Virus record (IMG/VR): IMGVR_UViG_3300037258_000330
Coordinates: 1-44,037 of that record
Strand: one strand, 5' to 3'
Source: a virus
Length of the DNA stretch: 44,037 nucleotides
A program made the position numbers and the translations under genes. Shown here piece by piece: positions 1-44,037 of the stretch (positions are counted from its first letter, which is position 1; each line of letters begins with the position of its first letter). Below the pieces are notes generated by a model. It was not told where the DNA came from. It did no database searches and saw only the letters and a program-made list of their open reading frames with translations.

Positions 1-127
1 GTTTGCCGCCCAGTTTGAGCGGACGCGCGCCGAGGAGTCTCAGCCGGGCTACACGCCCCCGCCGCCGCCCTGGTGGGAGACCCGTCGCCCCCCGACGCCG
101 GCGCCGACGCGCCGGATGAAGGTCGAG
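1..127. repeat. Terminal overlap copy 1 (identical to 43911-44037)
   Basis: Base-by-base reading of both ends gives a 127/127 match. Confidence 0.97.
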
Positions 128-496
128 GAGCTGGTCGCGGCCTGCCTCGGCCCCGAGTCCGCAGCCGCGCTCGAGTCGCTGGTGCTCTGGCTGATGGTCG
201 AGCTCGGCGACCGCGACAACGCCATCACGCGTTCGGCGTGGCTGCGGTCGATCCCGCGCCTGCTCGAGTCGGCCGAGGGTTTCGGTCAACTGGTCGAGCT
301 GATTCTCGCCGCGCCGAAGAAACCCAAGCCAGCGAACTGGCTCTCGACGTGCCTGGCTCGAGGACGGCCAGACGCATCGCAGCAAAAAAACCGACCCCCG
401 GAGCCACACACCACTGTTCCCCGGGGGTCGGCCGAAGAAACGAACGACGCAGGCGATCCGTCTGGGTACAAGTATACACGAAGGGTAAATCCGTGA
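1..496 (+). CDS. 3' part of the junction-spanning replication-initiator-like gene (continues from 43366..43910)
   Basis: The frame of ORF-track entry 116..496 is the same frame as the open frame 43366..44037 once the 127-bp overlap is collapsed. The stop TGA is at 494-496. The combined length is 1041 nt (346 aa). Confidence 0.7.
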   Translation, partial: FAAQFERTRAEESQPGYTPPPPPWWETRRPPTPAPTRRMKVEELVAACLGPESAAALESLVLWLMVELGDRDNAITRSAWLRSIPRLLESAEGFGQLVELILAAPKKPKPANWLSTCLARGRPDASQQKNRPPEPHTTVPRGSAEETNDAGDPSGYKYTRRVNP

Positions 497-531
497 AACC
501 GTACCTGATGGAACCCTACGCGAACGCCAGA

Positions 532-633
532 CGCATCGGTTTTAACGATGCGCCCAACGAGGATGACGGGGCTCGAACCCGCAACCTCCGGCGTGACAGG
601 GCTCCAATCTATCGGCTCGTCGCATCGTTAAAA
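532..633. repeat. Inverted repeats bracketing the attP core: TTTTAACGATGCG (540-552) / CGCATCGTTAAAA (621-633), plus a third CGCATCG at 532-538
   Basis: The 13-bp arms are perfect reverse complements read directly. 532-552 is itself a 7-bp-stem hairpin. Confidence 0.85.
558..599 (-). other. attP core: 3' half of a tRNA-Asp(GUC) (anticodon loop to discriminator), not a full tRNA
   Basis: The minus strand reads CTGTCAC (loop, anticodon GTC) GCCGG AGGTT GCGGG TTCGAGC CCCGT CATCCTC G. T-arm, variable loop and 3' acceptor are canonical. The upstream sequence cannot pair as a 5' acceptor or 5' anticodon stem. It lies 150 bp from the integrase. Confidence 0.7.
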
Positions 634-647
634 TCGGTTCGTTCGGC

Positions 648-682
648 ACCTGACCGTAGGCTTTACAAGCCTCTGGTCAGGT
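648..682. repeat. Imperfect 35-bp palindrome upstream of int (ACCTGACC..AGGCTT tac AAGCCT..GGTCAGGT)
   Basis: Outer 8-bp and inner 6-bp arms are reverse complements. It lies between attP and the int start. It is a candidate recombination-directionality, IHF or operator site. Confidence 0.6.
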
Positions 683-745
683 ACACCGCGCCGCTCCGTG
701 GGGAAAACTGGATAGGATCACCACAACCACTGCGGAGGCCTCTCC

Positions 746-1756
746 ATGCGCGCTGGCAGCGTACCCTGGTCGCAGTTCGTCCAGGAGGTCGTCGACATCT
801 ACAGCCTCGAGCGTCAACCGAAGACGGTGGCCAAGATGCGACAGGTGCTGACCGAGTTCGGATCACTCGTGAAATCGACGTCGCAGTTGAAACCCGCGAC
901 GATCGCCCGGTGGCGAAAACTGTATCCGCATCGCGCCCAATCAACGGTCCACTCCCTGATGCGGTCACTTCGATCGGCTTGCGAGATCGCGATAGCCAGC
1001 GGGTACATGCTATCGTCGCCCCTTGCCGTAAAGCAAGTGTGGCCCGAGCTCGACGACCCCGATCCCGATGCCGAGAAGCATCATGCGATCTCGGAGATCC
1101 GGGCCGTGCTGCTCAACCTGCGGAGCCAGTCGGGCTATTCCTGGCACGATGCGCGCCTCTATGCCCTGGCCGCGACGGTGGCCTATACGGGGGTCCGGAA
1201 GAACGAGGCGCTCCATCTCCAGATCCCCGATCTCGACTTCGATCGGCGCTGCATCCGAATCGTGTCCCGCCGGCCGCGGGCCGGCGGATCGACGAAGATG
1301 CCCAAGCTCAAAACCAAGGCCAGCGCGGCGCCCGTCGGGATGCCGGACGAGCTGGCGGCCGTGCTCGAGCTCTGGGTCGCCAAAGCCGTGGCGCCGCCGC
1401 TCGTGGCGCTTCGCCGCGCGTCGAGGCCTGCACAGCTCTGGCTCTTCCCCGGGTCGACGGGCGCGAATGCCTGGACCGGCGGTCCGCCCGGCTACAAGCC
1501 GCTCGACGTCCTCGTGGCGGCCGGCTCGGCCGTCGGCGTGGATGGTTTCACCTTCCAGTCGCTGCGTCACTCCTGGGCGACGCACGGCGAATACTGGGGC
1601 CTGGGCGAGACGATGATCCAGCGCCAGCTCCGGCACACCACGCGCAAGACGCAGCAGGTCTATCGCCACGCCGACCTGGCGAACCTGGCCACGTCGGTCC
1701 GGGCGATCTCGTTCGTCGGCCCGTCCGAGCGCGGGCCCAAGGTCGCCCAGGTCTAA
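746..1756 (+). CDS. int: Tyrosine recombinase / phage integrase
   Basis: 336 aa. Contains TGVRKNEAL (box I Arg), LRHSWATH (H-x-x-R region) and LRHTTRKTQQVYRH (His and catalytic Tyr). GGAGG is 8 nt upstream of the ATG. The gene is adjacent to the tRNA-fragment attP. Confidence 0.95.
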   Translation: MRAGSVPWSQFVQEVVDIYSLERQPKTVAKMRQVLTEFGSLVKSTSQLKPATIARWRKLYPHRAQSTVHSLMRSLRSACEIAIASGYMLSSPLAVKQVWPELDDPDPDAEKHHAISEIRAVLLNLRSQSGYSWHDARLYALAATVAYTGVRKNEALHLQIPDLDFDRRCIRIVSRRPRAGGSTKMPKLKTKASAAPVGMPDELAAVLELWVAKAVAPPLVALRRASRPAQLWLFPGSTGANAWTGGPPGYKPLDVLVAAGSAVGVDGFTFQSLRHSWATHGEYWGLGETMIQRQLRHTTRKTQQVYRHADLANLATSVRAISFVGPSERGPKVAQV

Positions 1757-2019
1757 CCCCTTCCCTCCCCTGCCGGCCGATCTCCCCCCTCGGCCGGCTC
1801 GACGACGACGTCGAACGACCGGATCGGGCAGCGCTCGATCAGGTCGCAGAGCACCACGCTCGCGTTCGCGGCGTCGCGCTCGAGCACGATCCGATCGAGC
1901 CGCCGTGCGACCGCCAGCGGCAACGTGATGTGCAGCGTCCGCCGCACGCCGCCGGGGAGCTGGCGCTTGCGCACCACTTGGCGGCCGGGTGGTTTCGCGG
2001 GTTGTCGTTTCACGGCCAT
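1753..2019 (-). CDS. Ribbon-helix-helix (Arc/CopG-like) DNA-binding protein; candidate repressor or excision regulator
   Basis: The internal ATG at 2019 has GGAGG 7 nt upstream. RRTLHITLPLAVARRLDRIVLERDAANASVVLCDLIER fits strand-helix-helix. It is divergent from the early operon and its 3' end overlaps int by 4 nt. Confidence 0.7.
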   Translation of the reverse strand: MAVKRQPAKPPGRQVVRKRQLPGGVRRTLHITLPLAVARRLDRIVLERDAANASVVLCDLIERCPIRSFDVVVEPAEGGDRPAGEGRG

Positions 2020-2094
2020 CGCGGTTCCTCCGTTCCTTCTTTTCGCGCATCCCATCAGGACTCAATCCTTCGGTCAACCCCAGGAGCCACAACC

Positions 2095-2619
2095 ATGCCG
2101 CGCGGTGGATTTACCTTCTCGAGGGGTGAGCTCACGCGGATCAAGATCCGCGTCGAGCGAGCGATCGACGCGACGTTCGCCGAGGGTCGGATCCCGACCT
2201 GGGACGAGCTCCGGGCGCGGGTACCGGGGCATGCATACACGACCGTGATCCGGCTCCGCGATGAAGTCCTGGCGGCGCGCGGAGTTCGCCTCGTGCCTGG
2301 CGCCCGGAATCCCCGCGGGCCACGATGCTCGGGGGCCGAGCTCGACCAGCTCCGAGCCCGCGTGCTGGCGGCGATCCGCGACTGCCTGGCCAAGGGGCTC
2401 GTCCCATCGGAGCGGGCCCTGATGCTCGCGGTGCCGGGCCACGGCGGCCGGCTCTTGTGCAAGGTCCGCGATGAGGTGGCGGCCGAGCACTCGATCGAGT
2501 GGGACCGGTCGGCCCGGAACCGGGCCCACTCCGGCGTCGGCCGGACCGGGTCGGAGATCGCGGCGGCCCTGGCCGAGGAGCGGCGGCGACGAGCCGAAAG
2601 CGAGGCGCGGTCATGTTGA
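2095..2619 (+). CDS. Early protein with two tandem ~58-aa helical repeats (KfrA-N-like DNA-binding resemblance)
   Basis: ATG with AGGAG upstream. The repeats are EGRIPTWDELRARVPGHAYTTVIRLRDEV and KGLVPSERALMLAVPGHGGRLLCKVRDEV. This is the C-terminal part of spurious track ORF 73..2619. Confidence 0.7.
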   Translation: MPRGGFTFSRGELTRIKIRVERAIDATFAEGRIPTWDELRARVPGHAYTTVIRLRDEVLAARGVRLVPGARNPRGPRCSGAELDQLRARVLAAIRDCLAKGLVPSERALMLAVPGHGGRLLCKVRDEVAAEHSIEWDRSARNRAHSGVGRTGSEIAAALAEERRRRAESEARSC

Positions 2620-2891
2620 CCTCGAGCGAGCCGGTCGGCTACTGCCCGGTCTGCGGGGCCGACGTGTTTAGCGGGTGGGAGTGGAGCGACGACGAGTGGC
2701 GCCGGTATTTCCAGGCGGTGCGGACCCCGATCTGCGCCGAGTGCGCATCGCTCCTGATCATCGACGGCGGCGCGCTCCGGTTGCCGACCGAGGCCGAGGT
2801 CGTGAGCGCCCACCTGGCGCTCGACGAGATCGAGGCGATCCAGCTCTGGATCCTCGAGGGCAAGGGCATCGAGTCGAGGCGGGTCCGATGA
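2613..2891 (+). CDS. Small zinc-ribbon-like protein (CPVC ... CAEC)
   Basis: ATG 2613 overlaps the upstream stop (ATGTTGA). There are two CxxC pairs. Third-position GC is high. Confidence 0.65.
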   Translation: MLTSSEPVGYCPVCGADVFSGWEWSDDEWRRYFQAVRTPICAECASLLIIDGGALRLPTEAEVVSAHLALDEIEAIQLWILEGKGIESRRVR

Positions 2892-3049
2892 CGGCCGCCA
2901 CTGCCGCCGCTGCCGGCGTGGCCGAGCTGGTCGACGCGATCGTGGCGCTCGGGGTGTTTCTGGCGGCCGTCGGCGCGATCGCGCTCTGGCGGACGCGGCC
3001 GGGCGGCCGGCCGGATCAGGGGGTGGACGACGACGGGCGGGCGATGTGA
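2888..3049 (+). CDS. Small membrane protein (53 aa)
   Basis: ATGA overlap with the previous stop. One hydrophobic helix: LVDAIVALGVFLAAVGAIALW. Confidence 0.5.
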   Translation: MTAATAAAAGVAELVDAIVALGVFLAAVGAIALWRTRPGGRPDQGVDDDGRAM

Positions 3050-3086
3050 CGGACTTCGAACGATTGAATTGAAAGGATGGTGATGG

Positions 3087-3323
3087 GTGGTCACCGAGAC
3101 CAGGACCTGGGCATACGGGACGATCAAGAACGTGAGCGTCGTGCACGTCGGCCGGGCCGGCGTGCTGACGGTGGTCGGGCTCGCCGACTGCGAATCGCTC
3201 GAGGGGTTTCTGTTGTTGATGCAGCGCCACGCGCCCGAGCCGGCCGTCGGCGACCTGGGCACGATCACGTTCCGGAGGGGCGGGCCGACCGGGGGCTACT
3301 GGGATTTCCGGAGGGTCGACTGA
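3087..3323 (+). CDS. Hypothetical early protein (78 aa, GTG start)
   Basis: AAGGA lies upstream of the GTG. Codon bias is consistent with coding. Confidence 0.6.
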   Translation: MVTETRTWAYGTIKNVSVVHVGRAGVLTVVGLADCESLEGFLLLMQRHAPEPAVGDLGTITFRRGGPTGGYWDFRRVD

Positions 3324-3324
3324 G

Positions 3325-3552
3325 ATGGCCAAGCCAAAGAAGCCCAAGGCCGACCCGCTCAAGCAACGCACGGCCCAGGTCGCCCTCGGCATCCGGCCGC
3401 TCTGGATCCTGACCGAGGGGGCGATGCCGGTGCTCGTCAGCTCGAGCGCCCGGCACAAGGTCGACATGACGAAGGTGACTCACTTCCAGCGCGAGGGCGA
3501 CCCGCACTGGCGGCCGATCGCGGAACTGCTTGCGAAAGGCGACGACGAATGA
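3325..3552 (+). CDS. Hypothetical early protein (75 aa, basic N-terminus)
   Basis: The ATG is 1 nt after the previous stop. The 3' end forms an ATGA overlap with the methylase gene. Confidence 0.6.
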   Translation: MAKPKKPKADPLKQRTAQVALGIRPLWILTEGAMPVLVSSSARHKVDMTKVTHFQREGDPHWRPIAELLAKGDDE

Positions 3553-4424
3553 GACCGGCGCTGCGCTATTACGGGGGCAAGTGGAAGATCGCGCCCTGGG
3601 TGATCAGCCATCTGCCGCCCCATCGGGTGTATGTCGAGCCGTTCGGCGGCGCGGCGTCCATCCTCTTGCGCAAGCCCCGCTCCTATGCCGAGGTGCTCAA
3701 CGATCTCGACGGTGAGGTTATCAACGTGTTCGCCGTCCTGCGCGATCCCGCCTCGGCGCTACGCCTGAAGGAGATCGTAGCGCTCACTCCGTTCGCACGG
3801 GACGAGTTCAAGCTTGCTCATGAATGGTCCGAGGAACCGGTCGAGCGTGCGCGGAGGGCGGTGATTCGTGCCTTCATGGGCTTTGGGTCGAATTCGTTTC
3901 ACGGGAAGGGGGGCATGCGGACGCGCTCATCTCCATGGACGGTATGCCGTACGGGTTTTCGCGCGAATGCCAAGCGCCAGGGTACGACGCCGGCGAGCGA
4001 CTGGGCGAGCTGGCCGGACTCGATTCCCGGGTTCATCGAGAGACTCCGTGGCGTGGTGATCGAGAACCGCGATGCGCTCGAGATCATGCGCCAGCACGAC
4101 GGCGCGGAGACGCTCTATTACCTCGACCCGCCCTACCTGATGACGACCAGGTCGTCGCGCGATCAGTACACGTTCGAGCTCGACGAGGACGGACACCGCG
4201 AGCTGGCCGAGGTTGCTCGATCGATGGTCGGATCGGTCGTGATCTCGGGTTACCACTCCGAGCTTTATGAGGACCTCTACCGCGGCTGGGTCCGCGTCGA
4301 GCGGCCCGCCCTGGCCGACGGCGCGCGGCCGCGTACCGAGGTCCTCTGGCTCTCGCCACGGGCGCACCGATCGTTACGGGACTCGAGGAATTCACTGTTC
4401 GATTTACTGGGACCACTCGTATGA
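3549..4424 (+). CDS. dam: DNA N6-adenine methyltransferase, Dam/D12 class
   Basis: YYGGKWK, EPFGGAASI (AdoMet motif) and YLDPPY (catalytic DPPY) are all present. Confidence 0.92.
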   Translation: MRPALRYYGGKWKIAPWVISHLPPHRVYVEPFGGAASILLRKPRSYAEVLNDLDGEVINVFAVLRDPASALRLKEIVALTPFARDEFKLAHEWSEEPVERARRAVIRAFMGFGSNSFHGKGGMRTRSSPWTVCRTGFRANAKRQGTTPASDWASWPDSIPGFIERLRGVVIENRDALEIMRQHDGAETLYYLDPPYLMTTRSSRDQYTFELDEDGHRELAEVARSMVGSVVISGYHSELYEDLYRGWVRVERPALADGARPRTEVLWLSPRAHRSLRDSRNSLFDLLGPLV

Positions 4425-7111
4425 AACCCCGCATCCAAGAAGACTCTCCCGACCCCCTGCGGGTCACACCGAAACGCCTGGCCGACGAGCTCGGCCAGAT
4501 CGGCGACCAGCTCGGCCGGCTGGCCAACCGCGTCCGGCCGTTCGCGTTGCTCCTGGACGCGGCCGTGCGCGATGACGTCAACGCGCTGTACGACTCGATC
4601 ACGGTCGGCTCGCGGCGGGCCGTGGACCTGGCGGCGTCGATCCGGTTCGGCGGCGCGGCGATCGTCCAGGCGCTCGTCGACACCGCGGCCGGCCGCGGCG
4701 AGCGGCCGCTCCTCGACCGGATCGAGAGTGCTCCGGCTCCGGCCGGGCCGGCCGCGGGTTATGAGTCGGTGCTTACGGCGCTGCCGGGGGCCAACGGGGC
4801 GGCCGAGCCGGAGCCGGCGAAGCGAAGCGCCAAGGCACCGGCGAAATTCGCGTGGGAGGTGTGGGCCTTCAACTCGGCGGGGATGCCGGTCTCGCTCTGC
4901 CCGATCACAGTGCCGACTCGCGATCCGGAGCGGGCGCTCGAATATGCGCGGCAGGCGGTGACCGAGGGTGAGGACAAGCTCATCGACATCGATAGGTCTC
5001 TCGTTCCCGTCGATCCGGCCAAGCTCAAAGTGCTTCGCATGGGATCGCCAGAGGCGGTGAAATTCGCGTCCGAGTCGGAGCGGGCGCCGGCGTGGACCGG
5101 GGGTGAGGTCGTCGCCGCCGGCGAGTACACGCTCGAGGAGCTCGGCCTGGGCGGCCAGCTCGACCGGATCGAGGCTGCATACAGCGGCGACACGATCGCG
5201 AGCAATGGAAAGCTCCGGGGCGTGATCGCCGTCAAGGATCGTCTCTATGCCAATGTCGGCGGCCTCATGAAGGGGGGCACGATATTGCGGGTCGATCTGG
5301 TCAAGCTGGTGCCGCTTGAGAGCTGGACCGGGGCGAGCTGCACGTATGCGGAACGGGCCATGACGCGCCCGCATAAAGATTTCTACAATTCCGTCCGGGT
5401 CGAGCACAAGGGCCAGTCGTACGTGATGCTCGGCAAACTCGGCCGGTTGAACATCGTTATCCCGCCGGCCGCTGAGACGGTTCCCCAGCCGGCCGAGCCG
5501 GCGCCGGTCGAATCGGAGCCGGAGCCGGCCGAGGCGCCCGAGAAGACCGTCAAGATCCCGACCGACGCCGAGGAACGCAAGGCGCGGCGGCGCGAGAACG
5601 ACGCGAAGTACCAGGCCAAGAAGCGCGAGAAGCGGCTGCTCGACAAGGCGATCGGCAACCGGGTCGAGTCGGCCGGCCCGGTCGATCGCCGCGAGAAACT
5701 CCGGGAGCCGGTGCTCGGGCCGACCGTGCCGGCGAAGTCGCTGGCGACGCCGGCCCACTGGGCGTCCGTGCCGATCGCCGAGCTGCAATTGACCGACGCC
5801 AGCAAGCGGGCCCTGGCCGACGGCATGAAATTCAAGACGGCCGGCGACGTCGCCGACTGGCTCGCGACCAACCCCAAAGCGCCCTGGCCGACGCCGTCGG
5901 CGACGCCGTGGCCGGAGGTCGTCGAGATCGCCAAGGTCGCGATCGAGCTCGTCAAGAAACTGCATGAGCAGCCGGCCGAGCCGCCGGCCGACGTCGAATG
6001 CTGCTCGGTGCTCTCGCCGTGTCCCGAGGGTTACCAGCGGGTCTACAGCGTGCACGCGCGGGAAACCTACACACGGGCGGAGATCCGGGCCGGCGCGAAG
6101 CCGCAGCGCCTGGGCGAAGTCATCGCGGCCAACATCGATGAGGCGAAGCTTGCGGCGGCGCGCCGGTTCGGCGTCCGGCCGGTCGAGGTCGGCGAGTGCA
6201 TGGTCGATGGTGGCAAGGGGCAGAAGATCGTTCGTGTGCCTCGGTTTGATGTGCTCGATCTGAAGGCGGTCGACAAGAAAGGCCAGTACAAGGTCCTGGG
6301 CACGATCGATGCGCCGAACAGCGCCCGCGCCCGGATCATCGCCGAGAAACGGTGGTCCGACCTGCCGCCCGACCGGCTCAACATCCGGAACGTCGAGCTC
6401 CGGCCGGCCGAGTCCAAGCCGCGCAAGCCGAAACCGAAGCCGGCCCCCGAGCCCGACCCGCTTGAGAACCTGTTTATCTATTGGGGCCAGGGCAAGGGCG
6501 GGAAGCAGGTGAACCCGGTCTACGGGATCAAGGCGCCGTCGCTCACGGCGGCGGTCGCCTGGGTCGATGCGCATCACCCCAAGGATCACGGCGGCCAGGT
6601 CCGGCCCGACCTCGACGGTACGATCGTGCGCCGCAAGGTGCCGGTCGTCGTCGATCTCGTGCTCAATCCGGCGGCCCATCCGGACCCCCCGCCGGCCGAG
6701 CTGGCCACGCCGACGGCCGCAGGCCAGATCGACCTATGCACCCTGCATGGCCAGCCGCCGCTGCCGGCCGGGCACGAGCGCGTCTTCAGCGTGTACGACA
6801 GCCGGACAAATCCGCCGACTGTGCTCGGCGAGATCGCCGGCGCGAACATCACCCGGGCCATGATGGCGGCCGAGGCGCAGTGGCCCGACGTGCCGAAGCG
6901 GATGCTCGCCTACAAGCCCAAGCTCGCGCCCGGGACCAAGCATCAGGCGACCCGGCCGGCCAATCGGCTCGTCGACCCCGACGTCGAGCTGGCGGAGTTC
7001 CGGCGCTCGTTCGACGTCGGCGCCGACCGCGCGCAGTGGCTGCTCGAGCAAAGGAGCAACGGCGAGCCGGACCTCGAGCCGGAGCCGGCCGAAAGCGAGG
7101 CGTCCGGATGA
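4421..7111 (+). CDS. Large orphan early protein (896 aa) with five repeated beta-beta-alpha-like modules, Pro/Glu/Ala linkers and a helix-hairpin-helix-like segment
   Basis: ATGA coupling to dam. The composition is protein-like, unlike the Arg-rich antisense ORF 4277..6679. ELQLTDASKRALADGMKFKTAGDVADW resembles an RNA polymerase alpha-CTD-type HhH. Confidence 0.85.
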   Translation: MKPRIQEDSPDPLRVTPKRLADELGQIGDQLGRLANRVRPFALLLDAAVRDDVNALYDSITVGSRRAVDLAASIRFGGAAIVQALVDTAAGRGERPLLDRIESAPAPAGPAAGYESVLTALPGANGAAEPEPAKRSAKAPAKFAWEVWAFNSAGMPVSLCPITVPTRDPERALEYARQAVTEGEDKLIDIDRSLVPVDPAKLKVLRMGSPEAVKFASESERAPAWTGGEVVAAGEYTLEELGLGGQLDRIEAAYSGDTIASNGKLRGVIAVKDRLYANVGGLMKGGTILRVDLVKLVPLESWTGASCTYAERAMTRPHKDFYNSVRVEHKGQSYVMLGKLGRLNIVIPPAAETVPQPAEPAPVESEPEPAEAPEKTVKIPTDAEERKARRRENDAKYQAKKREKRLLDKAIGNRVESAGPVDRREKLREPVLGPTVPAKSLATPAHWASVPIAELQLTDASKRALADGMKFKTAGDVADWLATNPKAPWPTPSATPWPEVVEIAKVAIELVKKLHEQPAEPPADVECCSVLSPCPEGYQRVYSVHARETYTRAEIRAGAKPQRLGEVIAANIDEAKLAAARRFGVRPVEVGECMVDGGKGQKIVRVPRFDVLDLKAVDKKGQYKVLGTIDAPNSARARIIAEKRWSDLPPDRLNIRNVELRPAESKPRKPKPKPAPEPDPLENLFIYWGQGKGGKQVNPVYGIKAPSLTAAVAWVDAHHPKDHGGQVRPDLDGTIVRRKVPVVVDLVLNPAAHPDPPPAELATPTAAGQIDLCTLHGQPPLPAGHERVFSVYDSRTNPPTVLGEIAGANITRAMMAAEAQWPDVPKRMLAYKPKLAPGTKHQATRPANRLVDPDVELAEFRRSFDVGADRAQWLLEQRSNGEPDLEPEPAESEASG

Positions 7112-7335
7112 GCCGCGGCGCCGCCGACGTCATCCGGGACGCGGTGGCCAACGGATACACGCCGGCCCAGCTCGTCGCGTACCTCGAGATGTGCAACTGG
7201 AACGAGCCGGGTACGTGCGAATGGCGGCGGTGGCAACGCGAACGGCGCCGGATCGCCGGTCGGTTACGGCGGTGCCGGGAAGACTCGATCGAGTATGTCG
7301 GCAACCTGCCGCTCGATTGGGGGGGGGAGGATTGA
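7108..7335 (+). CDS. Hypothetical early protein (75 aa)
   Basis: ATGA overlap with the upstream stop. Taken from the tail of track ORF 6481..7335. Confidence 0.6.
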   Translation: MSRGAADVIRDAVANGYTPAQLVAYLEMCNWNEPGTCEWRRWQRERRRIAGRLRRCREDSIEYVGNLPLDWGGED

Positions 7336-7415
7336 TCGATGGGCAACCGAGAGGGAGTTCCGATGGAAACGAAGTCGTGGCCGAGCCGGTGCCGGTGCCG
7401 CCGACTCGGGAGCAA

Positions 7416-7562
7416 ATGGCGATCTATGAGATGGTGCGAGCGCTGCGGGAGATCGCGGCCTTCGATGGGTTTTTCGACGGCGAGCGGACGCAACGCAATC
7501 TCGCGCTCAAGACGCTCGTCCGGGTAAGCAAGTGGATTCCATTGCCCGAAACGGGTCTGTGA
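7416..7562 (+). CDS. Hypothetical small protein (48 aa; alternative GTG start at 7377)
   Basis: Frame of track ORF 7191..7562. GC3 favours this frame over 7339..7527. The start is uncertain. Confidence 0.4.
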   Translation: MAIYEMVRALREIAAFDGFFDGERTQRNLALKTLVRVSKWIPLPETGL

Positions 7563-7568
7563 AAAAAA

Positions 7569-7624
7569 CCCGGCCGTAGCGGCGTCCTTGCTGCAATCGC
7601 GCGACAAGGCGCGATCCGGCCGGG
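7569..7624. terminator. Long GC-rich hairpin directly after the early operon, preceded by A7 (a T7 tail on the minus strand)
   Basis: CCCGGCCG (7569-7576) pairs with CGGCCGGG (7617-7624). Inner stem is GCG-CCTTG/CAAGG-CGC. A-tract is at 7562-7568. There is no U-tract on the plus side. Confidence 0.45.
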
Positions 7625-7831
7625 CCATTCGAACGGTCCCGATTCTAACGCCGGCCGGGCACGGCCGGGAACCGCAATCACCGATGTTCACGAAGAAATA
7701 TCGACTCATTGATCTGATCAGTCTCGCGGCGGTCGTCTCCGTCGCGCTGGCGGTTCAGGTCCGCGGCTACCTGCGATCGCTCGGGGACCTTCCCCCGGGC
7801 GGTCCCGTTCCTCCGACGATGAGGCTTTACG

Positions 7832-8938
7832 ATGAAGGCTACATGCTCGCGGCGTGGCTTTACCCTGATCGAGATTCTGATGGTGATCGTGATCATCGGC
7901 GTGCTCGTCGGCCTGCTCGTGCCGGCGATCGCGGGCGCGATGCGGGCCGCGAATAACGCGGCCGTGCAGTCGGAGCTGAACGCGCTGGCGTCGGCCCTGA
8001 CGGCGTTCCGGAGCCAGTTCGGCGACTATCCCCCGTCGCGGATCTTGCTCTGCGAGGACGGGAATTATGCACCGTTCTTCACGTCGGGCACGTACACGCT
8101 CGGCCAGACGGCGAGCCCGTCGGCGATCGACCAGTCGGACGGGGCGCTCGCGGCCCGGTCGATCTCGGCGCTCCGGAAGATGTTCCCGCGCTGCGCCCAG
8201 TCGGCCGCCGGCCCGCTCTACAACCTGGCGAGCGGCTGGCCCGACTACAACGGCAACGGCCAGATCGACCCGCCGCGGCTGATCTCGGGCGACGAGTGCC
8301 TGGTGTTTTTCCTCGGCGGCCAGCCGACGAAACTGGCCGGCCCGCCCGGCTCGTCGACGCCGGCCTGGGCGACGACCGGGTGGGGCGCCGACCCGCGGGC
8401 GCCCTTCCTGGTGGCCGCGAAGAACCGGATCCAGCCGCTCTATGATTTCGCGGCCAACCGGCTCGTCGACGCCGACGGCGATGGGTACCCGTCGTACGTC
8501 GACAGCCTCGGCACCAGCCGGCCGATCGTGTACTTCAGCGGGTACAGCGGGGCCGGCTACGACCCCAATGACGTGAACTTCGACGTCGGGTCAACATACG
8601 TCGAGACCGACGAGAACGGCACCACGTCGCCGATCGCCTTGCGGTTCACCGTGGCGTTTCCCGTGCTGGGCGGCGCACCGGCGGCGATCTCGCCGGCGCC
8701 GAACCCGTACACGTATTCGACGTCGGTCGCGAGCCCGGCGAACTGGATCAAGCCGCAATCGTTCCAGGTCTTCTCGGCCGGCGGCGACGGCCAGTACGGG
8801 GTCGGCGGCCTCTATAGCGACTCGGCCGACGAGCCGTTGCCGGTCGACACGGCGAACACGACGCCGTCGTCGGATGCGGGGATCAGGATACGTGAGCGTG
8901 ACAACCTGACCAATTTCCGGAACGGCCGGCTGGACTGA
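7832..8938 (+). CDS. Prepilin-type (GspG/type IV pilin-like) protein with a large C-terminal extension
   Basis: MKATCSRRG/FTLIEILMVIVIIGVLVGLLVPA shows a class III signal peptide with Gly-1, Phe+1 and Glu+5. The following helix, NNAAVQSELNALASALTAFRSQFGDYPPS, resembles T2SS GspG. GAGG is 7 nt upstream. Confidence 0.85.
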   Translation: MKATCSRRGFTLIEILMVIVIIGVLVGLLVPAIAGAMRAANNAAVQSELNALASALTAFRSQFGDYPPSRILLCEDGNYAPFFTSGTYTLGQTASPSAIDQSDGALAARSISALRKMFPRCAQSAAGPLYNLASGWPDYNGNGQIDPPRLISGDECLVFFLGGQPTKLAGPPGSSTPAWATTGWGADPRAPFLVAAKNRIQPLYDFAANRLVDADGDGYPSYVDSLGTSRPIVYFSGYSGAGYDPNDVNFDVGSTYVETDENGTTSPIALRFTVAFPVLGGAPAAISPAPNPYTYSTSVASPANWIKPQSFQVFSAGGDGQYGVGGLYSDSADEPLPVDTANTTPSSDAGIRIRERDNLTNFRNGRLD

Positions 8939-8976
8939 CCTGAACCGATTGAACCTCGGCGCGGAGGGAGGAAGCG

Positions 8977-9537
8977 ATGACGTTGGGCTCGTTGTTATGT
9001 GGATTGTCTTTAGTCGTGGCGTTACTCAGCATGGTCGTCTCGTGGCAGGCATGGCGGGATCGGCCCTTCGAGCTCCGGCGGCTCCGGGCCGCGAACCGCG
9101 AGATCGACCGAGCGGCGGAAGCCGAGCGGCTGGCCCGGCGGTCGGCGGTCCCGGAGCCGGCCCGGCCGGCGGCCGAGGGGGAGCCGCCGCGCGAGGCGAC
9201 GGGCCGTGCGCAGGTCCGGCAGTTGTTTCGCGACGCGGCCGCGCGACACGGGCTGCGGTTCCAGGAGAGCACACGCGGGCCGATCTGGACCGGGAGCCTG
9301 GACGATCCGTCGGGGCGGGCTGTGCGGGGCCGAGTGCTGGGGAGCAAGACGCTCCTGGCACTGTTCCCGGATCCGGTCGCCCTGGGGAGCGAGCTCGAGT
9401 GCTGGACCTACGATGTGCCGCGACACCTTGACGCGGCAGTTGACTGGGCGCGCACGGGAGCGTGGCCGACGATCGGCTGGACGCCGGATAAGCGAGTGGA
9501 CCGACCCGCGGGCGATACGAACCCTGATGCCGGCTGA
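8977..9537 (+). CDS. Membrane-anchored hypothetical protein (186 aa)
   Basis: Strong RBS (GGAGGGAGGAAGCG before the ATG). N-terminal TM helix: LLCGLSLVVALLSMVVSW. Confidence 0.7.
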   Translation: MTLGSLLCGLSLVVALLSMVVSWQAWRDRPFELRRLRAANREIDRAAEAERLARRSAVPEPARPAAEGEPPREATGRAQVRQLFRDAAARHGLRFQESTRGPIWTGSLDDPSGRAVRGRVLGSKTLLALFPDPVALGSELECWTYDVPRHLDAAVDWARTGAWPTIGWTPDKRVDRPAGDTNPDAG

Positions 9538-9590
9538 AACACAAACGTCCCGGCCGGCGCGGGCCGGTCGGGACGGGGAGGAATGATTCG

Positions 9591-9953
9591 ATGGGAGAGA
9601 GAGAAGGTCAGACTGGACGGATTGCCGAACTGCTCGGCCAGATCCTCGAGCTCAAGGCCGAGCTCGCCGGCACGCGTTGCCAGGCCGACAGGATCGACGC
9701 CGAGCTCGAACGGGTGCGCGTCGAGCGGGATCGGCTATTCGCGCGGCTCGTGACTCATGACCAGTACTACATCAGGCGCGACGGGGATAACCTGGGCGAG
9801 CAGCACTCGGCCTGGCGCGTCCTGTGTTGGATGCTCTACTGGCAATTGCCCGCGCCCGACGGGGTCGTTGCCGCGGCACTGACCGAGCACGATCGAACGG
9901 CCGCCGTCACTCCCACCCCAACCACCGCCGCAACGCCCGGTCGACCTGGTTGA
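9591..9953 (+). CDS. Coiled-coil protein, paralog of 39784..40059
   Basis: RBS is GGGGAGGAA. It shares ILE(L/I)KAEL..(R)VR.ERD.L and W(M)..P.P(D)(G)VVA.AL..HD(G)R with the other copy. Confidence 0.7.
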   Translation: MGEREGQTGRIAELLGQILELKAELAGTRCQADRIDAELERVRVERDRLFARLVTHDQYYIRRDGDNLGEQHSAWRVLCWMLYWQLPAPDGVVAAALTEHDRTAAVTPTPTTAATPGRPG

Positions 9954-10278
9954 GTTTCGCTCGCCGGCGGGCGCACCCGCACTCGCGGCCGAGCCGGCCG
10001 GCGACCCACTTCGCAAGCCGGTCGGCGCCGAGCCGGGCGGCCGCGGCGGCGACCAGGTCGCCGGCGAGCGGGATCGGCGAGCCGGCCGGTGATGGGGCCG
10101 AGCACGGCGGCCGGCCGGCGGGGGGAGCCGGCCGCGGCCGGGGCGGGCCGCCGGCCATCTCGATCACGATCGGGATGTAGCGGGCGTCATAGATCGGGCT
10201 CGCCGGGTCGCAGAGCGCGCGGAAGCGCGTGTGGTTGGTCTCGGCGACGACGATGTCGAGGGCCTGCGCGAGGTCCAT
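9907..10278 (-). CDS. Last gene of the late operon; hypothetical (123 aa) with C-terminal GRECGCARRRAKLN motif
   Basis: ATG is 2 nt after the stop of 10281.. gene. Internal Met of track ORF 9907..10443. It overlaps the convergent gene 9591..9953 by 47 nt. Confidence 0.55.
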   Translation of the reverse strand: MDLAQALDIVVAETNHTRFRALCDPASPIYDARYIPIVIEMAGGPPRPRPAPPAGRPPCSAPSPAGSPIPLAGDLVAAAAARLGADRLAKWVAGRLGRECGCARRRAKLNQVDRALRRWLGWE

Positions 10279-10280
10279 TG

Positions 10281-11348
10281 TCACTCGGTCCAGGTGATCG
10301 TGCCGTACCCGCCGCCGAAGCTCACCGAGCCGGAGACCGGGCAGATCGAGGCCGAGTTGGTGACGGCCCCCGGTGCACTGCCGCAACCGGGATTGCCGAC
10401 AAAGCCCGCGCTTGCGTACGTCTTCGAAAAGGCGCGCGTACATGGGTCGACGGGATCGACGGTCGAATAACCCACCGTCAGCGTGCCGCCGCTACAGCCA
10501 ATCGCCGGGTCGGCCGGCAAGACGATGCTCCACTCGCCGGCGCTCGTGTACGGAACCGTTACGGTGGTGCCTCGATCGAGCCCGTAGATCCCCACGTTGG
10601 GGATGGTCACGTTCAATGTCACCGGCACGAGGTATTCCCAGCACGCGTCGATCGGCCAGCAAAAATTCTGCGTGTAGGCCGGTCCGCCGGCATCGTAGCC
10701 GACCTGCGCGAGATCGACGGGCCCCCAGCTCTGGCTCGTGCAATCGCCGGTCGCGCCCGCGTACGGAATGACCCCGGATAGGAGACTGCACGGCATCAAG
10801 GGGAAGCTCGTCACTCCCACGGTACCGGTGAGCGTCTGATGTCCGGGCGCTGACCAGGCGACGGTGATCGCGCCGCCGCTTGATCCCGGCATATAGTAAT
10901 AATAGACCTCACTGATCCCGCTCGTGAACGTCAACGAGAAGCCAACCGCGCCGCCGACCGTCACGGTTACCGGGCAGGCGGTCGAGGGCTGGCAACACAC
11001 GCCAAGACAGGTGTAGGCCCCGTGGATCGCGATCGGCCCCCAGGTGCCGAGGGTCGAGAGCGTGACGGTGATATTGGCGCCGCCGGAGCCGACACTCACC
11101 GACTGCGAGCCGCCCGGGTACGAGACGGTGTAAGTGCCGGTCGATGGGAGGGTCACGCAACAGTTCGCGTTGCCGTCGCCGTCGTTGGTGGTGGTGCAGG
11201 TCCCGACGACCGTCGAGCCGCTGTCGGTGACCGTGACGGGGATCGGCGGGATCACGTACGTGTGCGAGAGCCCGGTGCAGAGGTTCTCGAACTTGACGCA
11301 GAGCGACGTCGGCGCCGACGTGCAGCAGCTCTTGCAGACCAGGGGCAC
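10281..11348 (-). CDS. Cysteine-rich, Gly/Thr/Ser/Val-rich distal tail protein (candidate receptor-binding protein)
   Basis: The GTG at 11348 lies 1 nt after the upstream TGA (TGACGTG). The track start 11462 would overlap the upstream gene by 113 nt. About 25 Cys are present, including CKSCC, NCC and GVCC. Beta-rich composition. It sits distal to the tape measure. Confidence 0.7.
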   Translation of the reverse strand: MPLVCKSCCTSAPTSLCVKFENLCTGLSHTYVIPPIPVTVTDSGSTVVGTCTTTNDGDGNANCCVTLPSTGTYTVSYPGGSQSVSVGSGGANITVTLSTLGTWGPIAIHGAYTCLGVCCQPSTACPVTVTVGGAVGFSLTFTSGISEVYYYYMPGSSGGAITVAWSAPGHQTLTGTVGVTSFPLMPCSLLSGVIPYAGATGDCTSQSWGPVDLAQVGYDAGGPAYTQNFCWPIDACWEYLVPVTLNVTIPNVGIYGLDRGTTVTVPYTSAGEWSIVLPADPAIGCSGGTLTVGYSTVDPVDPCTRAFSKTYASAGFVGNPGCGSAPGAVTNSASICPVSGSVSFGGGYGTITWTE

Positions 11349-11349
11349 G

Positions 11350-11757
11350 TCAGCAATCCCCCACCAACAAATAAAGATACGGGCCGCGCCACTTGGCCCA
11401 GGCGAACTTGGTCGCGTCCAGGGCCGTGGTGTACGGGTTGTAGCAGGTCGCGGTGTCGGCACCCGAGGCGGTGAAACCCGGGCCGTCGGCGTCCTCGATC
11501 AGGAGCGTCACGGTCGCCGAGCCGGGCGAGCCGTACGTGCCGGCGGCGATCCCGCCCGAGCCGGTCAGGATCGGCACCAGCTCATCGGTCGCCAGGCTGT
11601 ACAGGAGCGGCGGCGAGACCGAGCTCTCGGCGCTGTCGATCGCCAGCGGCGGCGATGCGACCATGCGCCGCCACCGCTCGAGCTCGCGGTAGATGATGTT
11701 GAGCATCCAGGGCGCGAGCGAGTCGCCGTCTTTGACGTTCGGGAAAATGTTCGGCAT
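11350..11757 (-). CDS. Tail-tip associated hypothetical protein (135 aa)
   Basis: Tightly packed between the neighbouring tail genes, with good codon bias. Confidence 0.7.
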   Translation of the reverse strand: MPNIFPNVKDGDSLAPWMLNIIYRELERWRRMVASPPLAIDSAESSVSPPLLYSLATDELVPILTGSGGIAAGTYGSPGSATVTLLIEDADGPGFTASGADTATCYNPYTTALDATKFAWAKWRGPYLYLLVGDC

Positions 11758-11760
11758 CGG

Positions 11761-12594
11761 TCAGAGTGTCGTGAGCGGCGTGAGGTCGGCGGCCTGAAAG
11801 AGCGAGTTGCCGGCGCCATCCTTTACCGGGTACCACGCGAGCGAGTTCCGGGCCGGCAGGGAGTTCCACGGGAAGGCCGAGTCCCGCTCCTCGAAGACGA
11901 GCTGCGTCTTCTGCGCGACGGAGCCGTCGCTGTTGAATTGCCGCTGCGTCCGGCCGCCCTTGAAGAGCACCAGGCCGGCGGCCGCATTGAAAAACGTGGC
12001 CGTGTTGACGCGGAACCGAAGCGCCCGCACGAGCGTCATCACCAGGTAGGGTGTCCGCTCGTACGTGAGCACCATCGTCGTGAGCGGGATCGTGACCTTC
12101 GCCGGGACCGAACAGGGATTGCCGTTGTTGGGGCCGGCCTGATATTTGAAATTGCTGTTGTTGATCGTGTAGACCTCGGCGCCGAAATCGAGCTCCTGGG
12201 TCGCCCAGAGGACCGGCGTCGCGCCGGTCGGGTCGAAGGATTGGCTCGGGTCGGACACCAGGTCGAACGTCAGCGGCCGGTACTCGGCCCGGATCAAGGC
12301 GCCGCCGTTGTAGCCGGGGTAGCCGTTGGAGTTCAGGGCCGGGCCCTCGAGGCCCTCGACCGCCTCGGCCTTGATGCAGTAGAGGTTCGGCGAAAGCGGG
12401 TGCTGATGGGGCGAGATCGACGTGATCGTCAGGCCGGTCAAGCTCCGCTTGCCGAGCATGGCATTGATCATGTCGTCCGTGTTGGCGTACGAGTCGATGA
12501 AGTACTCGACATGGTAATACGGACCGCGCTCGTCGATCCCCTTGCTGAAATAGCGCGTGGTGTGGACGTAGGGGAATGGTAATGCAGTGCTCAT
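11761..12594 (-). CDS. Putative distal tail protein (assigned by position immediately after the tape measure)
   Basis: 277 aa with protein-like composition. The function is inferred from synteny only. Confidence 0.7.
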   Translation of the reverse strand: MSTALPFPYVHTTRYFSKGIDERGPYYHVEYFIDSYANTDDMINAMLGKRSLTGLTITSISPHQHPLSPNLYCIKAEAVEGLEGPALNSNGYPGYNGGALIRAEYRPLTFDLVSDPSQSFDPTGATPVLWATQELDFGAEVYTINNSNFKYQAGPNNGNPCSVPAKVTIPLTTMVLTYERTPYLVMTLVRALRFRVNTATFFNAAAGLVLFKGGRTQRQFNSDGSVAQKTQLVFEERDSAFPWNSLPARNSLAWYPVKDGAGNSLFQAADLTPLTTL

Positions 12595-12597
12595 CCG

Positions 12598-14217
12598 TCA
12601 CGGCCCTCGCAGGATGGCGCCCGGCTTCTGATTCCGGATCGCGGTGAGGATGTCGCTGAGCACGGTCTTGGCTTCGCCGAGCTTGTCGTTGGCCTGGTCG
12701 AGCGCCTGGAGCTGCTTGGCCTTGGCGTCGTCCGGATCCGAAAGCGCCGACTGAATCGCCGACCGGGCGAAGTCGGCCGGGTCAGAGAAGGCCTGCGATT
12801 GGAACGGTCCCTTCTCGGCCTGCGCCCGCGCGGCGTCGGCGACGCGGTTGGCGAGCACCAGGCCGCCCTGGATCAGCCGGCCGGCGGCTCCGCCGACTCC
12901 GACGCCGGGGATCAGGTTGCGGCCGAACTGGTTCGCCGCGCCCTGGCCGGCGGCGCCGGGAGCGGTGGCGCCGGCGATCGATTGGATTTGACCGAGGAAG
13001 TTCCGGGCCACGCCGCGGAGCCCGAGCTCGACCCCGTTGCCCTCGGCCGTCGCGCCCGGCCGGCGATCGTGGTCTTTCTTCCAGTCCTCGCGGTCCTTGA
13101 TGCGCTTCGCCGCGGCGGCCACTCTGCGGTCATGATCGGCTTGCTGGGCCTGCCGCTGGGCCGCGAGGAAGCCGGGATCGCGCTTGCCCTGGGCGTTGGT
13201 CATCATGCCCGGGATGCCGGGGGCGTTCAGCGGCAGGCCTAAATCCTCGGCCGCCCGCTCGCCCATTGCACGCTGGAGATTTCCCGTACGGTCGCCGAGG
13301 CCGACCAGGTTCAGCAACTGATTCGCCTGGTCCATGAGCACAAACGCTGGCCCTCGCTTCAGCGCCACGCGCGAGCCGTTGATCCGGTCCCTGATCTCAT
13401 CTCCGACGAGCTTCCCCGGTTCCTTGCCCGTGGCCTCCTTGATCACACCGGCCAGCTCGTGCGCCAGCTTGATCCCGTCCCGCAGCGCCTCCTGTAGGTT
13501 GTCACCGAATGCGACGGCCGCGTTCTCGAGCTCGCCCTGCAACTTCCGGAGCTGGTTCGCATTCGAGTCGGCCGTCCGGCTCAAGTCGCCGATGGCACCC
13601 TGGGTCGCGGCCTGTTTCCGGATGAGCGAAATTCGTGCGACCACTTTTTCTTGTTCGGTGAGCTCGCGCTTCACCCTCGTCAGACCCATCGCCAAGGCCT
13701 CGGCCTTGACCGCGTCCTCTGAGAGTAGGAACCCGAGCGGTTTCAGCGGCTCCGACTCGCCGGCCATGCCGGAGCGGAGCTTATCGAACGCATCACCGTT
13801 CGCGAGGTTGTGGTAGCTGGCGATGTCGAGCCCGAGCTGGACCATCTCCTGGCCGAGCTTCGCCGAGGCGGCCGTCGACAGCCCCGCGGCCCGGCCCATC
13901 AGACCGAAGCCGGCCGCGGCGTCGAGTGCCTCTTGCTTCACGACGCCGAACCGGTCGGCCAGGTCGTCGGCCTGGTCGATCATCCCCTGCGCATCGCGCC
14001 CGAATGTGACACGCACTTTCGAGAGCGACTCGCCCAGGTCGGCCGATTTCTTCGCCGCGGCGAGCAAGCCGCCGGCGACGCCCCCGGCGCCGCCGATGCC
14101 GACAGTGATCGCGCGCGAGGCGAACGACGTCAACATCGACCGGGCCCGGCCGAGGCCGGCCTGCATGGGTTTCAGGTTGGCGCCTACATCAACGTAGGCT
14201 TCGGCGAGCTTGCCCAC
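12598..14217 (-). CDS. Tail tape measure protein
   Basis: 539 aa and Ala/Gly/Leu/Gln-rich helical. The N-terminal core (LGESLSKVRVTFG...QEALDAAAGFGLMGRAAGLS...MAGESEPLKPLGFLLSEDAVKAEALAMGL) is typical of tape measure proteins. It follows the G/GT chaperones. GTG start. Confidence 0.9.
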   Translation of the reverse strand: MGKLAEAYVDVGANLKPMQAGLGRARSMLTSFASRAITVGIGGAGGVAGGLLAAAKKSADLGESLSKVRVTFGRDAQGMIDQADDLADRFGVVKQEALDAAAGFGLMGRAAGLSTAASAKLGQEMVQLGLDIASYHNLANGDAFDKLRSGMAGESEPLKPLGFLLSEDAVKAEALAMGLTRVKRELTEQEKVVARISLIRKQAATQGAIGDLSRTADSNANQLRKLQGELENAAVAFGDNLQEALRDGIKLAHELAGVIKEATGKEPGKLVGDEIRDRINGSRVALKRGPAFVLMDQANQLLNLVGLGDRTGNLQRAMGERAAEDLGLPLNAPGIPGMMTNAQGKRDPGFLAAQRQAQQADHDRRVAAAAKRIKDREDWKKDHDRRPGATAEGNGVELGLRGVARNFLGQIQSIAGATAPGAAGQGAANQFGRNLIPGVGVGGAAGRLIQGGLVLANRVADAARAQAEKGPFQSQAFSDPADFARSAIQSALSDPDDAKAKQLQALDQANDKLGEAKTVLSDILTAIRNQKPGAILRGP

Positions 14218-14906
14218 TTAGTCTCTCCACTTGAGCTTGCCGGCCGCGAAATCGGCGAGCACGCGCTTGGCCTGCCAGCGCTCTTTTGACAGGCCGTCGG
14301 GATTGCCGCGGGTGATGATGGCGACCACTTGCGGATAGGTGAGGTCGCCGATCCGGTCGGGTGGGATCCCGTACTGATCGAGCAGTCTGAAGACCAAGGG
14401 CGCCCAGTCGTCGGCGCCGTCGTCCTCTACGCGGCCTCTTCGGCCGCCGCGACTTTTGGGGCCGGCCGCGGTGGCTGGCCATAGAACGAGACGCGCAAGA
14501 GCTCGTTCCAATCGTCGGTCGAGAACAGCTTCGCGAGCGCGGTCGCGCGCTCGATCGTGAAGGTCTTGTCGGCCTTGGAGAGGACCTGGTGCAGGAGGTA
14601 GGCCTGGCCGCCGTCGGCCCGGTCGATGGACTCGAACCAGTCGGTCGAGCCGAGCCGCGGCGGCCACGACAGCGCCGCGCGCTGGGCGTGGTCGAGCAGG
14701 ATCTCGCGGGTCTCGATCGAGAGCGGCTCGCCGTCGGCCGCGGCCTGGTCGATCGCCCGGCCGGCCCGTGTGACCGGCGACGGCGACCGGCGTTTGAGCC
14801 ACGCGCTGATCTCGCCCCACTCGCGCAGGGTGAGCAGCCGCACGGAGTACTCGGCGCCGGCGAGATCGATTTCCTCGGCGGCGCCGACAACAACGGAGAG
14901 ATCCAA
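14218..14906 (-). CDS. Tail assembly chaperone fusion (gpGT-like) made by a -1 programmed frameshift at 14454-14460
   Basis: The -1 frame stays open from the slip site to 14218 and encodes ...DDGADDWAPLVFRLLDQYGIPPDRIGDLTYPQVVAIITRG.... Confidence 0.7.
14427..14906 (-). CDS. Tail assembly chaperone (gpG-like), TTG start
   Basis: GAGGAG is 6-7 nt upstream of the TTG. The gene lies between the tail tube and the tape measure. A slippery heptamer sits near its 3' end. Confidence 0.8.
   Translation of the reverse strand: MDLSVVVGAAEEIDLAGAEYSVRLLTLREWGEISAWLKRRSPSPVTRAGRAIDQAAADGEPLSIETREILLDHAQRAALSWPPRLGSTDWFESIDRADGGQAYLLHQVLSKADKTFTIERATALAKLFSTDDWNELLRVSFYGQPPRPAPKVAAAEEAA
14454..14460 (-). 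promoter_or_regulatory. -1 ribosomal slippery heptamer C CCA AAA (XXXYYYZ)
   Basis: The minus strand reads gcC CCA AAA gtc in the G frame, 10 codons before the G stop. Plus strand is TTTTGGG. Confidence 0.7.
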
Positions 14907-14920
14907 GGGTAGCTCCTCAG

Positions 14921-15349
14921 TTATGCCAGGATCACGGGCCAGGTGAGGGCGCCGGAGATCTTGGCCGTGACGGGGATCTTATGCACATCCTCGAGCGATT
15001 CGATGCCGGGCGCGATGGTGCTGACCATTGCCGAGAGCGAATAAAACTTGGTCGCGTTGGTGTAGCATTGGACGACCAACAACGTCCCCGGGCGGATGTT
15101 GGCCAGGTCCGTGTCGGTCGGCGGGTTGTTGTCGTCGTAGACCAACGTGCATTCGAAGTCGACGTCGGTCAGAGTCAGGGCCGGCGTTCGGCCGGAGAGG
15201 AAGTTGGAGACGTCGACGAGCTTGCCGTCGATGTTCAATTTCCAATTCATGGCCGGCTGGACGACGGCCGTCAGGGTGTCCGCGATCAGGTAGGAAAACT
15301 TGAGCACGGCCACGGGGCCCGCGATCGGGGCGATGGGGGTAAGGGTCAT
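14921..15349 (-). CDS. Major tail (tube) protein candidate
   Basis: 142 aa, immediately upstream of the G/GT chaperones, with RBS GAAAGAAGG. The function is positional. Confidence 0.65.
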   Translation of the reverse strand: MTLTPIAPIAGPVAVLKFSYLIADTLTAVVQPAMNWKLNIDGKLVDVSNFLSGRTPALTLTDVDFECTLVYDDNNPPTDTDLANIRPGTLLVVQCYTNATKFYSLSAMVSTIAPGIESLEDVHKIPVTAKISGALTWPVILA

Positions 15350-15362
15350 GAGACCTTCTTTC

Positions 15363-15890
15363 TCAGGTGCTATCGCCGGAGAGGTTGATTCCGAAGGTGA
15401 TGGGGTTTGAACCGGGGTTCGCGATTTTCAACTGATCGCTCGAGCCGGATCCGACCGGGATGCCGGCCGCGTTGGTGGCGACGATCAAGAGGCAATCAAA
15501 TACTGGGATCGCTTGCGTCGATCCGATCGTGACCGGGTGTGTCGCGGCCTGGCCGAAGTTGAGGTAGTCACCGTCGACCCGGTCGATGAGCCAGACAAAC
15601 GCCTTGCGCAATCGCGCGAGGGCGAGCGATCGGGTGAGGCTGTCGGTGAGCGCTGACAGCGTGTAAGTGACGGATGACCCGCCTGCGAGTGTCACGGCGG
15701 TGTCGCCGCTTAGCTCCCAATGCACGTCAACGACACTCGCGACCGTGCCACTGGTCGAGGTTCCGTTTGACATCGGATACGTGGCCTTGCTCGTCCCCTG
15801 GGCGGGAAGACTGATGGGGCCGACGTCGATGTTCTCGGTGATTTGATCGCTGACTGTGACCGTGTTGAGGCAGTTGATCGAGACCGACAT
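15363..15890 (-). CDS. Virion structural protein (175 aa, beta-rich)
   Basis: The internal ATG at 15890 is 4 nt after the upstream stop. The longer track ORF start would overlap the upstream gene. Confidence 0.65.
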   Translation of the reverse strand: MSVSINCLNTVTVSDQITENIDVGPISLPAQGTSKATYPMSNGTSTSGTVASVVDVHWELSGDTAVTLAGGSSVTYTLSALTDSLTRSLALARLRKAFVWLIDRVDGDYLNFGQAATHPVTIGSTQAIPVFDCLLIVATNAAGIPVGSGSSDQLKIANPGSNPITFGINLSGDST

Positions 15891-15894
15891 ATCA

Positions 15895-16338
15895 CTATCC
15901 CCTTGCGAGTGTCCAGGTGATCGACCGCCGGCAGACCCAGACGTCCTTGCCGTACGCGGCCCGGGTCTCGGCGTCGATCTCGATCGCATCGCCGCCGGCC
16001 GGCTGGCGGTTGACGTCGCGCCAGCCGCCGGCGATTCCGATCGGCGACCAGGCCGGCTGGTCGTCGGGGGGGAGCAAGATGTCCCGGGCCAGGTTGCCGG
16101 CCGTCTCGACGGCCGACCGGGTTGTCGCGAACGTGCTGACCTCGATATGCAGAAACGCGATCTCGCGGCCGCCGAAGAGGCGCAGGTAATTGGCGTCGCG
16201 CTGCTGCAACACCATGTATGCGAGCGGGTCGTCGCGGCCGGCCTGGCCGTCGGCGATGCCGCCGGGCAGGACGGCGACGAGCTCGGGCTGCGCGAGCAGG
16301 TAATTGCGGATCGCGCCGATCAGGTGCGGTGTGCTCAT
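15895..16338 (-). CDS. Head-tail joining / tail terminator-like protein
   Basis: 147 aa. Position is between the gp10-like gene and the tail tube genes. Confidence 0.6.
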   Translation of the reverse strand: MSTPHLIGAIRNYLLAQPELVAVLPGGIADGQAGRDDPLAYMVLQQRDANYLRLFGGREIAFLHIEVSTFATTRSAVETAGNLARDILLPPDDQPAWSPIGIAGGWRDVNRQPAGGDAIEIDAETRAAYGKDVWVCRRSITWTLARG

Positions 16339-16341
16339 CAG

Positions 16342-16863
16342 TCAGTAGCCTGCGCGGGTGGCGCCCCGTCCGAGGATCCCGGAGCGGAACTGGTTCGAAG
16401 TGATGCCGATCAGACTGCCGGGCGTGCTCTGGCCGAGCAGGATCGAGCGGATCTCGGGCTCGTGGCGGCGAAGGGTCACGACGATAAACGGCCGTCGCTT
16501 CATCTTCCGCGTGCCGAGCTCGAGCCAACGGCCGTATTTCACATTGGTCCCGACGCGGCCGATTACTGAGGGGCCGCCCATGCCGACGGGAACCAGCTCC
16601 CACATGATCATGTCGTGGAGATGGCCGGTCTGAGTGAAGGGCGGATTGCCCGGCCGGCTATGGGTGAAATTCCGGATGGTCAAGGTCTTCTTGAGAGCCT
16701 TGCCCTTCTTGCCGATCGGGTGATATACGAGCCTTCCCGACTGCTTGATTTCAGACTTGATCCAGCTCTGAAGTCGGATCGCCGCGGTCCGCGTGCGACG
16801 CTTCGTCTCGGCCTGATACTGCCGGATGAACTGATTGCCGAACCAGTCGACGCGCCCGGCCAC
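16342..16863 (-). CDS. HK97 gp10-family tail-completion / neck protein
   Basis: GTNVKYGRWLELGTRKMKRRPF matches the family signature. GTG start directly after the upstream TAA. Confidence 0.75.
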   Translation of the reverse strand: MAGRVDWFGNQFIRQYQAETKRRTRTAAIRLQSWIKSEIKQSGRLVYHPIGKKGKALKKTLTIRNFTHSRPGNPPFTQTGHLHDMIMWELVPVGMGGPSVIGRVGTNVKYGRWLELGTRKMKRRPFIVVTLRRHEPEIRSILLGQSTPGSLIGITSNQFRSGILGRGATRAGY

Positions 16864-17238
16864 TTACGCGCTCCCCTGCTCGGGGGGCACGCGGTACTCG
16901 CAGTCGACCAACCAGGTCGAAAACTCGCCGGTCGCCGTCCGGGGCGGGCCGATCACGGAGAGGACCTGCGCCGCGCCCAGCTCGGGGTCGACCCAGTTGA
17001 TCAGGTGCCGGATCTTGACGGCCGGCCGGCGGAAGAAATGGACGGTAAGGTATGTGACGCCCTCTTCACGCATGTGATCGGGCACGTCGCGCGAGCTCGC
17101 GGGGTGCACCCGGACAAAGTACTCCTCGCTCGGGTTGCCGGTCGCGGTCAAGACGCGGCCGCCGTCGCCGTCGACGGTGAACGTGGTCGGCTGGATCGTG
17201 ACGCAGTTGCGCGGGATCCGGGCGCTCGGGGGTCTCAC
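16864..17238 (-). CDS. Head closure (head-tail adaptor) protein
   Basis: The GTG at 17238 forms a GTGA overlap with the upstream stop. 124 aa. The pattern IPRNCVTIQPTTFTVDGDGG...FVRVHP...YLTVHFF is typical of SPP1 gp16-like proteins. Confidence 0.65.
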   Translation of the reverse strand: MRPPSARIPRNCVTIQPTTFTVDGDGGRVLTATGNPSEEYFVRVHPASSRDVPDHMREEGVTYLTVHFFRRPAVKIRHLINWVDPELGAAQVLSVIGPPRTATGEFSTWLVDCEYRVPPEQGSA

Positions 17239-18566
17239 GCGCGGGGGCTCCGGTACGGGGAGAGCTTGCCGATCACGGACTTGGGCAAGGAGTAGTTTTG
17301 AAAGGCGGTGTTGATCACGTACGATCGCGCGCCGTCCGACTCGGAGCCGAGGTTCTGGTCGATCGAGAGCTTGTGGAGCCAGTCGATCACGGTCTCGACG
17401 CAGGCGCTCTGGACGTCTTCCGGCACCACGTCCCATCCCGCGTCGTACGTCACGCGGAGCCCTTGCGGGCCGCCGTAGACCTGGCAATCGTCGAGGTCCG
17501 TCTGCAAGTAGATGCCGAACCGGGGCGAAGTGAACGGGTCATTGAGCTGCTCGCTCAGTGTGACGATGCCGGACCGTGCGTCGTAGATCACGGGCACGTC
17601 GTCGACGTGCTGCGAAAACCCGACCTGCGTCTGGAACCCGAGTGCCGGCTGCGTCCCCTGGCCGGCCCGGAACGCGGCCGTCGGCCGGAGTGCGTAGCCG
17701 TCGGCTACCGTGACGGACCAGCCATTGCCGAGGTTGGTGATGGCGGTCGCGAGTGCGGCGATCGTCGGATAGTCGGCCCAGGTGAGTGTCACCGACGTGG
17801 CGACGGCCGACGCCAGCCGGTAGAGGACGAGCCCCGTCGTCGCCGGCGAGACGTCGTCGACGTCCTCGACCGTGCCGTCGGTCTGGAGTGTGACGGTGGC
17901 GGCCTGGTTGGTGATGCTGTCCTGGTTCCAGACGGTCAAGACGACGGTCGGGTTGGTCTGCACCCGCGGCGGAGAGTTGATCGGGTACTGGCGCAAGAGG
18001 AACGTTCGGCTCGGCCAGTCGATCGTGTAGACCCCGTCGAAAGCGGGGATCACTCCCTTGGGGCCGCCGCGATTGAAATACCGGTTGCAAAGCCGGCGGA
18101 TCTGCCGGCTCGCCGACCGGGCGAGTGCGGGGAGGACCTGGACCTGGGCGGTGGTGAGCTGCATCCCGCCGGCGGCGAGCTGGGCGGCGAGCGCGTCCTG
18201 CGTCACGAGGTCGGTCGCCGTCCCCGAGCCGGGCGCGTCGAGGATCTCGAGCCGGGTCCCGCGCGGCAGGATCACGCCCGAGCGGCCGGAGCGCGTGGCC
18301 TTGGTGATGATCTGGTAGAGCGACGGCGGGAGGTCGGATGTGTCGCTGTCGTTGAACGTGATCGTGAACTGGCCGGCATCGGCGTCCGCCCAGGTCGTCG
18401 CCGGCGTGAGCAGGACCGGCTGGCCGTCGCCGGCCCAGACCTGGGTCGTGAGCGTGTCGCCATCGTCGAACACGCCGACGGCCGGCGTGCCGTCGCGGTT
18501 ACAGGCCTGCAAGGGATAGTCGCGCGACGTCCCCTGAATCAGCTTGAGCGTGAGGAACTTCGCCAT
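17235..18566 (-). CDS. Enlarged head-tail connector (gp6-like) with N-terminal Ig-like and inserted domains
   Basis: 443 aa. TDLVTQDALAAQL...QIRRLCNR and the C-terminal PEDVQSACVETVIDWL resemble gp6-like adaptors. RBS is GGGGGAGA. Confidence 0.7.
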   Translation of the reverse strand: MAKFLTLKLIQGTSRDYPLQACNRDGTPAVGVFDDGDTLTTQVWAGDGQPVLLTPATTWADADAGQFTITFNDSDTSDLPPSLYQIITKATRSGRSGVILPRGTRLEILDAPGSGTATDLVTQDALAAQLAAGGMQLTTAQVQVLPALARSASRQIRRLCNRYFNRGGPKGVIPAFDGVYTIDWPSRTFLLRQYPINSPPRVQTNPTVVLTVWNQDSITNQAATVTLQTDGTVEDVDDVSPATTGLVLYRLASAVATSVTLTWADYPTIAALATAITNLGNGWSVTVADGYALRPTAAFRAGQGTQPALGFQTQVGFSQHVDDVPVIYDARSGIVTLSEQLNDPFTSPRFGIYLQTDLDDCQVYGGPQGLRVTYDAGWDVVPEDVQSACVETVIDWLHKLSIDQNLGSESDGARSYVINTAFQNYSLPKSVIGKLSPYRSPRA

Positions 18567-18718
18567 CAGTCGTCTCCCCCGAACGGGTCATCGTCGGGCG
18601 CGAGCAACACGGCATAGAAGTCGCTGTCGAGCACGAGCGCGCCGGGGCCCGAGCCGGCCGGGCCCGGGAAGTAGGTCGCGGGGAAAAACGTGGCGGCGAA
18701 GTAGCTGCGCGGGAACAT
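18566..18718 (-). CDS. Unlisted 50-aa ORF (MFPRSYFAATFFPATYFPGPAGSGPGALVLDSDFYAVLLAPDDDPFGGDD)
   Basis: The ATG is 4 nt after the upstream stop. Its TGA overlaps the next ATG (TGATG). GC3 is very high. It is probably below the ORF-track size cutoff. Confidence 0.5.
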   Translation of the reverse strand: MFPRSYFAATFFPATYFPGPAGSGPGALVLDSDFYAVLLAPDDDPFGGDD

Positions 18719-18722
18719 GCGA

Positions 18723-19466
18723 TCATGCCGGGGGGTTGAGGGTGACGGCCGTGCGGTTGCCGTTGGCGTCGACGGTGGCGCTGATCCGGGTCGCCGAATT
18801 GGCTGGATTTTTGATGGTGATCGTGCTCGCGCCGCCGGTCGCGCCGGAGAGCACTGAGGCGACCGCGTCGAGGATCAGGGCCAGGGCCTGGCGGGCGTTG
18901 ATGCCGGTCTCGGCGACGACCTGGTCGAGGCCGGCGGAGTCGAGCTCGTAAGCGGTCTTGTCGTTGTTGGTGCCGACCGTCACGGGATCCGTGACGCTGG
19001 CGACGGAGCCGGCGACGTTGCCGCCGACATTTCCCGTCACGGATCCCACTGCCCCTGTGACGGAGCCCACCGAACCGGTAACCGAGCCGACGGCACCCGT
19101 CACGGACGCGACCGCGCCGCCGGCATAGGTTGACCGGCTCGAGACCGTCGCATCAATGTTCGTGATCCCGAAGTTGCTCGCCGTCGTCGGGTCGCACGCC
19201 GTGAAGACGAGCGTTTTCTCGACCGCGATCATGCCCGTCATCGTGAACAGGTACGAGCCCTCGTTGGCGTTCGTATCGGCCTGCGAAAGCGCGAACCAGT
19301 ACTGGCCGTTGCCCTTGTCCGCCACGCTCCCGGTGGCGCTCGCCTGGGCGCCGCCGTCGAGGACGCGATAGGCCGCAAAGCCCGTGGTCCCGGTCATCGT
19401 CTCGCCGGACGAGATCGCGATCGCCGCGAACCCGACGCCCTGGCTGGCGGTGTTTTTGCGATACAT
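18723..19466 (-). CDS. Fibre-like protein with (V/A)GSVTG hexapeptide repeats
   Basis: The internal ATG 19466 overlaps the giant gene's stop (TGATG). It contains GAVASVTGAVGSVTGSVGSVTGAVGSVTGNVGGNVAGSVASVT. Confidence 0.75.
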   Translation of the reverse strand: MYRKNTASQGVGFAAIAISSGETMTGTTGFAAYRVLDGGAQASATGSVADKGNGQYWFALSQADTNANEGSYLFTMTGMIAVEKTLVFTACDPTTASNFGITNIDATVSSRSTYAGGAVASVTGAVGSVTGSVGSVTGAVGSVTGNVGGNVAGSVASVTDPVTVGTNNDKTAYELDSAGLDQVVAETGINARQALALILDAVASVLSGATGGASTITIKNPANSATRISATVDANGNRTAVTLNPPA

Positions 19467-22400
19467 CAGTAGATCCCAATCCCGCACGTGCGCGAAAAAG
19501 TGGTGCAGGCCCAGTAAGGGCTGAACACGGGGCCGGCGGCGTAGTAGGTCTGGGCGCCGAATTCCTGCGAGACCAGCGACCGGAGATCGAGGCCCGTGTT
19601 CTCGTCGTCGGAGCCGGTGCCGGCGGCCGTCTCACCGCACCAGACGGCCTGCCAGAGCTCGTTCCGGCCCTGGCCGTTCTGCTCGTCCAGCGTGAACCGG
19701 TTCCAGCCGGAGACCCCGCAGTTTTGCTCGAGGTTTTGCTGCCAGGCGAGCTCGAGCTGATAGAACCGCGGGTTGCGGATGACGGCGATCGCGCGCCGGG
19801 CCATGCGGGTCGTGTTGTGCGGCTCGCCGCCCGAATTCGGATCTTCGTTGCCGCGCGCCAGCGCCTCGGCGCCGCCCTCATAGCAGACCAGCTTGACCCC
19901 GGAGAAATACGAGCCGTAGGGACTGATGGCGAGCGCGTCGAGATGGGCTTTCGTCAGCGCGTACGTGTTCCCGTGCAGGAATGCCAACACGTTGACGTCG
20001 AACAAGTCGTCGTCCGAGAGCTCGTCGAACCGGTCCGGCGAGATCGGATCGTAGTCGGAGCCGGCCGGCCAGATATCCTGGTACACGGCGGTCGAGAGCC
20101 AGTCGAACGTGAGGTTGTTGTTGTAGCACCAGGCCGCGATCTGCGAGGTGACCGTCCCCTGGCCGGCGCCCGAGCCCATCACGCGGATGATCCGGGTCGG
20201 GTCGAACCCCGTCGTGGCGTAGTCACTGCCGCCGACCGTCACGGTGATGCCCGTCACGACGCCGCCCGCGACCGTCGCCGTGGCCGTCGCGCCGGTACCG
20301 GCGCCGCCCAGGATCGTCACGGTGGGGGCAGTGGTGTAGCCGGTACCGCCATGGTTCACAGTGATGCCCGTCACGACGCCGCCGGCGACCGTCGCCGTGG
20401 CGATCGCGCCCGTGCCATAGCCATTGATCCGGACCTCGGGGATTCCCGTCGCACCGGCCCGGACCTGGTTGTGGCGATAGACGGCCTGCCGGGCGTAGGC
20501 CGACGGCGTGTCGGTCACGTTCGCGCCCTGGGCGCCGCTCGTCGTGGTCCAGAGGTAGTACTGGTAGCGCTGGACCCAGGTGAAATAAGACCAGTTGCCG
20601 GGCCCGGAATTGTTCCAGGTCTCGTTCGCCATCTCAACGGCCAGCGTCTGGCCCGATGGCAGGTTCGCCGCGGCATACTGGCCCAGGCTGTTCGCGTAGG
20701 CATCAGTGCCGAAACGCGGAATGCAGATCCAGGGGATCATGCTGACTTCGTTGGCGACCGTGATGAAGTCGGCCGGTGGGATGCCCGCGCCGTAGGCGCA
20801 GGTGTAGGTCCCGTCGCCGTCGGGCGTCTGGCTCTCGGTCAAGGTGATCGCCGAGCCGTCGCCGGGGACCGCCACCGTCGTGTAGCCCTGGAAGATGACG
20901 TTCAGATCGTCGACGACGATACAGTCGCCCTGCAGGGGGCCGCTGAACACGTCGACCAGGATCACGGTGCCCCCGTCGCCGGCACCCGTGCAGGGATAAG
21001 AGAGCGTACCGTTGTTGAACCAGATCCGGCGCTGTGTGCCGGCCGGGCCGAGCCCGTGCGGCGTGCTTGCGTCGAACACGGCCAGAACCAAGCACTGCCC
21101 GTTCGTCGGCGGTGCGACGGCCGTGGCCAGGGCGAGCGCCGTATCGTTGCTCGTGATCGGCGCGAACGTCTTCACCGGGCCGCCGAACGAGCCGGCGTTG
21201 CCGGGGTAGACGATGTCGGCCGAGTTGTGGTGATCGGTCCACTCAGCGACGTTGCAGAAGCTCGCGATCTCGCTCGCGTCGAGGTTCCGGATGCAGCCGC
21301 CGCGGAAGTTGCCGGCGAGCCGGTTGTACGTGTCCCGATCGGTGAGGTTGGTCCAGGTGTGGTCGGTGCCGGGGGGATAGATCCGGAGGTTGTGGATGTA
21401 GTCGTTGGCGTTGCCGCCCGACGTGCAGGTGAGCAGGAGCTGCTGGTTGAAGACCGGCTGGAGACCGTAGCTCGGCGTCTGCGTGAGGACGATGTTCGTG
21501 CCCGGCCCGCCCGTGTAGGCCGGCTCCGAGACCGTCACGGCCGTACCGTAGCCGCCCGCAAGATAGACCGTCGGACTGCCCGGGGTGTCGAACACGAACG
21601 TCCAGGCGCCCGTCACGCGGGCCGTCGCGGAACACCAGCCGTCGATGCCGTTGCCAAAGTCGGGGTCGCCCCACGACGAGATGAAGATCATCGTCGCCGA
21701 CTGGCCCGACGTCGTCGGGGCCGAGTTGAGCTCGCCGTGGCTGTCGAACCCCCAGGCGTGGCCGTTTGCAGACCACCCCTCGGCCGCCTTGGCCCGGTTC
21801 GCGAGCACGAGACACGGATAGCCATCGCCGATCTGGCCGAGGTTGTACCCTTGCTTCATGTCGCGCGGGAGCGTGTCGTCGAACGGCATCACGTCGGTGT
21901 CGGCATACACCGGGATCGTCAAGTCGGCGACCGGGCCCGTGGTGCCGGCCGTGGTGGTGATCCAGGCGTCGGGCGCGTTCAGGACGACCGTGTCGCCCGA
22001 GCTGACGGCCGGCGTCACGACCCGCTTCACGCGGATCGCGTCGGCGAAGAGCCGGCCCGAGCTGTTCTGGTTCGTGAGCGTGACGCTCGCCGTGGTGCCG
22101 GCCAGCGTGATCGTCGTCAGCTCCTCCCAACGGTAGACCATGTCCGCGTCGTCGAAGTTGTACGTGGTCGCCGTGAAGTCCCTCGATGCGGTGTGCGTCG
22201 TCGTGCCGTCGGTGATGGTGTAGAGGGCGCTCGTCGTGCCGGCGCCGCCGTAGTACTGGCCGTTCGGGGCGCCCGCGATGCCGAGGTAGAAGTCGGGCGT
22301 GTTGCGGTAGAACGCGTACGTGCCGCCGGCGACGAGCCCGGTGAAGCTCCACACGGCCGTGTCGGTGTGAACGTCGGAGTACTGGAGCGACCCCGCGCCC

Positions 22401-24751
22401 TTGTCGGCGAACGTGAAGAGCTGCCAGTGGGCCGAGGCGTCGCTCGTCGCCGTCCAGGTCCCGGTCAGGGTGCAGGCGGCGTCGGCATCGTCGACGATGA
22501 ACACATACTGGGGCGTGCCGAAGAACGACCAGAAGAAATTCGTGACCCCGTAGTTGGTCGGAAACACCGCGCTGTTGACGGCGACCGGGATCGGGTCGCC
22601 GCCGTTGATCGTCACGGTCGCGCCCGTGGTGTTGACGGCCGTCACCGGGACCGCTTCGCCGGCCGTGAACCCGTCCGGCGGCGTGCTCGTCGTCTCGGTG
22701 AACCCGACCAGGAGGTTGCCGCCGGGGTAGATGCCGACCGACGCGAGCTGCGCCGTGACCGCGACGACGGTGTAGGGCAAGCCGACCGGGAGCAAGCTCG
22801 ACCCGTTCGTGACCGTGATCGTCTCCCCCTGCGGGGGCGTGATACTGCCGGGCACGCTGAGCGTGCTCGTCGCCGTGGCATCGCCCGATGACGTCAGCGT
22901 GAGCGTCGAGGGGGTCCACGTGCCGCTGGTCGTGTCGGTGGGCGTGAACGTGACCGACGAGCCGAAGGGCGCGCTGTTGAGCCAGGAGAGCGTGAGCGTG
23001 ATGTTGCCGGGGCTATGCGCGTTGCCACTCCCACTGAGGACGCCGACGGCGGCGAACGGCGGATTCAACGGCGGGCCGGCCGCAACCACTGCGCCCGCCG
23101 TCGGCACGGCCGAGAGGACGGTCTTGATGCCGATCTCGGGGTTGGCGCCCAGCATGTTCAATACGTCGAGCTGGACATACTGGTCGGTGGCCTCGCCCGT
23201 GCTCTGCCTGCCGGCCTCGATCACCTCGGCGGGGAAGTACTTGCCGAGGTTGTCACTATCGCTGCCGGAGTAGCCGGTCGTCAGGACCTGGCCGCCGTTG
23301 GGCACGCCGTCGGGCCAGAGTGGCTGCAATGACCAGAGCGCGAAGTTGGCGTAGGCCGCGCCGGCCATGCCGACCAGGGTTGCGCTCGGCTGCGCGCCGA
23401 TCGTCAAGTCGGCCGTCGTCGACGCCGTCAGCGCCGGTACCGAGCCGGTGTAGACCTCGGTCAGTCCCGATCCCTTCGTGAGGGTGGTGTAGATCGAGTT
23501 CGTGGGGTCGGCGAAGTAGAGGTTGAGCAGGCCGCCGCCCGAGCCCATGCCGTTGCCCGAACCCCAGTCCCAACTGAGGAACAGCCAGTTGCTGCCGGAG
23601 CCGTAGGCCGAGAGCGTATCGGCCGTCGTCTGCCATTCCTGGTGCTGCGAGCCGGCCGCGTTGACGTAGAAATCGAGGTAGTTGGCGGAGCCGCTCGTGT
23701 CGTAACTGAGCTTGAACACATCGTTCGTCGTCGTCCCGTCGACCTGGCTCACGAGCGGCATCGACGTGACGCCGCCCGGGAACGTGGTCGAGCCGGACGC
23801 AAGCTTGACGGCGATATGTCCGCTGAACTGAGAGAGCCCGCAGAGGACCTGGTCGGCCCCCATATTCAGACAGTCGGTACCGGCCGTCATCGACCGGGCG
23901 AGCGTGCTGGTACCCAGGAAGATCGGCGCGTCGGCCGTGTGGGTCGGAAGGTCGGTCGACGCGAACGTGATCACGTCCGAAGTGCCCGAGCCGGGCGCGG
24001 TGTAAGTGGTCGAGGCGCCCGAGCTGGTGGACAGGCTGCCGTTGACGACCGAAATCACGATCGTCTCGTTGGGCAATCCCGCGAAGGTGAAGGCCCGGGT
24101 ACCGCCGAGGGCGACCGCCGCGGCCGGCGGCGTGATTGCGGCCGAGGGGCCGCCGATCGCGCCGGCCCAGAGGGTCCGGCAGATGTCGCTGCCCATGCCG
24201 GCGTTGTCGATGAACACGCCGGCACTGCCGGTCGCCGTGATCCGGTCCGAGTCGCTATCGGCGTAGGTCAGGACGAGCGCGCCGTTGTAATAGATGTCGA
24301 GCGTGACGGTCGCGCCGGTGCCGGCGGCCGTGATCGAGCACACATCGCCGGCCGCGACCGTGGGGATCGTGGTGTTGTCGACAAGCAGGGTGGCCGACCC
24401 CGCGATCGTGCGGAAGAGACGAACGACCGAGGTGCCGGGCGTCATGCAGGCGAGATAGCAATTGACTGCGCCGTCGGAGCCGCTCGCACGGACGGTGGGC
24501 CCGCAGATGCCGGTGACCGAGCCGACCATCGCCGATCCGCAGACCCAGCTCGACTGATACGCCGAGCCGGGCGGCGTCCAGCTCGAATACATATAATAGG
24601 TCGTGTTATCCGTAGGCGACGTGATCGCGCCGCTGCCGCTGAGTGTGATCTCCGTGGCGCCGGACGGACCCCAGGTGACGCCGCCGCCGCTGTCGGGGGT
24701 GTGGTCGACAAGGTTGCCGGTGCCGTTGAAGAGGTCGAAAAAGTCGGCCAT
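19466..24751 (-). CDS. Giant virion-associated protein (1761 aa): N-terminal lectin/ConA-like fibre domain, multiple beta domains, C-terminal (beta/alpha)8 glycosidase-like region with two 33-aa tandem repeats
   Basis: The frame is uninterrupted with protein-like composition (Thr/Gly/Ser/Ala-rich). [12 protein letters not shown] and LVCYEGGAE resemble clan GH-A acid/base and nucleophile strands. The repeats are [18 protein letters not shown]. Confidence 0.85.
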
Positions 24752-24782
24752 GGAATCCCGGAGAGAGAGACGAGAGAGGGCC

Positions 24783-24806
24783 GGCCGGTCGGGTGATCGA
24801 CCGGCC
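24783..24806 (-). promoter_or_regulatory. Intercistronic 9-bp GC hairpin between the 145-aa gene and the giant gene
   Basis: GGCCGGTCG / CGACCGGCC with a 6-nt loop, followed on the minus strand by a C/T-rich run. Confidence 0.4.
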
Positions 24807-24820
24807 CGGGGAAGATCCGA

Positions 24821-25258
24821 TCAGGCGACGAGCGTTTGCGTCGGGGTGACGACGTTGTAGTCGCTCGAGGGGTAATAGCCGGCCGTGCCCAGGACGACGG
24901 CCGAGACCTGCGATGCCGCGGTGCCGACCGTGATCACGAGCTCGACGTTCGGGCCCAGGTTCTGGGCCGCCAAGGTCTCGGCCCGGAGCTCGACCAATAC
25001 CAGGTTGGTGGACCCGGTCGTGATCTGGGTGATGGTGGTGCCGGTCACGGCGACGTAGCTCGAGCTCGAGTTGATCGCCTTGAACTGCACGTCGACGGTC
25101 GCGGACGAGCCGAGCGCGCCGATGTTGACGATCGCCACGATCCGGCGGAAGAGCTTGGTGTTGAAGGGCCCGACCGTGTGGGCCGCGGCCGAGAGGCTCG
25201 ACGGAGCGAGCTGGCCGAGGACGGCGAGCGCTTCCGTGATGTTCTCGTTGTATTGCAT
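24821..25258 (-). CDS. Capsid-associated (decoration-like) protein
   Basis: 145 aa and beta-rich, immediately downstream of the major capsid gene. The function is positional. Confidence 0.65.
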   Translation of the reverse strand: MQYNENITEALAVLGQLAPSSLSAAAHTVGPFNTKLFRRIVAIVNIGALGSSATVDVQFKAINSSSSYVAVTGTTITQITTGSTNLVLVELRAETLAAQNLGPNVELVITVGTAASQVSAVVLGTAGYYPSSDYNVVTPTQTLVA

Positions 25259-25305
25259 GTGGATTCACCCGCGCGATGGAGGAAGTGTGTAGGAGGGAGA
25301 GAGCG

Positions 25306-25335
25306 CGCCGGCCCGGCCAGGCGGCCGAGCCGGCG
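25306..25335 (-). promoter_or_regulatory. Hairpin directly downstream of the major capsid gene
   Basis: CGCCGGC / GCCGGCG 7-bp stem with an internally paired loop. Confidence 0.35.
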
Positions 25336-25344
25336 GCGGTTGGA

Positions 25345-26760
25345 TCAGGAGTGCGTGGCCGAAGTGCCGACGAAGCCGGAGACCTGGTTGCTTTGCGTCC
25401 CGTCCGCGAGGTAGTAAGGCGCGATCTGGCCGGGCTTGCCGTCGTTGCGGATCTTCGCGCGAATCGCGATCTGGTCGGTGTCGAACAGGAAGTGCTCGGA
25501 CAGGCCGATCTCCAAACCCGACCGGCGGCCGACCCAGTACTTCTTACGGTCGATTAGCATCAGGTCGCAGGCGTCGCCCAGGACCGGCGCTTTTTCCGAC
25601 GCGTAGAGCTGCCAGCCGAGGAACACTCCGGACGGCCGGTAGGCCAGGCCGCCGGCGGCGACGGCGCCGACGCCGGGCGTGGCGACGATCGTCGAATAGG
25701 GGATGAAGATGAACCGCCCCGAGGGATCCTGCATCGTCTCGAGCTGGTACAGCGTGTAGGGGTGACAGACCCAGCACGGCGACATCGGGTTCTGTGCGAA
25801 CCGCGTCTTCATCGTGAAGACGTCCTGGTACAGGATCTCGTCGTTGGTGTTTCGGTCCACCAGGAGCATCGCCGGCGAGTTGGTCACACCCAAGAATTGC
25901 CCCGCGCCATTGCCCTGAAACGACTCCCAATCCTCGCGCCAGCCGATGGCGCCGCCAATCATCCGGATCGCGTACGCGTCCATGCCCGACGCATCGTAGA
26001 TCAGGTCGCGGGACAGCTCGGTCAGGGCCGTCAGGTCCTGCGCCAGCATCTGGATTTTCTTGAGCGCGAAATCGGTCTCGGTGCGCTGGACCTTTTCGCC
26101 CTTCCGGTAGACCTGCACGCCGCCGTACCAGGCGCTCTGCCCCAGGACCGGAGCCGTGAACTGGTTCAACGCCGTGTACTCGACCTGGCGCGCGGCGAGC
26201 GGCTTGACGTCGGCCGCCGGCACGATGATCTCTTCCTCGGCCGCGACCTCGAAGAACATCGACTCATAAACGACCGGCGTGGCGTAGCCACCGGTCGAGC
26301 CGGCGCCTTCCGCCATGTTCCGGCTCGAGCCGTACCCGCCCTCTTCCCAGGGCCGGCAAAGCTCCTCGTGGGCATTGCGGCACTCGTCGGCATCGCGCGA
26401 GCCGAGGGCCTCGATCACGGTCCGCACGAAATGCCCGGGGCCGGCCCGGCGGCGGTCGATCTCCTGCGACCCGGAATCGATCCGGCCGTTGAACTCGATC
26501 CCGCCGTTCGAGGCGACGAGCTGGCGGGGACGAGCGAGCGGGCCCTGGCTCGCGCCGAGCTGGCTCCGGGTCCGGTCGGCCTGGGCCTGGATCAGGGGTT
26601 GCAACTGCGCCACGGCCATTGCGGCCGCGCGCTGCGCGGGATCTTCGGGGGCCGCCTCGGCGACGCCGAGGGCGACGTAATTCTGGGCGATGGCGTCCGC
26701 GACGTCGGCGAACGAGCCACTCTTGGCCGTGCCGATATCACGGATGAACTTGATCCACAT
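25345..26760 (-). CDS. Major capsid protein, HK97 fold, with N-terminal delta/scaffold-like region
   Basis: STGGYATPVVYE followed by a typical HK97-family body. The ATG at 26760 is preferred over the GTG at 26835 because the first 25 codons have poor codon bias. Confidence 0.85.
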   Translation of the reverse strand: MWIKFIRDIGTAKSGSFADVADAIAQNYVALGVAEAAPEDPAQRAAAMAVAQLQPLIQAQADRTRSQLGASQGPLARPRQLVASNGGIEFNGRIDSGSQEIDRRRAGPGHFVRTVIEALGSRDADECRNAHEELCRPWEEGGYGSSRNMAEGAGSTGGYATPVVYESMFFEVAAEEEIIVPAADVKPLAARQVEYTALNQFTAPVLGQSAWYGGVQVYRKGEKVQRTETDFALKKIQMLAQDLTALTELSRDLIYDASGMDAYAIRMIGGAIGWREDWESFQGNGAGQFLGVTNSPAMLLVDRNTNDEILYQDVFTMKTRFAQNPMSPCWVCHPYTLYQLETMQDPSGRFIFIPYSTIVATPGVGAVAAGGLAYRPSGVFLGWQLYASEKAPVLGDACDLMLIDRKKYWVGRRSGLEIGLSEHFLFDTDQIAIRAKIRNDGKPGQIAPYYLADGTQSNQVSGFVGTSATHS

Positions 26761-26899
26761 GGGTAGAAACCTTGGGGGTTCGTAGTTGTCGAACAGGCCC
26801 AGGGCGTAGACTTGCGGACGGACGGGGGGCGTCACGTTCGGCGGCGGTGGTCGTCGTCGTGCTCGCCTGGTGCGTCGCTATCTCTCGTCAGGGTCGGAC

Positions 26900-27826
26900 T
26901 CAGACTCGACCTCGAGCGAGGTCGTGAGTGTCTCGGAGGGTCTGCTCGGTCAAGAGGCAGAGATGGGCGGCGAGCGACCGGCACGTGATCGCCACCAGGT
27001 CCTCGACGGTGTAAGTGCGGACGCCGTCCGGTAGCGGCGGGATCACGGGCACGGGCGCGGCCCGCTCCGGCGCCGGCTCGGGGTGCTCGAGGGCGGCCTC
27101 GGCCTCGGCCTGGCTCTCGTGCCGGCTCACGACCTGGCCGTCGCACTCGACGCACCAGCCGCCGTCACGCTCGACGACCGAGCGGCCGTCTTTCGTCTTG
27201 GTCGCATAGCCGCCGGTTTCGCCCGATCCCTCGGCCATGTCGCGCGTCGCTGCGGGGAGCTCGGCCCGCGCGGCGTCGGGGATCCAGAGCCCGCGCTCGA
27301 CGGCCACGGCCAGCGCTTCGGGGTTGCCCGGGTACGCCACGGCCGAGTAGCCGGCCAGCTCCCACCGCCGGAAGATGCACTCCGCGCCGGCCCAGTCCGG
27401 CCGGCTCCGGAGCTCGTCGGCCGTTGGCCGGCCGGACTGGGCCGGCTCCGGGATGAAGTCGACCGAGAAGGAAGTGAGCGTCCCATCAACGTAGTTTTGA
27501 AAGATCCGGTCGGAGTACTCGTCCGACTTGAACTGCGTCACGGCCAGGATGTCGTCCTCGGCCCGGCGATACTTGATGCTCGAGCAGTGACCGACCGGCT
27601 GCGACCCGCGCGTCGGGTCCTGGCCGTGTTGCCAGAGCACCGCGGGGTTTTTCACGAACGACCGGAAGTCGGCCCCCCCCGGCACGACGACGGTCCGGTA
27701 CCGGTCGACGACGGCCGTGTTGATTTTCGCGACGACCGACCGGCGGGGCTTCGACACGTCGTCGATCACGGCGCGAAAAGCGCGCGACTGCGGACCGCTC
27801 GGTGGGGGAGTGGCGGCTTCGGCCAT
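26900..27826 (-). CDS. HK97-family prohead protease (S78/U35-like) with C-terminal extension
   Basis: VLWQHG...PVGH and LTSFSVDF match the family His/Ser regions. It sits directly upstream of the capsid gene. Confidence 0.8.
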   Translation of the reverse strand: MAEAATPPPSGPQSRAFRAVIDDVSKPRRSVVAKINTAVVDRYRTVVVPGGADFRSFVKNPAVLWQHGQDPTRGSQPVGHCSSIKYRRAEDDILAVTQFKSDEYSDRIFQNYVDGTLTSFSVDFIPEPAQSGRPTADELRSRPDWAGAECIFRRWELAGYSAVAYPGNPEALAVAVERGLWIPDAARAELPAATRDMAEGSGETGGYATKTKDGRSVVERDGGWCVECDGQVVSRHESQAEAEAALEHPEPAPERAAPVPVIPPLPDGVRTYTVEDLVAITCRSLAAHLCLLTEQTLRDTHDLARGRV

Positions 27827-27849
27827 CGGATGGAATCTCGTTGATCAGG

Positions 27850-28050
27850 TCAGGGGATGCGGACGAGCTCGGCGCGCTGGACGTCGCGGAACACTTCGAG
27901 CGACTCGACGGCCCGCGGATCGGCGATCCCGTACACGGTCGAGTGGTAGAGGACGGGGCCGGTCACGAAGAGCGCCCGCTCGAGTGCGTTGAGGTTCGCC
28001 GGCGACGGGTCGCTCTCGAACGCGGCGATCAGGTCGGAGACGTACGTCAT
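27850..28050 (-). CDS. Hypothetical head-module protein (66 aa)
   Basis: ATGA overlap with the upstream gene. Internal Met of track ORF 27850..28230. Confidence 0.55.
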   Translation of the reverse strand: MTYVSDLIAAFESDPSPANLNALERALFVTGPVLYHSTVYGIADPRAVESLEVFRDVQRAELVRIP

Positions 28051-28247
28051 GGTGTGTCTTTCAGGCCGCCGGCCGCCGGCTCGAAATGAATGCCGTGATC
28101 GCCGGCATACGGCTGCTTGTGATCGTGCTTGTTGAACAGGATGGCATCGGGGATACCCTTGCCGTCCGGATAGGCGTTGCAGGTCATCGGGCCCGGGCCG
28201 TCGGGCCGGTAGTGCCGGCACGAAAGGCACTGGGGAAATATCGTCAT
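28047..28247 (-). CDS. Small Cys/His protein (66 aa; CLSC...C)
   Basis: ATGA overlaps at both ends. Contains CLSCRHYRPDGPGPMTCNAYPDGKGIPDAI. Confidence 0.6.
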   Translation of the reverse strand: MTIFPQCLSCRHYRPDGPGPMTCNAYPDGKGIPDAILFNKHDHKQPYAGDHGIHFEPAAGGLKDTP

Positions 28248-29806
28248 GGCAATGGTCCGCCGTAGGCGAGGTAGAGGCGAGTCACTTCGGCATTATAGGA
28301 CTTGCCCGCAGCCAGGCCGGCATACATCTCAGCCACGAACTCGGCCGGCTCTTGCGCGGCATAGCGACTCACGTGCTGCGCGACGAACGCTTTCTCGGCC
28401 GCCGAGAACGTGCCGGTCCCGACCAACTTGTACTGCGCGTCGCCAAGATTCGCGTGGTGTTTGGCGTGGCCAACCTCGTGCACGATGATGTGATTGGGTT
28501 CGCTCGTTGAGAACCACGGCGGCTGCTTGCGATTCGCGGCGAGCATCCACCCAGCCGGGTCGCGCCAGTAGTCATGCGTCTCGTTGATCAGGATCCTCTC
28601 GCCGGCCGCCTCATAGGCCGCCGGCACACGCGCCGCATGGACCGCCCCTACCTGGCTCGTAATGAACGCGGCCCCGTGGCGATCAACCTTGACCTGCCGC
28701 GCCCGCGCATAATCGACGGCCTCATCGATCGGCGTCTTGGGCGGAGGGCCAGGCGCTGGCGGCGGAACTGGCGCCGGCGCTGGCGCCGGCGGTGGCGGGG
28801 TCGGCATCACCGGCGCTTTCGGCGGCGGCTTGGTCGGCCGCGGCTTCGGCCGGTCCGGCTCCGGCTTGGGGACCGGTTTGCCGGCCGGCGGCGTGTACTT
28901 GTCGCCCAGGCCCTTTTGCGGCTGGTCGAGAGTCTTCCCCCACTCCGGATCGACCGGGCCGCCGTACTCCGGCTTCAACACCTCGATCATCGTGCACTGG
29001 CAGTGCGGGTGCAGCGGCGGGTACTTCACGTTGCGGTAGTGCGGGTTGTTGCCGATCGTCGCGAACGACTGGCCGAGCTGGACCCGCTTGCACTCGGTCG
29101 CGATCTTGCGGCAGAGCGGACACGCGTCCGACGACAGCAAGAGCTCGAGCCCGGCGACAACCTCACTCTCATGGTCGGCCAGGTCCTGCGCGGCGTGCAC
29201 GGCTCGGCTGGCTTCGGTCGCGGCGATCATCCGGGCGTGGCTGTTCGACAGCCGCTCGAAGACGTATTGGACTCGCGCCGCCAACTCACGAATGGACTCT
29301 CCCTCCTCGACCATCCCGATCACGAGCTCCTGCCGGAGCTGAGTCAGGGCCTGCGCGAGCGTCTTGTTGGTCGAGCCGTTCGTTGTCTGCGAGAACGCCA
29401 GCGCTTGCTGCCGGATCGCGGCCGCGAGATGGGGATTGACCACCCGCCACTCGTCCGCGTCGAGGCCGAGCCGGGCGTAGACCTGCTTGCCCGACTTGTC
29501 CCAGTAGCTGGCCAAAAGCGGCGTCATCGCCTTGGCCATCGGGTCGACCCAGTCGTCGGCCGTCAGGTCCGGGAACGCCCCCGGCAGGCCCGTGTTGGGG
29601 ATGGCGTCGAGCACCGCCCGCTCTTGCTTCGCGAGCCAGTCGCGGAGCTCGTCGGCGATCGGCTCGCCGTCCGGCAGGCCGTACGTGTTGTCCTCGGCGT
29701 GGTGGCCGCCGTCATCGCCGTCGTGGGCCCGGGCCCGGAGCTGCCGGAGCCGGAGCCAGCCGATAAACATCGCGACCTCGACCAGGTCGTCGTCGAGATC
29801 CGTCAT
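28244..29806 (-). CDS. Head morphogenesis protein (SPP1 gp7 / Mu F family) fused through a Pro-rich linker to an HExxH metallopeptidase-like domain
   Basis: ARMIAATEASRAVHAAQ, DACPLCRKIA and PPLHPHCQCTM are MuF signatures. A linker of about 55 aa is mostly Pro. The C-terminal domain has IIVHEVGHAKHH and a downstream EFVAE. The ATG at 29806 forms an ATGA overlap. Confidence 0.85.
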   Translation of the reverse strand: MTDLDDDLVEVAMFIGWLRLRQLRARAHDGDDGGHHAEDNTYGLPDGEPIADELRDWLAKQERAVLDAIPNTGLPGAFPDLTADDWVDPMAKAMTPLLASYWDKSGKQVYARLGLDADEWRVVNPHLAAAIRQQALAFSQTTNGSTNKTLAQALTQLRQELVIGMVEEGESIRELAARVQYVFERLSNSHARMIAATEASRAVHAAQDLADHESEVVAGLELLLSSDACPLCRKIATECKRVQLGQSFATIGNNPHYRNVKYPPLHPHCQCTMIEVLKPEYGGPVDPEWGKTLDQPQKGLGDKYTPPAGKPVPKPEPDRPKPRPTKPPPKAPVMPTPPPPAPAPAPVPPPAPGPPPKTPIDEAVDYARARQVKVDRHGAAFITSQVGAVHAARVPAAYEAAGERILINETHDYWRDPAGWMLAANRKQPPWFSTSEPNHIIVHEVGHAKHHANLGDAQYKLVGTGTFSAAEKAFVAQHVSRYAAQEPAEFVAEMYAGLAAGKSYNAEVTRLYLAYGGPLP

Positions 29807-30084
29807 GAGCCTTTGCCCGCGCGGAGTCGATCGAGCTCGAGCTGGAGCCGGAGCTCGGCAATCTGGCGGTCGAGCTGGGCGACGACGAGCTGGTGGTTGG
29901 CCGCGGCGACGTCGATCACGTGGTTCGCCAGGATCGGCGCCGGCCGGAACAGGATCTCCGGCCCGGCCGGCCCGTACGGGAGCTGGCCCTCGATCCACTT
30001 GCCGCGCTCGATCTCAACGGCCTCTTGCTGCGGGCTCTCGGGGTTGCCGGCCGAGACGACCTGCGCCGGTACCGGAGTGATCAC
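29803..30084 (-). CDS. Hypothetical head-module protein (93 aa, C-terminal coiled coil)
   Basis: The GTG at 30084 forms a GTGA overlap with the SEC-C ORF stop. Confidence 0.55.
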   Translation of the reverse strand: MITPVPAQVVSAGNPESPQQEAVEIERGKWIEGQLPYGPAGPEILFRPAPILANHVIDVAAANHQLVVAQLDRQIAELRLQLELDRLRAGKGS

Positions 30085-30266
30085 GCGGCGGTGTCCGGCA
30101 CGGGTGCGATCGGGGTCCGCAGGAGCAAGCAACACCGTTTGAACTTCCGCCCCGACTTGCACGGACAGGGCGCGTTCCGGAGGATCGCATGCCGGTATTT
30201 GCGGCCGGTCGCCCGGTCGAACAGCACCAGGCGCGGGTCATTGCTCAGGAACATCAGCGGCTTCAC
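30081..30266 (-). CDS. SEC-C motif zinc-binding miniprotein (61 aa)
   Basis: PCPCKSGRKFKRCC is a SecA C-terminal type metal-binding motif. The GTG forms a GTGA overlap with the portal stop. Confidence 0.65.
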   Translation of the reverse strand: MKPLMFLSNDPRLVLFDRATGRKYRHAILRNAPCPCKSGRKFKRCCLLLRTPIAPVPDTAA

Positions 30267-31753
30267 GCGGCACTCTCCATTTCAATCTGCTCGAGCACTC
30301 GGCCGAACCGGTCCCACAATCGTTTCTTCTCCGGATCGCCGGCCGCGGGCCGAGGCTGCGCCGCGGCCTTTTCGGCCACACCCTGCGCATGCTCTCTCGC
30401 CTCGGCCGCGGCCGTCGGTTGCATCTGCGTCGAGGGGAACCACGGCTCGTCACCCCACTCGACCGGATCAAGCCCGTCGTCGGCCCGCGTCTCGTTGATA
30501 TAGCGCGTGCCGTTCTTGATCTGCATGTCGACGATCTTCGCGTGCCGCTCTTCATCGCGCGTCACCGCATCATCGAATGCGAAGAACAGCCGGTCGTCGA
30601 CCGGCCGCGCCGCCTGGTGCGTGAGCGCGTTGGCGATGATGCAACACCGCGGCGCGATCGCGTAATACTGGTGCTGATGCGTCCCCTCGCTCGCGACCGC
30701 CCGGTTCGTGTCCTCGGCCTGCAGGAGCGAGATCGGCACGTCAAAGCAGTTCGCAACGAGCAGCCGCTCCCACTTCGAAATCTCGAGGCCCGACAGGTCC
30801 GCCGGCGGGTACGCGATCGGCTGGACGTCGACCGAGCCGTCGGTCGTCCAGACCCGGCCCTGCCGGCCGCGGCCGAACTTCTGGTTGATGTCGACCTCAA
30901 ACCGCTTCCGCGACGTCTCGTCCCAGGGGTGTTGCAGGCCGTCCTTGGGCGAGATCATGAGCGACATCTGCGCGTCGTTCTTCAGGAACGACTCGACGAC
31001 CGACAGGTAGTAATCACCGAGCCCGACCGACTCGAAGCACGCGTGCAAGGGCGCGTAGGCCGAGAGGTACGGGTCACGAAGCGACACGTACCGGATCCGG
31101 ACCAGGTCCGTCGCCGAGAACTGGTCGCCGAAGTACTTGTACCCGCGGAGGACCTCGGTTCCGGTGCCTTTGATCGCGTAAACATACTGCGATTGGAGAC
31201 CCCAGACCTTCATTCCCTCGCGGGCCTGGCTCGGATCGTTCGATCCGTCGGCCCGGACCGGCCGCTCGGGATAGAGGTAGGCCGCGCCGACGACGTCCAA
31301 CTGGCGGGCGATCAGATTGAGTAACAGGTTGCCGTCGAAGTAGTCGTTGGGCGCGTCCGTGATCGCCGTCAGAAGCGGGTGCTCCGTGATCTCGTCGACC
31401 TGGTCGCCGTCGGCGATCGACCGCGTGAGATATGGGAGCGACCGCAGGTACCGCTGCCGGCCGGTGGAGACCGCCCGACACGACCGGCGGGGGCGCGCCT
31501 GCTTGGGGCTGGTCTTGGCGTACAACCGCAATGGCACACGCGCCACACCGTTCGCATTCAATTGGATGCATGAGTAAGCGACGTTTTTGTAGGCATTGGT
31601 CAACTCATACGGCGTCGGCGGCCGCTTCGAACGCGCGATGTCGAGCCACACCGGCCCGCCGGCGCCGTAGCCGACGGCACCCGAGGCGATGCCGGCCGGC
31701 GCCGATCGCTCGAGCGAATCGAGGTAGGCCGCGACTTCAGAGTGGGTTCGCAC
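30263..31753 (-). CDS. Portal protein (HK97-family type)
   Basis: 496 aa, positioned between terminase and MuF. Typical portal composition with an acidic C-terminal tail. Confidence 0.85.
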   Translation of the reverse strand: MRTHSEVAAYLDSLERSAPAGIASGAVGYGAGGPVWLDIARSKRPPTPYELTNAYKNVAYSCIQLNANGVARVPLRLYAKTSPKQARPRRSCRAVSTGRQRYLRSLPYLTRSIADGDQVDEITEHPLLTAITDAPNDYFDGNLLLNLIARQLDVVGAAYLYPERPVRADGSNDPSQAREGMKVWGLQSQYVYAIKGTGTEVLRGYKYFGDQFSATDLVRIRYVSLRDPYLSAYAPLHACFESVGLGDYYLSVVESFLKNDAQMSLMISPKDGLQHPWDETSRKRFEVDINQKFGRGRQGRVWTTDGSVDVQPIAYPPADLSGLEISKWERLLVANCFDVPISLLQAEDTNRAVASEGTHQHQYYAIAPRCCIIANALTHQAARPVDDRLFFAFDDAVTRDEERHAKIVDMQIKNGTRYINETRADDGLDPVEWGDEPWFPSTQMQPTAAAEAREHAQGVAEKAAAQPRPAAGDPEKKRLWDRFGRVLEQIEMESAA

Positions 31754-31761
31754 GGGGTTAC

Positions 31762-31962
31762 TTACTTGATGCCGTCGGCTTCGAGCTTACGCTTGATGCG
31801 GGCCCGCAGGTTGCGATGCGTCTGATGCACCGACTGATGGGACGTGTTGAGCGCGATCACGGCGTCGGTCGCGTGGCGGAAATCGCGGAGCTCAGTCCGC
31901 GTCTGCGCCTCGGCCATCAGCTCGTCGGCATCGGGGGGGAGATTCAGCTTCGGGTGACTCAT
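31762..31962 (-). CDS. Hypothetical protein (66 aa; possible later start at 31917)
   Basis: High GC3. It overlaps the 3' end of 31892..32164 in another frame. Confidence 0.5.
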   Translation of the reverse strand: MSHPKLNLPPDADELMAEAQTRTELRDFRHATDAVIALNTSHQSVHQTHRNLRARIKRKLEADGIK

Positions 31963-32164
31963 GTGGACTCTCGGGGGTCAAAGTGGTCGAAACGGAATAG
32001 AGCTCGCCGTTCGGTAATCGGTAGATGGAGTAGAGCTTGTCGAACACCGGCCACACGGCGACCAGCTTGCCGTCCGAGGCTCGAAAGACTTCCGGGCCTC
32101 GATAGAAGGGGCCGGGCACGTAAGAAAAGGGCGTCTCGGCCGCCGGCGGCCGATCGGGGATCAT
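31892..32164 (-). CDS. Hypothetical protein (90 aa)
   Basis: ATGA overlap with the upstream stop. The final ~23 codons overlap the next ORF. Confidence 0.5.
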   Translation of the reverse strand: MIPDRPPAAETPFSYVPGPFYRGPEVFRASDGKLVAVWPVFDKLYSIYRLPNGELYSVSTTLTPESPHESPEAESPPRCRRADGRGADAD

Positions 32165-32493
32165 TCGACGACCCGCATTTTCGAACGACGGACCGTGGTG
32201 AATCGACGCACCGAGCCGGCATGCGGACCGTAGTCATAGACCTCGGCAGCAAGCAGATCACCTCGGTCGCCGAGCAGTCCGTTGAGGATGCCCAGCGAAC
32301 AGAGGTAATACCCCACGTACCCGTGACGTTCGTCGTCGCTGACAACTTCCCGGACCGGGATCGTCGGATGGTCGGCCAGCGCCTGGTTGCAGGGCACGAC
32401 GTTCCGTATCAACGCTGTGACCGCCAGCGGGTCGAGCGCGAGCGCCGAGTTCAGGAGCTCGGCCATCTTCCTCGCCGACAGTGAACGTCTCAT
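32161..32493 (-). CDS. Hypothetical protein (110 aa)
   Basis: ATGA overlap with the TerL stop. Confidence 0.6.
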   Translation of the reverse strand: MRRSLSARKMAELLNSALALDPLAVTALIRNVVPCNQALADHPTIPVREVVSDDERHGYVGYYLCSLGILNGLLGDRGDLLAAEVYDYGPHAGSVRRFTTVRRSKMRVVE

Positions 32494-34034
32494 TGCTCGT
32501 CACTCCACCAGTGCGGGTCGTCCGCGTCGGCCTGCCGTTCGAGCGCCCGTTGCCGCTTGGCAACCAGCTCCGCCTCGGCCTCGGCCTTCTCGCGCGCCGC
32601 CCGGAGCTCGTCCGGCTCGGTCGCGGCGCCGCTCCAAAACACGTTCTCGGCCGCCATCGACGTGACGTCGACGACGTCGTCGTGCGCGCCGTCCGGGAAT
32701 GCCTGAAGCTCCGCCTCATAGTCGGCGAGCCAGGGCGCCCGCTCGGGGAAAAACACCTGGCCGGCTTCGACCCGGACGATCGCGGTCTGCGCCCAGCTCA
32801 GCTTGTCCGGATGCTTGGTACAGCCCCTGACCGCCAATCCGGCCCGGCGCATCGTCTGCACCACGCCGAGCTGCATCCCGTTGGCCTCGACCAGGAGATA
32901 CGCGACCGCGTGCCGTCGGCACGTGTCCGCCGCCGCCTTGATGACGTCGGGCGACTCGAGCCGGTCCCGGACGAGGTCGACCAGGATCAGGTCGCTCTCG
33001 AGCGACACGGCCCAGATCGCGATCACGGTGTAGTCGGCCGACGTTTTGATCGAGGTCGCCAGATCGACGGTCCCGAACGACCGGCAGTCGCGGGCCCGTA
33101 CGACACGGACGGTCGCACCGAGCGGGTCGAGCAGCCGGTAGATCCGGTCGCCGTCGTTCCCTTCCGCGCGCCAGTACCGGAACCAGCTCCTCTTGAACGC
33201 GTTCCCCTCGGCCGGCCGCGGCGACCCTTGAAAGAGCGCGTAGAAACTGTTCCGCAGGACCTTCTCGCGCCGCCGCAAGACCTCGATCGGATACCGGTCC
33301 GGGCAGAGCGCTTCGCCCGGCTCGCGGCCGAGCGGGTCATTCTCTTCGGCGATCGCCGGCAGGTTGACGTAGGTCCAATCCGGCCCTTCCTCGGTCCCCT
33401 TGATCCGGCCCTGCAGGTCGTCTTCGTGCCACCTGGTCATCGTGCCGACGATCGCGGCCCCGGGCTCGGCCCGGGTCACGAGGTCGTCGACGTACGAGTC
33501 GTGGACGCGGTTGCGATAGGTTTCGCTGTTCGCCTCGAGCCGCGACTTCACCGGGTCATCGATCAAGATCAGGTTGGCGCCCATTCCGGTGATCCCGACG
33601 CCGATCCCGGCCGCCCGGACTCCGCCGCCGGCGGCCGTCTCCCACTCGCCGGCGGAGTTACGGTCCGTCGAGAGTGGGAGACGTTCGCCGACGATCCGGC
33701 GGATCTTCCGGCTGAATTTCTCGGCCAAGGCCTGCGAGTAGGCCCACACGATGACCCGCAGCGTCGGGTCACACTCGATCCGCCATGCCGCATACCGGAC
33801 CGTATTATGCTCGGTCTTGCCGTGCCGCGGCGGGCACGACATCCATAGCCGGTCGATCTCACCCGACGTGATCCGGCCGAGCTGGCCCCGCATGTACTCG
33901 AGGTGCGGCCAGTCCCAGGTCCAGCTCGGCGACACTTCGCCGAGCCACTCGTCGAACGGCTTCAGACGCGCCCGCCGCCGAAGCTCGAGCTCAGCCGCCG
34001 CTTGAGCCTGCAACGATGGCGCGGAGCTGGTCAT
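32490..34034 (-). CDS. terL: Terminase large subunit
   Basis: Walker A-like CPPRHGKTE and Walker B-like NLILIDDP, with a C-terminal nuclease-type region. 514 aa. Confidence 0.9.
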   Translation of the reverse strand: MTSSAPSLQAQAAAELELRRRARLKPFDEWLGEVSPSWTWDWPHLEYMRGQLGRITSGEIDRLWMSCPPRHGKTEHNTVRYAAWRIECDPTLRVIVWAYSQALAEKFSRKIRRIVGERLPLSTDRNSAGEWETAAGGGVRAAGIGVGITGMGANLILIDDPVKSRLEANSETYRNRVHDSYVDDLVTRAEPGAAIVGTMTRWHEDDLQGRIKGTEEGPDWTYVNLPAIAEENDPLGREPGEALCPDRYPIEVLRRREKVLRNSFYALFQGSPRPAEGNAFKRSWFRYWRAEGNDGDRIYRLLDPLGATVRVVRARDCRSFGTVDLATSIKTSADYTVIAIWAVSLESDLILVDLVRDRLESPDVIKAAADTCRRHAVAYLLVEANGMQLGVVQTMRRAGLAVRGCTKHPDKLSWAQTAIVRVEAGQVFFPERAPWLADYEAELQAFPDGAHDDVVDVTSMAAENVFWSGAATEPDELRAAREKAEAEAELVAKRQRALERQADADDPHWWSDEQ

Positions 34035-34410
34035 CGGTCAGTTTCGACACGTCGATCTCGATCGGTCCGCCGTTCGGCCCGGAGTGCTCGACCTTGGCGT
34101 CGACGGTCCGGCCCCAATTCGCCCGGTCCGAGCGCTCGAGGAACCACGCCGCCGCTTTCCAGTCGCCCTCGCGTCCGGCCTTACGGATCGTCCGGACATG
34201 CTTCGAACGGGCCTCCGCGCGTGACGCGCGGGTAAGCTCCGAGAACTCGCGAAACGGCGACTCACCCGCTTCCCCCCGCTCGATCCAGCGGTGGTAGGTC
34301 GATTCAGCGATACCAGCCATCGCGCACGAATCCGCTATTGAGTTGCCGCGGATAAGGTGCCCGGCGATCTCGATGGCGACGGCGTCGGTCAGTTCGGTAG
34401 GTCGCGACAT
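33991..34410 (-). CDS. terS: Terminase small subunit (HTH)
   Basis: The internal ATG at 34410 gives MSRPTELTDAVAIEIAGHLIRGNSIADSCAMAGIAESTYHRWIERG. It overlaps the TerL start by 44 nt. Confidence 0.75.
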   Translation of the reverse strand: MSRPTELTDAVAIEIAGHLIRGNSIADSCAMAGIAESTYHRWIERGEAGESPFREFSELTRASRAEARSKHVRTIRKAGREGDWKAAAWFLERSDRANWGRTVDAKVEHSGPNGGPIEIDVSKLTDDQLRAIVAGSSGG

Positions 34411-34509
34411 GTTTGAGCACGTTGATGCAGGCGCCGAGGCTGGCCACGGCAATCTCGATCAGTCCGAGGGCCAGCGCGGCCGTGAACACGAGATGCACGA
34501 ACAGATCTC

Positions 34510-34782
34510 TCAATTGAGCTTCTCCGATCCAGGCGGCCTGCGCGGCAGACACTCGAGGATCCCCACCTTGAGCCGGTGCTCGTCGGCGGCGAACCGCCGC
34601 GACTGCGCACCGTCCAGAAAGCTGCGCAGCGCCCCGACGAGCGCGGCGAGCGAAAGCACGAGCGACGGTACCAGCTCCCACGAGGGCCCGTGCCGTAAGA
34701 GCGCGCCGACGAAGTCGCTTACCGCGGCCAAGTTAATGACCGCGAACAACGAAGTCGTCATGTCGTGCCGGTGAGAGATCAT
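34510..34782 (-). CDS. Two-TM small membrane protein (holin-like candidate)
   Basis: Hydrophobic segments are LFAVINLAAVSDFVGALL and LVPSLVLSLAALVGAL. It lies between the metzincin and the terminase genes. Confidence 0.55.
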   Translation of the reverse strand: MISHRHDMTTSLFAVINLAAVSDFVGALLRHGPSWELVPSLVLSLAALVGALRSFLDGAQSRRFAADEHRLKVGILECLPRRPPGSEKLN

Positions 34783-34821
34783 CAGGGTGGGATGGGGGCG
34801 GGTCGGGCCTTGCTTCGTTAC

Positions 34822-35007
34822 TTACGGGTTCGGCGGCGTCACGGCCGCGGCCGTCGAGTGCACCGCGCCGCCGATGCCGAACACGGCCAGGGCCTGCAAG
34901 ATCGACTGGCTCGCGGCCGTCAGGTCTTGCTGGTTCACGGCCTGGTAGACGGCCAGGCCGACGAGACCGACGGCCGGCAGATACGTGAGCACTTGAGCGA
35001 TCGTCAT
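34822..35007 (-). CDS. Small two-TM membrane protein (holin-like candidate, 61 aa)
   Basis: GAGGA is 5 nt upstream. Hydrophobic segments are LPAVGLVGLAVY and ALAVFGIGGAV. Confidence 0.6.
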   Translation of the reverse strand: MTIAQVLTYLPAVGLVGLAVYQAVNQQDLTAASQSILQALAVFGIGGAVHSTAAAVTPPNP

Positions 35008-35111
35008 CGGGAGTCCTCGAGCATGCTTCGGAGCCGCGGCTTACTCGGGAGCTCGTGGGCCGGCAGTGCGACGGCAGTGGCCGGTGACCCGAGGCGCGGC
35101 GTCCGAAATCG

Positions 35112-35825
35112 TCACGGGGTGGTTATCAGTTTGGGAGCGGCCTCGAGCTCGACCGTGATCCGGTACGCGCCCGCCGCAGGAATCCGGAGCGGGACGGCGA
35201 CCGGAGCCGCCGCGCCGACTGCGATGCCGAGCACCGTGTCGCCGGCCTCGGTGAAGATCGCGTCGATCGCGAGCGACCGGTCGACTGTGAGCGTCGGCAC
35301 GGCCGCCGGCTCGACCGGAGCGGGCGCGGGCGCCGCGAGGGGGTACCGCTCGAGGGCTTGGGCGACGTCGTCGGGCTGGGGGCCGGCGAGCTGAGGCTGA
35401 TAGATCGGATTCATGATGGCCGGCGTGGCCGTCGTATGCACGAAACCGAGCGCGTGCCCGAACTCGTGCATGGCGACCTGGGCGAGCTCCTCGACCGTCC
35501 AGGCGACGTCGATGTTGAGCTGCATCGTCACTTGATCCACGCCGGTCGGAAGCTGAGTCAACCCGAGCTCGACGCCGCTGGGATCCAGTGTCGCGAACTC
35601 AATGAGCACGTGCGCGGCTTCGCCCGTGCCCGATGCCGTCTGCACGCCGCACACTTGCGGCCAGACGTCGGCCGCGGCGACGATCGCCGAGAGCGCGTCC
35701 GACCACGAGAGTCCGGCAGGGAGCGGATCGGTCCGGAGCCAGTACGTGACGAGCGTTCCGGGTGCCCAGCGATAGATCGCGGTGTCTCTCAGCTCGGGGC
35801 GGCCGCAATGACAATTCGCCTTCAC
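35112..35825 (-). CDS. Matrixin-type metzincin zinc protease (M10-like) with C-terminal beta domain
   Basis: HEFGHALGFVH (HExxHxxGxxH) plus the Met-turn AIMNPIY. The GTG start forms a GTGA overlap. Confidence 0.85.
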   Translation of the reverse strand: MKANCHCGRPELRDTAIYRWAPGTLVTYWLRTDPLPAGLSWSDALSAIVAAADVWPQVCGVQTASGTGEAAHVLIEFATLDPSGVELGLTQLPTGVDQVTMQLNIDVAWTVEELAQVAMHEFGHALGFVHTTATPAIMNPIYQPQLAGPQPDDVAQALERYPLAAPAPAPVEPAAVPTLTVDRSLAIDAIFTEAGDTVLGIAVGAAAPVAVPLRIPAAGAYRITVELEAAPKLITTP

Positions 35826-36079
35826 GCGGACGGTCTCCGATAGCCCAGAGAGATCAGTAGTCGTAGATAATCACATGCCGTCGGAAACCGCACGCCGGTC
35901 CGGTCCTGCCAGGCCCGGAGCGTGAACAGGAATTCCTGCTCTTCGGGCGTGTAGGACCGGTCCGTGTCCGCGGGGTGTGCGAGCACTCCCCAGGCGCGGC
36001 GGCGAGACCGAGCCGACGCGGCGCTACCCGCTGCTCGGCTCTTGTGCCCGATCTCGGCGAGTGAATTCGACATTGCCAT
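35822..36079 (-). CDS. Hypothetical protein (85 aa)
   Basis: The stop overlaps the metzincin start. The conserved-looking C-terminus is YTPEEQEFLFTLRAWQDRTGVRFPTACDYLRLLISLGY. Confidence 0.55.
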   Translation of the reverse strand: MAMSNSLAEIGHKSRAAGSAASARSRRRAWGVLAHPADTDRSYTPEEQEFLFTLRAWQDRTGVRFPTACDYLRLLISLGYRRPSA

Positions 36080-36359
36080 AAAGGTCGTCTGCGCGCGGGG
36101 GGGACTCTTCCGCCGGCGTCGACCGGTCGAACGATTCCGCCCGCAACGACTTGGGAGAATCTGCGGGTAGGGCGCTTTCGTACCGATCGATCACGCTCCG
36201 GACCTCGGCCGGGTGGATCCGGAACGCGGCGGCGAGCAACCGGATCGAGCACCCGAACTGGTAGCTCGAGTAAATCACCAGGTCCCGGTTCGCGAGCCGG
36301 CGCCGGAGTGCCGACGCCGACCGACCGGCCAGGGCGCGCGTGATCCGCGGCTTGTCCAC
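36024..36359 (-). CDS. HTH protein resembling sigma-70 region 4 / LuxR-type DNA binding
   Basis: Contains NRDLVIYSSYQFGCSIRLLAAAFRIHPAEVRSVIDRY. The GTG at 36359 is just after the upstream stop. Confidence 0.5.
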   Translation of the reverse strand: MDKPRITRALAGRSASALRRRLANRDLVIYSSYQFGCSIRLLAAAFRIHPAEVRSVIDRYESALPADSPKSLRAESFDRSTPAEESPPRADDLYGNVEFTRRDRAQEPSSG

Positions 36360-36363
36360 CGTG

Positions 36364-37077
36364 TCACCCGGCCTTTCGTCGTTGCGGCCGGACCGACTTC
36401 GACCCGAACCGGCGCCGGAAATACCCATCCATCCCCCACCGGTCGCACCGCAGACAGTACTCGACCGGCGCGAGCTTGCGCCCCCGGCAAGCAGGGCAGT
36501 GGTCGAGCACCGGCCGGGCCCGGAGCCCGAACCCGCACGCCGAGCACGCCAGGCGGGCGTGCCGCCGCTTGCGGGCCGAGCAGACCCGACACCGGGTCGC
36601 AGGCCTGCGACGCCGGCCGGCTTCGTCCCAAGGCCACGCGCAGTGTCCCCAGAGGATCACCCGCGGCCGAGGCGCGGTCTCGATCGTGAGCCGCGGCCGG
36701 CTCGGCCGGTCGGCCGGCTCGGCCGTGCGGTGGTCCGGGATCTGCTCGACCAGGGCGTGGTGATCGTGCATGCGCCGTCGCTGCGCCGCACTGATCGTGC
36801 GCGACCGGACCGAGACCGCCTCGGTCGACCAGCGGTAGACCTCGGCCCCGCGCGTCTCCACGAGCCGCGCGCCGAGCTGGGCGGCGCCCAAGGGCGAGAG
36901 CGTGACGACGGGCCCGTCGGGTCGGGCCCATCGCGCGAGCAGTCCCGCCGCGACCAGGACCTCGACGGCCGCCGCGACCGCTGGCCCGTCGCTCCCCAGC
37001 GCGCGGGCCAGCTCCGCCTCGCTCAGCCACGCGCAAGGCCCGTCAATGAGCGCGCCCGCGACGTCGGCGAACTCCAT
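36364..37077 (-). CDS. Winged-helix (MarR-like) N-terminal domain plus Cys-rich zinc-ribbon C-terminal domain; putative late regulator
   Basis: The ATG at 37077 has GGAG 8 nt upstream (the track start 37086 is a GTG). The wHTH region is LSEAELARALGSDGPAVAAAVEVLVAAGLLARW. Several CxxC pairs are present (CRVCS, CSAC, CPAC, CLRC). Confidence 0.7.
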   Translation of the reverse strand: MEFADVAGALIDGPCAWLSEAELARALGSDGPAVAAAVEVLVAAGLLARWARPDGPVVTLSPLGAAQLGARLVETRGAEVYRWSTEAVSVRSRTISAAQRRRMHDHHALVEQIPDHRTAEPADRPSRPRLTIETAPRPRVILWGHCAWPWDEAGRRRRPATRCRVCSARKRRHARLACSACGFGLRARPVLDHCPACRGRKLAPVEYCLRCDRWGMDGYFRRRFGSKSVRPQRRKAG

Positions 37078-37135
37078 GGGAGTCACTCCGGGTGCGATTC
37101 GTGGTGTCGATCAAAGGAGAGTGCGAGCGCGGCTC

Positions 37136-37465
37136 TCAGCCGGCCTCGGAGAGCTTTGCCAGGGCCTTCACCTGGTCGGAGATGGCGACGAGACGAGCAT
37201 ATTCCTTGCGGGAAATCAGCATGGCGACCACTTCGACTGACATATGAGATGGATAGAGGGGCCCCTTTGGACACACCCTCTCCACCTGCACCAGCTCGAC
37301 CGTCCTACCGCCCAGGGTAACCGAGTCGATCGCCGACGACGGATCGGCGCGAAATTCACCGAGGCGGATCTGAGGATTGAGATCGGCCGCGGGACCGCTG
37401 GCTTCGCAAGGTGCCGCAAATTCAGCCATGTTCTTGATCATCTGCTCGAACGACGACTGGTTCAT
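37136..37465 (-). CDS. Hypothetical protein (109 aa)
   Basis: GGAG is 10 nt upstream, with good codon bias. Confidence 0.6.
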   Translation of the reverse strand: MNQSSFEQMIKNMAEFAAPCEASGPAADLNPQIRLGEFRADPSSAIDSVTLGGRTVELVQVERVCPKGPLYPSHMSVEVVAMLISRKEYARLVAISDQVKALAKLSEAG

Positions 37466-37559
37466 TGATGCCTACTCCAGAGGGTTAGTGCCGGCCGGGT
37501 TCCCGTCGTCCCACGGTCCCGGCCGGCCAGTTGAACCTGTGTGCGATCCCGAGACGCTC

Positions 37560-38117
37560 TCAGCGTCGGAGAAAATGAAACGACGACTTACTTGGTGCCT
37601 GCGGGGTCGCGAGCACGGCCTGCGCCGGCGGGGAGAGCGCCGTCGCGGGTGGTGCCTGGACGAGCTGCACGACGACCGGCGTCGCGGTAGCGGACGACGC
37701 CGGCAGAACGAGCCGATCGCGCTTGAGCTCGGCGAGCCGTTCGCCGAAGTTTCCAAGCGCTATCCGGACCGGGCCCGGATGCCGGATCTCGGCCAGGATG
37801 GTCGAGGGTGCCGATGGCGCAGTGACCGCGGCGGCCGGCGCCGCGACCACATGCAGCGTGACGGTCTGCGCCTGGGGCGCCGGTGCCGCGGCCGGCGGTA
37901 CCACCAGGTGGATGACGGCCGCCGGGGGGTCGGCCGGTTTCGGGGGGGCCGGAGCCGGCGCCGTGTCGGCCTGGGCCGGGAGCTGCGAGCTCGGGAGCGG
38001 CGCGCCCGCCGTGAGTCGCGGCGGCTCGACGACGTGGCCGTCGTCGGCCCAGAGGAACGCGGCCGAGCCCAGCACGAACAGAGCGACCCCGCCGATCCGA
38101 ATAATCCAAGCTTTCAC
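37560..38117 (-). CDS. Signal-anchored Pro/Ala-rich protein (185 aa)
   Basis: The GTG at 38117 is followed by KAWIIRIGGVALFVLGSAAFLWA. The N-terminal part of track ORF 37560..38456 is Arg/Gly-rich junk. Confidence 0.5.
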   Translation of the reverse strand: MKAWIIRIGGVALFVLGSAAFLWADDGHVVEPPRLTAGAPLPSSQLPAQADTAPAPAPPKPADPPAAVIHLVVPPAAAPAPQAQTVTLHVVAAPAAAVTAPSAPSTILAEIRHPGPVRIALGNFGERLAELKRDRLVLPASSATATPVVVQLVQAPPATALSPPAQAVLATPQAPSKSSFHFLRR

Positions 38118-38354
38118 ACCCACTCGGGGCCCCCTTTCGCGCGCGATCGATCTGGCGTAAACGCCAAACCTTACCACATCTTTTATCGGCCGGTCGGGCC
38201 GCCCTCCCCTACCCTTTTCCCGACCGGCCAGGGGACCGCGGCCGGTCCGCGAACCGGCGCCGCCGGCAACCGTCGGACCGGATCCGGCCCCCCGTCCGAT
38301 TGGGCAAAAAGGGCAGGGGGGATCTGTGCTCCGGCGGGGGGCGGAAAAGATTTT

Positions 38355-38396
38355 CGGAGTCCGGGTATTGACGGAGTCCGTTGATCCGCGTACTAT
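38355..38396 (+). promoter_or_regulatory. Near-consensus sigma70-type promoter TTGACG-17-TACTAT with two copies of the palindrome CGGAGTCCG
   Basis: -35 is at 38368-38373 and -10 at 38391-38396, with an exactly 17-nt spacer. CGGAGTCCG occurs at 38355-38363 and 38372-38380, the second overlapping the -35 and the spacer. Confidence 0.7.
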
Positions 38397-38442
38397 GATC
38401 TCAGACGCGAGCAAGGGGCTCGCGGGACACGACCGGAGCACG

Positions 38443-38814
38443 ATGATGACCACCATCTACCACGTCACACGATCCTGGGATGGTAATAACCTTCGGTCGC
38501 TCGCCAAGCAGATTGACGACGGCGACCGCGGTCTCGACGAAGCTATCCAGGAGGTCGCGGACAAGTGGTTTGGTGGGGATCTGCGGCAGGCTGAAGAGTA
38601 TGCTGGCGACGATGGTCGTGAGGTCCACTGTCACGCCACGACGGCCGAAGCAATCGAGTATCGGGACGAATGGTGCGATGGCGGCGAAATCCTCGCGATT
38701 GAGTACGACGACGAGTGCGAGGAACTCCGGGTATACGACGGCCGGGAGTACAAACACCCGGTGGTGTGGGAGATGATTCCGGCCGAGATGATCAAGGTTC
38801 TCACCGAGGTTTGA
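38443..38814 (+). CDS. Small, highly acidic protein (123 aa); anti-defence candidate
   Basis: GGAG is 5 nt upstream of the ATG. GC is visibly lower than in neighbouring genes. Asp/Glu-rich: DDGDRGLDEAIQEVADKW...EYDDECEELRVYDGRE. Confidence 0.7.
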   Translation: MMTTIYHVTRSWDGNNLRSLAKQIDDGDRGLDEAIQEVADKWFGGDLRQAEEYAGDDGREVHCHATTAEAIEYRDEWCDGGEILAIEYDDECEELRVYDGREYKHPVVWEMIPAEMIKVLTEV

Positions 38815-38837
38815 ACCCCAACACAAGGAACCTGACG

Positions 38838-39113
38838 ATGATTGTGCCTGTGACTAAGACTCTTTGCACGCTCGGCGAATACGGCGCGAACCGCATTTGG
38901 TTTAGCTCTTGCTCGATGGGCTACCAGGCGGGCGAGACGTTTGAAATCGACGACGTCCAGACCTGCGGTGTCCCCGACGCCTGGTTCGAACTCGAGGGCG
39001 ATGTGGACGGTGACGGCACATGGCATTGGATGGGCAAGGGCGATCCAGTTGACGAGCATGGGGCGACAGTCAGGAACATGAGGGCATGGGTCGCAGATCA
39101 GGACGCATCATGA
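38838..39113 (+). CDS. Small acidic protein (91 aa); anti-defence candidate
   Basis: AAGGA is 9 nt upstream. Contains ETFEIDDVQTCGVPDAWFELEGDVDGDGTWHW. Taken from the tail of track ORF 38715..39113. Confidence 0.65.
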   Translation: MIVPVTKTLCTLGEYGANRIWFSSCSMGYQAGETFEIDDVQTCGVPDAWFELEGDVDGDGTWHWMGKGDPVDEHGATVRNMRAWVADQDAS

Positions 39114-39340
39114 TCGACCGCATCGAATCCGGCCGCCGCCTGGCCGCCGCCCGCCAGGCCCGCGGCCTCACGCAGGCCGCCGCCGCCGAGCTCGCCCCGA
39201 TCTCGGCCCGCGAGCTCTCCGACCTCGAGCGCGGCCGGCGGATGCCGTCATGGGCACTCGTGCTCGAGCTGGTCGGCCGGCTCGGCCTCGACCCGGCCAT
39301 CGTCGCGCCCGAGCTGGTCGGGCGCAAGGCCTCGAAATAA
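39110..39340 (+). CDS. XRE/Cro-type helix-turn-helix regulator (76 aa)
   Basis: ATGA overlap with the upstream gene. RLAAARQARGLTQAAAAELAPISARELSDLERGRRMPSWALVLELVGRLGL is a canonical HTH_XRE pattern. Confidence 0.85.
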   Translation: MIDRIESGRRLAAARQARGLTQAAAAELAPISARELSDLERGRRMPSWALVLELVGRLGLDPAIVAPELVGRKASK

Positions 39341-39389
39341 AAACGGTCCGCCCGGGCCGCGTTGGACCGCCCGTACGGACCGCATGGAT

Positions 39390-39409
39390 GTCGCGCGCCG
39401 GCGCGCGAC
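39390..39409. repeat. Perfect 20-bp palindrome GTCGCGCGCCGGCGCGCGAC
   Basis: The reverse complement equals the sequence. It lies in the convergent intergenic region. Confidence 0.9.
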
Positions 39410-39465
39410 CGGATTAGACCCGAGCCGGCCGATTCCGTCCAGCCGATTCCGACCGCGCATGGGTA

Positions 39466-39499
39466 GGGCCGGGCCGCTCCGAGCGACCCGGCCCCTTTT
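39466..39499 (+). terminator. Rho-independent terminator candidate for the 38443-39340 operon
   Basis: GGGCCGGG / CCCGGCCC 8-bp stem, then C TTTT G CTT. Confidence 0.55.
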
Positions 39500-39512
39500 G
39501 CTTGGTCTCACG

Positions 39513-39536
39513 TGTGCGGCGGGCGAGCGCCGCACA
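39513..39536. terminator. Second GC hairpin in the convergent gap (TGTGCGGCG / CGCCGCACA)
   Basis: 9-bp stem with a 6-nt loop. It lies 34 nt downstream of the minus-strand gene that ends at 39570. There is no clear U-tract. Confidence 0.35.
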
Positions 39537-39569
39537 ACCGTTATTATCGGCCGGCACGGCGGCCGAGGA

Positions 39570-39779
39570 TTAGTACACCCCGAGGCCCTGGCACGCCGGG
39601 CACTCGAGGTAGCCCAGTCCATCGCACTCGCCGCAACCGCGGCCGCCGCAGACATCACATGTGATGTCGCCGGCGCCGTGGCATTCGCGGCACTCGACGC
39701 CCGGCTCGGAGCCGAGGATCAATGCGACGATCACGTCGCGTTCGGCCCGCTCTCGATCGGTCCGCCGCTTGTCTCGCAT
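39570..39779 (-). CDS. Stand-alone DnaJ-type zinc-finger miniprotein (four CxxCxGxG motifs in 69 aa)
   Basis: Motifs are CRECHGAG, CDVCGGRG, CGECDGLG and CPACQGLG. The ATG at 39779 has AAGGGGA upstream. Confidence 0.75.
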   Translation of the reverse strand: MRDKRRTDRERAERDVIVALILGSEPGVECRECHGAGDITCDVCGGRGCGECDGLGYLECPACQGLGVY

Positions 39780-39783
39780 TGCC

Positions 39784-40059
39784 CTAGTCCCCTTCCGCCC
39801 GGCCGGCCCGGCCGTCGTGATCGGCGAGCGCCTTCGCGACGACGTCCGGGATGGGGTCGGGATCGCGCATCCATTGGAGGCATCCCTGGAGTGCGTCGGC
39901 CTCATTGAGTCCGCACCAGTCTTCCGCCTTGCCGACGATCAAGGCGACGAGCTGGTCCCGCTCGGACCGCACCCGGTCGAGCTCGGCCTTGATCTCGAGT
40001 ATATCGATGGTCTGCCGCCACCATTTCGCATACTCGGGCGGCTTCGCATTCTCCGACAT
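39784..40059 (-). CDS. Coiled-coil protein, paralog of 9591..9953
   Basis: Shares ILEIKAELDRVRSERDQL and LQWMRDPDPIPDVVAKALADHDGR with the other copy. RBS is GGGGGGA. Confidence 0.7.
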   Translation of the reverse strand: MSENAKPPEYAKWWRQTIDILEIKAELDRVRSERDQLVALIVGKAEDWCGLNEADALQGCLQWMRDPDPIPDVVAKALADHDGRAGRAEGD

Positions 40060-40074
40060 CGACCGGTCCCCCCA

Positions 40075-40326
40075 TTACACGACGTCGCCGGCCTCGATCG
40101 CCCGGACCGAGGCCTCGAGGGCCACGACGGCCGGATCGTCGGCCGCCAGCTCGGCCGCCGTGATCGCGACCGTGTGGCCGTCCGGCGTCCGGACGAGCAG
40201 GACCGGGCCGTTGAGCCGGAGCGTGGCGCTCGAGCCGAGCGAGCCGGGCGCGTAGACCTCGGCGAGCTCGAGCCAGATCCGACGGAGGATGTGATTGGCG
40301 ACGGGGGTGTTCACGGGGGTGGTCAT
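40075..40326 (-). CDS. Hypothetical protein (83 aa)
   Basis: The internal ATG forms an ATGA overlap with the upstream stop. Confidence 0.55.
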   Translation of the reverse strand: MTTPVNTPVANHILRRIWLELAEVYAPGSLGSSATLRLNGPVLLVRTPDGHTVAITAAELAADDPAVVALEASVRAIEAGDVV

Positions 40327-40544
40327 CGCTTCGGTGCCTCCTCGTCGAATCCCTCTTCGCGGGCCAAGAGAATAAGCCCCTTCTCGATGGCCGACGACCC
40401 AGGGATTCGCAAATATGCGACAAGCCGTTGAAACCATTCCGCAAATTCGGGCGATCCCCTGAACGACGCGATCATTGATCGGGGGACCGGAACTTTCGGA
40501 CGCCCGCCCTGGTTCTTCTTCGGCTTGGCCATTGTAGTCGACAT
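40323..40544 (-). CDS. Small RHH-like DNA-binding protein (73 aa)
   Basis: Basic tail KPKKNQGGRPK, then SMIASFRGS / PEFAEWFQRLVAYL / SSAIEKGLILLAREEG fits strand-helix-helix. It is the first gene leftward of the divergent control region. Confidence 0.55.
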   Translation of the reverse strand: MSTTMAKPKKNQGGRPKVPVPRSMIASFRGSPEFAEWFQRLVAYLRIPGSSAIEKGLILLAREEGFDEEAPKR

Positions 40545-40661
40545 GCCTTTAGGCCCTCGATTCGTCGCCAGCCGGAAGTATAACCAGTGCGCATGTCGCG
40601 CTGACAGACGTTCCAATGTACAGCGTCATCAACGAATTTGCTATACGAAAACATTATACCC

Positions 40662-40689
40662 TTGACGTCAACATGGTTCTCGTTATACT
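40662..40689 (+). promoter_or_regulatory. Sigma70-type promoter TTGACG-16-TATACT; the -35 is part of the perfect palindrome TTGACGTCAA
   Basis: -35 is at 40662-40667, the palindrome at 40662-40671 and -10 at 40684-40689, inside the AT-richest intergenic stretch. Confidence 0.6.
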
Positions 40690-40722
40690 TAAACCGTCGG
40701 CCGGATCGTGTCCCGCCGGCGC

Positions 40723-40761
40723 AAAAAAAACCCCGCCGGATCGGATGAGGATCTGGCGGGG
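40723..40761 (-). terminator. Canonical intrinsic terminator in minus orientation inside the leader of the plus-strand operon
   Basis: 12-bp stem CCCCGCCGGATC / GATCTGGCGGGG (one G-U pair) with a 7-nt loop. A8 at 40723-40730 gives a U8 tail on the minus strand. Confidence 0.55.
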
Positions 40762-40805
40762 CCCATATGGTGAAGTCCCGATCCCACGCGAGGAATGAGA
40801 CATCT

Positions 40806-41366
40806 ATGAGCATCCTACTTAAACGACGCCCGAAGGTCCAGCCGGAGCCGGCTCCGATCGACGAGGCCGAGCTCGAGTACCTCGAGTCGGCCGTCCGGTT
40901 CGGCTTCGCCGGCGACTGCCCGGCGGCCGAGCCGGCGTTCGGCGCGCTCGACCTGGTCGACGCCGAGATCGCGTACCACCGCGGCCGGTCGAGCCAGGAC
41001 GGCGACACTCACGACCTGGTGGTCACGGACCTGATCGACCTGCGTCTCGTCTGGCGCCACTACCCGGGCCTCGCTCCGCGAGCCCTGGTGGCCCTGGGCG
41101 GGACGATTTTTGCAGGCCTCGATATCGCCGGCCTCGACGAGCCCGAAGCCCGCACGAGCGACGCCGCGGCCGTCCTCGACGAGCTCGCCGGCTACTACCT
41201 CCGCCGCCGGAGCGGCGACCTCTACCGGCTGATTGCGGCCGTGATCTACCGTCGGGCTGACGAGATCGAGGCCGTCGGGGCGAACACACTGCGCGAGTAC
41301 TACATGGCTCTCGACGAACGGACGGACCCGACATCGTCGTATACTTACCCGGGCCTCGGCCGGTAA
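40806..41366 (+). CDS. Hypothetical early protein (186 aa, acidic)
   Basis: The internal ATG of track ORF 40767..41366 has GAGGAA upstream. Composition is protein-like. Confidence 0.7.
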   Translation: MSILLKRRPKVQPEPAPIDEAELEYLESAVRFGFAGDCPAAEPAFGALDLVDAEIAYHRGRSSQDGDTHDLVVTDLIDLRLVWRHYPGLAPRALVALGGTIFAGLDIAGLDEPEARTSDAAAVLDELAGYYLRRRSGDLYRLIAAVIYRRADEIEAVGANTLREYYMALDERTDPTSSYTYPGLGR

Positions 41367-41418
41367 CCATTCGGCATGCCCGGCCGGTGTGAGCGGCCGG
41401 GCCATCGGAGATCGGACC

Positions 41419-42075
41419 ATGAAACTGACCTTCAGGCGATCGCGAAAAATCGGCGACCCCAACTACGGCTCGACGGGGATCGAGTTTGAGCTCGAGGCCC
41501 AGGTCGACGACGAGCTCATGTACGACGAGCCGGACAAATTCGCCGAAACGGTCAAACACCATTTCGCCGTCTGCGACCGTATGCTCGAGTGCGAGCTCGC
41601 CCGGATCTACTCGAGCCGGACGACCACCGCCGCCGGCGCCCTGGTCCGGCCGCCGGCCGAGCGGAACGGCCACACCGACGGCGACCGAGCGATCGAGGAC
41701 GCCCGCCAGCGGACCGAGCCGGCCGGCGCCGAACGCAACGGCCACACGAAGGAGCGCCACGAGTGGTCGAGCCGGCAGTCGTCCGGCGGCCGCGACGACC
41801 GGGACCGGGATCGGGACCGTGGTGGCGATCGCGATCGCGGCCGGGACCGCGGCCGGTCGAACGACCGGCAGAGCGGCGGGCCGGCGCCGCGGAACGGCAA
41901 GGGCCTGTTCGCGTGGGGCAAGGAGATGGAGGAGAAGGGTTACGGGGGCATGGTGACTCGGTTGCAGGCGTACGCACGCGGCCAGGGCTATCCCTTCAAA
42001 TTCTCCGAGTGCTCGCGCGATGAGATCGCGGACATCTATCGCGAGGGCCTGCGTCTCCTCGACGAGTCCGACTGA
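41419..42075 (+). CDS. Hypothetical protein with central Arg/Asp/Gly low-complexity tract
   Basis: GGAG is 8 nt upstream. Contains GGRDDRDRDRDRGGDRDRGRDRGRSNDRQSGG and a duplicated ERNGHT. Confidence 0.7.
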   Translation: MKLTFRRSRKIGDPNYGSTGIEFELEAQVDDELMYDEPDKFAETVKHHFAVCDRMLECELARIYSSRTTTAAGALVRPPAERNGHTDGDRAIEDARQRTEPAGAERNGHTKERHEWSSRQSSGGRDDRDRDRDRGGDRDRGRDRGRSNDRQSGGPAPRNGKGLFAWGKEMEEKGYGGMVTRLQAYARGQGYPFKFSECSRDEIADIYREGLRLLDESD

Positions 42076-42165
42076 TCCGTCCAACCCAGGCCGAAACCCG
42101 CAGGGATGCGGGTCTCGCGGTGAGTGCCGCGACTGACGAGGCCCGTACACACGAGGGACCAATCA

Positions 42166-42456
42166 ATGGGCAAGAAAACGGAAACCAACGGCGACGGTCG
42201 GCCCGTGATCGTTTGCACCGAGCACCGGGGCGTGTTTTTCGGCTACGCAGGCGACACGAGCGGCGACGTGATCGCGCTCAAGCGGGCCCGGATGGCGATC
42301 TACTTCGGCACCACCCGGGGCGTGATGCAGTTGGCCGAGACCGGGCCGACGGCGAACTCCAAGATCTCCGCGCGTGCCGACCTGGAAGTCCGCAAGATCA
42401 CCGCCGTGATGGAGGTGGCGGCGCCCGCCGTCGAGGCGTGGGAGAAAGCCTCATGA
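42166..42456 (+). CDS. Conserved-phage-family-like small protein (96 aa)
   Basis: GAGGGA is upstream. The pattern VIVCTEHRGVFFGY...VIALKRARMAIYFG...GVMQLAETGP...SKIS resembles a widespread phage protein family (V-V-R-x-AGV-F-G ... ARR-WYW ... LA-x-G). The family name is not verifiable here. Confidence 0.65.
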   Translation: MGKKTETNGDGRPVIVCTEHRGVFFGYAGDTSGDVIALKRARMAIYFGTTRGVMQLAETGPTANSKISARADLEVRKITAVMEVAAPAVEAWEKAS

Positions 42457-42875
42457 GCTGGTGTGACTACCGGCCGGTCGTGACCGTCGTTGACGTCCTC
42501 GAGACGAAGGCCTGCTATTCCGGCGTGATTGACTGGATCAGCCGGCACGACAGGCTGATCAGTGCGCCGACGGACCAATTTGCGAACCGCTACGTCAACA
42601 CCGCCGCCCGCGCTGACGGCTCCGGCTCCGGCTACGGCGACGGCTCCGGCTCCGGCTACGGCGACGGCTCCGGCTACGGCTACGGCGACGGCTCCGGCTC
42701 CGGCGACGGCTCCGGCTACGGCTACGGCGACGGCTCCGGCTCCGGCTCCGGCTACGGCGACGGCTCCGGCTACGGCTCCGGCTACGGCTCCGGCTACGGC
42801 GACGGCTCCGGCTACGGCTCCGGCTACGGCTCCGGCTACGGCGACGGCTCCGGCTACGGCTCCGGCTCCGACTGA
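42453..42875 (+). CDS. Protein with N-terminal Cys-containing domain and a C-terminal (G-S/Y/D) repeat tail
   Basis: ATGA overlap with the upstream gene. MSWCDYRPVVTVVDVLETKACYSGVIDWISRH is followed by DGSGSGYGDGSGYGYGDGSG... Confidence 0.7.
   Translation: MSWCDYRPVVTVVDVLETKACYSGVIDWISRHDRLISAPTDQFANRYVNTAARADGSGSGYGDGSGSGYGDGSGYGYGDGSGSGDGSGYGYGDGSGSGSGYGDGSGYGSGYGSGYGDGSGYGSGYGSGYGDGSGYGSGSD
42615..42872 (+). repeat. Tandem 6-nt/18-nt coding microsatellite (GGCTCC / GGCTAC / GGCGAC units)
   Basis: About 43 consecutive hexamer units read directly. All are in frame with 42453..42875. Confidence 0.95.
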
Positions 42876-42904
42876 TTGACGTCCGTCCGCAATCGCAGTA
42901 TCTT
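42876..42904 (+). promoter_or_regulatory. Promoter-like element TTGACG-17-TATCTT immediately after the stop codon
   Basis: -35 is at 42876-42881 and -10 at 42899-42904. It has the same -35 hexamer as the other two promoters. Confidence 0.4.
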
Positions 42905-42910
42905 CACCGA

Positions 42911-43014
42911 ATCGTAAGGGGGCTAGTAACCCCTCGACCGTACACGGCCCCGCAAGGGGCAGTGAATCCGCCCTTCCCGGTAGTACTAGCTACCGGGCGG
43001 GGCGTTTTTCTTTT
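42911..43014 (+). ncRNA. Candidate ~100-nt structured RNA (three hairpins ending in an intrinsic terminator), or a structured 3' UTR
   Basis: Hairpin 1 is 42917-42934. Hairpin 2 is 42947-42960 with a GCAA tetraloop. Hairpin 3 is the terminator. No ORF is present. Confidence 0.3.
42969..43014 (+). terminator. Rho-independent terminator
   Basis: CCCGGTAG / CTACCGGG 8-bp core stem extended by CCGCCC/GGGGCG, followed by TTTTTCTTTT. Confidence 0.75.
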
Positions 43015-43083
43015 ACGCACCAGGCTGACAGCGGACCACACACCAAATGTCTCCGCTGGCGGCCGCTGAAGAAACCGAGCGAA

Positions 43084-43365
43084 ATGCCCAACTCGACGCC
43101 CCATCGCAACGCGCACGCGTTGCCGAACGGAAACCGCGCGCCTCAAGAGCGGTCCCGTCGCGAGTCCAAGACAGGCGGTTACATCAGCGACGCTAGGTGT
43201 CGCCGGCTGTATCTCAAGGCCCAGGGCCGCATGATCACCGATCGCGAGCACGCCCTGTTCCTCGAAAAGCATCGCGCTTTCCTCCGCGACGTCTTCGCTG
43301 ACACCTTCCTCGACGGCGTCATCGCCGATCACGATCCCGCGGCCGATCTGACGGAGGACGAGTAG
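43084..43365 (+). CDS. Hypothetical protein (93 aa) immediately upstream of the initiator gene
   Basis: High GC3 throughout. The TAG stop abuts the next ATG. Confidence 0.55.
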   Translation: MPNSTPHRNAHALPNGNRAPQERSRRESKTGGYISDARCRRLYLKAQGRMITDREHALFLEKHRAFLRDVFADTFLDGVIADHDPAADLTEDE

Positions 43366-44037
43366 ATGGCGTCTTCCCGAGCGATCCACCGGCTCGAGGT
43401 CCTGGTCGATCTCCAGCTCGACGGCCGTCTGTCCGCGACCGCGCGCCTGATCCTCGGCTCACTCCCCCCGCTGGCCGGCGGGGGGGTGGTGAGCCCGACC
43501 GACCGCGAGCTGGCCGAGCTGCACGGCTGCTCCGAGCGAACCGTCCGGTCGGCACTCGCCGCCGGCGTCCGCGCCGGCTGGATCCGCCGGCTCACCCGGG
43601 CCGAGGCTATGGCCGAGCGCCTGGTTCCCCGGGAAGCGGCAAAAGGCCGCCGGTACCTGGTGCTCCTGTGGGTGGTCGAGGCCCGCGAGCCGGCAACTTT
43701 CTGCCGGCAACTTCCTGCCGCTTCCCCGTTGGCTACCGGCAGGAAGTTGCCGGCTCCCACCGAGTTGCCGGCAGAAAGTTGCCGCCCCCTCGCGTGTGCG
43801 CCCGTTTCGAACCCCTCTTTACGAACGAAGAGAGAAGAACGTACGAGCGATTTCTCTCCCCCCGTGGGAATGCCGCCCTTGACCGGGTGCAGTCCCGCGA
43901 CCAAGCGCCTGTTTGCCGCCCAGTTTGAGCGGACGCGCGCCGAGGAGTCTCAGCCGGGCTACACGCCCCCGCCGCCGCCCTGGTGGGAGACCCGTCGCCC
44001 CCCGACGCCGGCGCCGACGCGCCGGATGAAGGTCGAG
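43366..44037 (+). CDS. 5' part of the junction-spanning replication-initiator-like gene (wHTH N-terminal domain; continues at position 128 after collapsing the overlap)
   Basis: The ATG at 43366 opens a frame with no stop to the window end (hand-translated). Contains ARLILGSL...VSPTDRELAELHGCSERTVRSALAAGVRAGWIRR. It is absent from the ORF track because it runs off the end. Confidence 0.7.
   Translation, partial: MASSRAIHRLEVLVDLQLDGRLSATARLILGSLPPLAGGGVVSPTDRELAELHGCSERTVRSALAAGVRAGWIRRLTRAEAMAERLVPREAAKGRRYLVLLWVVEAREPATFCRQLPAASPLATGRKLPAPTELPAESCRPLACAPVSNPSLRTKREERTSDFSPPVGMPPLTGCSPATKRLFAAQFERTRAEESQPGYTPPPPPWWETRRPPTPAPTRRMKVE
43690..43784. repeat. Iteron cluster: CCGGCAACTT(T/C)CTGCCG twice direct and twice inverted, plus one extra half-site
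   Basis: Direct copies are at 43690-43707 and 43704-43720. Inverted copies are at 43737-43753 and 43768-43784. The half-site AGTTGCCGG is at 43763-43771. Copy 1 is the reverse complement of copy 4, and copy 2 of copy 3. Confidence 0.9.

Follow-up and report, generated by a model that had tools for sequence, protein, structure and literature searches.

A tRNA-Asp fragment as the probable phage attachment site of a temperate tailed phage of Isosphaeraceae

The stretch of DNA analysed here (the window; 44,037 nucleotides) carries the complete genome of a temperate tailed phage, and positions 366–745 very probably constitute the attP of this phage, by which it would integrate at a tRNA-Asp gene of Isosphaeraceae hosts as an earlier note on the sequence had proposed. 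The interpretation as a tRNA-Asp attP was supported by identity to the host gene, the form of the genome, the type of integrase encoded beside the site, conservation across a family of elements and the observed integration of a relative. The core of the site comprised the following features.

558–600, minus strand: attP core, 43 nt identical to the host tRNA-Asp(GUC), running from C31, with which the 5' strand of the anticodon stem ends, to the discriminator G73.
593–599, minus strand: anticodon loop CTGTCAC, the probable 7-bp overlap (strand-exchange) region.
592–584, minus strand: right-hand core half-site GCCGGAGGT, made of 3' anticodon-stem and variable-region sequence.

The minus strand from 599 to 558 read CTGTCAC GCCGG AGGTT GCGGG TTCGAGC CCCGT CATCCTC G, precisely the 3' half of tRNA-Asp(GUC) that had been recognised there before, and identity to the host gene amounted to 43 nt (558–600) and continued up to the tRNA 3' end. 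By BLAST, this identity covered tRNA positions 32–74 of 74, and the core, like the host genes, encoded no CCA. The left core half-site of the window phage (ATTGGAGCC) was a poor match to the consensus. As had been expected, ARAGORN called no tRNA at the site (558–640), and the Rfam tRNA model, applied to the stretch cut at 601, gave a 5'-truncated match that fell short of the gathering score (model positions 29–71; 17.5 bits, E = 0.069). Immediately 5' of the loop, the five bases of the phage were GAGCC and those of the host tRNA CCGGC, so the anticodon stem cannot form, in agreement with the prior observation that the sequence 5' of the loop is unable to pair. Judged by ARAGORN, Rfam and the unpaired 5' flank, the site does not hold the complete cloverleaf of a phage-encoded tRNA gene. 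Elsewhere in the window, a tRNA-Arg(CCG) called by ARAGORN at 4682–4757 was discarded as a false positive, as it lay inside a high-GC3 ORF and Rfam returned no tRNA match there at E ≤ 1.

The window contained a single copy of the fragment, and none of 100 shuffles produced a match. Since tRNA genes are frequent in phages, the fragment might instead be a decayed phage tRNA gene or a functional half-tRNA (e.g., one countering host anticodon nucleases) and not a recombination site; the good folding of the minus strand (z = −3.8), the terminator downstream on the same strand and a weak 71-nt 'tRNA-Asp' that ARAGORN folded from the equivalent region of one relative (L104) would all fit such an origin. 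We regard it as highly improbable, because the 43 nt were 100% identical to the host sequence in all relatives despite diverged flanks and integrases at 36–62% identity, and because identity stopped sharply at the anticodon loop, where a decaying gene would be expected to behave otherwise. Furthermore, neither a promoter-like site nor a 5' half was found, and a relative was demonstrably integrated at exactly the same segment. This explanation was rejected, as were chance and the prophage end considered next.

The form of the genome was that of a free phage, as its two ends overlapped.

1–127, identical to 43911–44037: terminal direct repeat, indicating that the genome, of 43,910 bp per unit, is circular or terminally redundant.

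The genome (43.9 kb) closed as a circle, and an independently assembled 4.4-kb contig (L099) was 100% identical to it across the end-to-end junction. Terminase, portal, head and tape-measure genes were identified, no GenBank phage having a terminase more than 36% identical to the one encoded here, and the gene at 746–1756 was the sole integrase gene in the window. A circular genome with a single integrase and a single tRNA fragment indicates that the site is attP and not attL or attR. In Isosphaeraceae genomes, orphan tRNA-Asp 3' fragments adjoining integrases do mark attR (e.g., L097), and the window could by that analogy be a piece of host chromosome with the fragment as one end of a prophage. 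This is extremely unlikely given the 127-base terminal repeat and the contig spanning the junction, the lack of any full tRNA-Asp in the window beside the one fragment copy, and the synteny with related phage contigs of both core flanks, which hold a 346-aa ORF and int, respectively.

The earlier note had suggested that a matching tRNA-Asp would be found in high-GC bacteria, especially Planctomycetota, and this match was found. The 42-mer occurred exactly at 105 sites in 98 genome stretches when one genome per species was searched (185,579 species), and nearly all of these stretches were labelled Isosphaeraceae, Planctomycetales or Planctomycetota. Named isolates with the 42-mer all belonged to Isosphaeraceae genera, namely Singulisphaera, Aquisphaera, Paludisphaera, Tautonia and Tundrisphaera. 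About 88 of the 105 sites lay in complete tRNA-Asp(GTC) genes. tRNA-Asp appears to be an integration hotspot in Isosphaeraceae, with approximately 15 orphan fragments counted among the species representatives; four viral contigs were obtained when IMG/VR was scanned with the same 42-mer. Thus, the suggestion that the attP offers a handle on host identity held as far as the family Isosphaeraceae but no finer, because the 42-mer is common to the whole family. At that level, the attP assigns to hosts within Isosphaeraceae both an uncultivated 43.9-kb temperate phage and a family that numbers at least ten related elements. Phages of Planctomycetota are barely described, and our literature search returned nothing on this tRNA-Asp site or on phages of Isosphaeraceae. 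A defined integrase with its attP/attB pair is also a possible site-specific integration tool for planctomycetes, which are genetically hard to manipulate.

Integration into tRNA-Asp with regeneration of the gene, also predicted previously, was observed as attL and attR junctions in a relative, but no junction of the window phage itself was found: 0 of 88 full tRNA-Asp loci of species representatives ran into its P' arm, none of the orphan fragments in these representatives was preceded by its P arm, and an exact look-up of its integrase returned one other contig only, likewise in attP form. The relative is an element of ~34.2 kb with an integrase 43% identical to that of the window phage, integrated in the tRNA-Asp of Singulisphaera sp. 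GP187 (NZ_FSRB01000002.1, about 1,552,693–1,586,856). At one end, attL consisted of a full tRNA-Asp (L062, 2930–2856) followed by non-host DNA and a terminator, while attR at the other end consisted of an orphan fragment (L097, 692–647) adjoining int and followed by a host-type terminator, so that the element was flanked by an intact tRNA and, at the opposite junction, by a direct repeat of the 3' part of that tRNA. In S. acidiphila, which has an empty site, the two flanks of the GP187 element were contiguous with an overlap of 46 nt. Three phage-type bases were present 3' of position 41 at attL, attR was host-type, and the P arm diverged 5' of C31, which together place the crossover within CCTGTCACGCC (C31–C41).

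The GP187 element resembled the window phage in the divergent layout of int and fragment, the same sublocation in tRNA-Asp, a P'-arm terminator on the tRNA strand and a small ORF that converges on int. It differed in that its own tRNA 3' half departed from that of its host at three positions and in having neither the pseudo-core palindrome nor the 13-bp inverted repeat described below, both of which are present in the window phage. Within the ~10 kb of the element that were compared, only the integrase was detectably similar to the window phage. Another locus (L107) may be the attR of a relative closer than the GP187 element.

For the window phage itself, we infer integration, cleavage positions and bound proteins along the same lines. 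The integrase (746–1756) would bring the phage core together with its identical counterpart in a chromosomal tRNA-Asp gene and exchange strands in or beside the 7-nt anticodon loop, with GCCGGAGGT and its imperfect inverted partner serving as core-type half-sites. The host gene would be split and its displaced 3' part substituted base for base by the phage copy, so that a wild-type tRNA-Asp would result at attL, followed by the phage P' arm, which would supply an intrinsic terminator (431..384) of its own. At attR, the host 3' fragment so displaced would be left as an orphan beside int. The expected sequences are ...GGTTAGAGCACCGGC-CTGTCAC...CATCCTCG-TTGGGCGCATCGTTAAAACC for attL and ...CCGATAGATTGGAGCC-CTGTCAC...CATCCTCG followed by the host flank for attR.

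Two genes adjoin the site on the int side.

746–1756, plus strand: tyrosine integrase (336 aa), with transcription leading away from the att core.
1753–2055, minus strand: small conserved ORF of 100 aa (...LHITLPLAVARRLDRIVLERD...), convergent with int.

The integrase matched PF00589 (E = 3e-12) and the phrog_1 integrase family (E = 3e-28) and carried the catalytic residues R151, K189, Q271-x-x-R274, H297 and Y306. R151, K189, R274, H297 and Y306 were invariant in 46 homologues; position 271, a Q here, is usually H. In its AlphaFold model (pLDDT 88.6), in which residues 1–84 formed four helices, the protein is a two-domain integrase, with a four-helix core-binding domain and a catalytic domain and no arm-binding domain. 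The model aligned over its full length with XerA, Tn1549 Int(82-397), XerH, IntI4 and lambda Int(75-356). At its N-terminus, no Pfam arm-binding or other N-terminal family was detected at E ≤ 0.01, and the small beta-sheet of a lambda-type N-terminal arm-binding domain was lacking. Homologues of the small ORF were encoded at the same position in L100, L102, L103 and L104, and its product is a candidate DNA-binding accessory protein, which would be either a directionality factor or a regulator. The L104 homologue gave a weak match to a ribbon-helix-helix family (PF23807, E = 0.073); because the ORF of the window phage had no significant Pfam or PHROG family, a ribbon-helix-helix nature is a guess.

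Ten related elements, with integrases 36–62% identical, carried the 100%-identical core divergent from int and with diverged flanks (core-sharing relatives: L100/L101, L102, L103, L104, L107, L109, L110, L111 and L112). In linear tRNA position, the left edge of identity fell at 32 in the window and L100, 29 in L102, 28 in L103 and L104, and 21 in L107, and lay at or near the anticodon loop in all relatives; together with the GP187 crossover (C31–C41), these edges place the site in the anticodon-loop sublocation class. A further locus, L106, shared the P' arm but had a tRNA-Arg (Arg-ACG) core in place of Asp, and was the single match of a metagenome scan with the P' block. Scans of IMG/VR with the integrase and with the conserved P' block returned no matches.

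The P' arm and the repeats around the core comprised the following features.

384–431, minus strand: intrinsic terminator, 127 nt beyond the 3' end of the tRNA, with stem CCGACCCCCGG / CCGGGGGTCGG (431..391) and then T7 (390..384).
468–496, minus strand: nearly invariant P'-arm block TCACGGATTTACCCTTCGTGTATACTTGT, the opposite strand of which encodes the last residues and stop (YKYTRRVNP*) of the 346-aa upstream ORF.
P' arm: conserved block CACGGATTTACCCTNCGTGTATAC.
540–552, plus strand: left arm, TTTTAACGATGCG, of an inverted repeat of 13 bp; this arm lies in P', 5 nt past the tRNA 3' end.
621–633, plus strand: matching right arm of this repeat, CGCATCGTTAAAA, located in P at a distance of 21 nt from the core.
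367–379, minus strand: distal copy of the CGATGCGTCTGGC repeat, just past the terminator.
526–538, minus strand: proximal copy of the CGATGCGTCTGGC repeat, overlapping the P' hairpin.
454–466, plus strand: degenerate inverted copy of the motif, CGATCCGTCTGGG, with 2 mismatches.

The terminator hairpin and T-run were kept in L100, L102 and L106, with an analogous terminator in the attL arm of the GP187 element, and synonymous positions within the 468–496 block were conserved in the same three loci. The inverted repeats at 540–552 and 621–633, which the earlier note had described as perfect, were exact and were the sole two copies in the window at ≤ 2 mismatches. An exact inverted repeat of ≥ 13 nt was found in 3 of 2000 shuffles of 497–745 and in 7 of 351 same-sized windows of the phage genome. 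Although the repeats that bracket the fragment are real, they are a peculiarity of this phage and are not conserved at the site: the 13-bp inverted repeat was absent from the GP187 element, L100, L102 and L106, and its right arm lay partly within a 10-nt insertion relative to L100 and L102. The third CGCATCG reported at 532–538 was likewise real, and forms with 540–552 a small palindrome (532–552) that appeared as a hairpin in the minus-strand RNA fold. Further CGCATCG sequences occurred at 373–379 and, as a degenerate copy, within 454–466, and GCCAGACGCATCG was an exact direct repeat at 367–379 and 526–538. Altogether, five CGAT(G/C)CG motifs in both orientations, including the exact 13-mers, were located in 367–633, in the P as well as the P' arm. 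Genome-wide, CGCATCG showed no enrichment (19 found vs. 26.6 expected), and only its local clustering is notable.

These phage-specific CGATGCG repeats, the 13-bp inverted repeat among them, would most likely serve as sites for an accessory protein. A rather less probable role for the inverted repeats and hairpin lies in RNA, as a 3'-trailer that aids processing or stability of the regenerated tRNA-Asp transcript, with the P-arm copy incidental. In keeping with such a trailer, a hairpin began 2–4 nt past the discriminator in the window and in L100, L102 and L106, with stems unrelated in sequence and stable tetraloops in two of them (GAAA in L102, TTCG in L106); the position of the P-arm repeat, partly inside the insertion missing from L100 and L102, and an integrase without an arm-binding domain also suit it. 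It accounts poorly, however, for a motif that is found five times in both orientations across 367–633, at some sites distant from the tRNA end, or for an exact 13-mer direct repeat that brackets the terminator, features typical of arm sites to which proteins bind. A comparable direct repeat occupies the same two positions in L100, and in L106 the P arm, which would not be co-transcribed with the tRNA, contains a palindrome whose half-sites are similar (GCATCGGTT).

Between the core and int, the P arm held a second palindrome.

648–682, no strand assigned: palindrome, the centre of which (653–677) is a pseudo-core, ACCNNNGGC-N7-GCCNNNGGT.

The presence of this 35-bp palindrome upstream of int had been noted and was confirmed, with 16-nt arms (648–663 and 667–682) that were 88% complementary. 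The half-site pattern of the pseudo-core and its 7-nt spacing are those of the attB anticodon stem-loop. The pattern was found exactly in the P arms of L102, L103, L107 and L109 and with 1 mismatch in L100, while in L104 the attP core itself followed it, with perfect 9-bp arms around the anticodon loop; it occurred nowhere else in ~0.85 Mb of retrieved loci. The distance between pseudo-core and core was 59–124 bp, with residues modulo 10.5 bp of 6.0–8.5 and no firm helical phasing.

The conserved palindrome at 648–682 would most likely be a second site for an integrase dimer, serving as int operator and/or architectural site. We tentatively suggest, as a conjecture that could well be wrong, that in phages of this family an integrase devoid of an arm-binding domain constructs its complex at attP from another, idealised version of its core site (the pseudo-core, 59–124 bp from the crossover), which would replace lambda-style arm sites and couple intasome assembly to autoregulation of int. 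If this were true, the shared P' arm with different tRNA cores (mostly Asp, but Arg-ACG in L106) would mean that target specificity is swapped as a module. It is also conceivable, if somewhat doubtful, that the palindrome is a transcription signal or the int operator of an unrelated repressor and resembles the att core by coincidence. Its position 64–98 nt upstream of the int start codon is where a promoter or operator is expected, for the window alone the pattern was statistically unremarkable (at least one match at ≤ 1 mismatch arose in 33 of 100 shuffles), and L104, L110, L111, L112 and the GP187 element were without an exact copy between int and core. Coincidence is nevertheless difficult to reconcile with the fact that six distinct elements, with integrases 36–62% identical, all carry in their P arms 9-bp half-sites in inverted orientation (ACCNNNGGC / GCCNNNGGT) separated by exactly 7 nt. 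In L100, L102 and L109, moreover, one or both arms were the tRNA half-site GCCGGAGGT, exact or with one mismatch, and both the perfect palindrome that forms the L104 core and the restriction of the pattern to these places in the retrieved loci argue in the same direction.

Attachment sites of the tRNA type have been known for decades, and the mechanism is therefore textbook; the site described here is an ordinary one of this type, with a modest new angle only in the pseudo-core palindrome and the two-domain integrase. The attP of lambda consists of a P arm, a COC' core and a P' arm, in which arm-type sites are bound by the N-terminal domain of Int and further sites serve IHF, Xis and Fis. Like it, the present site is complex (~380 bp), with short motifs repeated in both arms and both orientations, inverted half-sites around a 7-bp overlap, and int adjacent. 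Unlike lambda, the phage targets a tRNA gene and has in its P arm another complete palindrome that resembles the core, and its integrase has no arm-binding domain, the model superposing on residues 75–356 of lambda Int only. The best sequence and structure matches of the integrase were to IntI and Xer-type proteins (XerA, XerH and Tn1549 Int domains), which share the two-domain fold; identity to these was only 12–21%, however, and the present site is a phage attP targeting a tRNA gene and not dif, attC, attI or a transposon end. In attI1, extra IntI-binding repeats lie beside the simple site, which provides a precedent for an integrase that has no arm-binding domain and uses accessory sites of the core type.

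The closest class is that of tRNA att sites with an anticodon-loop sublocation (Williams 2002, as summarised in bioRxiv 10.1101/2020.11.02.365908). One example is ICEAfe1 of Acidithiobacillus ferrooxidans, for which 19 bp around the anticodon loop are sufficient. In common with this class, the phage has an identity block that starts at the anticodon stem-loop and extends to the 3' end of the tRNA, a symmetric stem around a 7-nt loop and an adjoining tyrosine integrase, and it would regenerate the tRNA at one junction and leave an orphan 3' fragment at the other. In contrast to the anticodon-loop examples, the target here is the tRNA-Asp of Isosphaeraceae, and int is divergent from the tRNA fragment, so that after integration int would adjoin the orphan fragment and not the intact tRNA.

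On the minus strand of the window, positions 599 to 558 read CTGTCAC-GCCGG-AGGTT-GCGGG-TTCGAGC-CCCGT-CATCCTC-G, which is letter for letter the tRNA 3' half described in the earlier note. This fragment occurs once in the window, shuffles gave zero matches, and identity with the host tRNA-Asp extends over 43 nt, from C31 to discriminator G73. As had been predicted, no complete tRNA lies here: ARAGORN found none at the site, and the stretch cut at 601 was matched by the Rfam tRNA model (positions 29–71, 17.5 bits, below the gathering score) solely as a 5'-truncated tRNA. The bases 5' of the anticodon loop are GAGCC where stem pairing requires CCGGC, so this side is indeed unable to form the stem. 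ARAGORN also called a tRNA-Arg(CCG) at 4682–4757 (minus strand), which is probably a false positive, as it lies inside a long ORF (4421–7111, plus strand) with strong coding signal (GC3 0.89) and Rfam gave no tRNA match at E ≤ 1.

The first 127 bases of the window equal its last 127, and L099, a separately assembled 4.4-kb contig (SRR11832711), showed 100% identity across the end junction; the genome is therefore circular or terminally redundant, with a length of 43,910 bp (67.8% G+C). Its genes include those for a large terminase (best GenBank phage match ~36% identical), portal, head proteins, a tape-measure protein, a DNA methyltransferase and exactly one integrase. A free phage genome of this form and content, with its one integrase, makes the site an attP and rules out its reading as a prophage end. 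Overall, we see here a standard attP of tRNA type, in the anticodon-loop class and paired with a tyrosine integrase, in support of the earlier interpretation.

Features of the attP region (window coordinates)
746: start of int, which points away from the core
682..648: palindrome between int and the core
633..621: 13-mer copy in the P arm (the side between core and int)
600..558, minus (tRNA) strand: core
552..532: hairpin or palindrome, 4 nt past the tRNA end
496..468: nearly invariant block
454–466: degenerate repeat
431..384, tRNA strand: terminator, a strong hairpin plus T7
379..367: second copy of CGATGCGTCTGGC

The arrangement of a tRNA 3' part with a terminator downstream was likewise found in the related elements L100, L102 and L106 and in the element integrated in Singulisphaera sp. 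GP187. Upon integration, the phage would supply the 3' part of the tRNA base for base, together with a new terminator ~127 nt downstream of the tRNA. The 29-nt block at 468–496, also present in L100, L102 and L106, has hardly changed between phages with integrases at most ~60% identical, and its conservation extends to synonymous positions and to codons that are rare in this GC-rich genome (TAT, ACA, GTA, AAT), which looks like constraint at the DNA or RNA level. It forms the end of a 346-aa ORF (YKYTRRVNP*) and holds the inverted repeat CACGGA/TCCGTG. This plus-strand ORF wraps round the window ends to a stop at 494–496, but loses its GC3 coding signal from ~300, and its C-terminal part (300–496) crosses the minus-strand terminator hairpin; the tail is perhaps not truly coding.

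A 42-mer of the tRNA-Asp 3' sequence was scanned against one genome per species from 185,579 species and matched 105 sites in 98 stretches, nearly all labelled Isosphaeraceae, Planctomycetales or Planctomycetota, which upholds the earlier guess of a planctomycete host. All named isolates were Isosphaeraceae (Singulisphaera, Aquisphaera, Paludisphaera, Tautonia and Tundrisphaera), and the single differently labelled MAG with this type of tRNA-Asp (CAVUNS010000012.1, binned as 'Candidatus Acidoferrales') is probably a mis-binned planctomycete contig. Judged from sequence matches, the host of the window phage would thus be assigned to family level, Isosphaeraceae. About 88 of the 105 sites belong to full-length tRNA-Asp(GTC) genes, consisting of GGGGATGTAGCTCAATTGGTTAGAGCACCGGC plus the 42-mer, with CCA not encoded. 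At some 15 further sites the 3' fragment stands alone, as an orphan preceded by unrelated DNA (L022 3331–3372 and 5293–5334; L001, L014, L021, L035, L040, L068, L070, L075, L078, L079, L083, L092, all Isosphaeraceae loci), and therefore other elements also use this gene, which looks like an integration hotspot for several element families in Isosphaeraceae. Several orphan fragments have the upstream motifs GTTATGGCG... and TTAAGAGACGCGGCGAAAA... in common, and the two in L022 stand in tandem, 2 kb apart. The site matters as a host link for planctomycete phages and as a possible genetic tool.

The closest homologues of the window integrase are 50–62% identical, and all fetched contigs that encode them (L100/L101, L102, L103, L104 and L107) carried a 100% identical 3' part of tRNA-Asp, immediately upstream of int and divergent from it. 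In L100/L101 and L102 it occupies the slot between a ~345-aa ORF and int, as in the window; the L103 and L104 contigs end at the core or just past it, and the downstream flank of L107 differs from that of the window family. Four IMG/VR viral contigs with integrases 36–43% identical had the identical layout of tRNA part and int. Among these relatives the flanks have strongly diverged around an unchanged core, which is what a need for the core to match the host and to restore a functional tRNA would produce. A different core (1887–1933, minus strand) was found in L106 (Ga0182024_10226579), beside a near-identical P' block (on the side beyond the tRNA 3' end), terminator and divergent int; this core matches RF00005 as a tRNA truncated at the 5' end (23.4 bits, below the gathering score), and its anticodon loop is CUACGGA (Arg-ACG). 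This implies at least one change of tRNA target in the family; the N-terminal domain of the L106 integrase is only 36% identical to that of the window.

Several further observations were made on these genomes. In L107 (1–820; JGI 3300086553 contig, integrase 55% identical) the tRNA-Asp identity spans 54 nt; beyond the core come lower-GC DNA that lacks the family P' block and then a signal-peptide protein gene, a layout that could be the attR of an integrated prophage. ARAGORN folded a 71-nt 'tRNA-Asp' from the attP of L104 (2–72, minus strand). The 5' part of this fold is not host sequence, and the call is probably spurious, prompted by the genuine 3' half; the contig stops 2 nt past the tRNA. 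L100, the closest related phage (GCA_040384185.1, JAWVGY010001605.1), encodes a second, longer integrase (15207–16532, plus strand; 441 aa, 40% identical to that of the window) ~5 kb downstream of its first, unlike the window with its single one. The window gene at 7832–8938 (plus strand) encodes a protein whose N-terminus bears a methylation motif like that of type IV pilins. Its counterpart in L100 (14089–15159) is 56% identical, a protein of the GP187 element (L097 3808–5148) has a similar N-terminus, and one L103 gene gave a weak N_methyl-domain match; these planctomycete phages may share it as a conserved accessory gene. Near the window end, a tandem array (42615–42870; periods 24, 30 and 42 nt; GGCTCC/GGCTAC units; 85–89% matches) also gave multiple matches to the beginning of L099.

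The 13-bp inverted repeats reported earlier are exact: TTTTAACGATGCG (540–552) and its complement (621–633) are unique in the window. Of 2000 shuffled versions of the 249-bp non-coding region, 3 contained an exact inverted repeat of equal length, as did ~2% of same-sized segments of this genome; the repeat exceeds chance but is not conserved among the relatives. CGCATCG recurs at 373–379 and, degenerate, within 454–466, and GCCAGACGCATCG forms an exact direct repeat (367–379 and 526–538). The repeats could be putative binding sites for an accessory protein, for which the candidate would be ORF 1753–2055, which is small, conserved and convergent with int; a family search with this ORF gave no significant match. 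They could also represent a trailer structure at the RNA level. A hairpin lies just 3' of the tRNA in the window, L100, L102 and L106, with unrelated stems and, in two of them, GAAA or TTCG loops. The P-arm copy is absent from L100 and L102 and in the window lies partly in a 10-nt insertion, and the GP187 element has nothing like the repeat. Each relative has its own repeats, such as a direct repeat in L100 whose copies lie at the tRNA end and past the terminator.

The previously reported palindrome at 648–682 is present, with 16-nt arms and two mismatches. Its centre (653–677, tRNA strand) reads ACCAGAGGC-TTGTAAA-GCCTACGGT, and the host attB reads AGCACCGGC-CTGTCAC-GCCGGAGGT. The pattern ACCNNNGGC-N7-GCCNNNGGT was found in the P arms of L102, L103, L107 and L109 and, with one mismatch, L100, and had no further exact occurrence in ~0.85 Mb of fetched loci. 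Both arms of this pseudo-core equal the tRNA half-site GCCGGAGGT in L102; in L100 and L109 this holds for one arm, and the second differs at one position. The attP core of L104 is itself a perfect palindrome with 9-bp arms, ACCTCCGGC|CTGTCAC|GCCGGAGGT. Pseudo-core and core are spaced 59 to 124 bp apart, with no firm helical phasing. In the integrase model (AlphaFold, pLDDT 88.6), four helices at the N-terminus precede the catalytic domain; the model superposes over its full length on XerA, Tn1549 Int(82-397), XerH, IntI4 and lambda Int(75-356), and the integrase therefore lacks an arm-binding domain. We give roughly even chances to the palindrome being a second binding site for an integrase dimer, as int operator, architectural site or both; what makes it matter is its presence in a family with such an integrase.

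In Singulisphaera sp. GP187 (NZ_FSRB01000002.1), an integrase 43% identical to that of the window lies beside an orphan fragment (692–647 of L097, the attR piece), in the same divergent layout, and a full tRNA-Asp (2930–2856 of L062, the attL piece) stands on the same strand at a distance of ~34 kb; non-host DNA and a terminator come after it. Of the tandem tRNA-Asp copies, the second is the one occupied by the integrated element, which is ~34.2 kb long. The locus is uninterrupted in S. acidiphila: alignment of its left flank and tRNA genes with L062 extends to position 2857, that of its right flank covers L097 692–99, and the two alignments overlap by 46 nt from the anticodon stem onward. Integration into tRNA-Asp with regeneration of the gene, as the earlier note proposed, was thus confirmed for this relative by attL, attR and the empty site, and we infer it for the window phage. 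In the regenerated tRNA at attL, A42 from the phage side pairs with T28 from the host side, in place of the C28-G42 pair of the empty-site gene; T28 is either a compensatory change after integration or a pre-existing polymorphism. Its T-loop also differs (TTCGAAT).

A four-way alignment showed three non-host bases 3' of position 41 at attL and the host version at attR, and the P arm departs from host sequence 5' of C31. This places the exchange within CCTGTCACGCC, which comprises the anticodon loop and three more bases, in agreement with the anticodon-loop sublocation known for tRNA att sites (bioRxiv 10.1101/2020.11.02.365908, citing Williams 2002).

Follow-up and report, generated by a model that had tools for sequence, protein, structure and literature searches.

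Why should a temperate phage with no recognisable pilus machinery of its own carry a pilin gene, and what might the product do in an infected cell? The question is raised by an ORF in IMGVR_UViG_3300037258_000330. The window, by which we mean the whole 44,037-nt stretch that was analysed, is a complete circular genome of a temperate tailed phage of 43.9 kb, as indicated by a 127-bp overlap between its two ends. Terminase, portal, MuF, protease, HK97 capsid, tape measure and integrase genes were recognised. A tRNA-Arg call at 4682..4757, considered as a clue to attP, was treated as a false positive because it lies inside a strongly coding ORF and is without Rfam support. A sequence-only reading of this DNA had described a GspG-like prepilin heading a block of three accessory genes. 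The pilin gene and its parts are as follows.

7832..8938, + strand: prepilin gene, 368 aa (class III signal, coding bias, full-length homologues)
7832..7858, + strand: prepilin leader, M1-G9; mature protein from F10 (7859)
7859..8020, + strand: hydrophobic N-terminal segment and long alpha-1 helix, residues 10-63 (AF2 model, profile matches)
8021..8935, + strand: globular domain of ~305 aa, specific to the planctomycete pilin family (two alignments, confident model)

The prepilin ORF is strongly coding, with GC of 0.60/0.54/0.92 by codon position, and a GAGG motif is found 7 nt 5′ of its ATG. Its N-terminus, MKATCSRRG/FTLIEIL, carries Gly-1, Phe+1 and Glu+5 in a motif that is conserved family-wide, and it scored above the cutoffs of PF07963 N_methyl (27.8 bits, cutoff 21.2, Pfam) and TIGR02532 (28.8 bits, cutoff 16.3, NCBIfam), bearing out the class III signal that had been read from the letters of the 368-aa product. 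The JGI gene call of 352 aa begins at M17, and the signal peptide is thereby lost. In the AF2 model (overall pLDDT 94.3) residues 12-63 form a 52-residue helix with pLDDT 93-98. A profile of the pilin family matched the PDB sequences of Geobacter PilA-N, Thermus PilA, PulG and other major pilins with E values of 1e-13 to 1e-10, the matches being confined to the N-terminal helix region. We conclude from its sequence that the product is a true prepilin, and residues 10-63 are predicted to be the polymerisation module common to type IV pilins and pseudopilins.

The likeness of the N-terminal helix to GspG, also noticed earlier, was recovered: GspG is the best NCBIfam match of the prepilin, below cutoff (TIGR01710, 54.3 bits against 88.85) and over residues 8-69, which correspond to profile positions 1-62 of 134. 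The Pfam model PF08334 likewise remained below its cutoff (15.3 bits against 21, positions 3-37 of 108), and DUF1559/HX9DG gave no match at E ≤ 0.1 in Pfam or NCBIfam. Of the HMM searches that the sequence-only reading had proposed, N_methyl thus passed its cutoff, and neither T2SSG nor DUF1559 did. Foldseek's only non-random local matches for the model were to the GspG/PulG helix. We keep GspG as a positional analogue of the pilin and not as its family.

The ~300 residues beyond the helix matched no Pfam, PHROG or PDB family, in agreement with the earlier description of an extension with no motif that could be named. They do hold conserved motifs, namely DFNGNG, ECLVFFLGG, YFSxYGGxGYDPNDVNF, SPAPNPYT and QSFQIxSAGxDGxYGxGG, with RExDNLTNFxxGRLD at the C-terminus; variable blocks fall at residues ~69-148, 249-308 and 329-348. 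Structure prediction, which had been proposed for this part of the protein, gave a confident mixed alpha/beta model with AF2, and Foldseek of the domain against PDB and BFVD found no significant match, to pilin heads or to other folds. The alignments indicate that the extension is the conserved globular domain of a host pilin family, not a peculiarity of the phage.

That family is cellular and large. More than 456 full-length homologues were found with E values down to 1e-124, which places the observation far beyond chance. Among species-representative genomes there are 346 loci, mostly in Isosphaeraceae, and the named homologues belong to Aquisphaera, Tautonia, Paludisphaera, Singulisphaera and Tundrisphaera of that family. 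Judged by these homologues, the phage host is very probably a member of the Planctomycetota of Isosphaeraceae type. The same phylum had been proposed before on the strength of expanded pseudopilin-like families; the assignment stands and the reason given for it falls, as there is no DUF1559/HX9DG match.

In cellular genomes the gene is roughly single-copy and lies within a PilB-PilT-PilB-PilC pilus operon. A T2SSF/PilC gene was found 79-965 bp upstream of the homologue, on the same strand, in 75 of 81 cellular loci, and the gene order is PilB/PilT/PilB/PilC, then the pilin homologue, then further prepilin genes. The operon contains two PilB/GspE-like ATPases, a PilT/PilU-family ATPase (445 bits, cutoff 319), GspF/PilC and four to five prepilin genes, the pilin family coming first and a GspH-like gene (best match GspH) next. 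The same operon also encodes an 86-aa prepilin, which is another candidate for the major pilin. Among ten scanned host-operon proteins, GspC, GspD, GspL and GspM were not recognised. The true PilT-family retraction ATPase suggests that the operon makes a retractile pilus and not a classical T2SS; it could instead build a secretion system of the pseudopilus type and no surface pilus. From gene order and N-terminal similarity only, the cellular family is the probable main pilus subunit of the host, in the GspG/major-pilin position. Host pilins are hypervariable, with a median pairwise identity of 45%, as expected for an exposed subunit under phage pressure.

Seven phage alleles were examined (the window, L002/3, L085, L086/7, L088, L089 and L009), and six entered the tree and the column alignment, L089 having been fetched later and left out. 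The six form their own clade (bootstrap 94/100) with 45-58% identity within it, and the window pilin is 43-52% identical to host-operon pilins over its full length. The phage alleles keep 72 of the 79 columns that are at least 90% conserved in hosts, and they have no insertions. All seven occupy one position, where the + strand block ends and faces the tail operon, and no gene is better retained than the pilin among phages whose corresponding regions have otherwise almost nothing in common. Related copies are all on phage contigs, where they are without assembly ATPase or platform gene neighbours, as expected for a hijacker. A distant IMG/VR copy, L004, was set aside as a different element outside the phage clade, and no relative of the pilin was found among 50,697 records of deposited phage genomes. 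The window gene is almost certainly a phage-borne homologue of the host-operon pilin, and the clade indicates that it is a long-maintained phage allele of the GspG-position subunit of an Isosphaeraceae-type host.

Maintenance of this kind bears on whether the gene is a non-functional passenger, a host gene fragment left by imprecise excision and without a role in the phage. Foreign DNA often accumulates in variable regions such as this one by the end of the tail operon, and the neighbouring downstream ORFs are singletons. A passenger would scarcely be expected, however, to form a monophyletic clade with the internal identity given above, to keep its synteny in phages sharing little else, to retain nearly all family-invariant residues in an intact ORF with GC3 of 0.92, and to be co-conserved with a phage-specific partner ORF. 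We regard this explanation as barely credible.

Downstream of the pilin gene lie three further ORFs.

8977..9537, + strand: window-specific ORFan, 186 aa, with an N-terminal hydrophobic segment (GC3 0.83)
9591..9953, + strand: window-specific ORFan, 120 aa, with a coiled-coil-like N-terminal half (GC3 0.76, weaker coding signal)
9907..10443, - strand: last gene of the tail/structural operon, which converges on the pilin block (GC3 0.87)

Homologues of 9907..10443 occupy the same place in the phage loci L009 (37%), L086/87 (49%) and L088 (44%). The pilin gene is on the opposite strand and converges on the end of this operon, confirming that it lies outside the structural genes. It does adjoin distal tail genes, as does the phage pilin gene for P-FimU in its tail cluster, and a pilin-like protein might be imagined in the particle or in a phage-built export or entry device. 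With the opposite orientation, no structural PHROG match, a class III signal that directs the product to the inner membrane and prepilin peptidase, and homologues that are all pilus-operon subunits, a virion or infection-cycle component is extremely improbable.

The two + strand ORFs exist as the sequence-only reading had listed them. The first follows the pilin gene after a 38-nt gap, has GGAGGGAGG before its ATG and is probably co-transcribed with it; the 3′ end of the second overlaps the convergent 9907..10443 by 47 nt. Searched against 5.8 billion proteins, each matched itself only, and neither has a homologue in related phage loci. No Pfam, PHROG or PADLOC match was found for the first and no PHROG or PADLOC match for the second, and an assignment of the first as GspM was rejected (17.6 bits against a cutoff of 60, no other support). 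Since both ORFs are singletons and no related phage locus has either of them, the three genes do not form a conserved accessory block. A search of related phages for the block found a small ORF upstream of the pilin gene instead, at 7684..7956.

These results also bear on the framing in which a DUF1559-type or T2SS GspG pseudopilin would head a three-gene secretion module. Its attractions are the rank of GspG as top NCBIfam match, the JGI name "general secretion pathway protein G" for several members, weak matches to Verru_Chthon cassette proteins and the weak GspM-like match of the next ORF. Set against them are the missing DUF1559/HX9DG match, GspG models that stay below cutoff and cover the N-terminal helix only, a host operon with a true PilT-family retraction ATPase, and downstream ORFs that no related phage shares. 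This framing is already largely refuted by these tests, and we consider it very unlikely.

Upstream of the pilin gene, the features are:

7562..7660 (about), no strand assigned: GC-rich stem-loop between the last early-block ORF (stop 7562) and the cassette
7684..7956, + strand: small ORF, 90 aa, predicted single-pass membrane protein (MFTKKYRLIDLISLAAVVSVALAVQVRGYLRSLGDLPPGGPVPPTMRLYDEG...), conserved in phage alleles

The conserved unit thus begins upstream of the stretch considered in the earlier reading. The last 125 nt of the small ORF lie within the pilin gene, read in a different frame, and the conserved core of the small ORF spans 7699..7839. Its protein sequence is conserved in L002/L003, L085, L086/L087 and L088, and an HMM built from these matched L009 (E 9e-7) and L089 (E 6e-25), so that the ORF accompanies the pilin in 7/7 phage alleles. 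The same HMM found nothing in ~80 cellular loci (all E > 0.8). By codon position, substitutions amount to 0.46/0.37/0.58. The order GC3 > GC1 > GC2 is found in L085, L086 and L088 and nearly in L002; the window copy breaks it (0.77/0.47/0.70). In L088 the ORF is a separately called gene of 87 aa, and an exhaustive search of a 1.84-billion representative library returned only three other such proteins, of 87-101 aa. We conclude from this conservation that 7684..7956 encodes a phage-specific partner of the pilin. Automated gene calls had both clipped the signal peptide of the pilin and missed the overlapping small gene.

The upstream hairpin reported earlier is present. Its folding energy is -48.8 kcal/mol for the - strand and -48.2 kcal/mol for the + strand, with a z score of about -2.06 relative to dinucleotide shuffles; A7 precedes it on the + strand, and the - strand reads hairpin and then T7. 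It is not conserved in related phages and is therefore a local feature only, and a role as a conserved regulatory element was rejected. No sigma-70-like promoter was detected 5′ of the cassette, and planctomycete promoters may differ. The pilin gene may be no more than the last part of the early lytic operon.

What, then, might the phage gain? We propose that the prepilin would insert into the host inner membrane, where the host prepilin peptidase would cut after Gly9 and N-methylate Phe10. The host PilB/PilC motor would polymerise the phage pilin through its conserved alpha-1 helix and core, alongside or instead of the host's own pilin. Given an identity of only 44-52% to any host pilin, with differences concentrated in the variable blocks, the filament would acquire a different surface. 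The likeliest benefit would be receptor alteration, such that pilus-binding phages, including the phage's own relatives, could not adsorb to the lysogen or infected cell. The small upstream membrane protein would probably be a pilin-specific accessory in the inner membrane that might favour the phage pilin or restrain the host pilin. Processing, pilus incorporation, exclusion and the role of the small protein are steps that we infer, and the whole chain, from polymerisation by host machinery through a changed pilus surface to the exclusion of pilus-binding phages, seems to us about evenly poised between right and wrong. The roles suggested earlier, of pilus remodelling, superinfection exclusion and lysogenic conversion, would match precedents in other systems (PMC12952977, PMC12426801).

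The evidence of homology and assembly competence fits equally well with lysogenic conversion, in which the filaments would alter adhesion, biofilm or motility for the host and any effect on other phages would be secondary or even sensitising. The phage is temperate, and in L085 the gene directly 3′ of the pilin gene encodes a GT2 glycosyltransferase, a typical surface-conversion moron. Pilins of the provirus SNJ2 likewise help host biofilm and motility and are another virus's receptor (PMC12426801). The host already has an orthologous pilin in a complete operon, however, and gaining pili alone would therefore not be the benefit. The globular domain shows no sign of a new adhesin module and has no insertions relative to hosts, and competition with the host subunit would more readily account for a phage-specific small partner. 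We consider conversion unlikely as the main purpose of the gene.

A dominant-negative subunit would reach the outcome of the pilus inhibitors Tip and Aqs1 via a structural mimic: the phage pilin, with or without the small protein, would stall polymerisation or retraction, pili would be lost, and the cell would resist pilus phages. Over-expressed pilin-like subunits can disrupt pilus assembly, and assembly inhibition has been raised as an option for truncated phage PilA proteins (PMC12952977); type IV pili are commonly disabled by phages (PMC13436744). The phage-only small transmembrane protein could itself be the actual inhibitor. A blocker, however, would not need a full conserved 300-aa domain, as the truncated 60-residue PilA fragments of Pseudomonas phages illustrate, and the window-type pilins retain Phe+1, Glu+5 and 72 of 79 host-conserved columns across the globular domain. 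Poisoning of the pilus is, on balance, quite unlikely.

The small ORF also permits a bolder version of the assembly reading, in which the two genes would form a phage cassette, the phage-only bitopic protein would be a dedicated accessory that imposes the phage pilin, and the pili of a lysogen would be re-surfaced wholesale. The small protein may sequester the transmembrane helix of the host pilin or act at PilC/PilD. This proposal strikes us as doubtful; if true, the cassette would swap the receptor and enforce the swap with a factor of its own, and it would show for the first time that type IV pili are a phage battleground in Planctomycetota.

We then compared the pilin with the closest known systems. 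GspG/PulG (TIGR01710, PF08334; PDB 5wda, 3g20, 4lw9) shares the class III signal and a similar alpha-1 helix, and cellular homologues of the pilin likewise come directly after GspF/PilC and before a GspH-like gene. The similarity stops at about residue 69, however, and the globular domain of the pilin, three times as large, shows no relationship either in sequence or in Foldseek; the host operon of the pilin family also differs from a T2SS in having a PilT-family retraction ATPase. The DUF1559/HX9DG prepilin-like proteins of planctomycetes share the N-terminal prepilin motif and the phylum, whereas they are massively expanded, with many copies per genome and another C-terminal domain, and the pilin family has about one copy per genome. 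Tip (D3112) and Aqs1 (DMS3), both small cytoplasmic proteins, bind the ATPase PilB and leave the cell without pili (PMC13436744). They resemble the proposed function in being aimed at the host type IV pilus with superinfection exclusion as the payoff, and differ in being PilB-binding inhibitors, where the window gene encodes a homologue of a structural subunit.

Pilin genes had been called unusual in phage genomes; they are uncommon and already documented. The SNJ2 haloarchaeal provirus encodes pilins PilA1 and PilA2 that hijack the host machinery to make the dominant filaments; they favour biofilm and motility of the host, and another virus uses them as its receptor (Xiang et al., Cell Rep 2025, PMC12426801). 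As with the window phage, a temperate virus has major pilins reliant on host assembly machinery and widespread within one lineage. SNJ2, in contrast, is archaeal, has two tandem pilins without sequence relationship to the window pilin, and yields host-helping filaments and another virus's receptor, not exclusion.

The nearest parallel is P-FimU of F10-like prophages in Pseudomonas aeruginosa, which enters pili and blocks phage adsorption, and whose gene sits within the tail gene cluster; P-PilA genes are listed for prophages of Xylella fastidiosa and for lytic phages of four groups (Sztanko et al., Cell Rep 2026, PMC12952977). Like these, the window pilin is encoded by a phage and is homologous over its full length to a structural subunit of the host type IV pilus. 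It shares with them a place beside or within tail genes, variation between related phages, divergence from the host copy (28-50% identity in those phages, 44-52% here) and a proposed entry into the host pilus that would change the phage receptor. P-FimU, however, is a minor (tip) pilin supported by experiments, whereas the window pilin is in the major-subunit position and known from its sequence. P-FimU has extra loops and the window-type phage pilins have none, an absence that counts against a re-surfacing mechanism. Only the generic N-terminal helix is related between the two, the host phylum differs, and the window pilin family is of ~40 kDa and has a globular fold for which no match was found. 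The small membrane ORF that is conserved together with the pilin in the phages has no described counterpart for P-FimU or P-PilA. A literature search found nothing on planctomycete phage pilins.

The window pilin is probably a further case of a known phage trick and not a new kind of system. Replacement of a receptor component by a phage version was shown only in 2025-2026, for Pseudomonas FimU and the haloarchaeal provirus. If our reading is true, the strategy would extend to Planctomycetota, whose phages are almost entirely uncharacterised, and would reach a pilin that occupies the major-subunit position and has been kept throughout a phage lineage. The type IV pilus of Isosphaeraceae would then probably have a ~40-kDa pilin as its fibre subunit, a good structural target, and the small membrane ORF would be a concrete candidate for a pilin accessory, or a factor acting against pilins, of a new kind.

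The 368-aa open reading frame described by the sequence-only reading was present in the window and is clearly coding, because its three codon positions have GC contents of 0.60/0.54/0.92 against 68% GC for the window.

7832..8938, + strand, prepilin gene, 368 aa (codon GC and prepilin profiles)

The N-terminus, MKATCSRRG/FTLIEILMVIVIIGVLVGLLVPA, carries Gly-1, Phe+1 and Glu+5, and the product scored above both curated prepilin thresholds (PF07963, 27.8 bits against 21.2; TIGR02532, 28.8 against 16.3), which bears out the class III-type signal that had been proposed. The suggested likeness to GspG held only in part: the best specific model was indeed that of GspG (TIGR01710), but its 54.3 bits lie below the cutoff of 88.85 and cover residues 8-69 only, and PF08334 was also below threshold. 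DUF1559, to which the sequence-only reading had also pointed, found no support, as none of the DUF1559/HX9DG models matched the pilin. Membership of the GspG or DUF1559 family was thus rejected on curated tests. We conclude that the phage gene product belongs to the type IV pilins as a class.

Searching 5.8 billion proteins gave more than 456 matches to the pilin, and the best 120 were full length (350-460 aa) and 40-58% identical, with named homologues in Aquisphaera, Tautonia, Paludisphaera and further Isosphaeraceae. Alignments show that the family is conserved over its entire length, with the motifs DFNGNG, ECLVFFLGG, YFSAYGGxGYDPNDVNF, SPAPNPYT, QSFQIISAGxDGxYGVGG and a C-terminal RExDNLTNFxxGRLD. 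An AlphaFold2 model made from 120 sequences was very confident (pLDDT 94.3, pTM 0.90) and has a helix (residues 12-63) leading into a domain of mixed alpha/beta structure. Foldseek found no significant match to the model in PDB or BFVD; its sole non-random local matches were the helices of PulG, GspG and EpsG, and with the family profile, similarity to solved pilins was confined to the ~90 N-terminal positions. We therefore consider the protein a true type IV pilin-class protein with a family-specific head, and this ~300-aa head is a domain without a characterised relative. The head had been taken for an extension with no nameable motif; it does lack a PDB or BFVD relative, but it is a conserved family domain with motifs of its own.

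A scan covering one genome per species found 346 relatives, at a frequency of about one per genome, and the best 80 of these were nearly all from Isosphaeraceae or unclassified Planctomycetota. Distant copies (32-35% identity) occur in Planctomycetaceae, among them Schlesneria, Thalassoglobus and Planctomicrobium. A T2SSF/PilC gene lies 79-965 bp upstream on the same strand in 75 of the 81 pilin loci counted as cellular; the other six are four loci cut at a contig edge, L066, where the downstream operon genes are present and no T2SSF was found within 10 kb upstream, and L009, which is a phage contig. The conserved Isosphaeraceae pilus operon spans 3255..18313 of the reference cellular locus L001, with other cellular loci being L005-L084. 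Its order in L001 is as follows.

Gene 1, PilB/GspE-like ATPase with an MshEN domain
Gene 2, PilT/PilU-family ATPase (445 bits against a cutoff of 319)
Gene 3, second PilB-like ATPase
Gene 4, GspF/PilC
Gene 5, family pilin, the homologue of the window pilin
Gene 6, 532-aa prepilin, best match GspH
Gene 7, 86-aa prepilin
Gene 8 onward, more, larger prepilin-like proteins

Judged from this gene order and the 75 of 81 loci, the family holds the position of GspG, the major subunit, in a retractile type IV filament operon, and gene order together with N-terminal similarity suggests that it forms the major fibre subunit. One of the main rivals to the idea that the phage pilin would alter the filament surface and exclude other phages is that it converts the host for the host's own benefit; a simple gain of pili is hard to reconcile with a host that already has a complete orthologue. 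Both PilB-like ATPases of the operon carry the MshEN domain and are possibly c-di-GMP responsive. As far as we could trace, the literature holds no characterisation of this operon.

The window itself is a complete temperate phage genome, not a chromosomal fragment. Its ends (1..127 and 43911..44037) are an exact 127-bp direct overlap, indicating a circularly closed genome of ~43.9 kb. The phage genes were identified by PHROG and Pfam searches.

746..1756, + strand, integrase
3549..4424, + strand, DNA methyltransferase
12598..14217, - strand, tape-measure-like protein
25345..26835, - strand, HK97-type capsid
26900..27826, - strand, protease/scaffold
28244..29998, - strand, MuF-like protein
30263..31753, - strand, portal
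32490..34034, - strand, large terminase

No deposited phage has a terminase more than 36% identical to this one. The pilin gene lies near the end of the + strand block, convergent with the last tail-operon gene (9907..10443, - strand; GC3 0.87). At the distal end of that operon, where a receptor-binding protein would be expected, lies a 393-aa Cys/Thr/Gly-rich protein (10281..11462, - strand). Related phages carry a protein of 637-708 aa there, and the sole match was a weak one to L089 (33% over 134 aa). Within the tail module, the receptor-binding region adjoining the pilin gene appears to vary most. Other features of the genome include a matrixin-type zinc metalloprotease, an unusual phage gene, just past the terminase end of the structural operon (35112..35825, - strand; Peptidase_M10, 46 bits against a cutoff of 24), and a giant ORF of 1761 aa that separates the capsid region from the tail genes (19466..24751, - strand; GC3 0.92) with no Pfam domain and a single short local PHROG match (residues ~1433-1514). 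ARAGORN called a tRNA-Arg(CCG) at 4682..4757 (- strand) inside a strongly coding 896-aa ORF (4421..7111); the Rfam tRNA model was below threshold throughout the window, and we regard this candidate attP remnant as probably a false positive in GC-rich sequence.

Every located relative with at least ~48% identity to the window pilin sits in a phage contig at the same spot, where the + strand block ends opposite the distal tail genes. These copies are P0003 (L002/L003), P0006 (L085), P0009 (L089), P0014 (L086/L087; 18 contigs), P0020 (L088; 13 contigs) and that of L009. Relatives at ~47% or below (P0026, P0037, P0039, P0045) were located in a pilus operon. In a neighbour-joining tree of 80 sequences, which held six phage copies and left out the later-fetched L089, the six phage pilins were monophyletic in 94 of 100 bootstraps. 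Aligned phage pilins are 45-58% identical to each other and at best 48-52% identical to any host pilin, and host pilins, with a median identity of 45% to one another, diverge just as far among themselves. Variability clusters in residues ~69-148, 249-308 and 329-348, and this clustering together with the divergence is the signature expected of an exposed subunit.

Within 15-21 kb of flanking sequence, L085, L086/87 and L009 have almost no other gene detectably in common with the window, yet their pilins are 43-54% identical to that of the window over their full length. Full-length retention among phages sharing little else rules out recent passive capture and indicates selection for what would be an assembly-competent phage subunit. 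Of 79 columns in which hosts show at least 90% conservation, the phage pilins keep 72, and the exceptions are conservative substitutions. They have no lineage-specific insertions in the alignment and are slightly shorter when mature (348-374 residues versus a host median of 381). The other main rival, a dominant-negative "poison" subunit, has to be weighed here: a pure blocker would not be expected to retain the entire conserved head. A functional subunit that enters the filament remains our preferred reading.

A distant homologue (38% identity) at 9707..11077 of L004 (IMG/VR UViG 3300028531_000001, 76.8 kb) is not part of the phage clade and has no copy of the small ORF upstream; the element also encodes DnaN, ParA, DHFR, GNAT, a PEP-CTERM protein and a P22 antirepressor domain. 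This homologue is probably a separate acquisition by independent capture. The cassette-bearing contig L009 (JBJMIG010000025.1) belongs to a MAG labelled Labedaea sp. (Actinomycetota) and is probably mis-binned, because its pilin is of the planctomycete family. The phage contig L085 and L001, a 6.6-Mb Isosphaeraceae-type chromosome, come from the same assembly (ERZ25039592); their pilins are 47% identical, and they are a possible natural host-phage pair. No pilin relative was found in 50,697 deposited phage genomes, and we found no literature on planctomycete phage pilins.

Three further ORFs surround the pilin gene.

7684..7956, + strand, small ORF (protein-level conservation of ~150 nt 5' of the pilin start)
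8977..9537, + strand, 186-aa ORF
9591..9953, + strand, ORF with GC3 0.76

The small ORF overlaps the pilin start by 125 nt in the window and is a separate 87-aa gene in L088. Its product has a basic N-terminus, a single hydrophobic helix, and LPxGGxxP and YDEG motifs. A profile HMM made from the copies of five phages matched L009 (E 9e-7) as well as L089 (E 6e-25) and matched no cellular locus. When 1.84 billion representatives were searched exhaustively, just three further small proteins of the type turned up. Substitutions per codon position (0.46/0.37/0.58) follow a coding pattern, and four of the five phages tested show GC3 > GC1 > GC2 (L002 only nearly); the window copy does not have this order (0.77/0.47/0.70). 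Our best guess is that this small membrane protein is a pilin-specific accessory or an anti-host-pilin factor. The JGI call of the pilin (P0001) begins at Met17 (352 aa), dropping the leader and the Phe+1/Glu+5 motif (window 7832..7879 region); automated annotation would overlook the prepilin signal as well as the small ORF that overlaps the gene.

The pilin gene had been taken to head a three-gene block (7832-9953). This did not hold up, since both downstream ORFs match only themselves in the protein database and are absent from all related phages; L086-L089 have no gene after the pilin. The JGI call of the first is shorter (168 aa versus 186), and the second is convergent with the last tail gene, overlapping it by 47 nt (9907..9953). 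The weaker coding signal of this second ORF (GC3 0.76 versus 0.87) puts its 3' end, or its very existence as a gene, in doubt. In L085 a family-2 glycosyltransferase (GT2; 5825..6760) lies directly 3' of the pilin, adding a second moron of surface-modifying type to this locus, and a structural-region protein (14699..15726) has an ADP-ribosylating exotoxin domain (PF03496). No promoter was detected upstream of the cassette. A strong hairpin at 7562..7660, not conserved in related phages, reads as an intrinsic terminator (stem, then T7) on the - strand, not the +, and the junction of the convergent genes, near 9900-10000, showed no terminator. For these reasons we speculate that late - strand transcription could run antisense over the cassette and end at the hairpin.

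By analogy with published systems, the host peptidase would process the phage prepilin, the host motor would polymerise it, and the filament surface would be altered, with exclusion of pilus-binding phages as the likeliest payoff. This is the most economical reading, and we consider the whole chain to be evenly poised between right and wrong. Prophage P-FimU proteins enter Pseudomonas pili, leave pilus function intact and block tip-binding phages, and PilA-like genes have been listed, without testing, in Xylella prophages and several lytic phages (PMC12952977). The pilins of SNJ2, a provirus of a haloarchaeon, take over the machinery of the host and come to dominate its surface (PMC12426801). 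We group the phage pilin, by its proposed function, with these virus-encoded mimics of pilus subunits. New relative to them are the phylum, the unusual 40-kDa pilin family, the lineage-wide conservation at a fixed locus and the co-conserved, phage-only small ORF.

Follow-up and report, generated by a model that had tools for sequence, protein, structure and literature searches.

The best-studied matrixins (MEROPS M10A/PF00413; human MMP-1, MMP-3 and MMP-11) have in common the zinc motif HExxHxxGxxH, a Met-turn, a catalytic fold and a Cys motif directly upstream of the catalytic domain, and in karilysin of Tannerella forsythia there is a bacterial matrixin with a short propeptide. Among viruses, the matrixins of granuloviruses, ascoviruses and entomopoxviruses are thought to degrade structural barriers of the host late in infection. 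In phages, the holin-endolysin(-spanin) cassette in its canonical form lies ahead of the terminase genes, as in lambda (S-R-Rz/Rz1), and lysis cassettes also contain Zn- or Cys-dependent peptidases that have other folds, belong to other families and have been shown to act specifically on murein (M15 L-Ala-D-Glu peptidases, M23 endopeptidases and CHAP/NlpC-P60 enzymes). A phage metzincin near lysis genes has been described in the Mtz-Tim pair of Listeria prophages, where its accessory activity makes the envelope more sensitive and promotes lysis by the phage (Boichis et al. 2021, PMC8235301). Mtz carries a Sec signal peptide, its gene follows a canonical holin-lysin pair, and a TIMP-like lipoprotein, Tim, is its partner (PMC8235301). 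Mycobacteriophage LysB, a serine esterase acting on mycolyl-arabinogalactan, is always found beside the canonical LysA and is absent from some phages (PMC6116114, PMC13578437).

Here we describe a conserved phage module that has a collagenase-type protease in the place expected for an endolysin, in genomes without a recognisable muralytic enzyme. The window, that is, the whole stretch of 44,037 nucleotides analysed (IMG/VR record IMGVR_UViG_3300037258_000330), has a 127-bp exact terminal repeat and is hence counted as a complete, closed genome of ~43.9 kb.

A matrixin-type protease without leader or pro-domain

The protease and its features lie on the minus strand of the window:

35112..35825, minus strand: leaderless mini-matrixin (M10) protease, 237 aa, GTG start (Pfam PF00413, Foldseek, profile against pro-MMP-1)
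35793..35813, minus strand: cysteine-switch-like motif CHCGRPE, residues 5-11 (profile alignment to pro-MMPs)
35436..35468, minus strand: catalytic zinc motif HEFGHALGFVH, residues 120-130 (sequence and alignment)
35400..35420, minus strand: Met-turn AIMNPIY, residues 136-142 (sequence and alignment)
35142..35294, minus strand: C-terminal five-strand beta-domain, residues 178-228 (AlphaFold secondary structure)

Judged by sequence comparison and a structural model, the product is a true matrixin in family, fold and motifs, with predicted endopeptidase activity. An earlier note on this DNA had assigned it to the matrixin-type metzincins, and the Pfam model Peptidase_M10 (PF00413) indeed matched above its cut-off (E = 6.4e-12; 46.1 bits against 24); metzincin families were the only ones to match in Pfam and NCBIfam. 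Among PDB sequences, phmmer recovered MMP-11 at 1.5e-7, and the family profile aligned with pro-MMP-1 (1su3) at E = 1e-37. The AlphaFold model (pLDDT 73) matched the catalytic domains of MMP-3, -9, -10 and -13 in Foldseek with E~1e-8 and a target-normalised TM of ~0.7. The full metzincin signature and the Met-turn reported in that note were found at residues 120-130 and 136-142, respectively, and the C-terminal beta-rich domain it had noticed appeared in the model as five strands within residues 178-226. H120, E121, H124, G127 and H130 were invariant in the close clade, and the HExxHxxGxxH pattern that they form was nearly so among 150 family representatives; M138 was also invariant, and AIMNPIY aligned with ALMYP of the MMPs. 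Based on the alignment only, the structural-zinc/calcium sites of the S-loop are missing, with an 8-residue deletion opposite MMP ...RGDHRDNSP... and no His at the LAH and DAH ligand positions of MMPs. The family comprised about 32 clusters at E<1e-30, corresponded to no PHROG and remained without a match when 50,697 deposited phage genomes were searched. Even if its members should prove to be just accessory or moron proteins, this protease family is undescribed.

The open reading frame begins four residues ahead of the Cys motif and cannot be extended upstream, and it contains neither a signal peptide nor the ~80-residue helical pro-domain. The profile aligned the Cys motif with KQPRCGVPDV of pro-MMP-1 (1su3) and RKPRCGVPDV of pro-MMP-3 (1slm). 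The column of the switch Cys was invariant in an alignment of 62 sequences, the distant members of which had been picked in part for carrying the motif; of the 40 top-ranking representatives, taken without such selection, most had a Cys 11-18 residues ahead of the conserved Trp. More distant family members had N-terminal extensions of 60-115 residues. PG_binding_1 was detected in 28 of the 150 representatives and PG_binding_3 in one, which was not among ten family proteins scanned again. We regard CHCGRPE as a putative minimal cysteine switch, homologous to PRCGxPD of pro-MMPs, around which the MMP pro-domain that positions the switch is missing. The alignments thus suggest a protease that dropped its leader and pro-domain yet retained the cysteine-switch motif, in a group of otherwise extracytoplasmic enzymes.

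The protease lies in a lysis-type position next to holin-like proteins

The neighbouring genes, from the head of the module to the terminase, are as follows:

36364..37086, minus strand: 240-aa putative late regulator heading the module (weak MarR_2 match)
36024..36428, minus strand: 134-aa HTH-like open reading frame, exact start uncertain (tblastn; weak HTH_28 match)
35822..36079, minus strand: 85-aa basic protein (up85) with the C-terminal motif ...EFL..[7-8 aa]..FPT..DYL...LGY (homologues)
34822..35007, minus strand: 61-aa small hydrophobic protein with two Gly/Ala-rich hydrophobic stretches and no K/R (hydropathy)
34510..34782, minus strand: 90-aa holin-like protein with a helical hairpin, an RHGPSWELVP loop motif and a charged C-terminal helix (hydropathy, AlphaFold)
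33991..34452, minus strand: small terminase subunit TerS, the downstream boundary of the module (phrog_4102, 5.7e-29)
32490..34034, minus strand: large terminase subunit TerL (phrog_38, 1.1e-95; Pfam Terminase_6N and Terminase_6C)

The three open reading frames on which the earlier note had relied, those of the protease and of the two small proteins downstream of it, were all present and had coding-type GC3 values of 0.85-0.92. Its description of the small proteins as two-TM proteins agreed with the hydropathy profiles, which displayed two hydrophobic stretches in each, and its placement of the cassette directly upstream of the terminase was borne out by TerS and TerL, which come next. The 90-aa protein has the size, TM helices and charged C-terminus expected of a holin: helices were modelled at residues 5-31 and 38-78 (pLDDT 77), and the tail contains 7 K/R and 4 D/E. 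The 61-aa protein corresponds to these criteria in part, since its segments are weaker and Gly/Ala-rich and the charged tail is absent. No Pfam or PHROG holin family matched either protein, and PDB searches gave no holin match for the 61-aa protein and nothing significant, by profile, for the 90-aa protein. Based on size, topology and position, we infer that both are holin-like. The genes downstream of the protease lacked a lipobox and encoded helical membrane proteins. The 90-aa protein had 30 database homologues, and scans of IMG/VR and JGI metagenomes with its profile yielded no contig beyond one already known.

Upstream, the stop codon of up85 overlaps the start of the protease (GTGA). No Pfam, PADLOC or PDB match was obtained for up85, the PDB profile search included. 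The 134-aa frame, which overlaps the up85 region, was kept in four related contexts (L001, L066, L067 and L077). The 240-aa regulator has a winged-helix-like N-terminal region and a Cys-rich C-terminal region, and its homologues precede the cassette in L001, L066, L067, L069, L070, L076 and L077; in L003 and L006, a sigma-70-like gene takes its place. Scans for E. coli-type promoters and terminators and for Shine-Dalgarno usage were uninformative.

The module is conserved among related phages, with a fusion and with protease-less variants

The order regulator or sigma factor, (up85), M10 protease, small hydrophobic open reading frame(s), 90-aa protein and TerS/TerL was found in nine distinct phage contexts, which represent at least three portal types by Pfam and differ in their terminase-family matches. 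The position noticed in the earlier note, which resembles that of a lysis cassette, recurs, with the protease followed by a 90-aa homologue and then the terminase in all nine. The 90-aa gene was downstream of the protease in 9/9 of these contexts and present in all 13 related ones, up85 homologues were directly upstream of the protease in 7/9, and homologues of the 61-aa protein occupied the same position in L001, L003, L067 and L077. Phages whose structural genes are otherwise unrelated have mainly this module in common, to which L003 adds some early genes and two tail genes. In several contexts the module also adjoins lysogeny genes (integrase, recombinase, HTH), a placement just as usual for morons or regulatory genes.

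In three lineages the C-terminus of the protease is prolonged by a hydrophobic stretch at the place otherwise taken by the small open reading frame. The 81-aa cassette open reading frame of L006 matched the C-terminal part of two proteases, P0015 (E=3e-11) and P0050 (E=2e-7), and at the sequence level the P0015 protease is a gene fusion with a cassette protein. The proteases P0018 and P0024 have hydrophobic C-terminal tails, and at those loci the 90-aa gene follows directly. With a C-terminal TM tail of the P0018 type and no leader, the catalytic domain would by default be cytoplasmic.

In four relatives (L066, L067, L068 and L077), the genes of the membrane proteins still precede the terminase but the catalytic domain is missing, so the protease is dispensable or optional in this lineage. 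Sequences of protease-less relatives are ENA ERZ25039538 contig_66777 (45 kb), JGI Ga0182024_10040524 and Ga0395898_0001582. In L067, the C-terminal beta-domain of the protease is present alone, as a separate 61-aa open reading frame with 51% identity to protease residues 178-227 (blastp, E=1e-8).

No peptidoglycan hydrolase was recognised in the complete genome

Pfam was searched with all called open reading frames, excluding the N-terminal ~220 aa of the junction frame, and this search was complemented by PHROGs, by NCBIfam on ten proteins including the largest, and, for the 1761-aa protein, by a search of PDB sequences. Neither Pfam nor PHROGs nor NCBIfam yielded a domain of the muramidase, amidase, CHAP/NlpC-P60, transglycosylase, M15 or M23 type. 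The annotated Pfam matches of a second full contig, a 38.6-kb relative (L003-L005), likewise include no canonical lysin. The earlier note had found no lysin motif by eye and had named a canonical hydrolase in another open reading frame, for example in the giant protein or the tape measure, as a finding that would overturn its reading; Pfam, PHROGs, NCBIfam and PDB sequences were negative for the 1761-aa protein, the tape measure and the tail proteins, in which the sole match was an ~80-aa domain common to virion structural proteins. A weak match to the 'tail lysozyme' phrog_1922 was rejected, as it covered this shared domain (profile positions 848-901 of 932) and overlapped stronger structural matches. 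The absence of a recognisable lysin is therefore confirmed at the HMM level, and a cryptic lysin may still be encoded.

The host is probably a planctomycete

Megablast and tblastn revealed no close relatives among deposited phages, and TerL had at most 36% identity to deposited-phage sequences. Prophage searches of reference genomes gave nothing but distant cellular M10 genes and thus no clue to the host. The sole host-like gene encodes a pseudopilin-like protein, named homologues of which were found only in Isosphaeraceae and other Planctomycetes. From this one gene, at 40-45% identity, the host is probably a member of the Planctomycetota (Isosphaeraceae).

The planctomycete wall was described as proteinaceous for 30 years, and peptidoglycan has been known in it since 2015. 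Envelope fractions are protein-dominated, as described also in the 2025 centenary review, in which phages are mentioned a single time, and the sacculi consist of DAP-type, lysozyme-sensitive peptidoglycan. The guess in the earlier note that the phage infects a host with an unusual, protein-rich envelope thus fits the Isosphaeraceae to which the pseudopilin-like gene points. Since matrixins are protein endopeptidases and planctomycete sacculi are of the lysozyme-sensitive DAP type, a murein-breaching activity remains to be accounted for. In the literature searched we found no characterised lysis system for any phage of Planctomycetota, and the arrangement in these related phages may reveal a viral exit route from planctomycetes.

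Possible roles of the protease

The best explanation of the locus is, in our view, that the protease is the enzyme part of a mobile lysis-type module of temperate phages, with a planctomycete (Isosphaeraceae) as the probable host. Within such a module it is probably a lysis-associated or accessory enzyme and not the sole lysin or a peptidoglycan-cutting one. Tentatively, and at somewhat less than an even chance, we propose that a latent protease is released late via the holin-like proteins and degrades envelope proteins. Transcription would begin at the head of the late operon, with the protease start translationally coupled to the small upstream protein. Without a signal peptide, the protease would accumulate in the cytoplasm, where the thiol of the N-terminal Cys, placed on the catalytic zinc as a minimal switch, may keep it latent. 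The 61-aa and 90-aa proteins would then permeabilise the inner membrane and let the enzyme reach the envelope, where oxidation of the thiol or clipping of the N terminus could plausibly open the switch. Likely targets would be proteinaceous envelope components, such as wall-associated, Pro-rich or outer-membrane-tethering proteins. If related to lysis, the module would extend phage lysis cassettes by a new catalytic class, would represent a minimal, possibly redox-gated mechanism of matrixin latency, and it would offer an enzymatic tool to ask which planctomycete envelope proteins matter mechanically.

The lysis interpretation given in the earlier note stands in part: the conserved cassette, the lack of a secretion signal, the fusion, the absence of a detectable lysin and the probable host favour it, whereas the endolysin role and the cutting of cross-links that it tentatively ascribed to the protease find no support. 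If a holin-released matrixin were the sole endolysin and only murein-breaching enzyme, cleaving stem peptides, cross-links or a load-bearing protein wall, it would suit the nine contexts in which a matrixin fills the enzyme slot of a lysis-like cassette, the lack of another detectable lysin both in this complete genome and in the annotated Pfam matches of the 38.6-kb relative, and the PG_binding_1 and PG_binding_3 domains among the family representatives. We nevertheless consider such a role very unlikely, as L066, L067, L068 and L077 maintain the membrane proteins and the terminase with no catalytic domain. PG_binding_1 is merely the ancestral fold of the MMP pro-domain, lost in the phage clade, and the lysozyme-sensitive peptidoglycan of planctomycete sacculi also counts against this role. 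Nothing points to the cutting of peptidoglycan cross-links by this protease, a matrixin and hence of a group of protein endopeptidases. To our knowledge, no metzincin cuts the D-amino-acid or iso-peptide bonds of murein. A bolder variant, in which a redox-unlocked matrixin released by holins is the decisive envelope-breaching enzyme of planctomycete phages, appears quite unlikely to us. The switch would be held shut by the reducing cytoplasm and open in the periplasm, the enzyme would take apart a protein layer of mechanical importance or the protein tethers of the wall, and relatives without the protease would use a different, unrecognised enzyme. Were this true, it would be the first protein-targeting 'endolysin' class in bacteria, and with the phage enzyme one could probe directly what keeps the planctomycete envelope together.

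Rather unlikely, in our estimate, is a role outside lysis, with up85 and the protease forming an optional moron or regulatory module. The protease could then be, for example, a redox-gated cytoplasmic enzyme in induction, takeover or exclusion, with a regulator of phage or host or some host target as its substrate, or a lysogenic-conversion exoprotease, and the adjacent membrane proteins would serve another purpose. The two genes are present or absent together among otherwise syntenic relatives (the window and L001 against L067 and L077), HTH repressors, integrases or recombinases are encoded one to three genes away, the protease and a small basic protein, a possible DNA-binding partner or inhibitor, are coupled in translation, and the missing leader peptide makes the cytoplasm its default location. 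This role is at odds, however, with the 90-aa membrane protein that is next in 9/9 contexts, with the segments, hydrophobic or derived from the cassette, to which the protease is joined in three lineages, and with its position at the head of the late structural operon in the same orientation. The cysteine switch, moreover, is a device of extracytoplasmic zymogens, and no similarity to regulator proteases of the ImmA/IrrE type or to defence systems was found. Highly improbable is a processing enzyme that cuts the cassette membrane proteins or a virion protein, for example an antiholin-like partner that times lysis. The strict co-occurrence with the 90-aa protein, the fusion to cassette proteins and the precedent of Listeria, where Mtz cleaves the neighbour-gene product Tim, are in keeping with processing. 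However, relatives without the protease retain the same membrane proteins with conserved sequences, which indicates that these work unprocessed, and the genome has a dedicated HK97-type prohead protease (26900..27826; phrog_80, 2.7e-10).

Other candidates were tried and rejected. Prohead or virion maturation is served by that separate head protease here and by an S49 protease in L071, and there are relatives without M10; PADLOC gave no match that would indicate a defence or abortive-infection module; and an ImmA/IrrE-type anti-repressor was discarded because the only families matched were those of metzincins.

Comparison with described systems

Compared with described matrixins, the phage protease lacks the signal peptide, the ~80-residue PG_binding_1-like pro-domain and the S-loop segment with the structural-zinc ligands; it has a private C-terminal beta-domain in place of hemopexin, is phage-encoded and heads a late operon. 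With the canonical cassette of the lambda type it shares the place between late regulator and terminase and the combination of a leaderless soluble enzyme with small membrane proteins that have charged C-termini. It differs in that the enzyme belongs to a protein-endopeptidase and not a muralytic family and is optional among relatives, and in that no holin-family match and no recognisable spanin were found.

The likeness to Mtz-Tim is that of a phage-borne metzincin at lysis or lysis-like genes that is accessory and not essential. Here, in contrast, the protease is leaderless and has small helical membrane proteins as neighbours, a canonical lysin and a lipoprotein partner are both missing, Pfam and PHROG revealed no holin-lysin pair upstream of the protease, and the host of Mtz is Gram-positive. 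No particular kinship with Mtz was evident from a BFVD fold search, in whose listing there was no Listeria phage protein. With LysB, which is unrelated in sequence and fold, we propose a common logic, namely a second, accessory lysis enzyme against a host-specific layer other than peptidoglycan. The best viral structural matches of the protease in the BFVD search were insect-virus matrix metalloproteinases, which belong to eukaryotic viruses, are secreted with signal peptides, have larger architectures and are unrelated to holin-type export.

A matrixin gene ahead of two small membrane-protein genes

The three ORFs in which an earlier note had recognised a matrixin-type protease and two small two-TM proteins were all present, with third-position GC of coding type. 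They belong to the following series of genes, all on the minus strand:

36364..37086, minus: 240-aa protein in the regulator slot
35822..36079, minus: up85, a basic protein of 85 aa, stop codon overlapping that of the protease start (GTGA)
35112..35825, minus: M10 protease (matrixin), 237 aa
34822..35007, minus: 61-aa protein with two hydrophobic stretches
34510..34782, minus: 90-aa holin-like protein with two hydrophobic stretches

The terminase genes TerS and TerL follow directly, as the note had reported. In the structural model the 90-aa protein formed a helical hairpin, the second helix of which ran on into a charged tail.

The protease carried HEFGHALGFVH (residues 120-130) and AIMNPIY (136-142), and scored 46.1 bits against a Pfam matrixin cut-off of 24 (E=6.4e-12). 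Among PDB sequences it matched MMP-11, and its AlphaFold model (pLDDT 73) could be superposed on the catalytic domains of MMPs (Foldseek E~1e-8, target-normalised TM ~0.7). The predicted C-terminal beta-rich domain was recovered in the same model as a five-strand domain at residues 178-226. Word-indexed search returned five relatives only; exhaustive profile search gave 5,661 at E<1e-3, 836 at E<1e-10 and 32 at E<1e-30. The family corresponded to no PHROG family and had no tblastn match across 50,697 deposited phage genomes, and its structural neighbours among viral proteins were MMPs of insect viruses together with a small number of uncharacterised phage proteins.

Members of the closest ~40 clusters were 200-280 aa long, had no hydrophobic leader, and began 3-20 residues ahead of the Cys in a [RK]-C-x-[HR]-P-[DE]-like motif. 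In more distant members this motif was the canonical PRCGVPD, preceded by an extension of 60-115 residues, and PG_binding_1, the MMP pro-domain fold, was found in 28 of 150 family representatives. A 62-sequence profile placed the Cys block on KQPRCGVPDV of pro-MMP-1 (E=1e-37) and on RKPRCGVPDV of pro-MMP-3; in these alignments the S-loop segment with the structural-zinc ligands was deleted from the protease. The protease is therefore, judged from its sequence, a minimal matrixin that has retained the catalytic core and the cysteine-switch peptide, lost the leader, pro-domain and structural metal site, and gained a private beta-domain. It shares motif, HMM match, fold and cysteine switch with known matrixins, but not their leader and pro-domain or their structural metal.

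Conservation of the module

The protease occurred in nine distinct contexts (the window, L001/L002, L003, L006, L069, L070, L071, L072 and L076). In late-operon direction, all nine had a regulator, often up85, the protease, none or up to four small ORFs of which some were hydrophobic, the 90-aa homologue, and then TerS, TerL and portal. In the regulator slot was either a sigma-70-like protein or a protein of 240 aa with winged-helix and Cys-rich regions; a sigma-70/ECF-like gene stood directly upstream of the protease in L003 (9467-9997) and L006 (1964-2641), where the window has the 240-aa protein, which suggests that late-transcription regulators are interchangeable for one module. By their Pfam hits, the protease-bearing phages have no fewer than three types of portal and differ in the terminase families matched. 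The distant ones have mainly the protease module in common with the window; in L003, several early genes are shared as well, and so are two tail genes.

In two family members (P0015, E=3e-11; P0050, E=2e-7) the protease has a C-terminal extension with homology to an 81-aa cassette ORF of L006, and two others (P0018, P0024) had hydrophobic C-terminal tails. The 90-aa gene directly followed the protease in exactly three loci with such C-terminal extensions, L070, L071 and L072. One demonstrated fusion, two hydrophobic extensions and an invariant adjacency therefore link the protease to small membrane-associated proteins.

With the 90-aa protein as query, 30 homologues were found, and four contexts had no catalytic M10 domain.

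Contexts without the catalytic domain
L067: 68-74% nucleotide identity to the window over regulator, TM genes and TerS; protease reduced to a 61-aa ORF corresponding to its C-terminal beta-domain (5594-5779, 51% identity, E=1e-8); catalytic domain and up85 absent
L077: clean short-read contig with regulator, orf134-like (HTH-like), 57-aa and 85-aa ORFs and TerS; protease slot empty
L066: relative of L067 with ORFs called in fragments (possibly frameshifted); up85 remnant
L068: TerS preceded by six small ORFs, the majority with TM segments; enzyme genes absent within 6 kb

In L067, a close relative, the beta-domain stands alone, with catalytic domain and up85 gone, which implies a separate role for it in the cassette. 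The up85 and M10 pair thus behaves as an add-on to a conserved unit of small membrane proteins and terminase.

Genome content and search for a lysin

The window, a contig of 44,037 bp and ~68% GC, has an exact 127-bp terminal direct repeat (1..127 = 43911..44037). Identical contig ends are the usual sign of a circularly closed assembly, and the window is on this basis a complete genome of ~43.9 kb. About 55 ORFs were called, including gap ORFs and one across the circular junction. Besides a tail-completion protein, the recognisable genes were:

746..1756: integrase
3549..4424: D12 methyltransferase
12598..14217: tape measure
25345..26835: major capsid
26900..27826: HK97-type head protease
28244..29998: MuF-like protein
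30263..31753: portal
~43366 to 496, across the junction: replication-initiator-like ORF, 346 aa (phrog_270, E=1e-4)

Pfam was scanned with all called ORFs, the junction ORF without its N-terminal ~220 aa; PHROGs were also searched, as were NCBIfam for ten proteins including the largest and PDB sequences for a 1761-aa protein. In the complete genome, these Pfam, PHROG and NCBIfam searches gave no match to a muramidase, amidase, CHAP/NlpC-P60, transglycosylase, M15 or M23 family. The absence noted earlier is thus borne out for HMM-level scans of called ORFs; at single-sequence-versus-HMM sensitivity it is not proof. No window ORF matched a holin or spanin PHROG, and the stored Pfam hits of a full 38.6-kb relative (L003-L005) included no lysin.

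Host

The gene at 7832..8938 (plus strand) encodes a 368-aa prepilin-type protein with an N-methylation motif and a GspG-like N-terminus. It is flanked by the early genes on one side and by the tail-fibre end of the late operon on the other, where morons are typically located. All of its hundreds of homologues that carried an organism name were from Isosphaeraceae or other planctomycetes (Aquisphaera insulae, Tautonia marina, Paludisphaera sp., Isosphaeraceae MAGs and Planctomycetales bacterium 71-10); they were 40-45% identical over full length, and chromosome-sized contigs were among them. Based on this one gene and on the GC content of the related contigs (65-72% in all), the host is likely a planctomycete. 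Homologues were abundant on Isosphaeraceae chromosomes and also occurred on several phage-sized contigs (28-45 kb).

Planctomycete envelope fractions have been described as protein-dominated, and lysozyme-sensitive, DAP-containing sacculi have been reported in members of other planctomycete families. Phages are mentioned once in a review of the phylum from 2025; the phage-host system is nearly unexplored.

Possible role of the protease

The best-supported reading, which we hold tentatively, is that the protease is lysis-associated. Its family, leaderless start, gene order, fusions and optional presence are shown by the data above. For its export, latency, activation and substrate we infer that it would be made late and leaderless and be kept inactive in the reducing cytoplasm by the cysteine switch; the holin-like proteins would permeabilise the membrane and let it out, whereupon it would be activated and break down envelope proteins. 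Matrixins prefer Pro-containing, extended protein substrates, a preference more in keeping with a protein layer rich in Pro and Cys than with murein peptides.

The earlier note had gone further and suggested that the protease may take the endolysin role. Its observations held, but this interpretation was only partly supported: the protease belongs to none of the endolysin classes, and the main argument against the label is that it is optional, four contexts having no catalytic M10. A role as sole endolysin is improbable. A non-lysis moron or regulatory enzyme is a somewhat less remote alternative, though still unlikely, and an enzyme that processes the cassette proteins, to which it is linked by fusion and adjacency, is the least probable of the three. 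A prohead protease role was rejected, as a separate HK97-type head protease is encoded at 26900..27826, and a known defence-system role was rejected for want of a PADLOC match.

Nearest to a lysis-associated protease in working logic are Mtz, an accessory Listeria prophage metzincin that enhances lysis (PMC8235301) but is Sec-secreted and stands beside a canonical lysin, and LysB of mycobacteriophages, which serves as a second lysis enzyme and is directed at an envelope layer specific to the host. The layout upstream of terminase resembles lambda S-R-Rz. We describe a putative lysis-type cassette in which both the enzyme class and the putative holin family are new. The arrangement is unusual and conserved and lends itself to direct tests; its interest is tempered by the optionality of the protease, a single-gene host assignment, and a function that is a prediction.

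Other features of the genome

The DUF6948 gene (42124..42456, plus; Pfam E=2e-21) was the best-conserved early gene between the window phage and L001, the products being 80% identical. The 1761-aa protein is encoded at 19466..24751 (minus), separated by one small gene from the major capsid gene upstream. Thr, Gly, Ala and Ser are abundant in it; it had no match in Pfam, NCBIfam or PDB and no internal repeats by self-BLAST, and only a domain of ~80 aa (residues ~1433-1514) was common to virion structural proteins of other phages. A Cys-, Thr- and Gly-rich, tail-fibre-like ORF of 393 aa (10281..11462, minus) had no family match and overlaps the two adjacent ORFs when these are taken at their full length; for the last late gene, the start is probably at 10278 rather than at 10443. 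ARAGORN predicted a tRNA-Arg(CCG) at 4682..4757 (minus), where Rfam reported none at gathering threshold, within an 896-aa plus-strand ORF (4421..7111) with strong GC3 and no family match. Either this ORF begins downstream of the tRNA or the tRNA call is spurious.

Upstream of the module regulator, 37560..38117 (minus) encodes a membrane-anchored protein of TonB-like or i-spanin-like architecture, common to L003, L067, L070 and L071. It has a long spacer rich in Pro and Ala, and its C-terminal motif (EIRHPGP.R.A.G..GERL) is conserved.

Between the late (minus) operon and the early (plus) HTH gene lies a conserved non-coding element (~38130..38330, minus), which had no Rfam match and recurred in L001 (5760-6020), L003 (8310-8570), L066 (3060-3320) and L067 (3140-3420), with in-frame stops in L001 and L003. 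Two blocks in it, CCCCCTGCCCTTTTT and GAAAAGGGTAGGGGG, are invariant and complementary to each other over 15 bp with two G-U pairs, and they flank a variable GC-rich insert; the stem being sequence-invariant, covariation gives no evidence either way. The two blocks are followed by an invariant GCCGATA.AAGATGTG.TAGGGTTTGGCG.

Follow-up and report, generated by a model that had tools for sequence, protein, structure and literature searches.

The source is a complete circular 43.9-kb temperate phage genome and not a prophage with host flanks: the two ends of the window, by which we mean the whole 44,037-nt stretch of DNA that was analysed, overlap exactly over 127 bp in an end comparison, which implies circularity, and the phage encodes an integrase. 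A search of GenBank phages with the 36–42 kb region gave no DNA similarity, a search through TerL for sister prophages among named genomes yielded only matches of at most 45% identity, one of them an Isosphaeraceae MAG, and Rfam gave no match over the whole window. Between minus-strand genes that end at 38117 and start at 39570 lies a single plus-strand unit, antisense to both flanking genes, which bears out the preliminary description of it as the only block transcribed against its neighbours. It is transcribed divergently from the gene that opens the long minus-strand (structural) block. Its elements and flanking signals are the following.

38183–38203, no strand assigned: left copy of a 21-nt direct repeat (TTATCGGCCGG...) flanking the cassette
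38355–38363, plus strand: distal operator candidate CGGAGTCCG, centred at about −44 from the inferred transcription start
38368–38396, plus strand: intergenic sigma-70-like promoter with −35 TTGACG (38368–38373), an optimal 17-nt spacer and −10 TACTAT (38391–38396), 9/12 consensus positions
38372–38380, plus strand: proximal operator candidate CGGAGTCCG, which overlaps both −35 and spacer and has its centre at about −27
38406–38424, plus strand: small hairpin in the 5' untranslated region (GCGAGC...GCTCGC), z = −1.2, alone not significant
38443–38814, plus strand: ORF1, 123 aa, pI 4.3, 31 Asp + Glu
38838–39113, plus strand: ORF2, 91 aa, pI 4.1, 16 Asp + Glu, acidic and Trp-rich, with an AAGGA ribosome-binding site
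39110–39340, plus strand: XRE-family HTH gene, 76 aa, pI 11, its ATG lying within the ORF2 stop (ATGA)
39466–39503, plus strand: intrinsic-terminator-like hairpin with 14-bp GC-rich arms followed by CTTTTGCTT; the 3' region has z = −2.4
39544–39564, no strand assigned: right copy of the 21-nt direct repeat, directly after the stop codon of the minus-strand gene 39570–39779

The structural elements of the preliminary description are all found in their place, namely the two small acidic proteins, the two exact 9-bp palindromes that bracket the promoter, one of them over the −35 and the spacer, and the terminal HTH gene coupled through ATGA, whose product matches Pfam HTH_31 (1e-13) and HTH_3 (1.6e-9). 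The start of ORF1 at 38443 or 38446 is backed by the N-termini of its homologues; the JGI gene call of 139 aa would begin inside the −10 hexamer. The cassette had also been described as low in GC, which holds for ORF1 and ORF2 (59%, GC3 0.70–0.72) and for the promoter stretch (60%) but not for the HTH gene, whose values (76%, GC3 0.94) are typical of the genome (GC3 0.82–0.95). This contrast in GC3, together with the flanking repeats, suggests a cassette of mosaic origin. The two repeat copies are 81% identical and include an exact 11-mer, marginally above chance on a rough estimate, and may be an insertion scar.

The promoter was also picked up by a scanner, again at 9/12 consensus positions. 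The claim that no promoter in the window is better does not hold: the site at 40662–40689 (TTGACG-16-TATACT) reaches 10/12, and five further sites also reach 9/12. In both operator candidates CGGAGTCCG is an exact 4+1+4 palindrome; the distal copy sits 5 nt upstream of the −35, and the proximal one runs from the final 2 nt of the −35 across 7 nt of the spacer. Exact copies number three in the 44 kb, the third being within the TerL gene, and when the 325-nt intergenic region was shuffled 20,000 times by dinucleotides, 83 of the shuffles contained an exact palindromic 9-mer that recurred within 40 nt. The half-sites of 4 bp are unusually compact for an HTH dimer, and the 17-bp distance between the copies places them on different faces of the helix.

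The 76-aa HTH protein is predicted from the sequence to be the autorepressor of the cassette. Its best PDB matches are DdrOC, C.AhdI (E 3e-4) and ImmR, and in PADLOC it matches the model "Control_protein" (7.5e-5). The likeness to the controller proteins of restriction-modification systems such as C.AhdI extends to the size of the XRE HTH (74–76 aa) and to the two short palindromes upstream of or overlapping the −35 of its own operon; unlike in those systems, however, restriction and methylase genes are absent, and the similarity stays at the generic HTH level.

It is the only recognisable XRE regulator among the scanned proteins of the window, so that a genome-wide role is possible for it. 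The HTH would then be the lysogeny or early regulator of the phage (CI- or Cro-like) and the promoter part of a genetic switch, with ORF1 and ORF2 as passengers, much as rexAB is co-transcribed with lambda cI. The integrase, the lack of another recognised XRE-type repressor among the scanned proteins, the divergent placement relative to the minus-strand block and the native GC of the HTH gene next to the recently acquired look of ORF1 and ORF2 are all consistent with such a role. A master repressor should, however, have its operator elsewhere in the genome as well, and CGGAGTCCG is absent, even with one mismatch allowed, from the promoter regions at 40617–40766 and 42876 and from the other promoter regions of the phage. 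The region 40617–40766 is itself a separate divergent control region, where the strongest promoter lies together with a different palindrome, TTGACGTCAA, and an adjacent small protein that is putatively ribbon-helix-helix-like, on our own reading only, since that protein has no match in the PDB. In addition, a protein of 76 residues is too short to include an oligomerisation or cleavage domain of the CI type, and the design of the cassette recurs in unrelated phages with ORF1, and not the HTH, as the conserved element. We therefore consider a switch regulator with passenger genes very unlikely.

The arrangement resembles more closely that of anti-CRISPR operons, as the preliminary description had proposed. 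In acr-aca operons a small HTH gene stands at the 3' end and an inverted repeat is always present in the core promoter, often with a second one (PMC9410906). Here the HTH gene is the last of three small genes, with the ATGA overlap before it and a terminator after it, and at the sequence level one CGGAGTCCG lies in the core promoter and a second nearby. The same design is found in acrIF-aca1 of Pseudomonas phage JBD30 and acrIF8-aca2 of ZF40 (PMC9410906, PMC6765145), with a strong promoter, two inverted repeats, small unrelated cargo first and the HTH repressor gene last, and with mosaic parts that are shuffled between elements. The design is thus the part of that proposal that stands; a match to a known Acr or a solved Aca protein, or a tie to CRISPR in particular, was not found. 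The regulator does not fall in a recognised Aca family as far as the solved structures go, none of which is matched in the PDB at E <= 0.01, and the weaker PDB matches up to E = 5 carry no Aca name (a 65-aa "Transcriptional regulator", 7xi5, has E 0.35). Neither is the cargo a known Acr or a homologue of one, judging by PDB sequence searches and by the comparison with AcrIF11 below, and the cassette of this phage holds no known anti-defence gene.

ORF1 belongs to a family of at least 84 representative clusters, mostly of 100–140 aa, recovered by an exhaustive HMMER search. The family is found in metagenomes only and is exclusively associated with phages or mobile elements. Among 56 homologous sequences His7 is invariant (56/56), and Tyr6, Val8, Gly14, Leu17, Trp42, His62 (52/56), Ala70, Glu102 (54/56) and His105 (52/56) are conserved in at least 90%, while position 9 may be Thr, Cys, Ala, Val or Ser. 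The family is acidic throughout, with a median pI of 4.5. None of the 56 members matches Pfam, including its PTS_2-RNA, DUF952 and other ART models at E <= 1, and the ORF1 of the window has no match in NCBIfam, PADLOC or PHROG. A search of the PDB by sequence with the ORF1 profile returned nothing relevant, and tblastn found no relatives in GenBank phages (three family members as queries) or in PLSDB plasmids (one member); degenerate-pattern scans of viral, genome and metagenome contig collections gave no confirmed relative.

The AlphaFold model of ORF1, built from the same 56 sequences, has a pLDDT of 96.4 and a pTM of 0.88, and supersedes a useless earlier model from three sequences (pLDDT 48.5). 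In a Foldseek search of the PDB the 18 best matches are all to Tpt1/KptA (15 entries) or to CC0527/DUF952, and the BFVD matches include DarT, Arr, a putative RNA 2'-phosphotransferase and a PARP. The best PDB matches have a probability of 1.0, with scores that are weak in absolute terms (E 5e-3, TM 0.45–0.49). By hhalign, the ORF1 motif VHxHAT..EA..GGxILxID..IPAxxI is in register with the C-lobe of Tpt1 (E 5e-4) and with CC0527 (E 0.028), at low probabilities (30% and 1.7%). The elements YH[VG]T, VH-x-[HS], the hydrophobic strand ending in ID, and [YF]-P-H are shared in register with both, the alignment falling in line with VHLS of Tpt1 and IHLS of CC0527, and the size of ORF1 is close to that of DUF952. 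Features that set ORF1 apart from these proteins include a helical insertion of about 35 residues (positions 18–58) and the additional, nearly invariant Glu102. The first-strand His of ORF1 lies in an H-x-[S/T] motif and a second His lies on strand 2, in agreement with the description of the "H-H-h" branch of ARTs by its HxT and second-His motifs (PMC8120803). On these grounds the ART core fold of ORF1 is predicted with high confidence, modest as the individual scores are, and ORF1 on this model belongs to a family, so far undescribed, of very small phage proteins that resemble ADP-ribosyltransferases. His7, His62, Glu102 and His105 are its candidate catalytic residues.

The acidity of ORF1 had been taken as a sign of DNA mimicry. 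We judge this unlikely in view of the predicted fold and the conserved pocket-type His and Glu residues. A 2H phosphoesterase, which the two HxT motifs of ORF1 might suggest, was likewise rejected because conservation of His64 and Thr66 is not strict and the model has an ART fold. Neither of the two small proteins resembles a known Acr.

The chemistry of ORF1 cannot be read from its sequence, since the N-terminal winged-helix lobe and the Arg-His-Arg-Arg tetrad of Tpt1 are missing and Arg59, the equivalent of one Tpt1 Arg, is kept in only 6 of 56 members. T4 Alt and ModA/B are R-S-E clade members; ORF1 has neither the classic R-S-E nor the H-Y-E triad. The protein could be something other than a transferase, such as a binder or hydrolase of immune signals derived from NAD (a sponge or eraser of cyclic ADP-ribose-type messengers or ADP-ribose adducts), or a Tpt1-like enzyme of RNA-end repair that would counter tRNA-cleaving defences, with the operon logic unchanged. 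The closest folds are indeed the NAD/ADP-ribose-binding lobe of Tpt1 and DUF952, and not the toxin-type ARTs, the ligand-contacting His residues are kept where the triads are lost, and viral KptA homologues have been proposed to act in RNA repair (PMC9503650). Genuine 2'-phosphotransferase chemistry is nevertheless unlikely, because the RNA-binding N-lobe and the tetrad of Tpt1 are absent from the 123 aa of ORF1, and the near-invariance of Glu102 and His105 looks catalytic rather than purely ligand-binding. RNA ligase, 2H and macro genes are also absent from the neighbourhood of the cassette. A non-transferase role is in our view distinctly improbable.

A precedent in function for a transferase role is AcrIF11 (PDB 6KYF), which is to our knowledge the only ART anti-CRISPR. 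It is likewise a phage or plasmid protein of about 120–130 aa with an ART fold (in ORF1 a predicted one), and it too is carried in HTH-regulated operons. Its residues H7-H37-D115 (PMC8120803), namely the NAD-site His of strand 1, a further His and, towards the C-terminus, an acidic residue, have their counterpart in H7-H62-E102 of ORF1. Homology was nonetheless rejected: hhalign, with a query confirmed as 6KYF, gives a probability of 0.2%, and the top 50 structural matches of ORF1 do not include 6KYF. AcrIF11 has moreover been described as diphtheria-toxin-like, whereas ORF1 is nearest to Tpt1/DUF952. AcrIF11 is thus best read, by analogy, as a functional analogue of ORF1 and not a homologue.

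Diverse phages carry homologues of ORF1 in their early or variable regions. At least three other phages repeat the arrangement seen here, with the homologue at the head of a short cassette and a small, unrelated HTH gene at its end. The order at the loci L092/L093 and L097 is the ORF1 homologue, a variable gene, a small XRE HTH and convergent genes, and at L094/L095 the HTH gene directly overlaps the ORF1 homologue. The HTH proteins are not orthologous across the loci and show only generic similarity, the middle genes are unrelated, and each recurring cassette has its own distinct repeated motif around its −35 and −10. Such recurrence in unrelated phages strengthens, at the level of sequence, the reading of the cassette as acr-aca-like in design, with the difference that the first cargo is conserved across loci and the regulators vary, which is the reverse of the usual guilt-by-association pattern.

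The ORF1 domain is also embedded in proteins of 1670 and 1917 aa that match PHROG 6651, "internal virion protein", and that match neither ART-PolyVal nor any other Pfam model. This location implies entry along with the DNA at the very outset of infection, as for the virion-delivered ARTs and polyvalent proteins (T4 Alt; ART-PolyVal, PMC5512222), unlike which the ORF1 of the window is free-standing and has its own predicted transcriptional regulation. The early or variable positions of the homologues, the Csx3 neighbour at L006 described below and this presence in virion proteins speak for an offensive or early role of the family.

These contexts bear on a further explanation, in which the cassette is a toxin-antitoxin, abortive-infection or addiction module. 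DarT, ParT, RES and CmdT are toxins with the ART fold; ORF1 would be another, neutralised by ORF2 and/or the HTH, with the HTH autoregulating the operon, and the phage would benefit through superinfection exclusion or through stabilisation of the lysogen or plasmid. The pairing of an ART-fold toxin with an HTH-type antitoxin is a known design (review PMC8120803), and an independent, antisense and compositionally foreign unit in a temperate phage would suit it. The overlap of the HTH gene with the ORF1 homologue at L094/L095, where ParA/ParB genes lie nearby, points in the same direction, as does a likeness of the HTH to the Y4mF/HipB-type antitoxin model (33 bits, below the cut-off of 71.65) and to HigA (E 0.022). 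A conserved, co-inherited pair was, however, not found among the loci, where the neighbours of ORF1 are unrelated and the HTHs not orthologous. A phi29-like virulent phage carries the family in its early region, and a domain inside giant internal-virion proteins fits a weapon against the host rather than a self-poison. Neither ORF1 nor ORF2 matches PADLOC, the HTH stays below the threshold of the Y4mF antitoxin model, and the acidity of the family is unusual for toxins that target nucleic acids. We regard a toxin-antitoxin module as unlikely; were it correct, ORF1 would represent a new family of ART toxins.

On the basis of the observed anatomy, HTH domain, family conservation, predicted fold, contexts and recurring design, we favour a self-contained, self-limiting accessory operon ("moron"), inserted in antisense and carrying enzymatic cargo for anti-defence or host takeover, a reading to which we give about an even chance of being correct. 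From the sequence we infer its promoter activity, operator binding, enzymatic activity, target and anti-defence role. Host RNA polymerase would fire from TTGACG-17-TACTAT on genome entry or induction, and a transcript of about 1.1 kb with ORF1, ORF2 and the HTH gene would stop at the hairpin 39466–39503. ORF1, as a minimal ART fold of the Tpt1 C-lobe/DUF952 "H-H-h" type with a conserved Glu, would most likely bind NAD+ or an ADP-ribose-containing ligand and covalently modify a host component, in counter-defence or host takeover, for which AcrIF11 and T4 Alt are functional precedents. ORF2 would be a second, independent orphan cargo. The HTH, made in a fixed ratio through the ATGA coupling, would bind both copies of CGGAGTCCG, occlude the −35 and shut the operon off. 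Aca repressors and the controller proteins of restriction-modification systems shut off their own operons in the same way.

ORF2 is a true orphan: searches of 5.8 billion proteins, the PDB and viral contigs gave no relative, and PADLOC, NCBIfam and Pfam gave no match. Identical copies in three other samples are uninformative, as they come from the same phage (99.9–100% identity). It could still conceivably act as a DNA mimic.

The cassette is a good, as yet unproven, candidate for encoding an enzyme with which the phage disarms or rewires its host. A stronger version, possible but doubtful in our estimation, is that the ORF1 family comprises widespread, unrecognised minimal NAD+-dependent ARTs that covalently inactivate a component of host immunity, with ORF2 as a second new inhibitor. 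Enzymatic, sub-stoichiometric anti-defence proteins are rare and potent. If this version holds, phages would use the ORF1 ART either as the lead gene of HTH-controlled cassettes or as part of ejected internal-virion proteins, and ORF1 would be an enzymatic anti-defence analogous to AcrIF11, whose effectiveness has been demonstrated (PMC12421852), and evolutionarily independent of it. A family invisible to Pfam, NCBIfam and PADLOC now has a structural model, candidate catalytic residues and a recurrent regulatory context, which together give a testable hypothesis of a new phage use of NAD+ chemistry at the start of infection. The genes between an ORF1 homologue and a terminal HTH provide a new bait for guilt-by-association searches. 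At a single locus (L006), the ORF1 homologue lies two genes from a homologue of the phage Csx3 ring nuclease (E 1e-21).

The two ends of the contig share an exact stretch of 127 bp (positions 1-127 and 43911-44037); the window is therefore a complete phage genome of ~43.9 kb (~43,910 bp), circular or terminally redundant. The phage is tailed and temperate, with genes for an integrase, a large terminase, a portal, a MuF-like protein, an HK97-type capsid protein, and a tape measure. Direct reading of positions 37800-39900 gives the following elements of the cassette.

Elements of the cassette
38355-38363: palindrome CGGAGTCCG (CGGA-G-TCCG), distal copy, exact
38368-38373, + strand: promoter -35 hexamer, TTGACG
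38372-38380: palindrome CGGAGTCCG, proximal copy, exact, overlapping the -35 hexamer and the spacer
38391-38396, + strand: promoter -10 hexamer, TACTAT, after a 17-nt spacer
38443-38814, + strand: ORF1, 123 aa, pI 4.3, 31 Asp+Glu
38838-39113, + strand: ORF2, 91 aa, pI 4.1, 16 Asp+Glu
39110-39340, + strand: XRE-type HTH gene, 76 aa, pI 11
39466-39503: terminator-like hairpin downstream of the HTH gene, with 14-bp GC-rich arms followed by CTTTTGCTT

The promoter, the paired palindromes, the two acidic ORFs, and the HTH gene, whose ATG overlaps the stop codon of ORF2 (ATGA), are all located where the preliminary description placed them, and the cassette is antisense to its neighbors, with minus-strand genes on either side. 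Shine-Dalgarno-like motifs (GGAG, AAGGA, and AGGA) precede ORF1, ORF2, and the HTH gene, respectively, and the hairpin with its CTTTTGCTT tract looks like an intrinsic terminator. The start of ORF1 at 38443 is backed by the N-termini of its homologues, while a public 139-aa gene call would begin within the -10 hexamer. Contrary to the earlier claim, the promoter is not the best of the window: it matches 9 of 12 consensus positions, as do five other sites, against 10 of 12 for the site at 40662-40689.

The exact 9-mer CGGAGTCCG has one further copy in the 44 kb, within the terminase gene. Of 20,000 sequences made by dinucleotide shuffling of the cassette intergenic region, 83 contained an exact palindromic 9-mer with a second copy within 40 nt. 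Chance is therefore an unlikely explanation of the pair, although the skewed composition of the region makes short repeats generally common.

The low GC content ascribed to the whole cassette holds for ORF1, ORF2, and the promoter stretch (59-60%; GC3 0.70-0.72) but not for the HTH gene, which is genome-like (76% GC, GC3 0.94). ORF1 and ORF2 are compositionally foreign and the HTH gene is compositionally native, the reverse of the pattern in L092, another phage locus with an ORF1 homologue. A 21-nt direct repeat (TTATCGGCCGG...) brackets the cassette at 38183-38203 and 39544-39564, with 81% identity and an exact 11-mer, TTATCGGCCGG. This repeat, just marginally above chance, may be the footprint of an insertion into a once-continuous minus-strand unit. 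Immediately downstream of the cassette and convergent with it (39570-39779, minus strand) is a gene for a protein of 69 aa, whose eight Cys lie in DnaJ-type CxxCxGxG repeats and which has weak Pfam matches to BSD2_CRD and DnaJ_CXXCXGXG.

The third protein of the cassette is, on its profile matches, clearly an XRE-type HTH (Pfam HTH_31, 1e-13, and HTH_3, 1.6e-9, together with many "transcriptional regulator" PHROGs). Among solved structures, DdrOC, C.AhdI, and ImmR are the closest to it (E 3e-5 to 7e-4), and none of the matches up to E 5 carries the name Aca. Because the CGGAGTCCG motif is not found in the other promoter regions of the phage, and because a separate divergent control region with its own palindrome, TTGACGTCAA, is present at 40617-40766, the HTH looks like a local regulator rather than a master repressor. 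That it would be the switch regulator of the phage itself is disfavored both by this operator distribution and by the presence of like cassettes in unrelated phages. The real early or lysogeny switch is probably the 40617-40766 region, which is low in GC (55%) and contains the top sigma-70-like match of the window (TTGACG-16-TATACT, 40662-40689), its -35 hexamer lying within the 10-bp palindrome. An adjoining small protein on the minus strand (~40323-40544) appears ribbon-helix-helix-like by eye and has no database match. The ORF1 promoter of another locus, L001, shares TTGACG/CGTCAA half-sites with this region.

For ORF2, no relative was detectable in any collection searched; a GC pattern of the coding type, along with the ribosome-binding site, suggests a real gene.

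A word-indexed search with ORF1 returned only two homologues (61-64% identity), and an exhaustive HMMER search from their alignment returned 84 representative clusters (E < 1e-3), mostly of free-standing proteins of 100-140 aa. In an alignment of 56 of these sequences (median pI 4.5), H7 is invariant, and conservation is 90% or higher at Y6, V8, G14, L17, W42, H62, A70, E102, and H105. None of the 56 matches any Pfam model, ORF1 is without a match in PHROG, NCBIfam, and PADLOC, and tblastn gave no match for three family members against 50,697 GenBank phage records or for one against the PLSDB plasmids. The only label in the sources that name these proteins is "hypothetical protein". By its sequences, ORF1 belongs to a real, undescribed protein family. 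The family is sizeable, new, and testable, its model is confident, and it offers a set of candidate catalytic residues; each function given to it here is one that we infer.

The AlphaFold model of ORF1 has a pLDDT of 48.5 with three sequences and of 96.4 (pTM 0.88) with 56. The best 18 Foldseek matches of the model in the PDB are Tpt1/KptA RNA 2'-phosphotransferases and the DUF952 protein CC0527 (best E 5e-3, probability up to 1.0, TM 0.45-0.49), and those in BFVD include DarT, the rifampin ADP-ribosyltransferase Arr, a putative RNA 2'-phosphotransferase, and PARP. All these named matches belong to the ADP-ribosyltransferase (ART) superfamily. In a profile comparison with the real Tpt1 C-lobe and CC0527 sequences from the PDB alignments, the family block VHxHAT..EA..GGxILxID..EYPHP..IPAxxI is in register with VHLS..A..G..VvLxVD..VPxEFI of Tpt1 (E 5e-4, probability 30%) and with IHLS..LVLLAVEA..RFPHL of CC0527 (E 0.028), and by eye the N-terminal IYHVT resembles the Tpt1 strand LYHGT. 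A review classes Tpt1 and CC0527 as ARTs of the "H-H-h" type, whose H-x-[S/T] motif touches the NAD+ ribose (PMC8120803). These signals are individually weak yet concordant, and the predicted structure of ORF1 is very probably an ART fold.

ORF1 is, however, not a Tpt1: it has neither the N-terminal lobe nor the Arg-His-Arg-Arg tetrad, the equivalent of a tetrad Arg being kept in only 6 of 56 sequences, and it carries an extra helical insert of ~35 residues. Its conserved residues, two His followed by Glu and His, have the look of a catalytic or ligand-binding site. Together with the predicted ART-type fold, they contradict the earlier reasoning from acidity to a DNA mimic. A main rival to a transferase is a non-transferase chemistry on NAD-derived ligands. 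AcrIF11, with key residues H7, H37, and D115, is a precedent for an ART anti-CRISPR (PMC8120803; PMC12421852). Since sequence and profile comparison shows no homology to ORF1, the likeness is functional and architectural, and membership of ORF1 in the AcrIF11 family is rejected.

The design of the cassette recurs at other loci. The L092/L093 cassette opens with an ORF1 homologue (58% identity), after which come an unrelated basic protein of 254 aa, an 86-aa HTH_3 protein, and convergent genes. In L097, a + strand trio lies between minus-strand late genes and encodes an ORF1 homologue, a protein of 129 aa, and an HTH of 66 aa (HTH_31, 9e-5), and in L094/L095 a 97-aa HTH gene directly overlaps the ORF1 homologue. 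The HTHs share generic similarity only (42% identity over 33 aa between those of the window and L092), and each promoter has its own repeated motif in the same location.

Promoter motifs of cassettes at other loci
L097: two copies of ACTCAGTAGCTA, 32 nt apart, around TTGCAA/TATAAT
L002: two copies of CGGGGA(A/T)TCCCGTAT, 33 nt apart, around TTGACT/TATTAT
L001: palindrome with 14-nt arms, over TTGACG
L092: ACCGAGAA-N14-TTCTCGGT, just upstream of TTGACG

Such locus-specific repeats would be expected were every terminal HTH to repress the cassette it belongs to, and they match the published description of acr-aca promoters (PMC9410906). The earlier acr-aca interpretation is right in part, on its operon logic, and wrong in its DNA-mimic rationale. 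Upstream of the L001 cassette, positions 60-110 resemble by eye the 3' part of a minus-strand tRNA, which would put this cassette near an attachment site; ARAGORN finds no tRNA there.

Other homologues occupy varied settings, and their neighbors, compared across loci, show no conservation. In L003 it is the third gene of an early block, which is on the + strand and diverges from an HTH gene; L007, a phi29-like podophage, has it at its left early end, and L096 has it at the end of an early replication operon. The sister phages L004 and L006 carry it in a variable stretch, with the lysis genes on one side and, on the other, a conserved pair of a 53-aa protein and an HTH, which precedes the replication genes. 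The stretch in L006 has additional genes, among them one for a solid 87-aa Csx3 homologue (5182-5445; Pfam Cas_csx3, E 1e-21), two genes upstream of the ORF1-family gene and absent from L004. Csx3 is a cyclic-oligoadenylate ring nuclease family, and this homologue is likely an anti-type-III-CRISPR ring nuclease. Four family representatives are domains within proteins of 760-1900 aa, which resemble injected "polyvalent" proteins (PMC5512222); two match PHROG 6651, "internal virion protein", and a third has HELGH and ParB-like motifs by eye.

A rival reading, in which an ART toxin would belong to a toxin-antitoxin or abortive-infection module, is disfavored, as ORF1 homologues lack a conserved partner, one family member is in a virulent phage, and the domain is fused into virion proteins. 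The best-supported reading of these sequences and models is an acr-aca-style, self-limiting accessory operon, the conserved cargo of which would be a minimal ART-fold protein used against the host early in infection. No evidence was found for CRISPR as the target. The cassette follows a known system design with protein families that are absent from the curated libraries searched.

Other features of the genome deserve mention. A candidate phage small RNA at 42876-43020 (+ strand) has a promoter-like TTGACG-17-TATCTT followed by ~110 non-coding nt with three hairpins, folds with an MFE of -55.3 kcal/mol (z = -4.8; a stability reached by 0 of 200 shuffles), and closes with a clean terminator (CGCCCTTCCCGGTAG..CTACCGGGCGGGGCG + TTTTTCTTTT); it has no match in Rfam. 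The protein encoded at 42453-42875 (+ strand) has as its C-terminal half a long run of GYG/GSG/GDG repeats, from 12- and 18-nt tandem repeats. ARAGORN calls a tRNA-Arg(CCG) at 4682-4757 (minus strand) inside the + strand ORF 4421-7111, which encodes 896 aa with good coding statistics and no family match; the call could be spurious or an attP-related tRNA fragment, or the ORF could be over-extended. A metalloprotease signature marks the 237-aa protein encoded at 35112-35825, within the block of minus-strand genes that lies upstream of the terminase (Peptidase_M10 precomputed for the identical gene in L089; NCBIfam metalloprotease matches weak). The 368-aa protein encoded at 7832-8938 (+ strand) has a prepilin-type N-terminal methylation motif (Pfam N_methyl; GspG-like N-terminus), an unusual phage cargo that hints at a pseudopilin-rich host, e.g., Planctomycetota or Verrucomicrobiota.

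Follow-up and report, generated by a model that had tools for sequence, protein, structure and literature searches.

The window, meaning the whole 44,037-nt stretch of viral DNA that was analysed, begins and ends with the same sequence. Positions 1-127 are identical to positions 43911-44037, and the molecule is thus a circle of 43,910 bp (68 % GC) whose end overlap of 127 bp presumably corresponds to a common maximum assembler k-mer. Across the junction of this circle lies a gene for a protein of 346 aa, as an earlier note made from the sequence had proposed.

When the molecule was re-circularised and its open reading frames were read again, we found a single 346-aa frame running from 43366 to 44037 and then from 128 to 496. 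The ATG at 43366 directly follows the TAG of the upstream ORF and has the motif GGAGGA 7 nt upstream. The sole product of this gene in the public protein collection is truncated (P0011, 126 aa, equal to window 116-496), in agreement with the earlier observation that this gene is absent from the ORF track. Eight relatives of the protein were aligned, seven of which are 337-356 aa long and 40-52 % identical to it, and their alignment is unbroken across the junction residues 182-224, which validates the circular join. The gene spanning the junction is therefore borne out by the terminal identity, the open frame and the homologues alike.

The contig is a temperate tailed phage, with the following genes and features.

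746-1756: tyrosine integrase
3549-4424: D12 methyltransferase
25345-26835: HK97-type capsid
30263-31753: portal
32490-34034: large terminase, on the strand opposite to the initiator-like gene
39086-39340: Cro/CI-type HTH
43084-43365, plus strand: 93-aa partner gene directly upstream of the initiator-like start, conserved and syntenic
43366-44037, plus strand: 5' part of the 346-aa initiator-like gene (aa 1-224), open frame from the ATG at 43366
128-496, plus strand: 3' part of the 346-aa initiator-like gene (aa 225-346), TGA stop at 494-496
556-600, minus strand: attP core, an exact 45-nt match to the 3' end of Isosphaeraceae tRNA-Asp(GTC)

The initiator-like gene is in the rightward early operon. 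A small ORF precedes it in seven of seven loci, and the 93-aa protein encoded here is 51 % identical to its syntenic counterpart in locus L001. In the five loci that reach the integrase, the order of small ORF, initiator-like gene, a gap of about 250-350 bp and integrase is kept. The attP core (window 556-600) matches 98 sequence stretches, almost all of them from Isosphaeraceae or other Planctomycetota genomes, with Singulisphaera, Aquisphaera, Tautonia and Tundrisphaera among the genera. Because this core corresponds to the 3' end of tRNA-Asp, the host is likely an Isosphaeraceae planctomycete.

Searches of the plausible ORFs with Pfam, PHROGs, NCBIfam and a Walker-A scan detected no helicase, primase, polymerase or loader, consistent with the earlier failure to recognise a helicase, primase or polymerase from the sequence. 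For an 896-aa ORF at 4421-7111 no match was obtained, and it could conceal a replication function. GC skew, suggested earlier as a check for the origin, gave no usable signal: it rises almost monotonically along the genome and indicates no origin.

Repeats and a low-GC patch inside the gene

The middle of the gene had been described as carrying four copies of a repeat arranged 1-2...2'-1', each with internal dyad symmetry, plus an extra half-site, and a motif scan recovered all of these elements. The motif CCGGCAACTTYCTGCCG matches at 43690-43706 and 43704-43720 on the plus strand and at 43737-43753 and 43769-43785 on the minus strand, the last with 1 mismatch. These four matches compare with 0.48 expected, a count of four was reached in none of 100 shuffles, and the rest of the genome outside 43690-43785 holds no match. 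The order 1-2...2'-1' is that of the variants TTT, TTC, TTC and TTT. Each repeat is an 18-bp dyad with 6-bp arms (CCGGCA-N6-TGCCGG), and the distances from one centre to the next are 14, 32 and 32 bp.

43690-43707, unstranded: site 1, CCGGCAACTTTCTGCCGG, an 18-bp dyad with a 4-bp overlap with site 2
43704-43721, unstranded: site 2, CCGGCAACTTCCTGCCGC, an 18-bp dyad
43736-43753, unstranded: site 3, CCGGCAGGAAGTTGCCGG, an inverted copy of site 2
43762-43771, minus strand: extra half-site, CCGGCAACTC, a motif match
43768-43785, unstranded: site 4, CCGGCAGAAAGTTGCCGC, an inverted copy of site 1
43789-43804, unstranded: GC-rich box, CTCGCGTGTGCGCCCG, its DNA sequence kept in every homologue
43809-43864, unstranded: AT-richer conserved patch, a candidate unwinding element, recognised by its GC minimum and its conservation in homologues

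The GC-rich box encodes the peptide 'LACA' even in distant relatives. The patch that follows contains the pyrimidine run TTTCTCTCCCCCC and both copies in the whole genome of the 9-mer TACGARCGA (43820 and 43842), which are 22 bp apart. The lowest GC content of a 45-bp window is 0.47, at 43809, and only 0.7 % of genome windows have as little or less; about 25 other GC troughs in the genome are as low as the patch or lower. The earlier description of an AT-rich patch after the repeats thus stands in so far as the gene has its GC minimum there, but at 47 % GC the patch is AT-rich only relative to the 68 % background. The proposed drop in third-position GC across this segment was confirmed, with values of 0.85-0.95 in the flanks falling to 0.50-0.55 at 43786-43875.

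Host DnaA boxes lie near the iterons of many plasmid origins, though not all. A genome scan for the DnaA box TTATCCACA with at most 1 mismatch returned two sites, both of them distant from the repeats, a number no greater than that expected by chance.

Protein domains and selection on the DNA

An AlphaFold2 model of the 346-aa protein, built on a 16-sequence alignment, predicts a winged helix followed by a disordered linker and a helical C-terminal domain.

Residues 3-100: winged helix, pLDDT 72-92
Residues 105-175: disordered linker, pLDDT 41-50
Residues 177-194: helix, pLDDT about 72-79 (10-residue block means)
Residues 219-305: helical bundle, pLDDT about 95 (92.5-97)
Residues 307-346: disordered tail, pLDDT mostly below 50
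43366-43665, plus strand: coding region of the winged-helix domain (aa about 3-100), identified by AlphaFold2, HTH_36, PHROG 270 and a codon-position ratio of 2-3
44020-44037 and then 128-370, plus strand: coding region of the C-terminal helical domain (aa 219-305), identified by AlphaFold2 and a codon-position ratio of 2-3

The N-terminus had been called winged-helix/HTH-like, and the structure model, a weak Pfam HTH_36 match (PF13730, 19.7 bits, E=7e-4, below the 25-bit cut-off) and the profile neighbours all agree with this. HTH_36 proteins account for 32 of the 34 aligned weaker profile matches, nearly all of which cover the N-terminal domain only, and RP-C and DnaD_N are also found among the neighbours of this domain, all of these family assignments falling below curated thresholds. 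A winged helix by itself would suit a transcription factor equally well. PHROGs gave three weak matches, each to a family of replication initiators, namely PHROG 270 'replication initiation protein' (E=6.7e-5), PHROG 1032 and the O-like PHROG 391 (E=0.038).

In BFVD the best full-length fold matches, which cover about 300 columns at E 5e-6 to 1e-3 with a high RMSD owing to the flexible linker, come from phages and resemble the 346-aa protein in size. Their names include 'Replication initiator A family', 'RepA-like replication initiator', 'Replisome organizer' and 'HTH domain protein', names which are annotations and not tested functions. The two-domain fold is thus common to the 346-aa protein and annotated phage initiators. 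Sequence profile and fold searches of the PDB with the 346-aa protein returned generic winged helices only (E>0.1), and the C-terminal domain modelled alone (pLDDT 92.5) found no fold match in the PDB with Foldseek (E>2).

We searched 1.84 billion representative proteins exhaustively with a profile and obtained 43 matches, among them about a dozen full-length relatives that are 27-52 % identical and align without interruption over the junction. The protein belongs to a separate rare family, with an N-terminal domain close to HTH_36 and an unassigned C-terminal domain. Protein-profile scans of viral and genome contig collections gave no relatives, a second word-index protein search no further homologues and a tblastn search of the INPHARED phages no match. 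One extra locus, L010, came from a metagenome scan and is a near-duplicate of L007.

We aligned the gene by codon with seven homologues (L001, L003, L004 and L006-L009) and counted substitutions by codon position; with about a dozen full-length members in the family, the statistics that follow rest on few lineages. In aa 7-75 and aa 221-305 the change at third positions is 2-3 times the mean of first and second positions, which points to purifying selection on the protein in both domains. Over aa 105-180 this ratio is 1.0-1.4. The repeat region diverges fast at all codon positions (0.45-0.55), whereas the patch is conserved at all three (0.23-0.30) with no periodicity. The gene lacks a coding signature along about 190 nt of its middle part and about 130 nt at its 3' end.

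The disordered linker (aa 105-175) is encoded by precisely the DNA that holds the repeats and the low-GC patch. At the level of sequence comparison, this DNA is shown to be constrained as DNA and not as protein, so that within an open reading frame selection on the DNA cleanly overrides selection on the protein. With the DNA elements placed in the code for a disordered linker, selection for binding and melting could act without harm to the protein.

All seven homologues have 3-5 repeats each at the same position in the gene, and most reuse the CCGGCA/TGCCGG half-site, in varying number and orientation. L008 has an overlapping dyad pair like that of the window and L004 has three direct 23-mers. 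In L009, the most divergent homologue (40 % identical), the recognition helix and wing are altered and the repeat differs as well, reading (TGCGGGAT)GTGCACCCAGAACCCGCAC(CGGCGTTCCG) in about three copies. The homologues further share the box CTCGCGTGCGCGC, the element TCTGAATTACGAACGA, the palindrome ACGAACGTTCGT and the pyrimidine run. For distant relatives, compared at the protein level only, we observed repeated linker peptides, such as GVDDHHPS twice in P0012. Since inverted copies cannot be peptide repeats, the repeats act at the DNA level.

The second stretch without coding signature, in the DNA for the disordered tail, contains a predicted transcription terminator.

384-431, minus strand: intrinsic terminator in the disordered-tail DNA of the gene, with a 14-bp stem at 391-431 and a U-run at 390-384

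The stem pairs in all seven sequences, and its variants comprise G-U wobbles that are valid only on the minus-strand RNA and one compensatory change of CG to UA. We also asked whether a small plus-strand gene (GGAGG-N8-GTG) begins in the conserved 3' block and rejected this, the downstream sequence not being conserved. Rfam gave no family at the gathering threshold, and its weak miRNA and sRNA matches near attP are hairpins only.

A probable origin within the initiator gene and its alternatives

We consider it probable that the 346-aa protein is the replication initiator of this phage and that the origin lies inside its own gene. The earlier note had proposed a lambda-O-like layout in which the initiator gene carries its own iteron origin; the architecture, the positions of the elements, the selection on the DNA and the homologues support this as a design, with origin activity inferred. 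An iteron-type theta origin has at least three repeated sites for its initiator beside a region that is intrinsically unstable, and the gene holds four sites and a half-site beside the patch, an arrangement kept in the homologues.

Dimers of the N-terminal winged helix would bind the four 18-bp dyads at 43690-43785. The resulting nucleoprotein complex would put strain on the neighbouring stretch of lowest stability, about 43809-43864, and cause it to melt. The C-terminal helical domain, possibly together with the 93-aa protein, might then recruit the host replicative helicase and through it the host replisome, while early rightward transcription would traverse the origin as in lambda. The phage has no recognisable helicase, loader, primase or polymerase; recruitment of the host helicase is a guess, the C-terminal domain having no known relative.

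The 346-aa protein could instead be a transcriptional regulator with no link to replication and the repeats its operator, for example as an autoregulatory roadblock within its own gene. The N-terminal domain matches the winged helices of GntR, Crp and MarR about as well as those of replication proteins, and dyad-symmetric sites are typical of operators. However, the sites lie in the middle of the gene, away from any promoter position, next comes a conserved low-GC patch that has 9-mer repeats of its own, and the linker position is kept in all homologues. The best full-length fold matches are moreover phage replication initiators and replisome organisers, and the genome offers no other candidate initiator or origin. 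For these reasons we regard a regulator with its operator as unlikely.

The repeats might also serve in packaging, in partition or as arm sites of attP, bound by the 346-aa protein or another, which seems to us very improbable. Although pac sites are often located within small-terminase genes and the protein has a weak match to the small terminase PHROG 57 (E=0.18), the large terminase gene is about 10 kb away on the opposite strand, and the 346-aa gene has its place in the early operon. The next feature downstream is indeed attP, but the sites are about 700-800 bp from its core, beyond the usual reach of arm sites, and an integrating phage needs no partition site.

Inverted repeats might also act through the structure of the nucleic acid, as a cruciform or as an mRNA hairpin affecting translation or stability, and not as sites for a protein. 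Folding of the segment 43680-43795 is strong (z = -7.7, with none of 200 shuffles as good), but the homologues range from -0.8 to -5.3 with different folds and several have mostly direct repeats. A single hairpin conserved across the repeats was ruled out by these differing folds, and it is the half-site motif and its location, not the fold, that the homologues conserve; we give such a structural role very little credence.

The notion of two genes separated by a stop-free non-coding spacer, with the 346-aa ORF as an artefact of high GC, draws on the two losses of coding signature but is hardly credible and was rejected, since every full-length homologue keeps an open frame in spite of numerous indels, a ribosome that starts at 43366 meets no stop between the domains and must read through, and a disordered linker joining two folded domains is normal for such proteins.

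We return to the origin within the initiator gene and hypothesize, as a doubtful extension of it, a planctomycete-phage replicon, the first of its kind, in which a C-terminal fold with no known relative recruits the host helicase directly and without a phage-encoded loader, the whole forming a self-contained cassette of about 1.4 kb (43084-496) that includes the antisense terminator. If this is true, the terminator would stop transcripts that run on from the tRNA-Asp gene of the host once the phage has integrated, and a single gene would combine three layers of function at the level of its DNA. With origin and initiator assigned as proposed, a rare unannotated family, represented by about a dozen full-length members in 1.8 billion proteins, would gain a function and a route to its origin. 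In planctomycetes broad-host-range replicons have failed to replicate, and shuttle vectors for this phylum call for native replication parts (bioRxiv 10.1101/2024.01.22.576637). The compact cassette of initiator and origin would be a candidate for such vectors.

Comparison with known systems

Origins inside the initiator gene occur in lambda, P22, SPP1, the lactococcal phages and RepA_N plasmids. In the RepA_N plasmids of Gram-positive bacteria, the origin is found midway along the rep gene. The protein described here resembles the RepA_N initiators in having an N-terminal winged-helix initiator domain and repeats in the variable central part of its gene. The two differ in that the fold matches to 5kbj and 4pql are not significant (E about 0.25) and that the gene described here belongs to a tailed phage that integrates and not to a plasmid.

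In the Bacillus phage SPP1, oriL lies within gene 38, and the replisome organiser gp38 binds its repeats beside an AT-rich unwinding element (PMC6316719). The likeness to our locus is that the repeats are within the gene of the origin-binding protein itself, beside a candidate unwinding element, with binding inferred in our case. The BFVD matches named 'replisome organizer' or 'replication initiator' share the two-domain layout and extend the likeness to initiators of the SPP1 and HTH_36 type. Unlike this phage, SPP1 encodes the loader gp39 and the helicase gp40, neither of which is detectable here; the SPP1 repeats are direct whereas the sites here are dyads, and the HTH_36 match here reaches 19.7 bits against the 25-bit cut-off.

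The layout parallels that of lambda, whose ori lies within gene O (PMC5043065). Both genes are in a rightward early operon, and in both the origin, a candidate one here, falls in the DNA for the linker that connects an N-terminal DNA-binding domain to the C-terminal one, as four sites of about 18 bp with 6-bp dyad arms followed by the GC minimum of the gene. The iterons are at gene nt 349-433 in lambda O and 325-420 here, and the GC minimum at nt 434 and 444 respectively, with a GC content at the minimum of 0.24 against a gene mean of 0.49 in lambda O and of 0.47 against 0.70 here. Two of the sites here overlap (14-bp spacing) and all four form an overall palindrome, 1-2...2'-1', both points of difference from lambda. 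Downstream there is no P-like helicase loader but attP and the integrase gene.

Homology to lambda O, for which profile comparison had been suggested as a check, was not borne out: hhalign with a 16-sequence profile gave a probability of 0.5 % (E=0.11), and Pfam Phage_rep_O has no match in the 346-aa protein. We read the resemblance as one of design and not of descent. The design of an origin within its initiator gene is known; what is new here is the protein family and the phylum of the likely host.

Minus-strand elements at the 3' end of the initiator gene

The disordered C-terminal tail (residues 307-346) of the 346-aa replication-initiator-like gene, hereafter the initiator gene, overlaps predicted RNA structures on the opposite strand, and a conserved DNA block lies at the extreme end of the gene.

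384-431, minus strand: conserved intrinsic terminator, pointing leftwards, inside the tail of the initiator gene
465-496: conserved DNA block, GTACAAGTATACACGRAGGGTAAATCCGTGA
477-495, minus strand: predicted small hairpin, CACGGA-N7-UCCGUG

The terminator consists of a 14-bp stem, CCGACCCCCGGGG.../...CCCCGGGGGTCGG, followed by U5-7. This stem pairs in all seven homologues, and its variants are G-U wobbles, which are valid on the minus-strand RNA only, plus one compensatory change from CG to UA. Conservation of the terminator exceeds that of the overlapping protein tail, and this extends to distant relatives ('QKPTPGA...PGVG'). Once the phage is integrated, the terminator may block read-through from the host tRNA-Asp gene. 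Alternatively, it may be the 3' end of a small antisense RNA.

The block at 465-496 encodes 'KYTRRVNP*'; its DNA sequence hardly varies and lacks codon periodicity. The hairpin within it is conserved on the minus strand, and its variation, too, fits minus-strand pairing, being by wobbles only. Candidate roles for the block are an arm site for the integrase or Xis, or part of an antisense RNA.

The attP core and its counterparts in related phages

556-600, minus strand: attP core, a 45-nt exact match to the tRNA-Asp(GTC) 3' end

The core is bracketed by a 12-13-bp inverted repeat, TTTTAACGATGCG/CGCATCGTTAAAA, with flanks spanning 531-642. Of the 98 genome stretches matching the core, nearly all come from Isosphaeraceae or other Planctomycetota. 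At the same place, the related phages L003/L007 and L004 have different tRNA-like fragments, indicating that the replication module was retained through a swap of the integration target.

Sequences upstream of the initiator gene

42615-42870: tandem array, 253 bp, of hexamers GGCTCC/GGCTAC, about 500 bp upstream of the initiator gene
43084-43365, plus strand: 93-aa ORF adjoining the start of the initiator gene

The 93-aa ORF has no family match. It shares 51% identity with the corresponding ORF of the related locus L001, and every related locus has an ORF of 65-93 aa at this position. Its product is a candidate accessory replication factor. The tandem array (periods 6, 24, 30 and 42; 85-89% matches) lies within an ORF at 42562-42879, in which it encodes (PATA)n, and may represent a low-complexity protein or an element acting at the DNA level.

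A large ORF and other phage genes

4421-7111, plus strand: 896-aa ORF with a strong coding signature (GC3 0.88)
7832-8938, plus strand: 368-aa protein whose GspG-like N-terminus carries a prepilin-type methylation motif (N_methyl)
35112-35825, minus strand: matrixin-type (Peptidase_M10) metalloprotease domain (E=6e-12)

Pfam, PHROGs and NCBIfam give no match to the 896-aa ORF, which also lacks a Walker A motif; its conservation with the syntenic gene of L004 is confined to the N-terminus. ARAGORN calls a tRNA-Arg(CCG) inside it on the minus strand (4682-4757); this call is doubtful because Rfam finds no tRNA at the gathering threshold.

Proteins with prepilin-type N-terminal methylation motifs are abundant in Planctomycetes and Verrucomicrobia. 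L001 has a gene similar to the 368-aa one. The metalloprotease domain, flanked by the terminase and regulatory regions, is of a type unusual as phage cargo.
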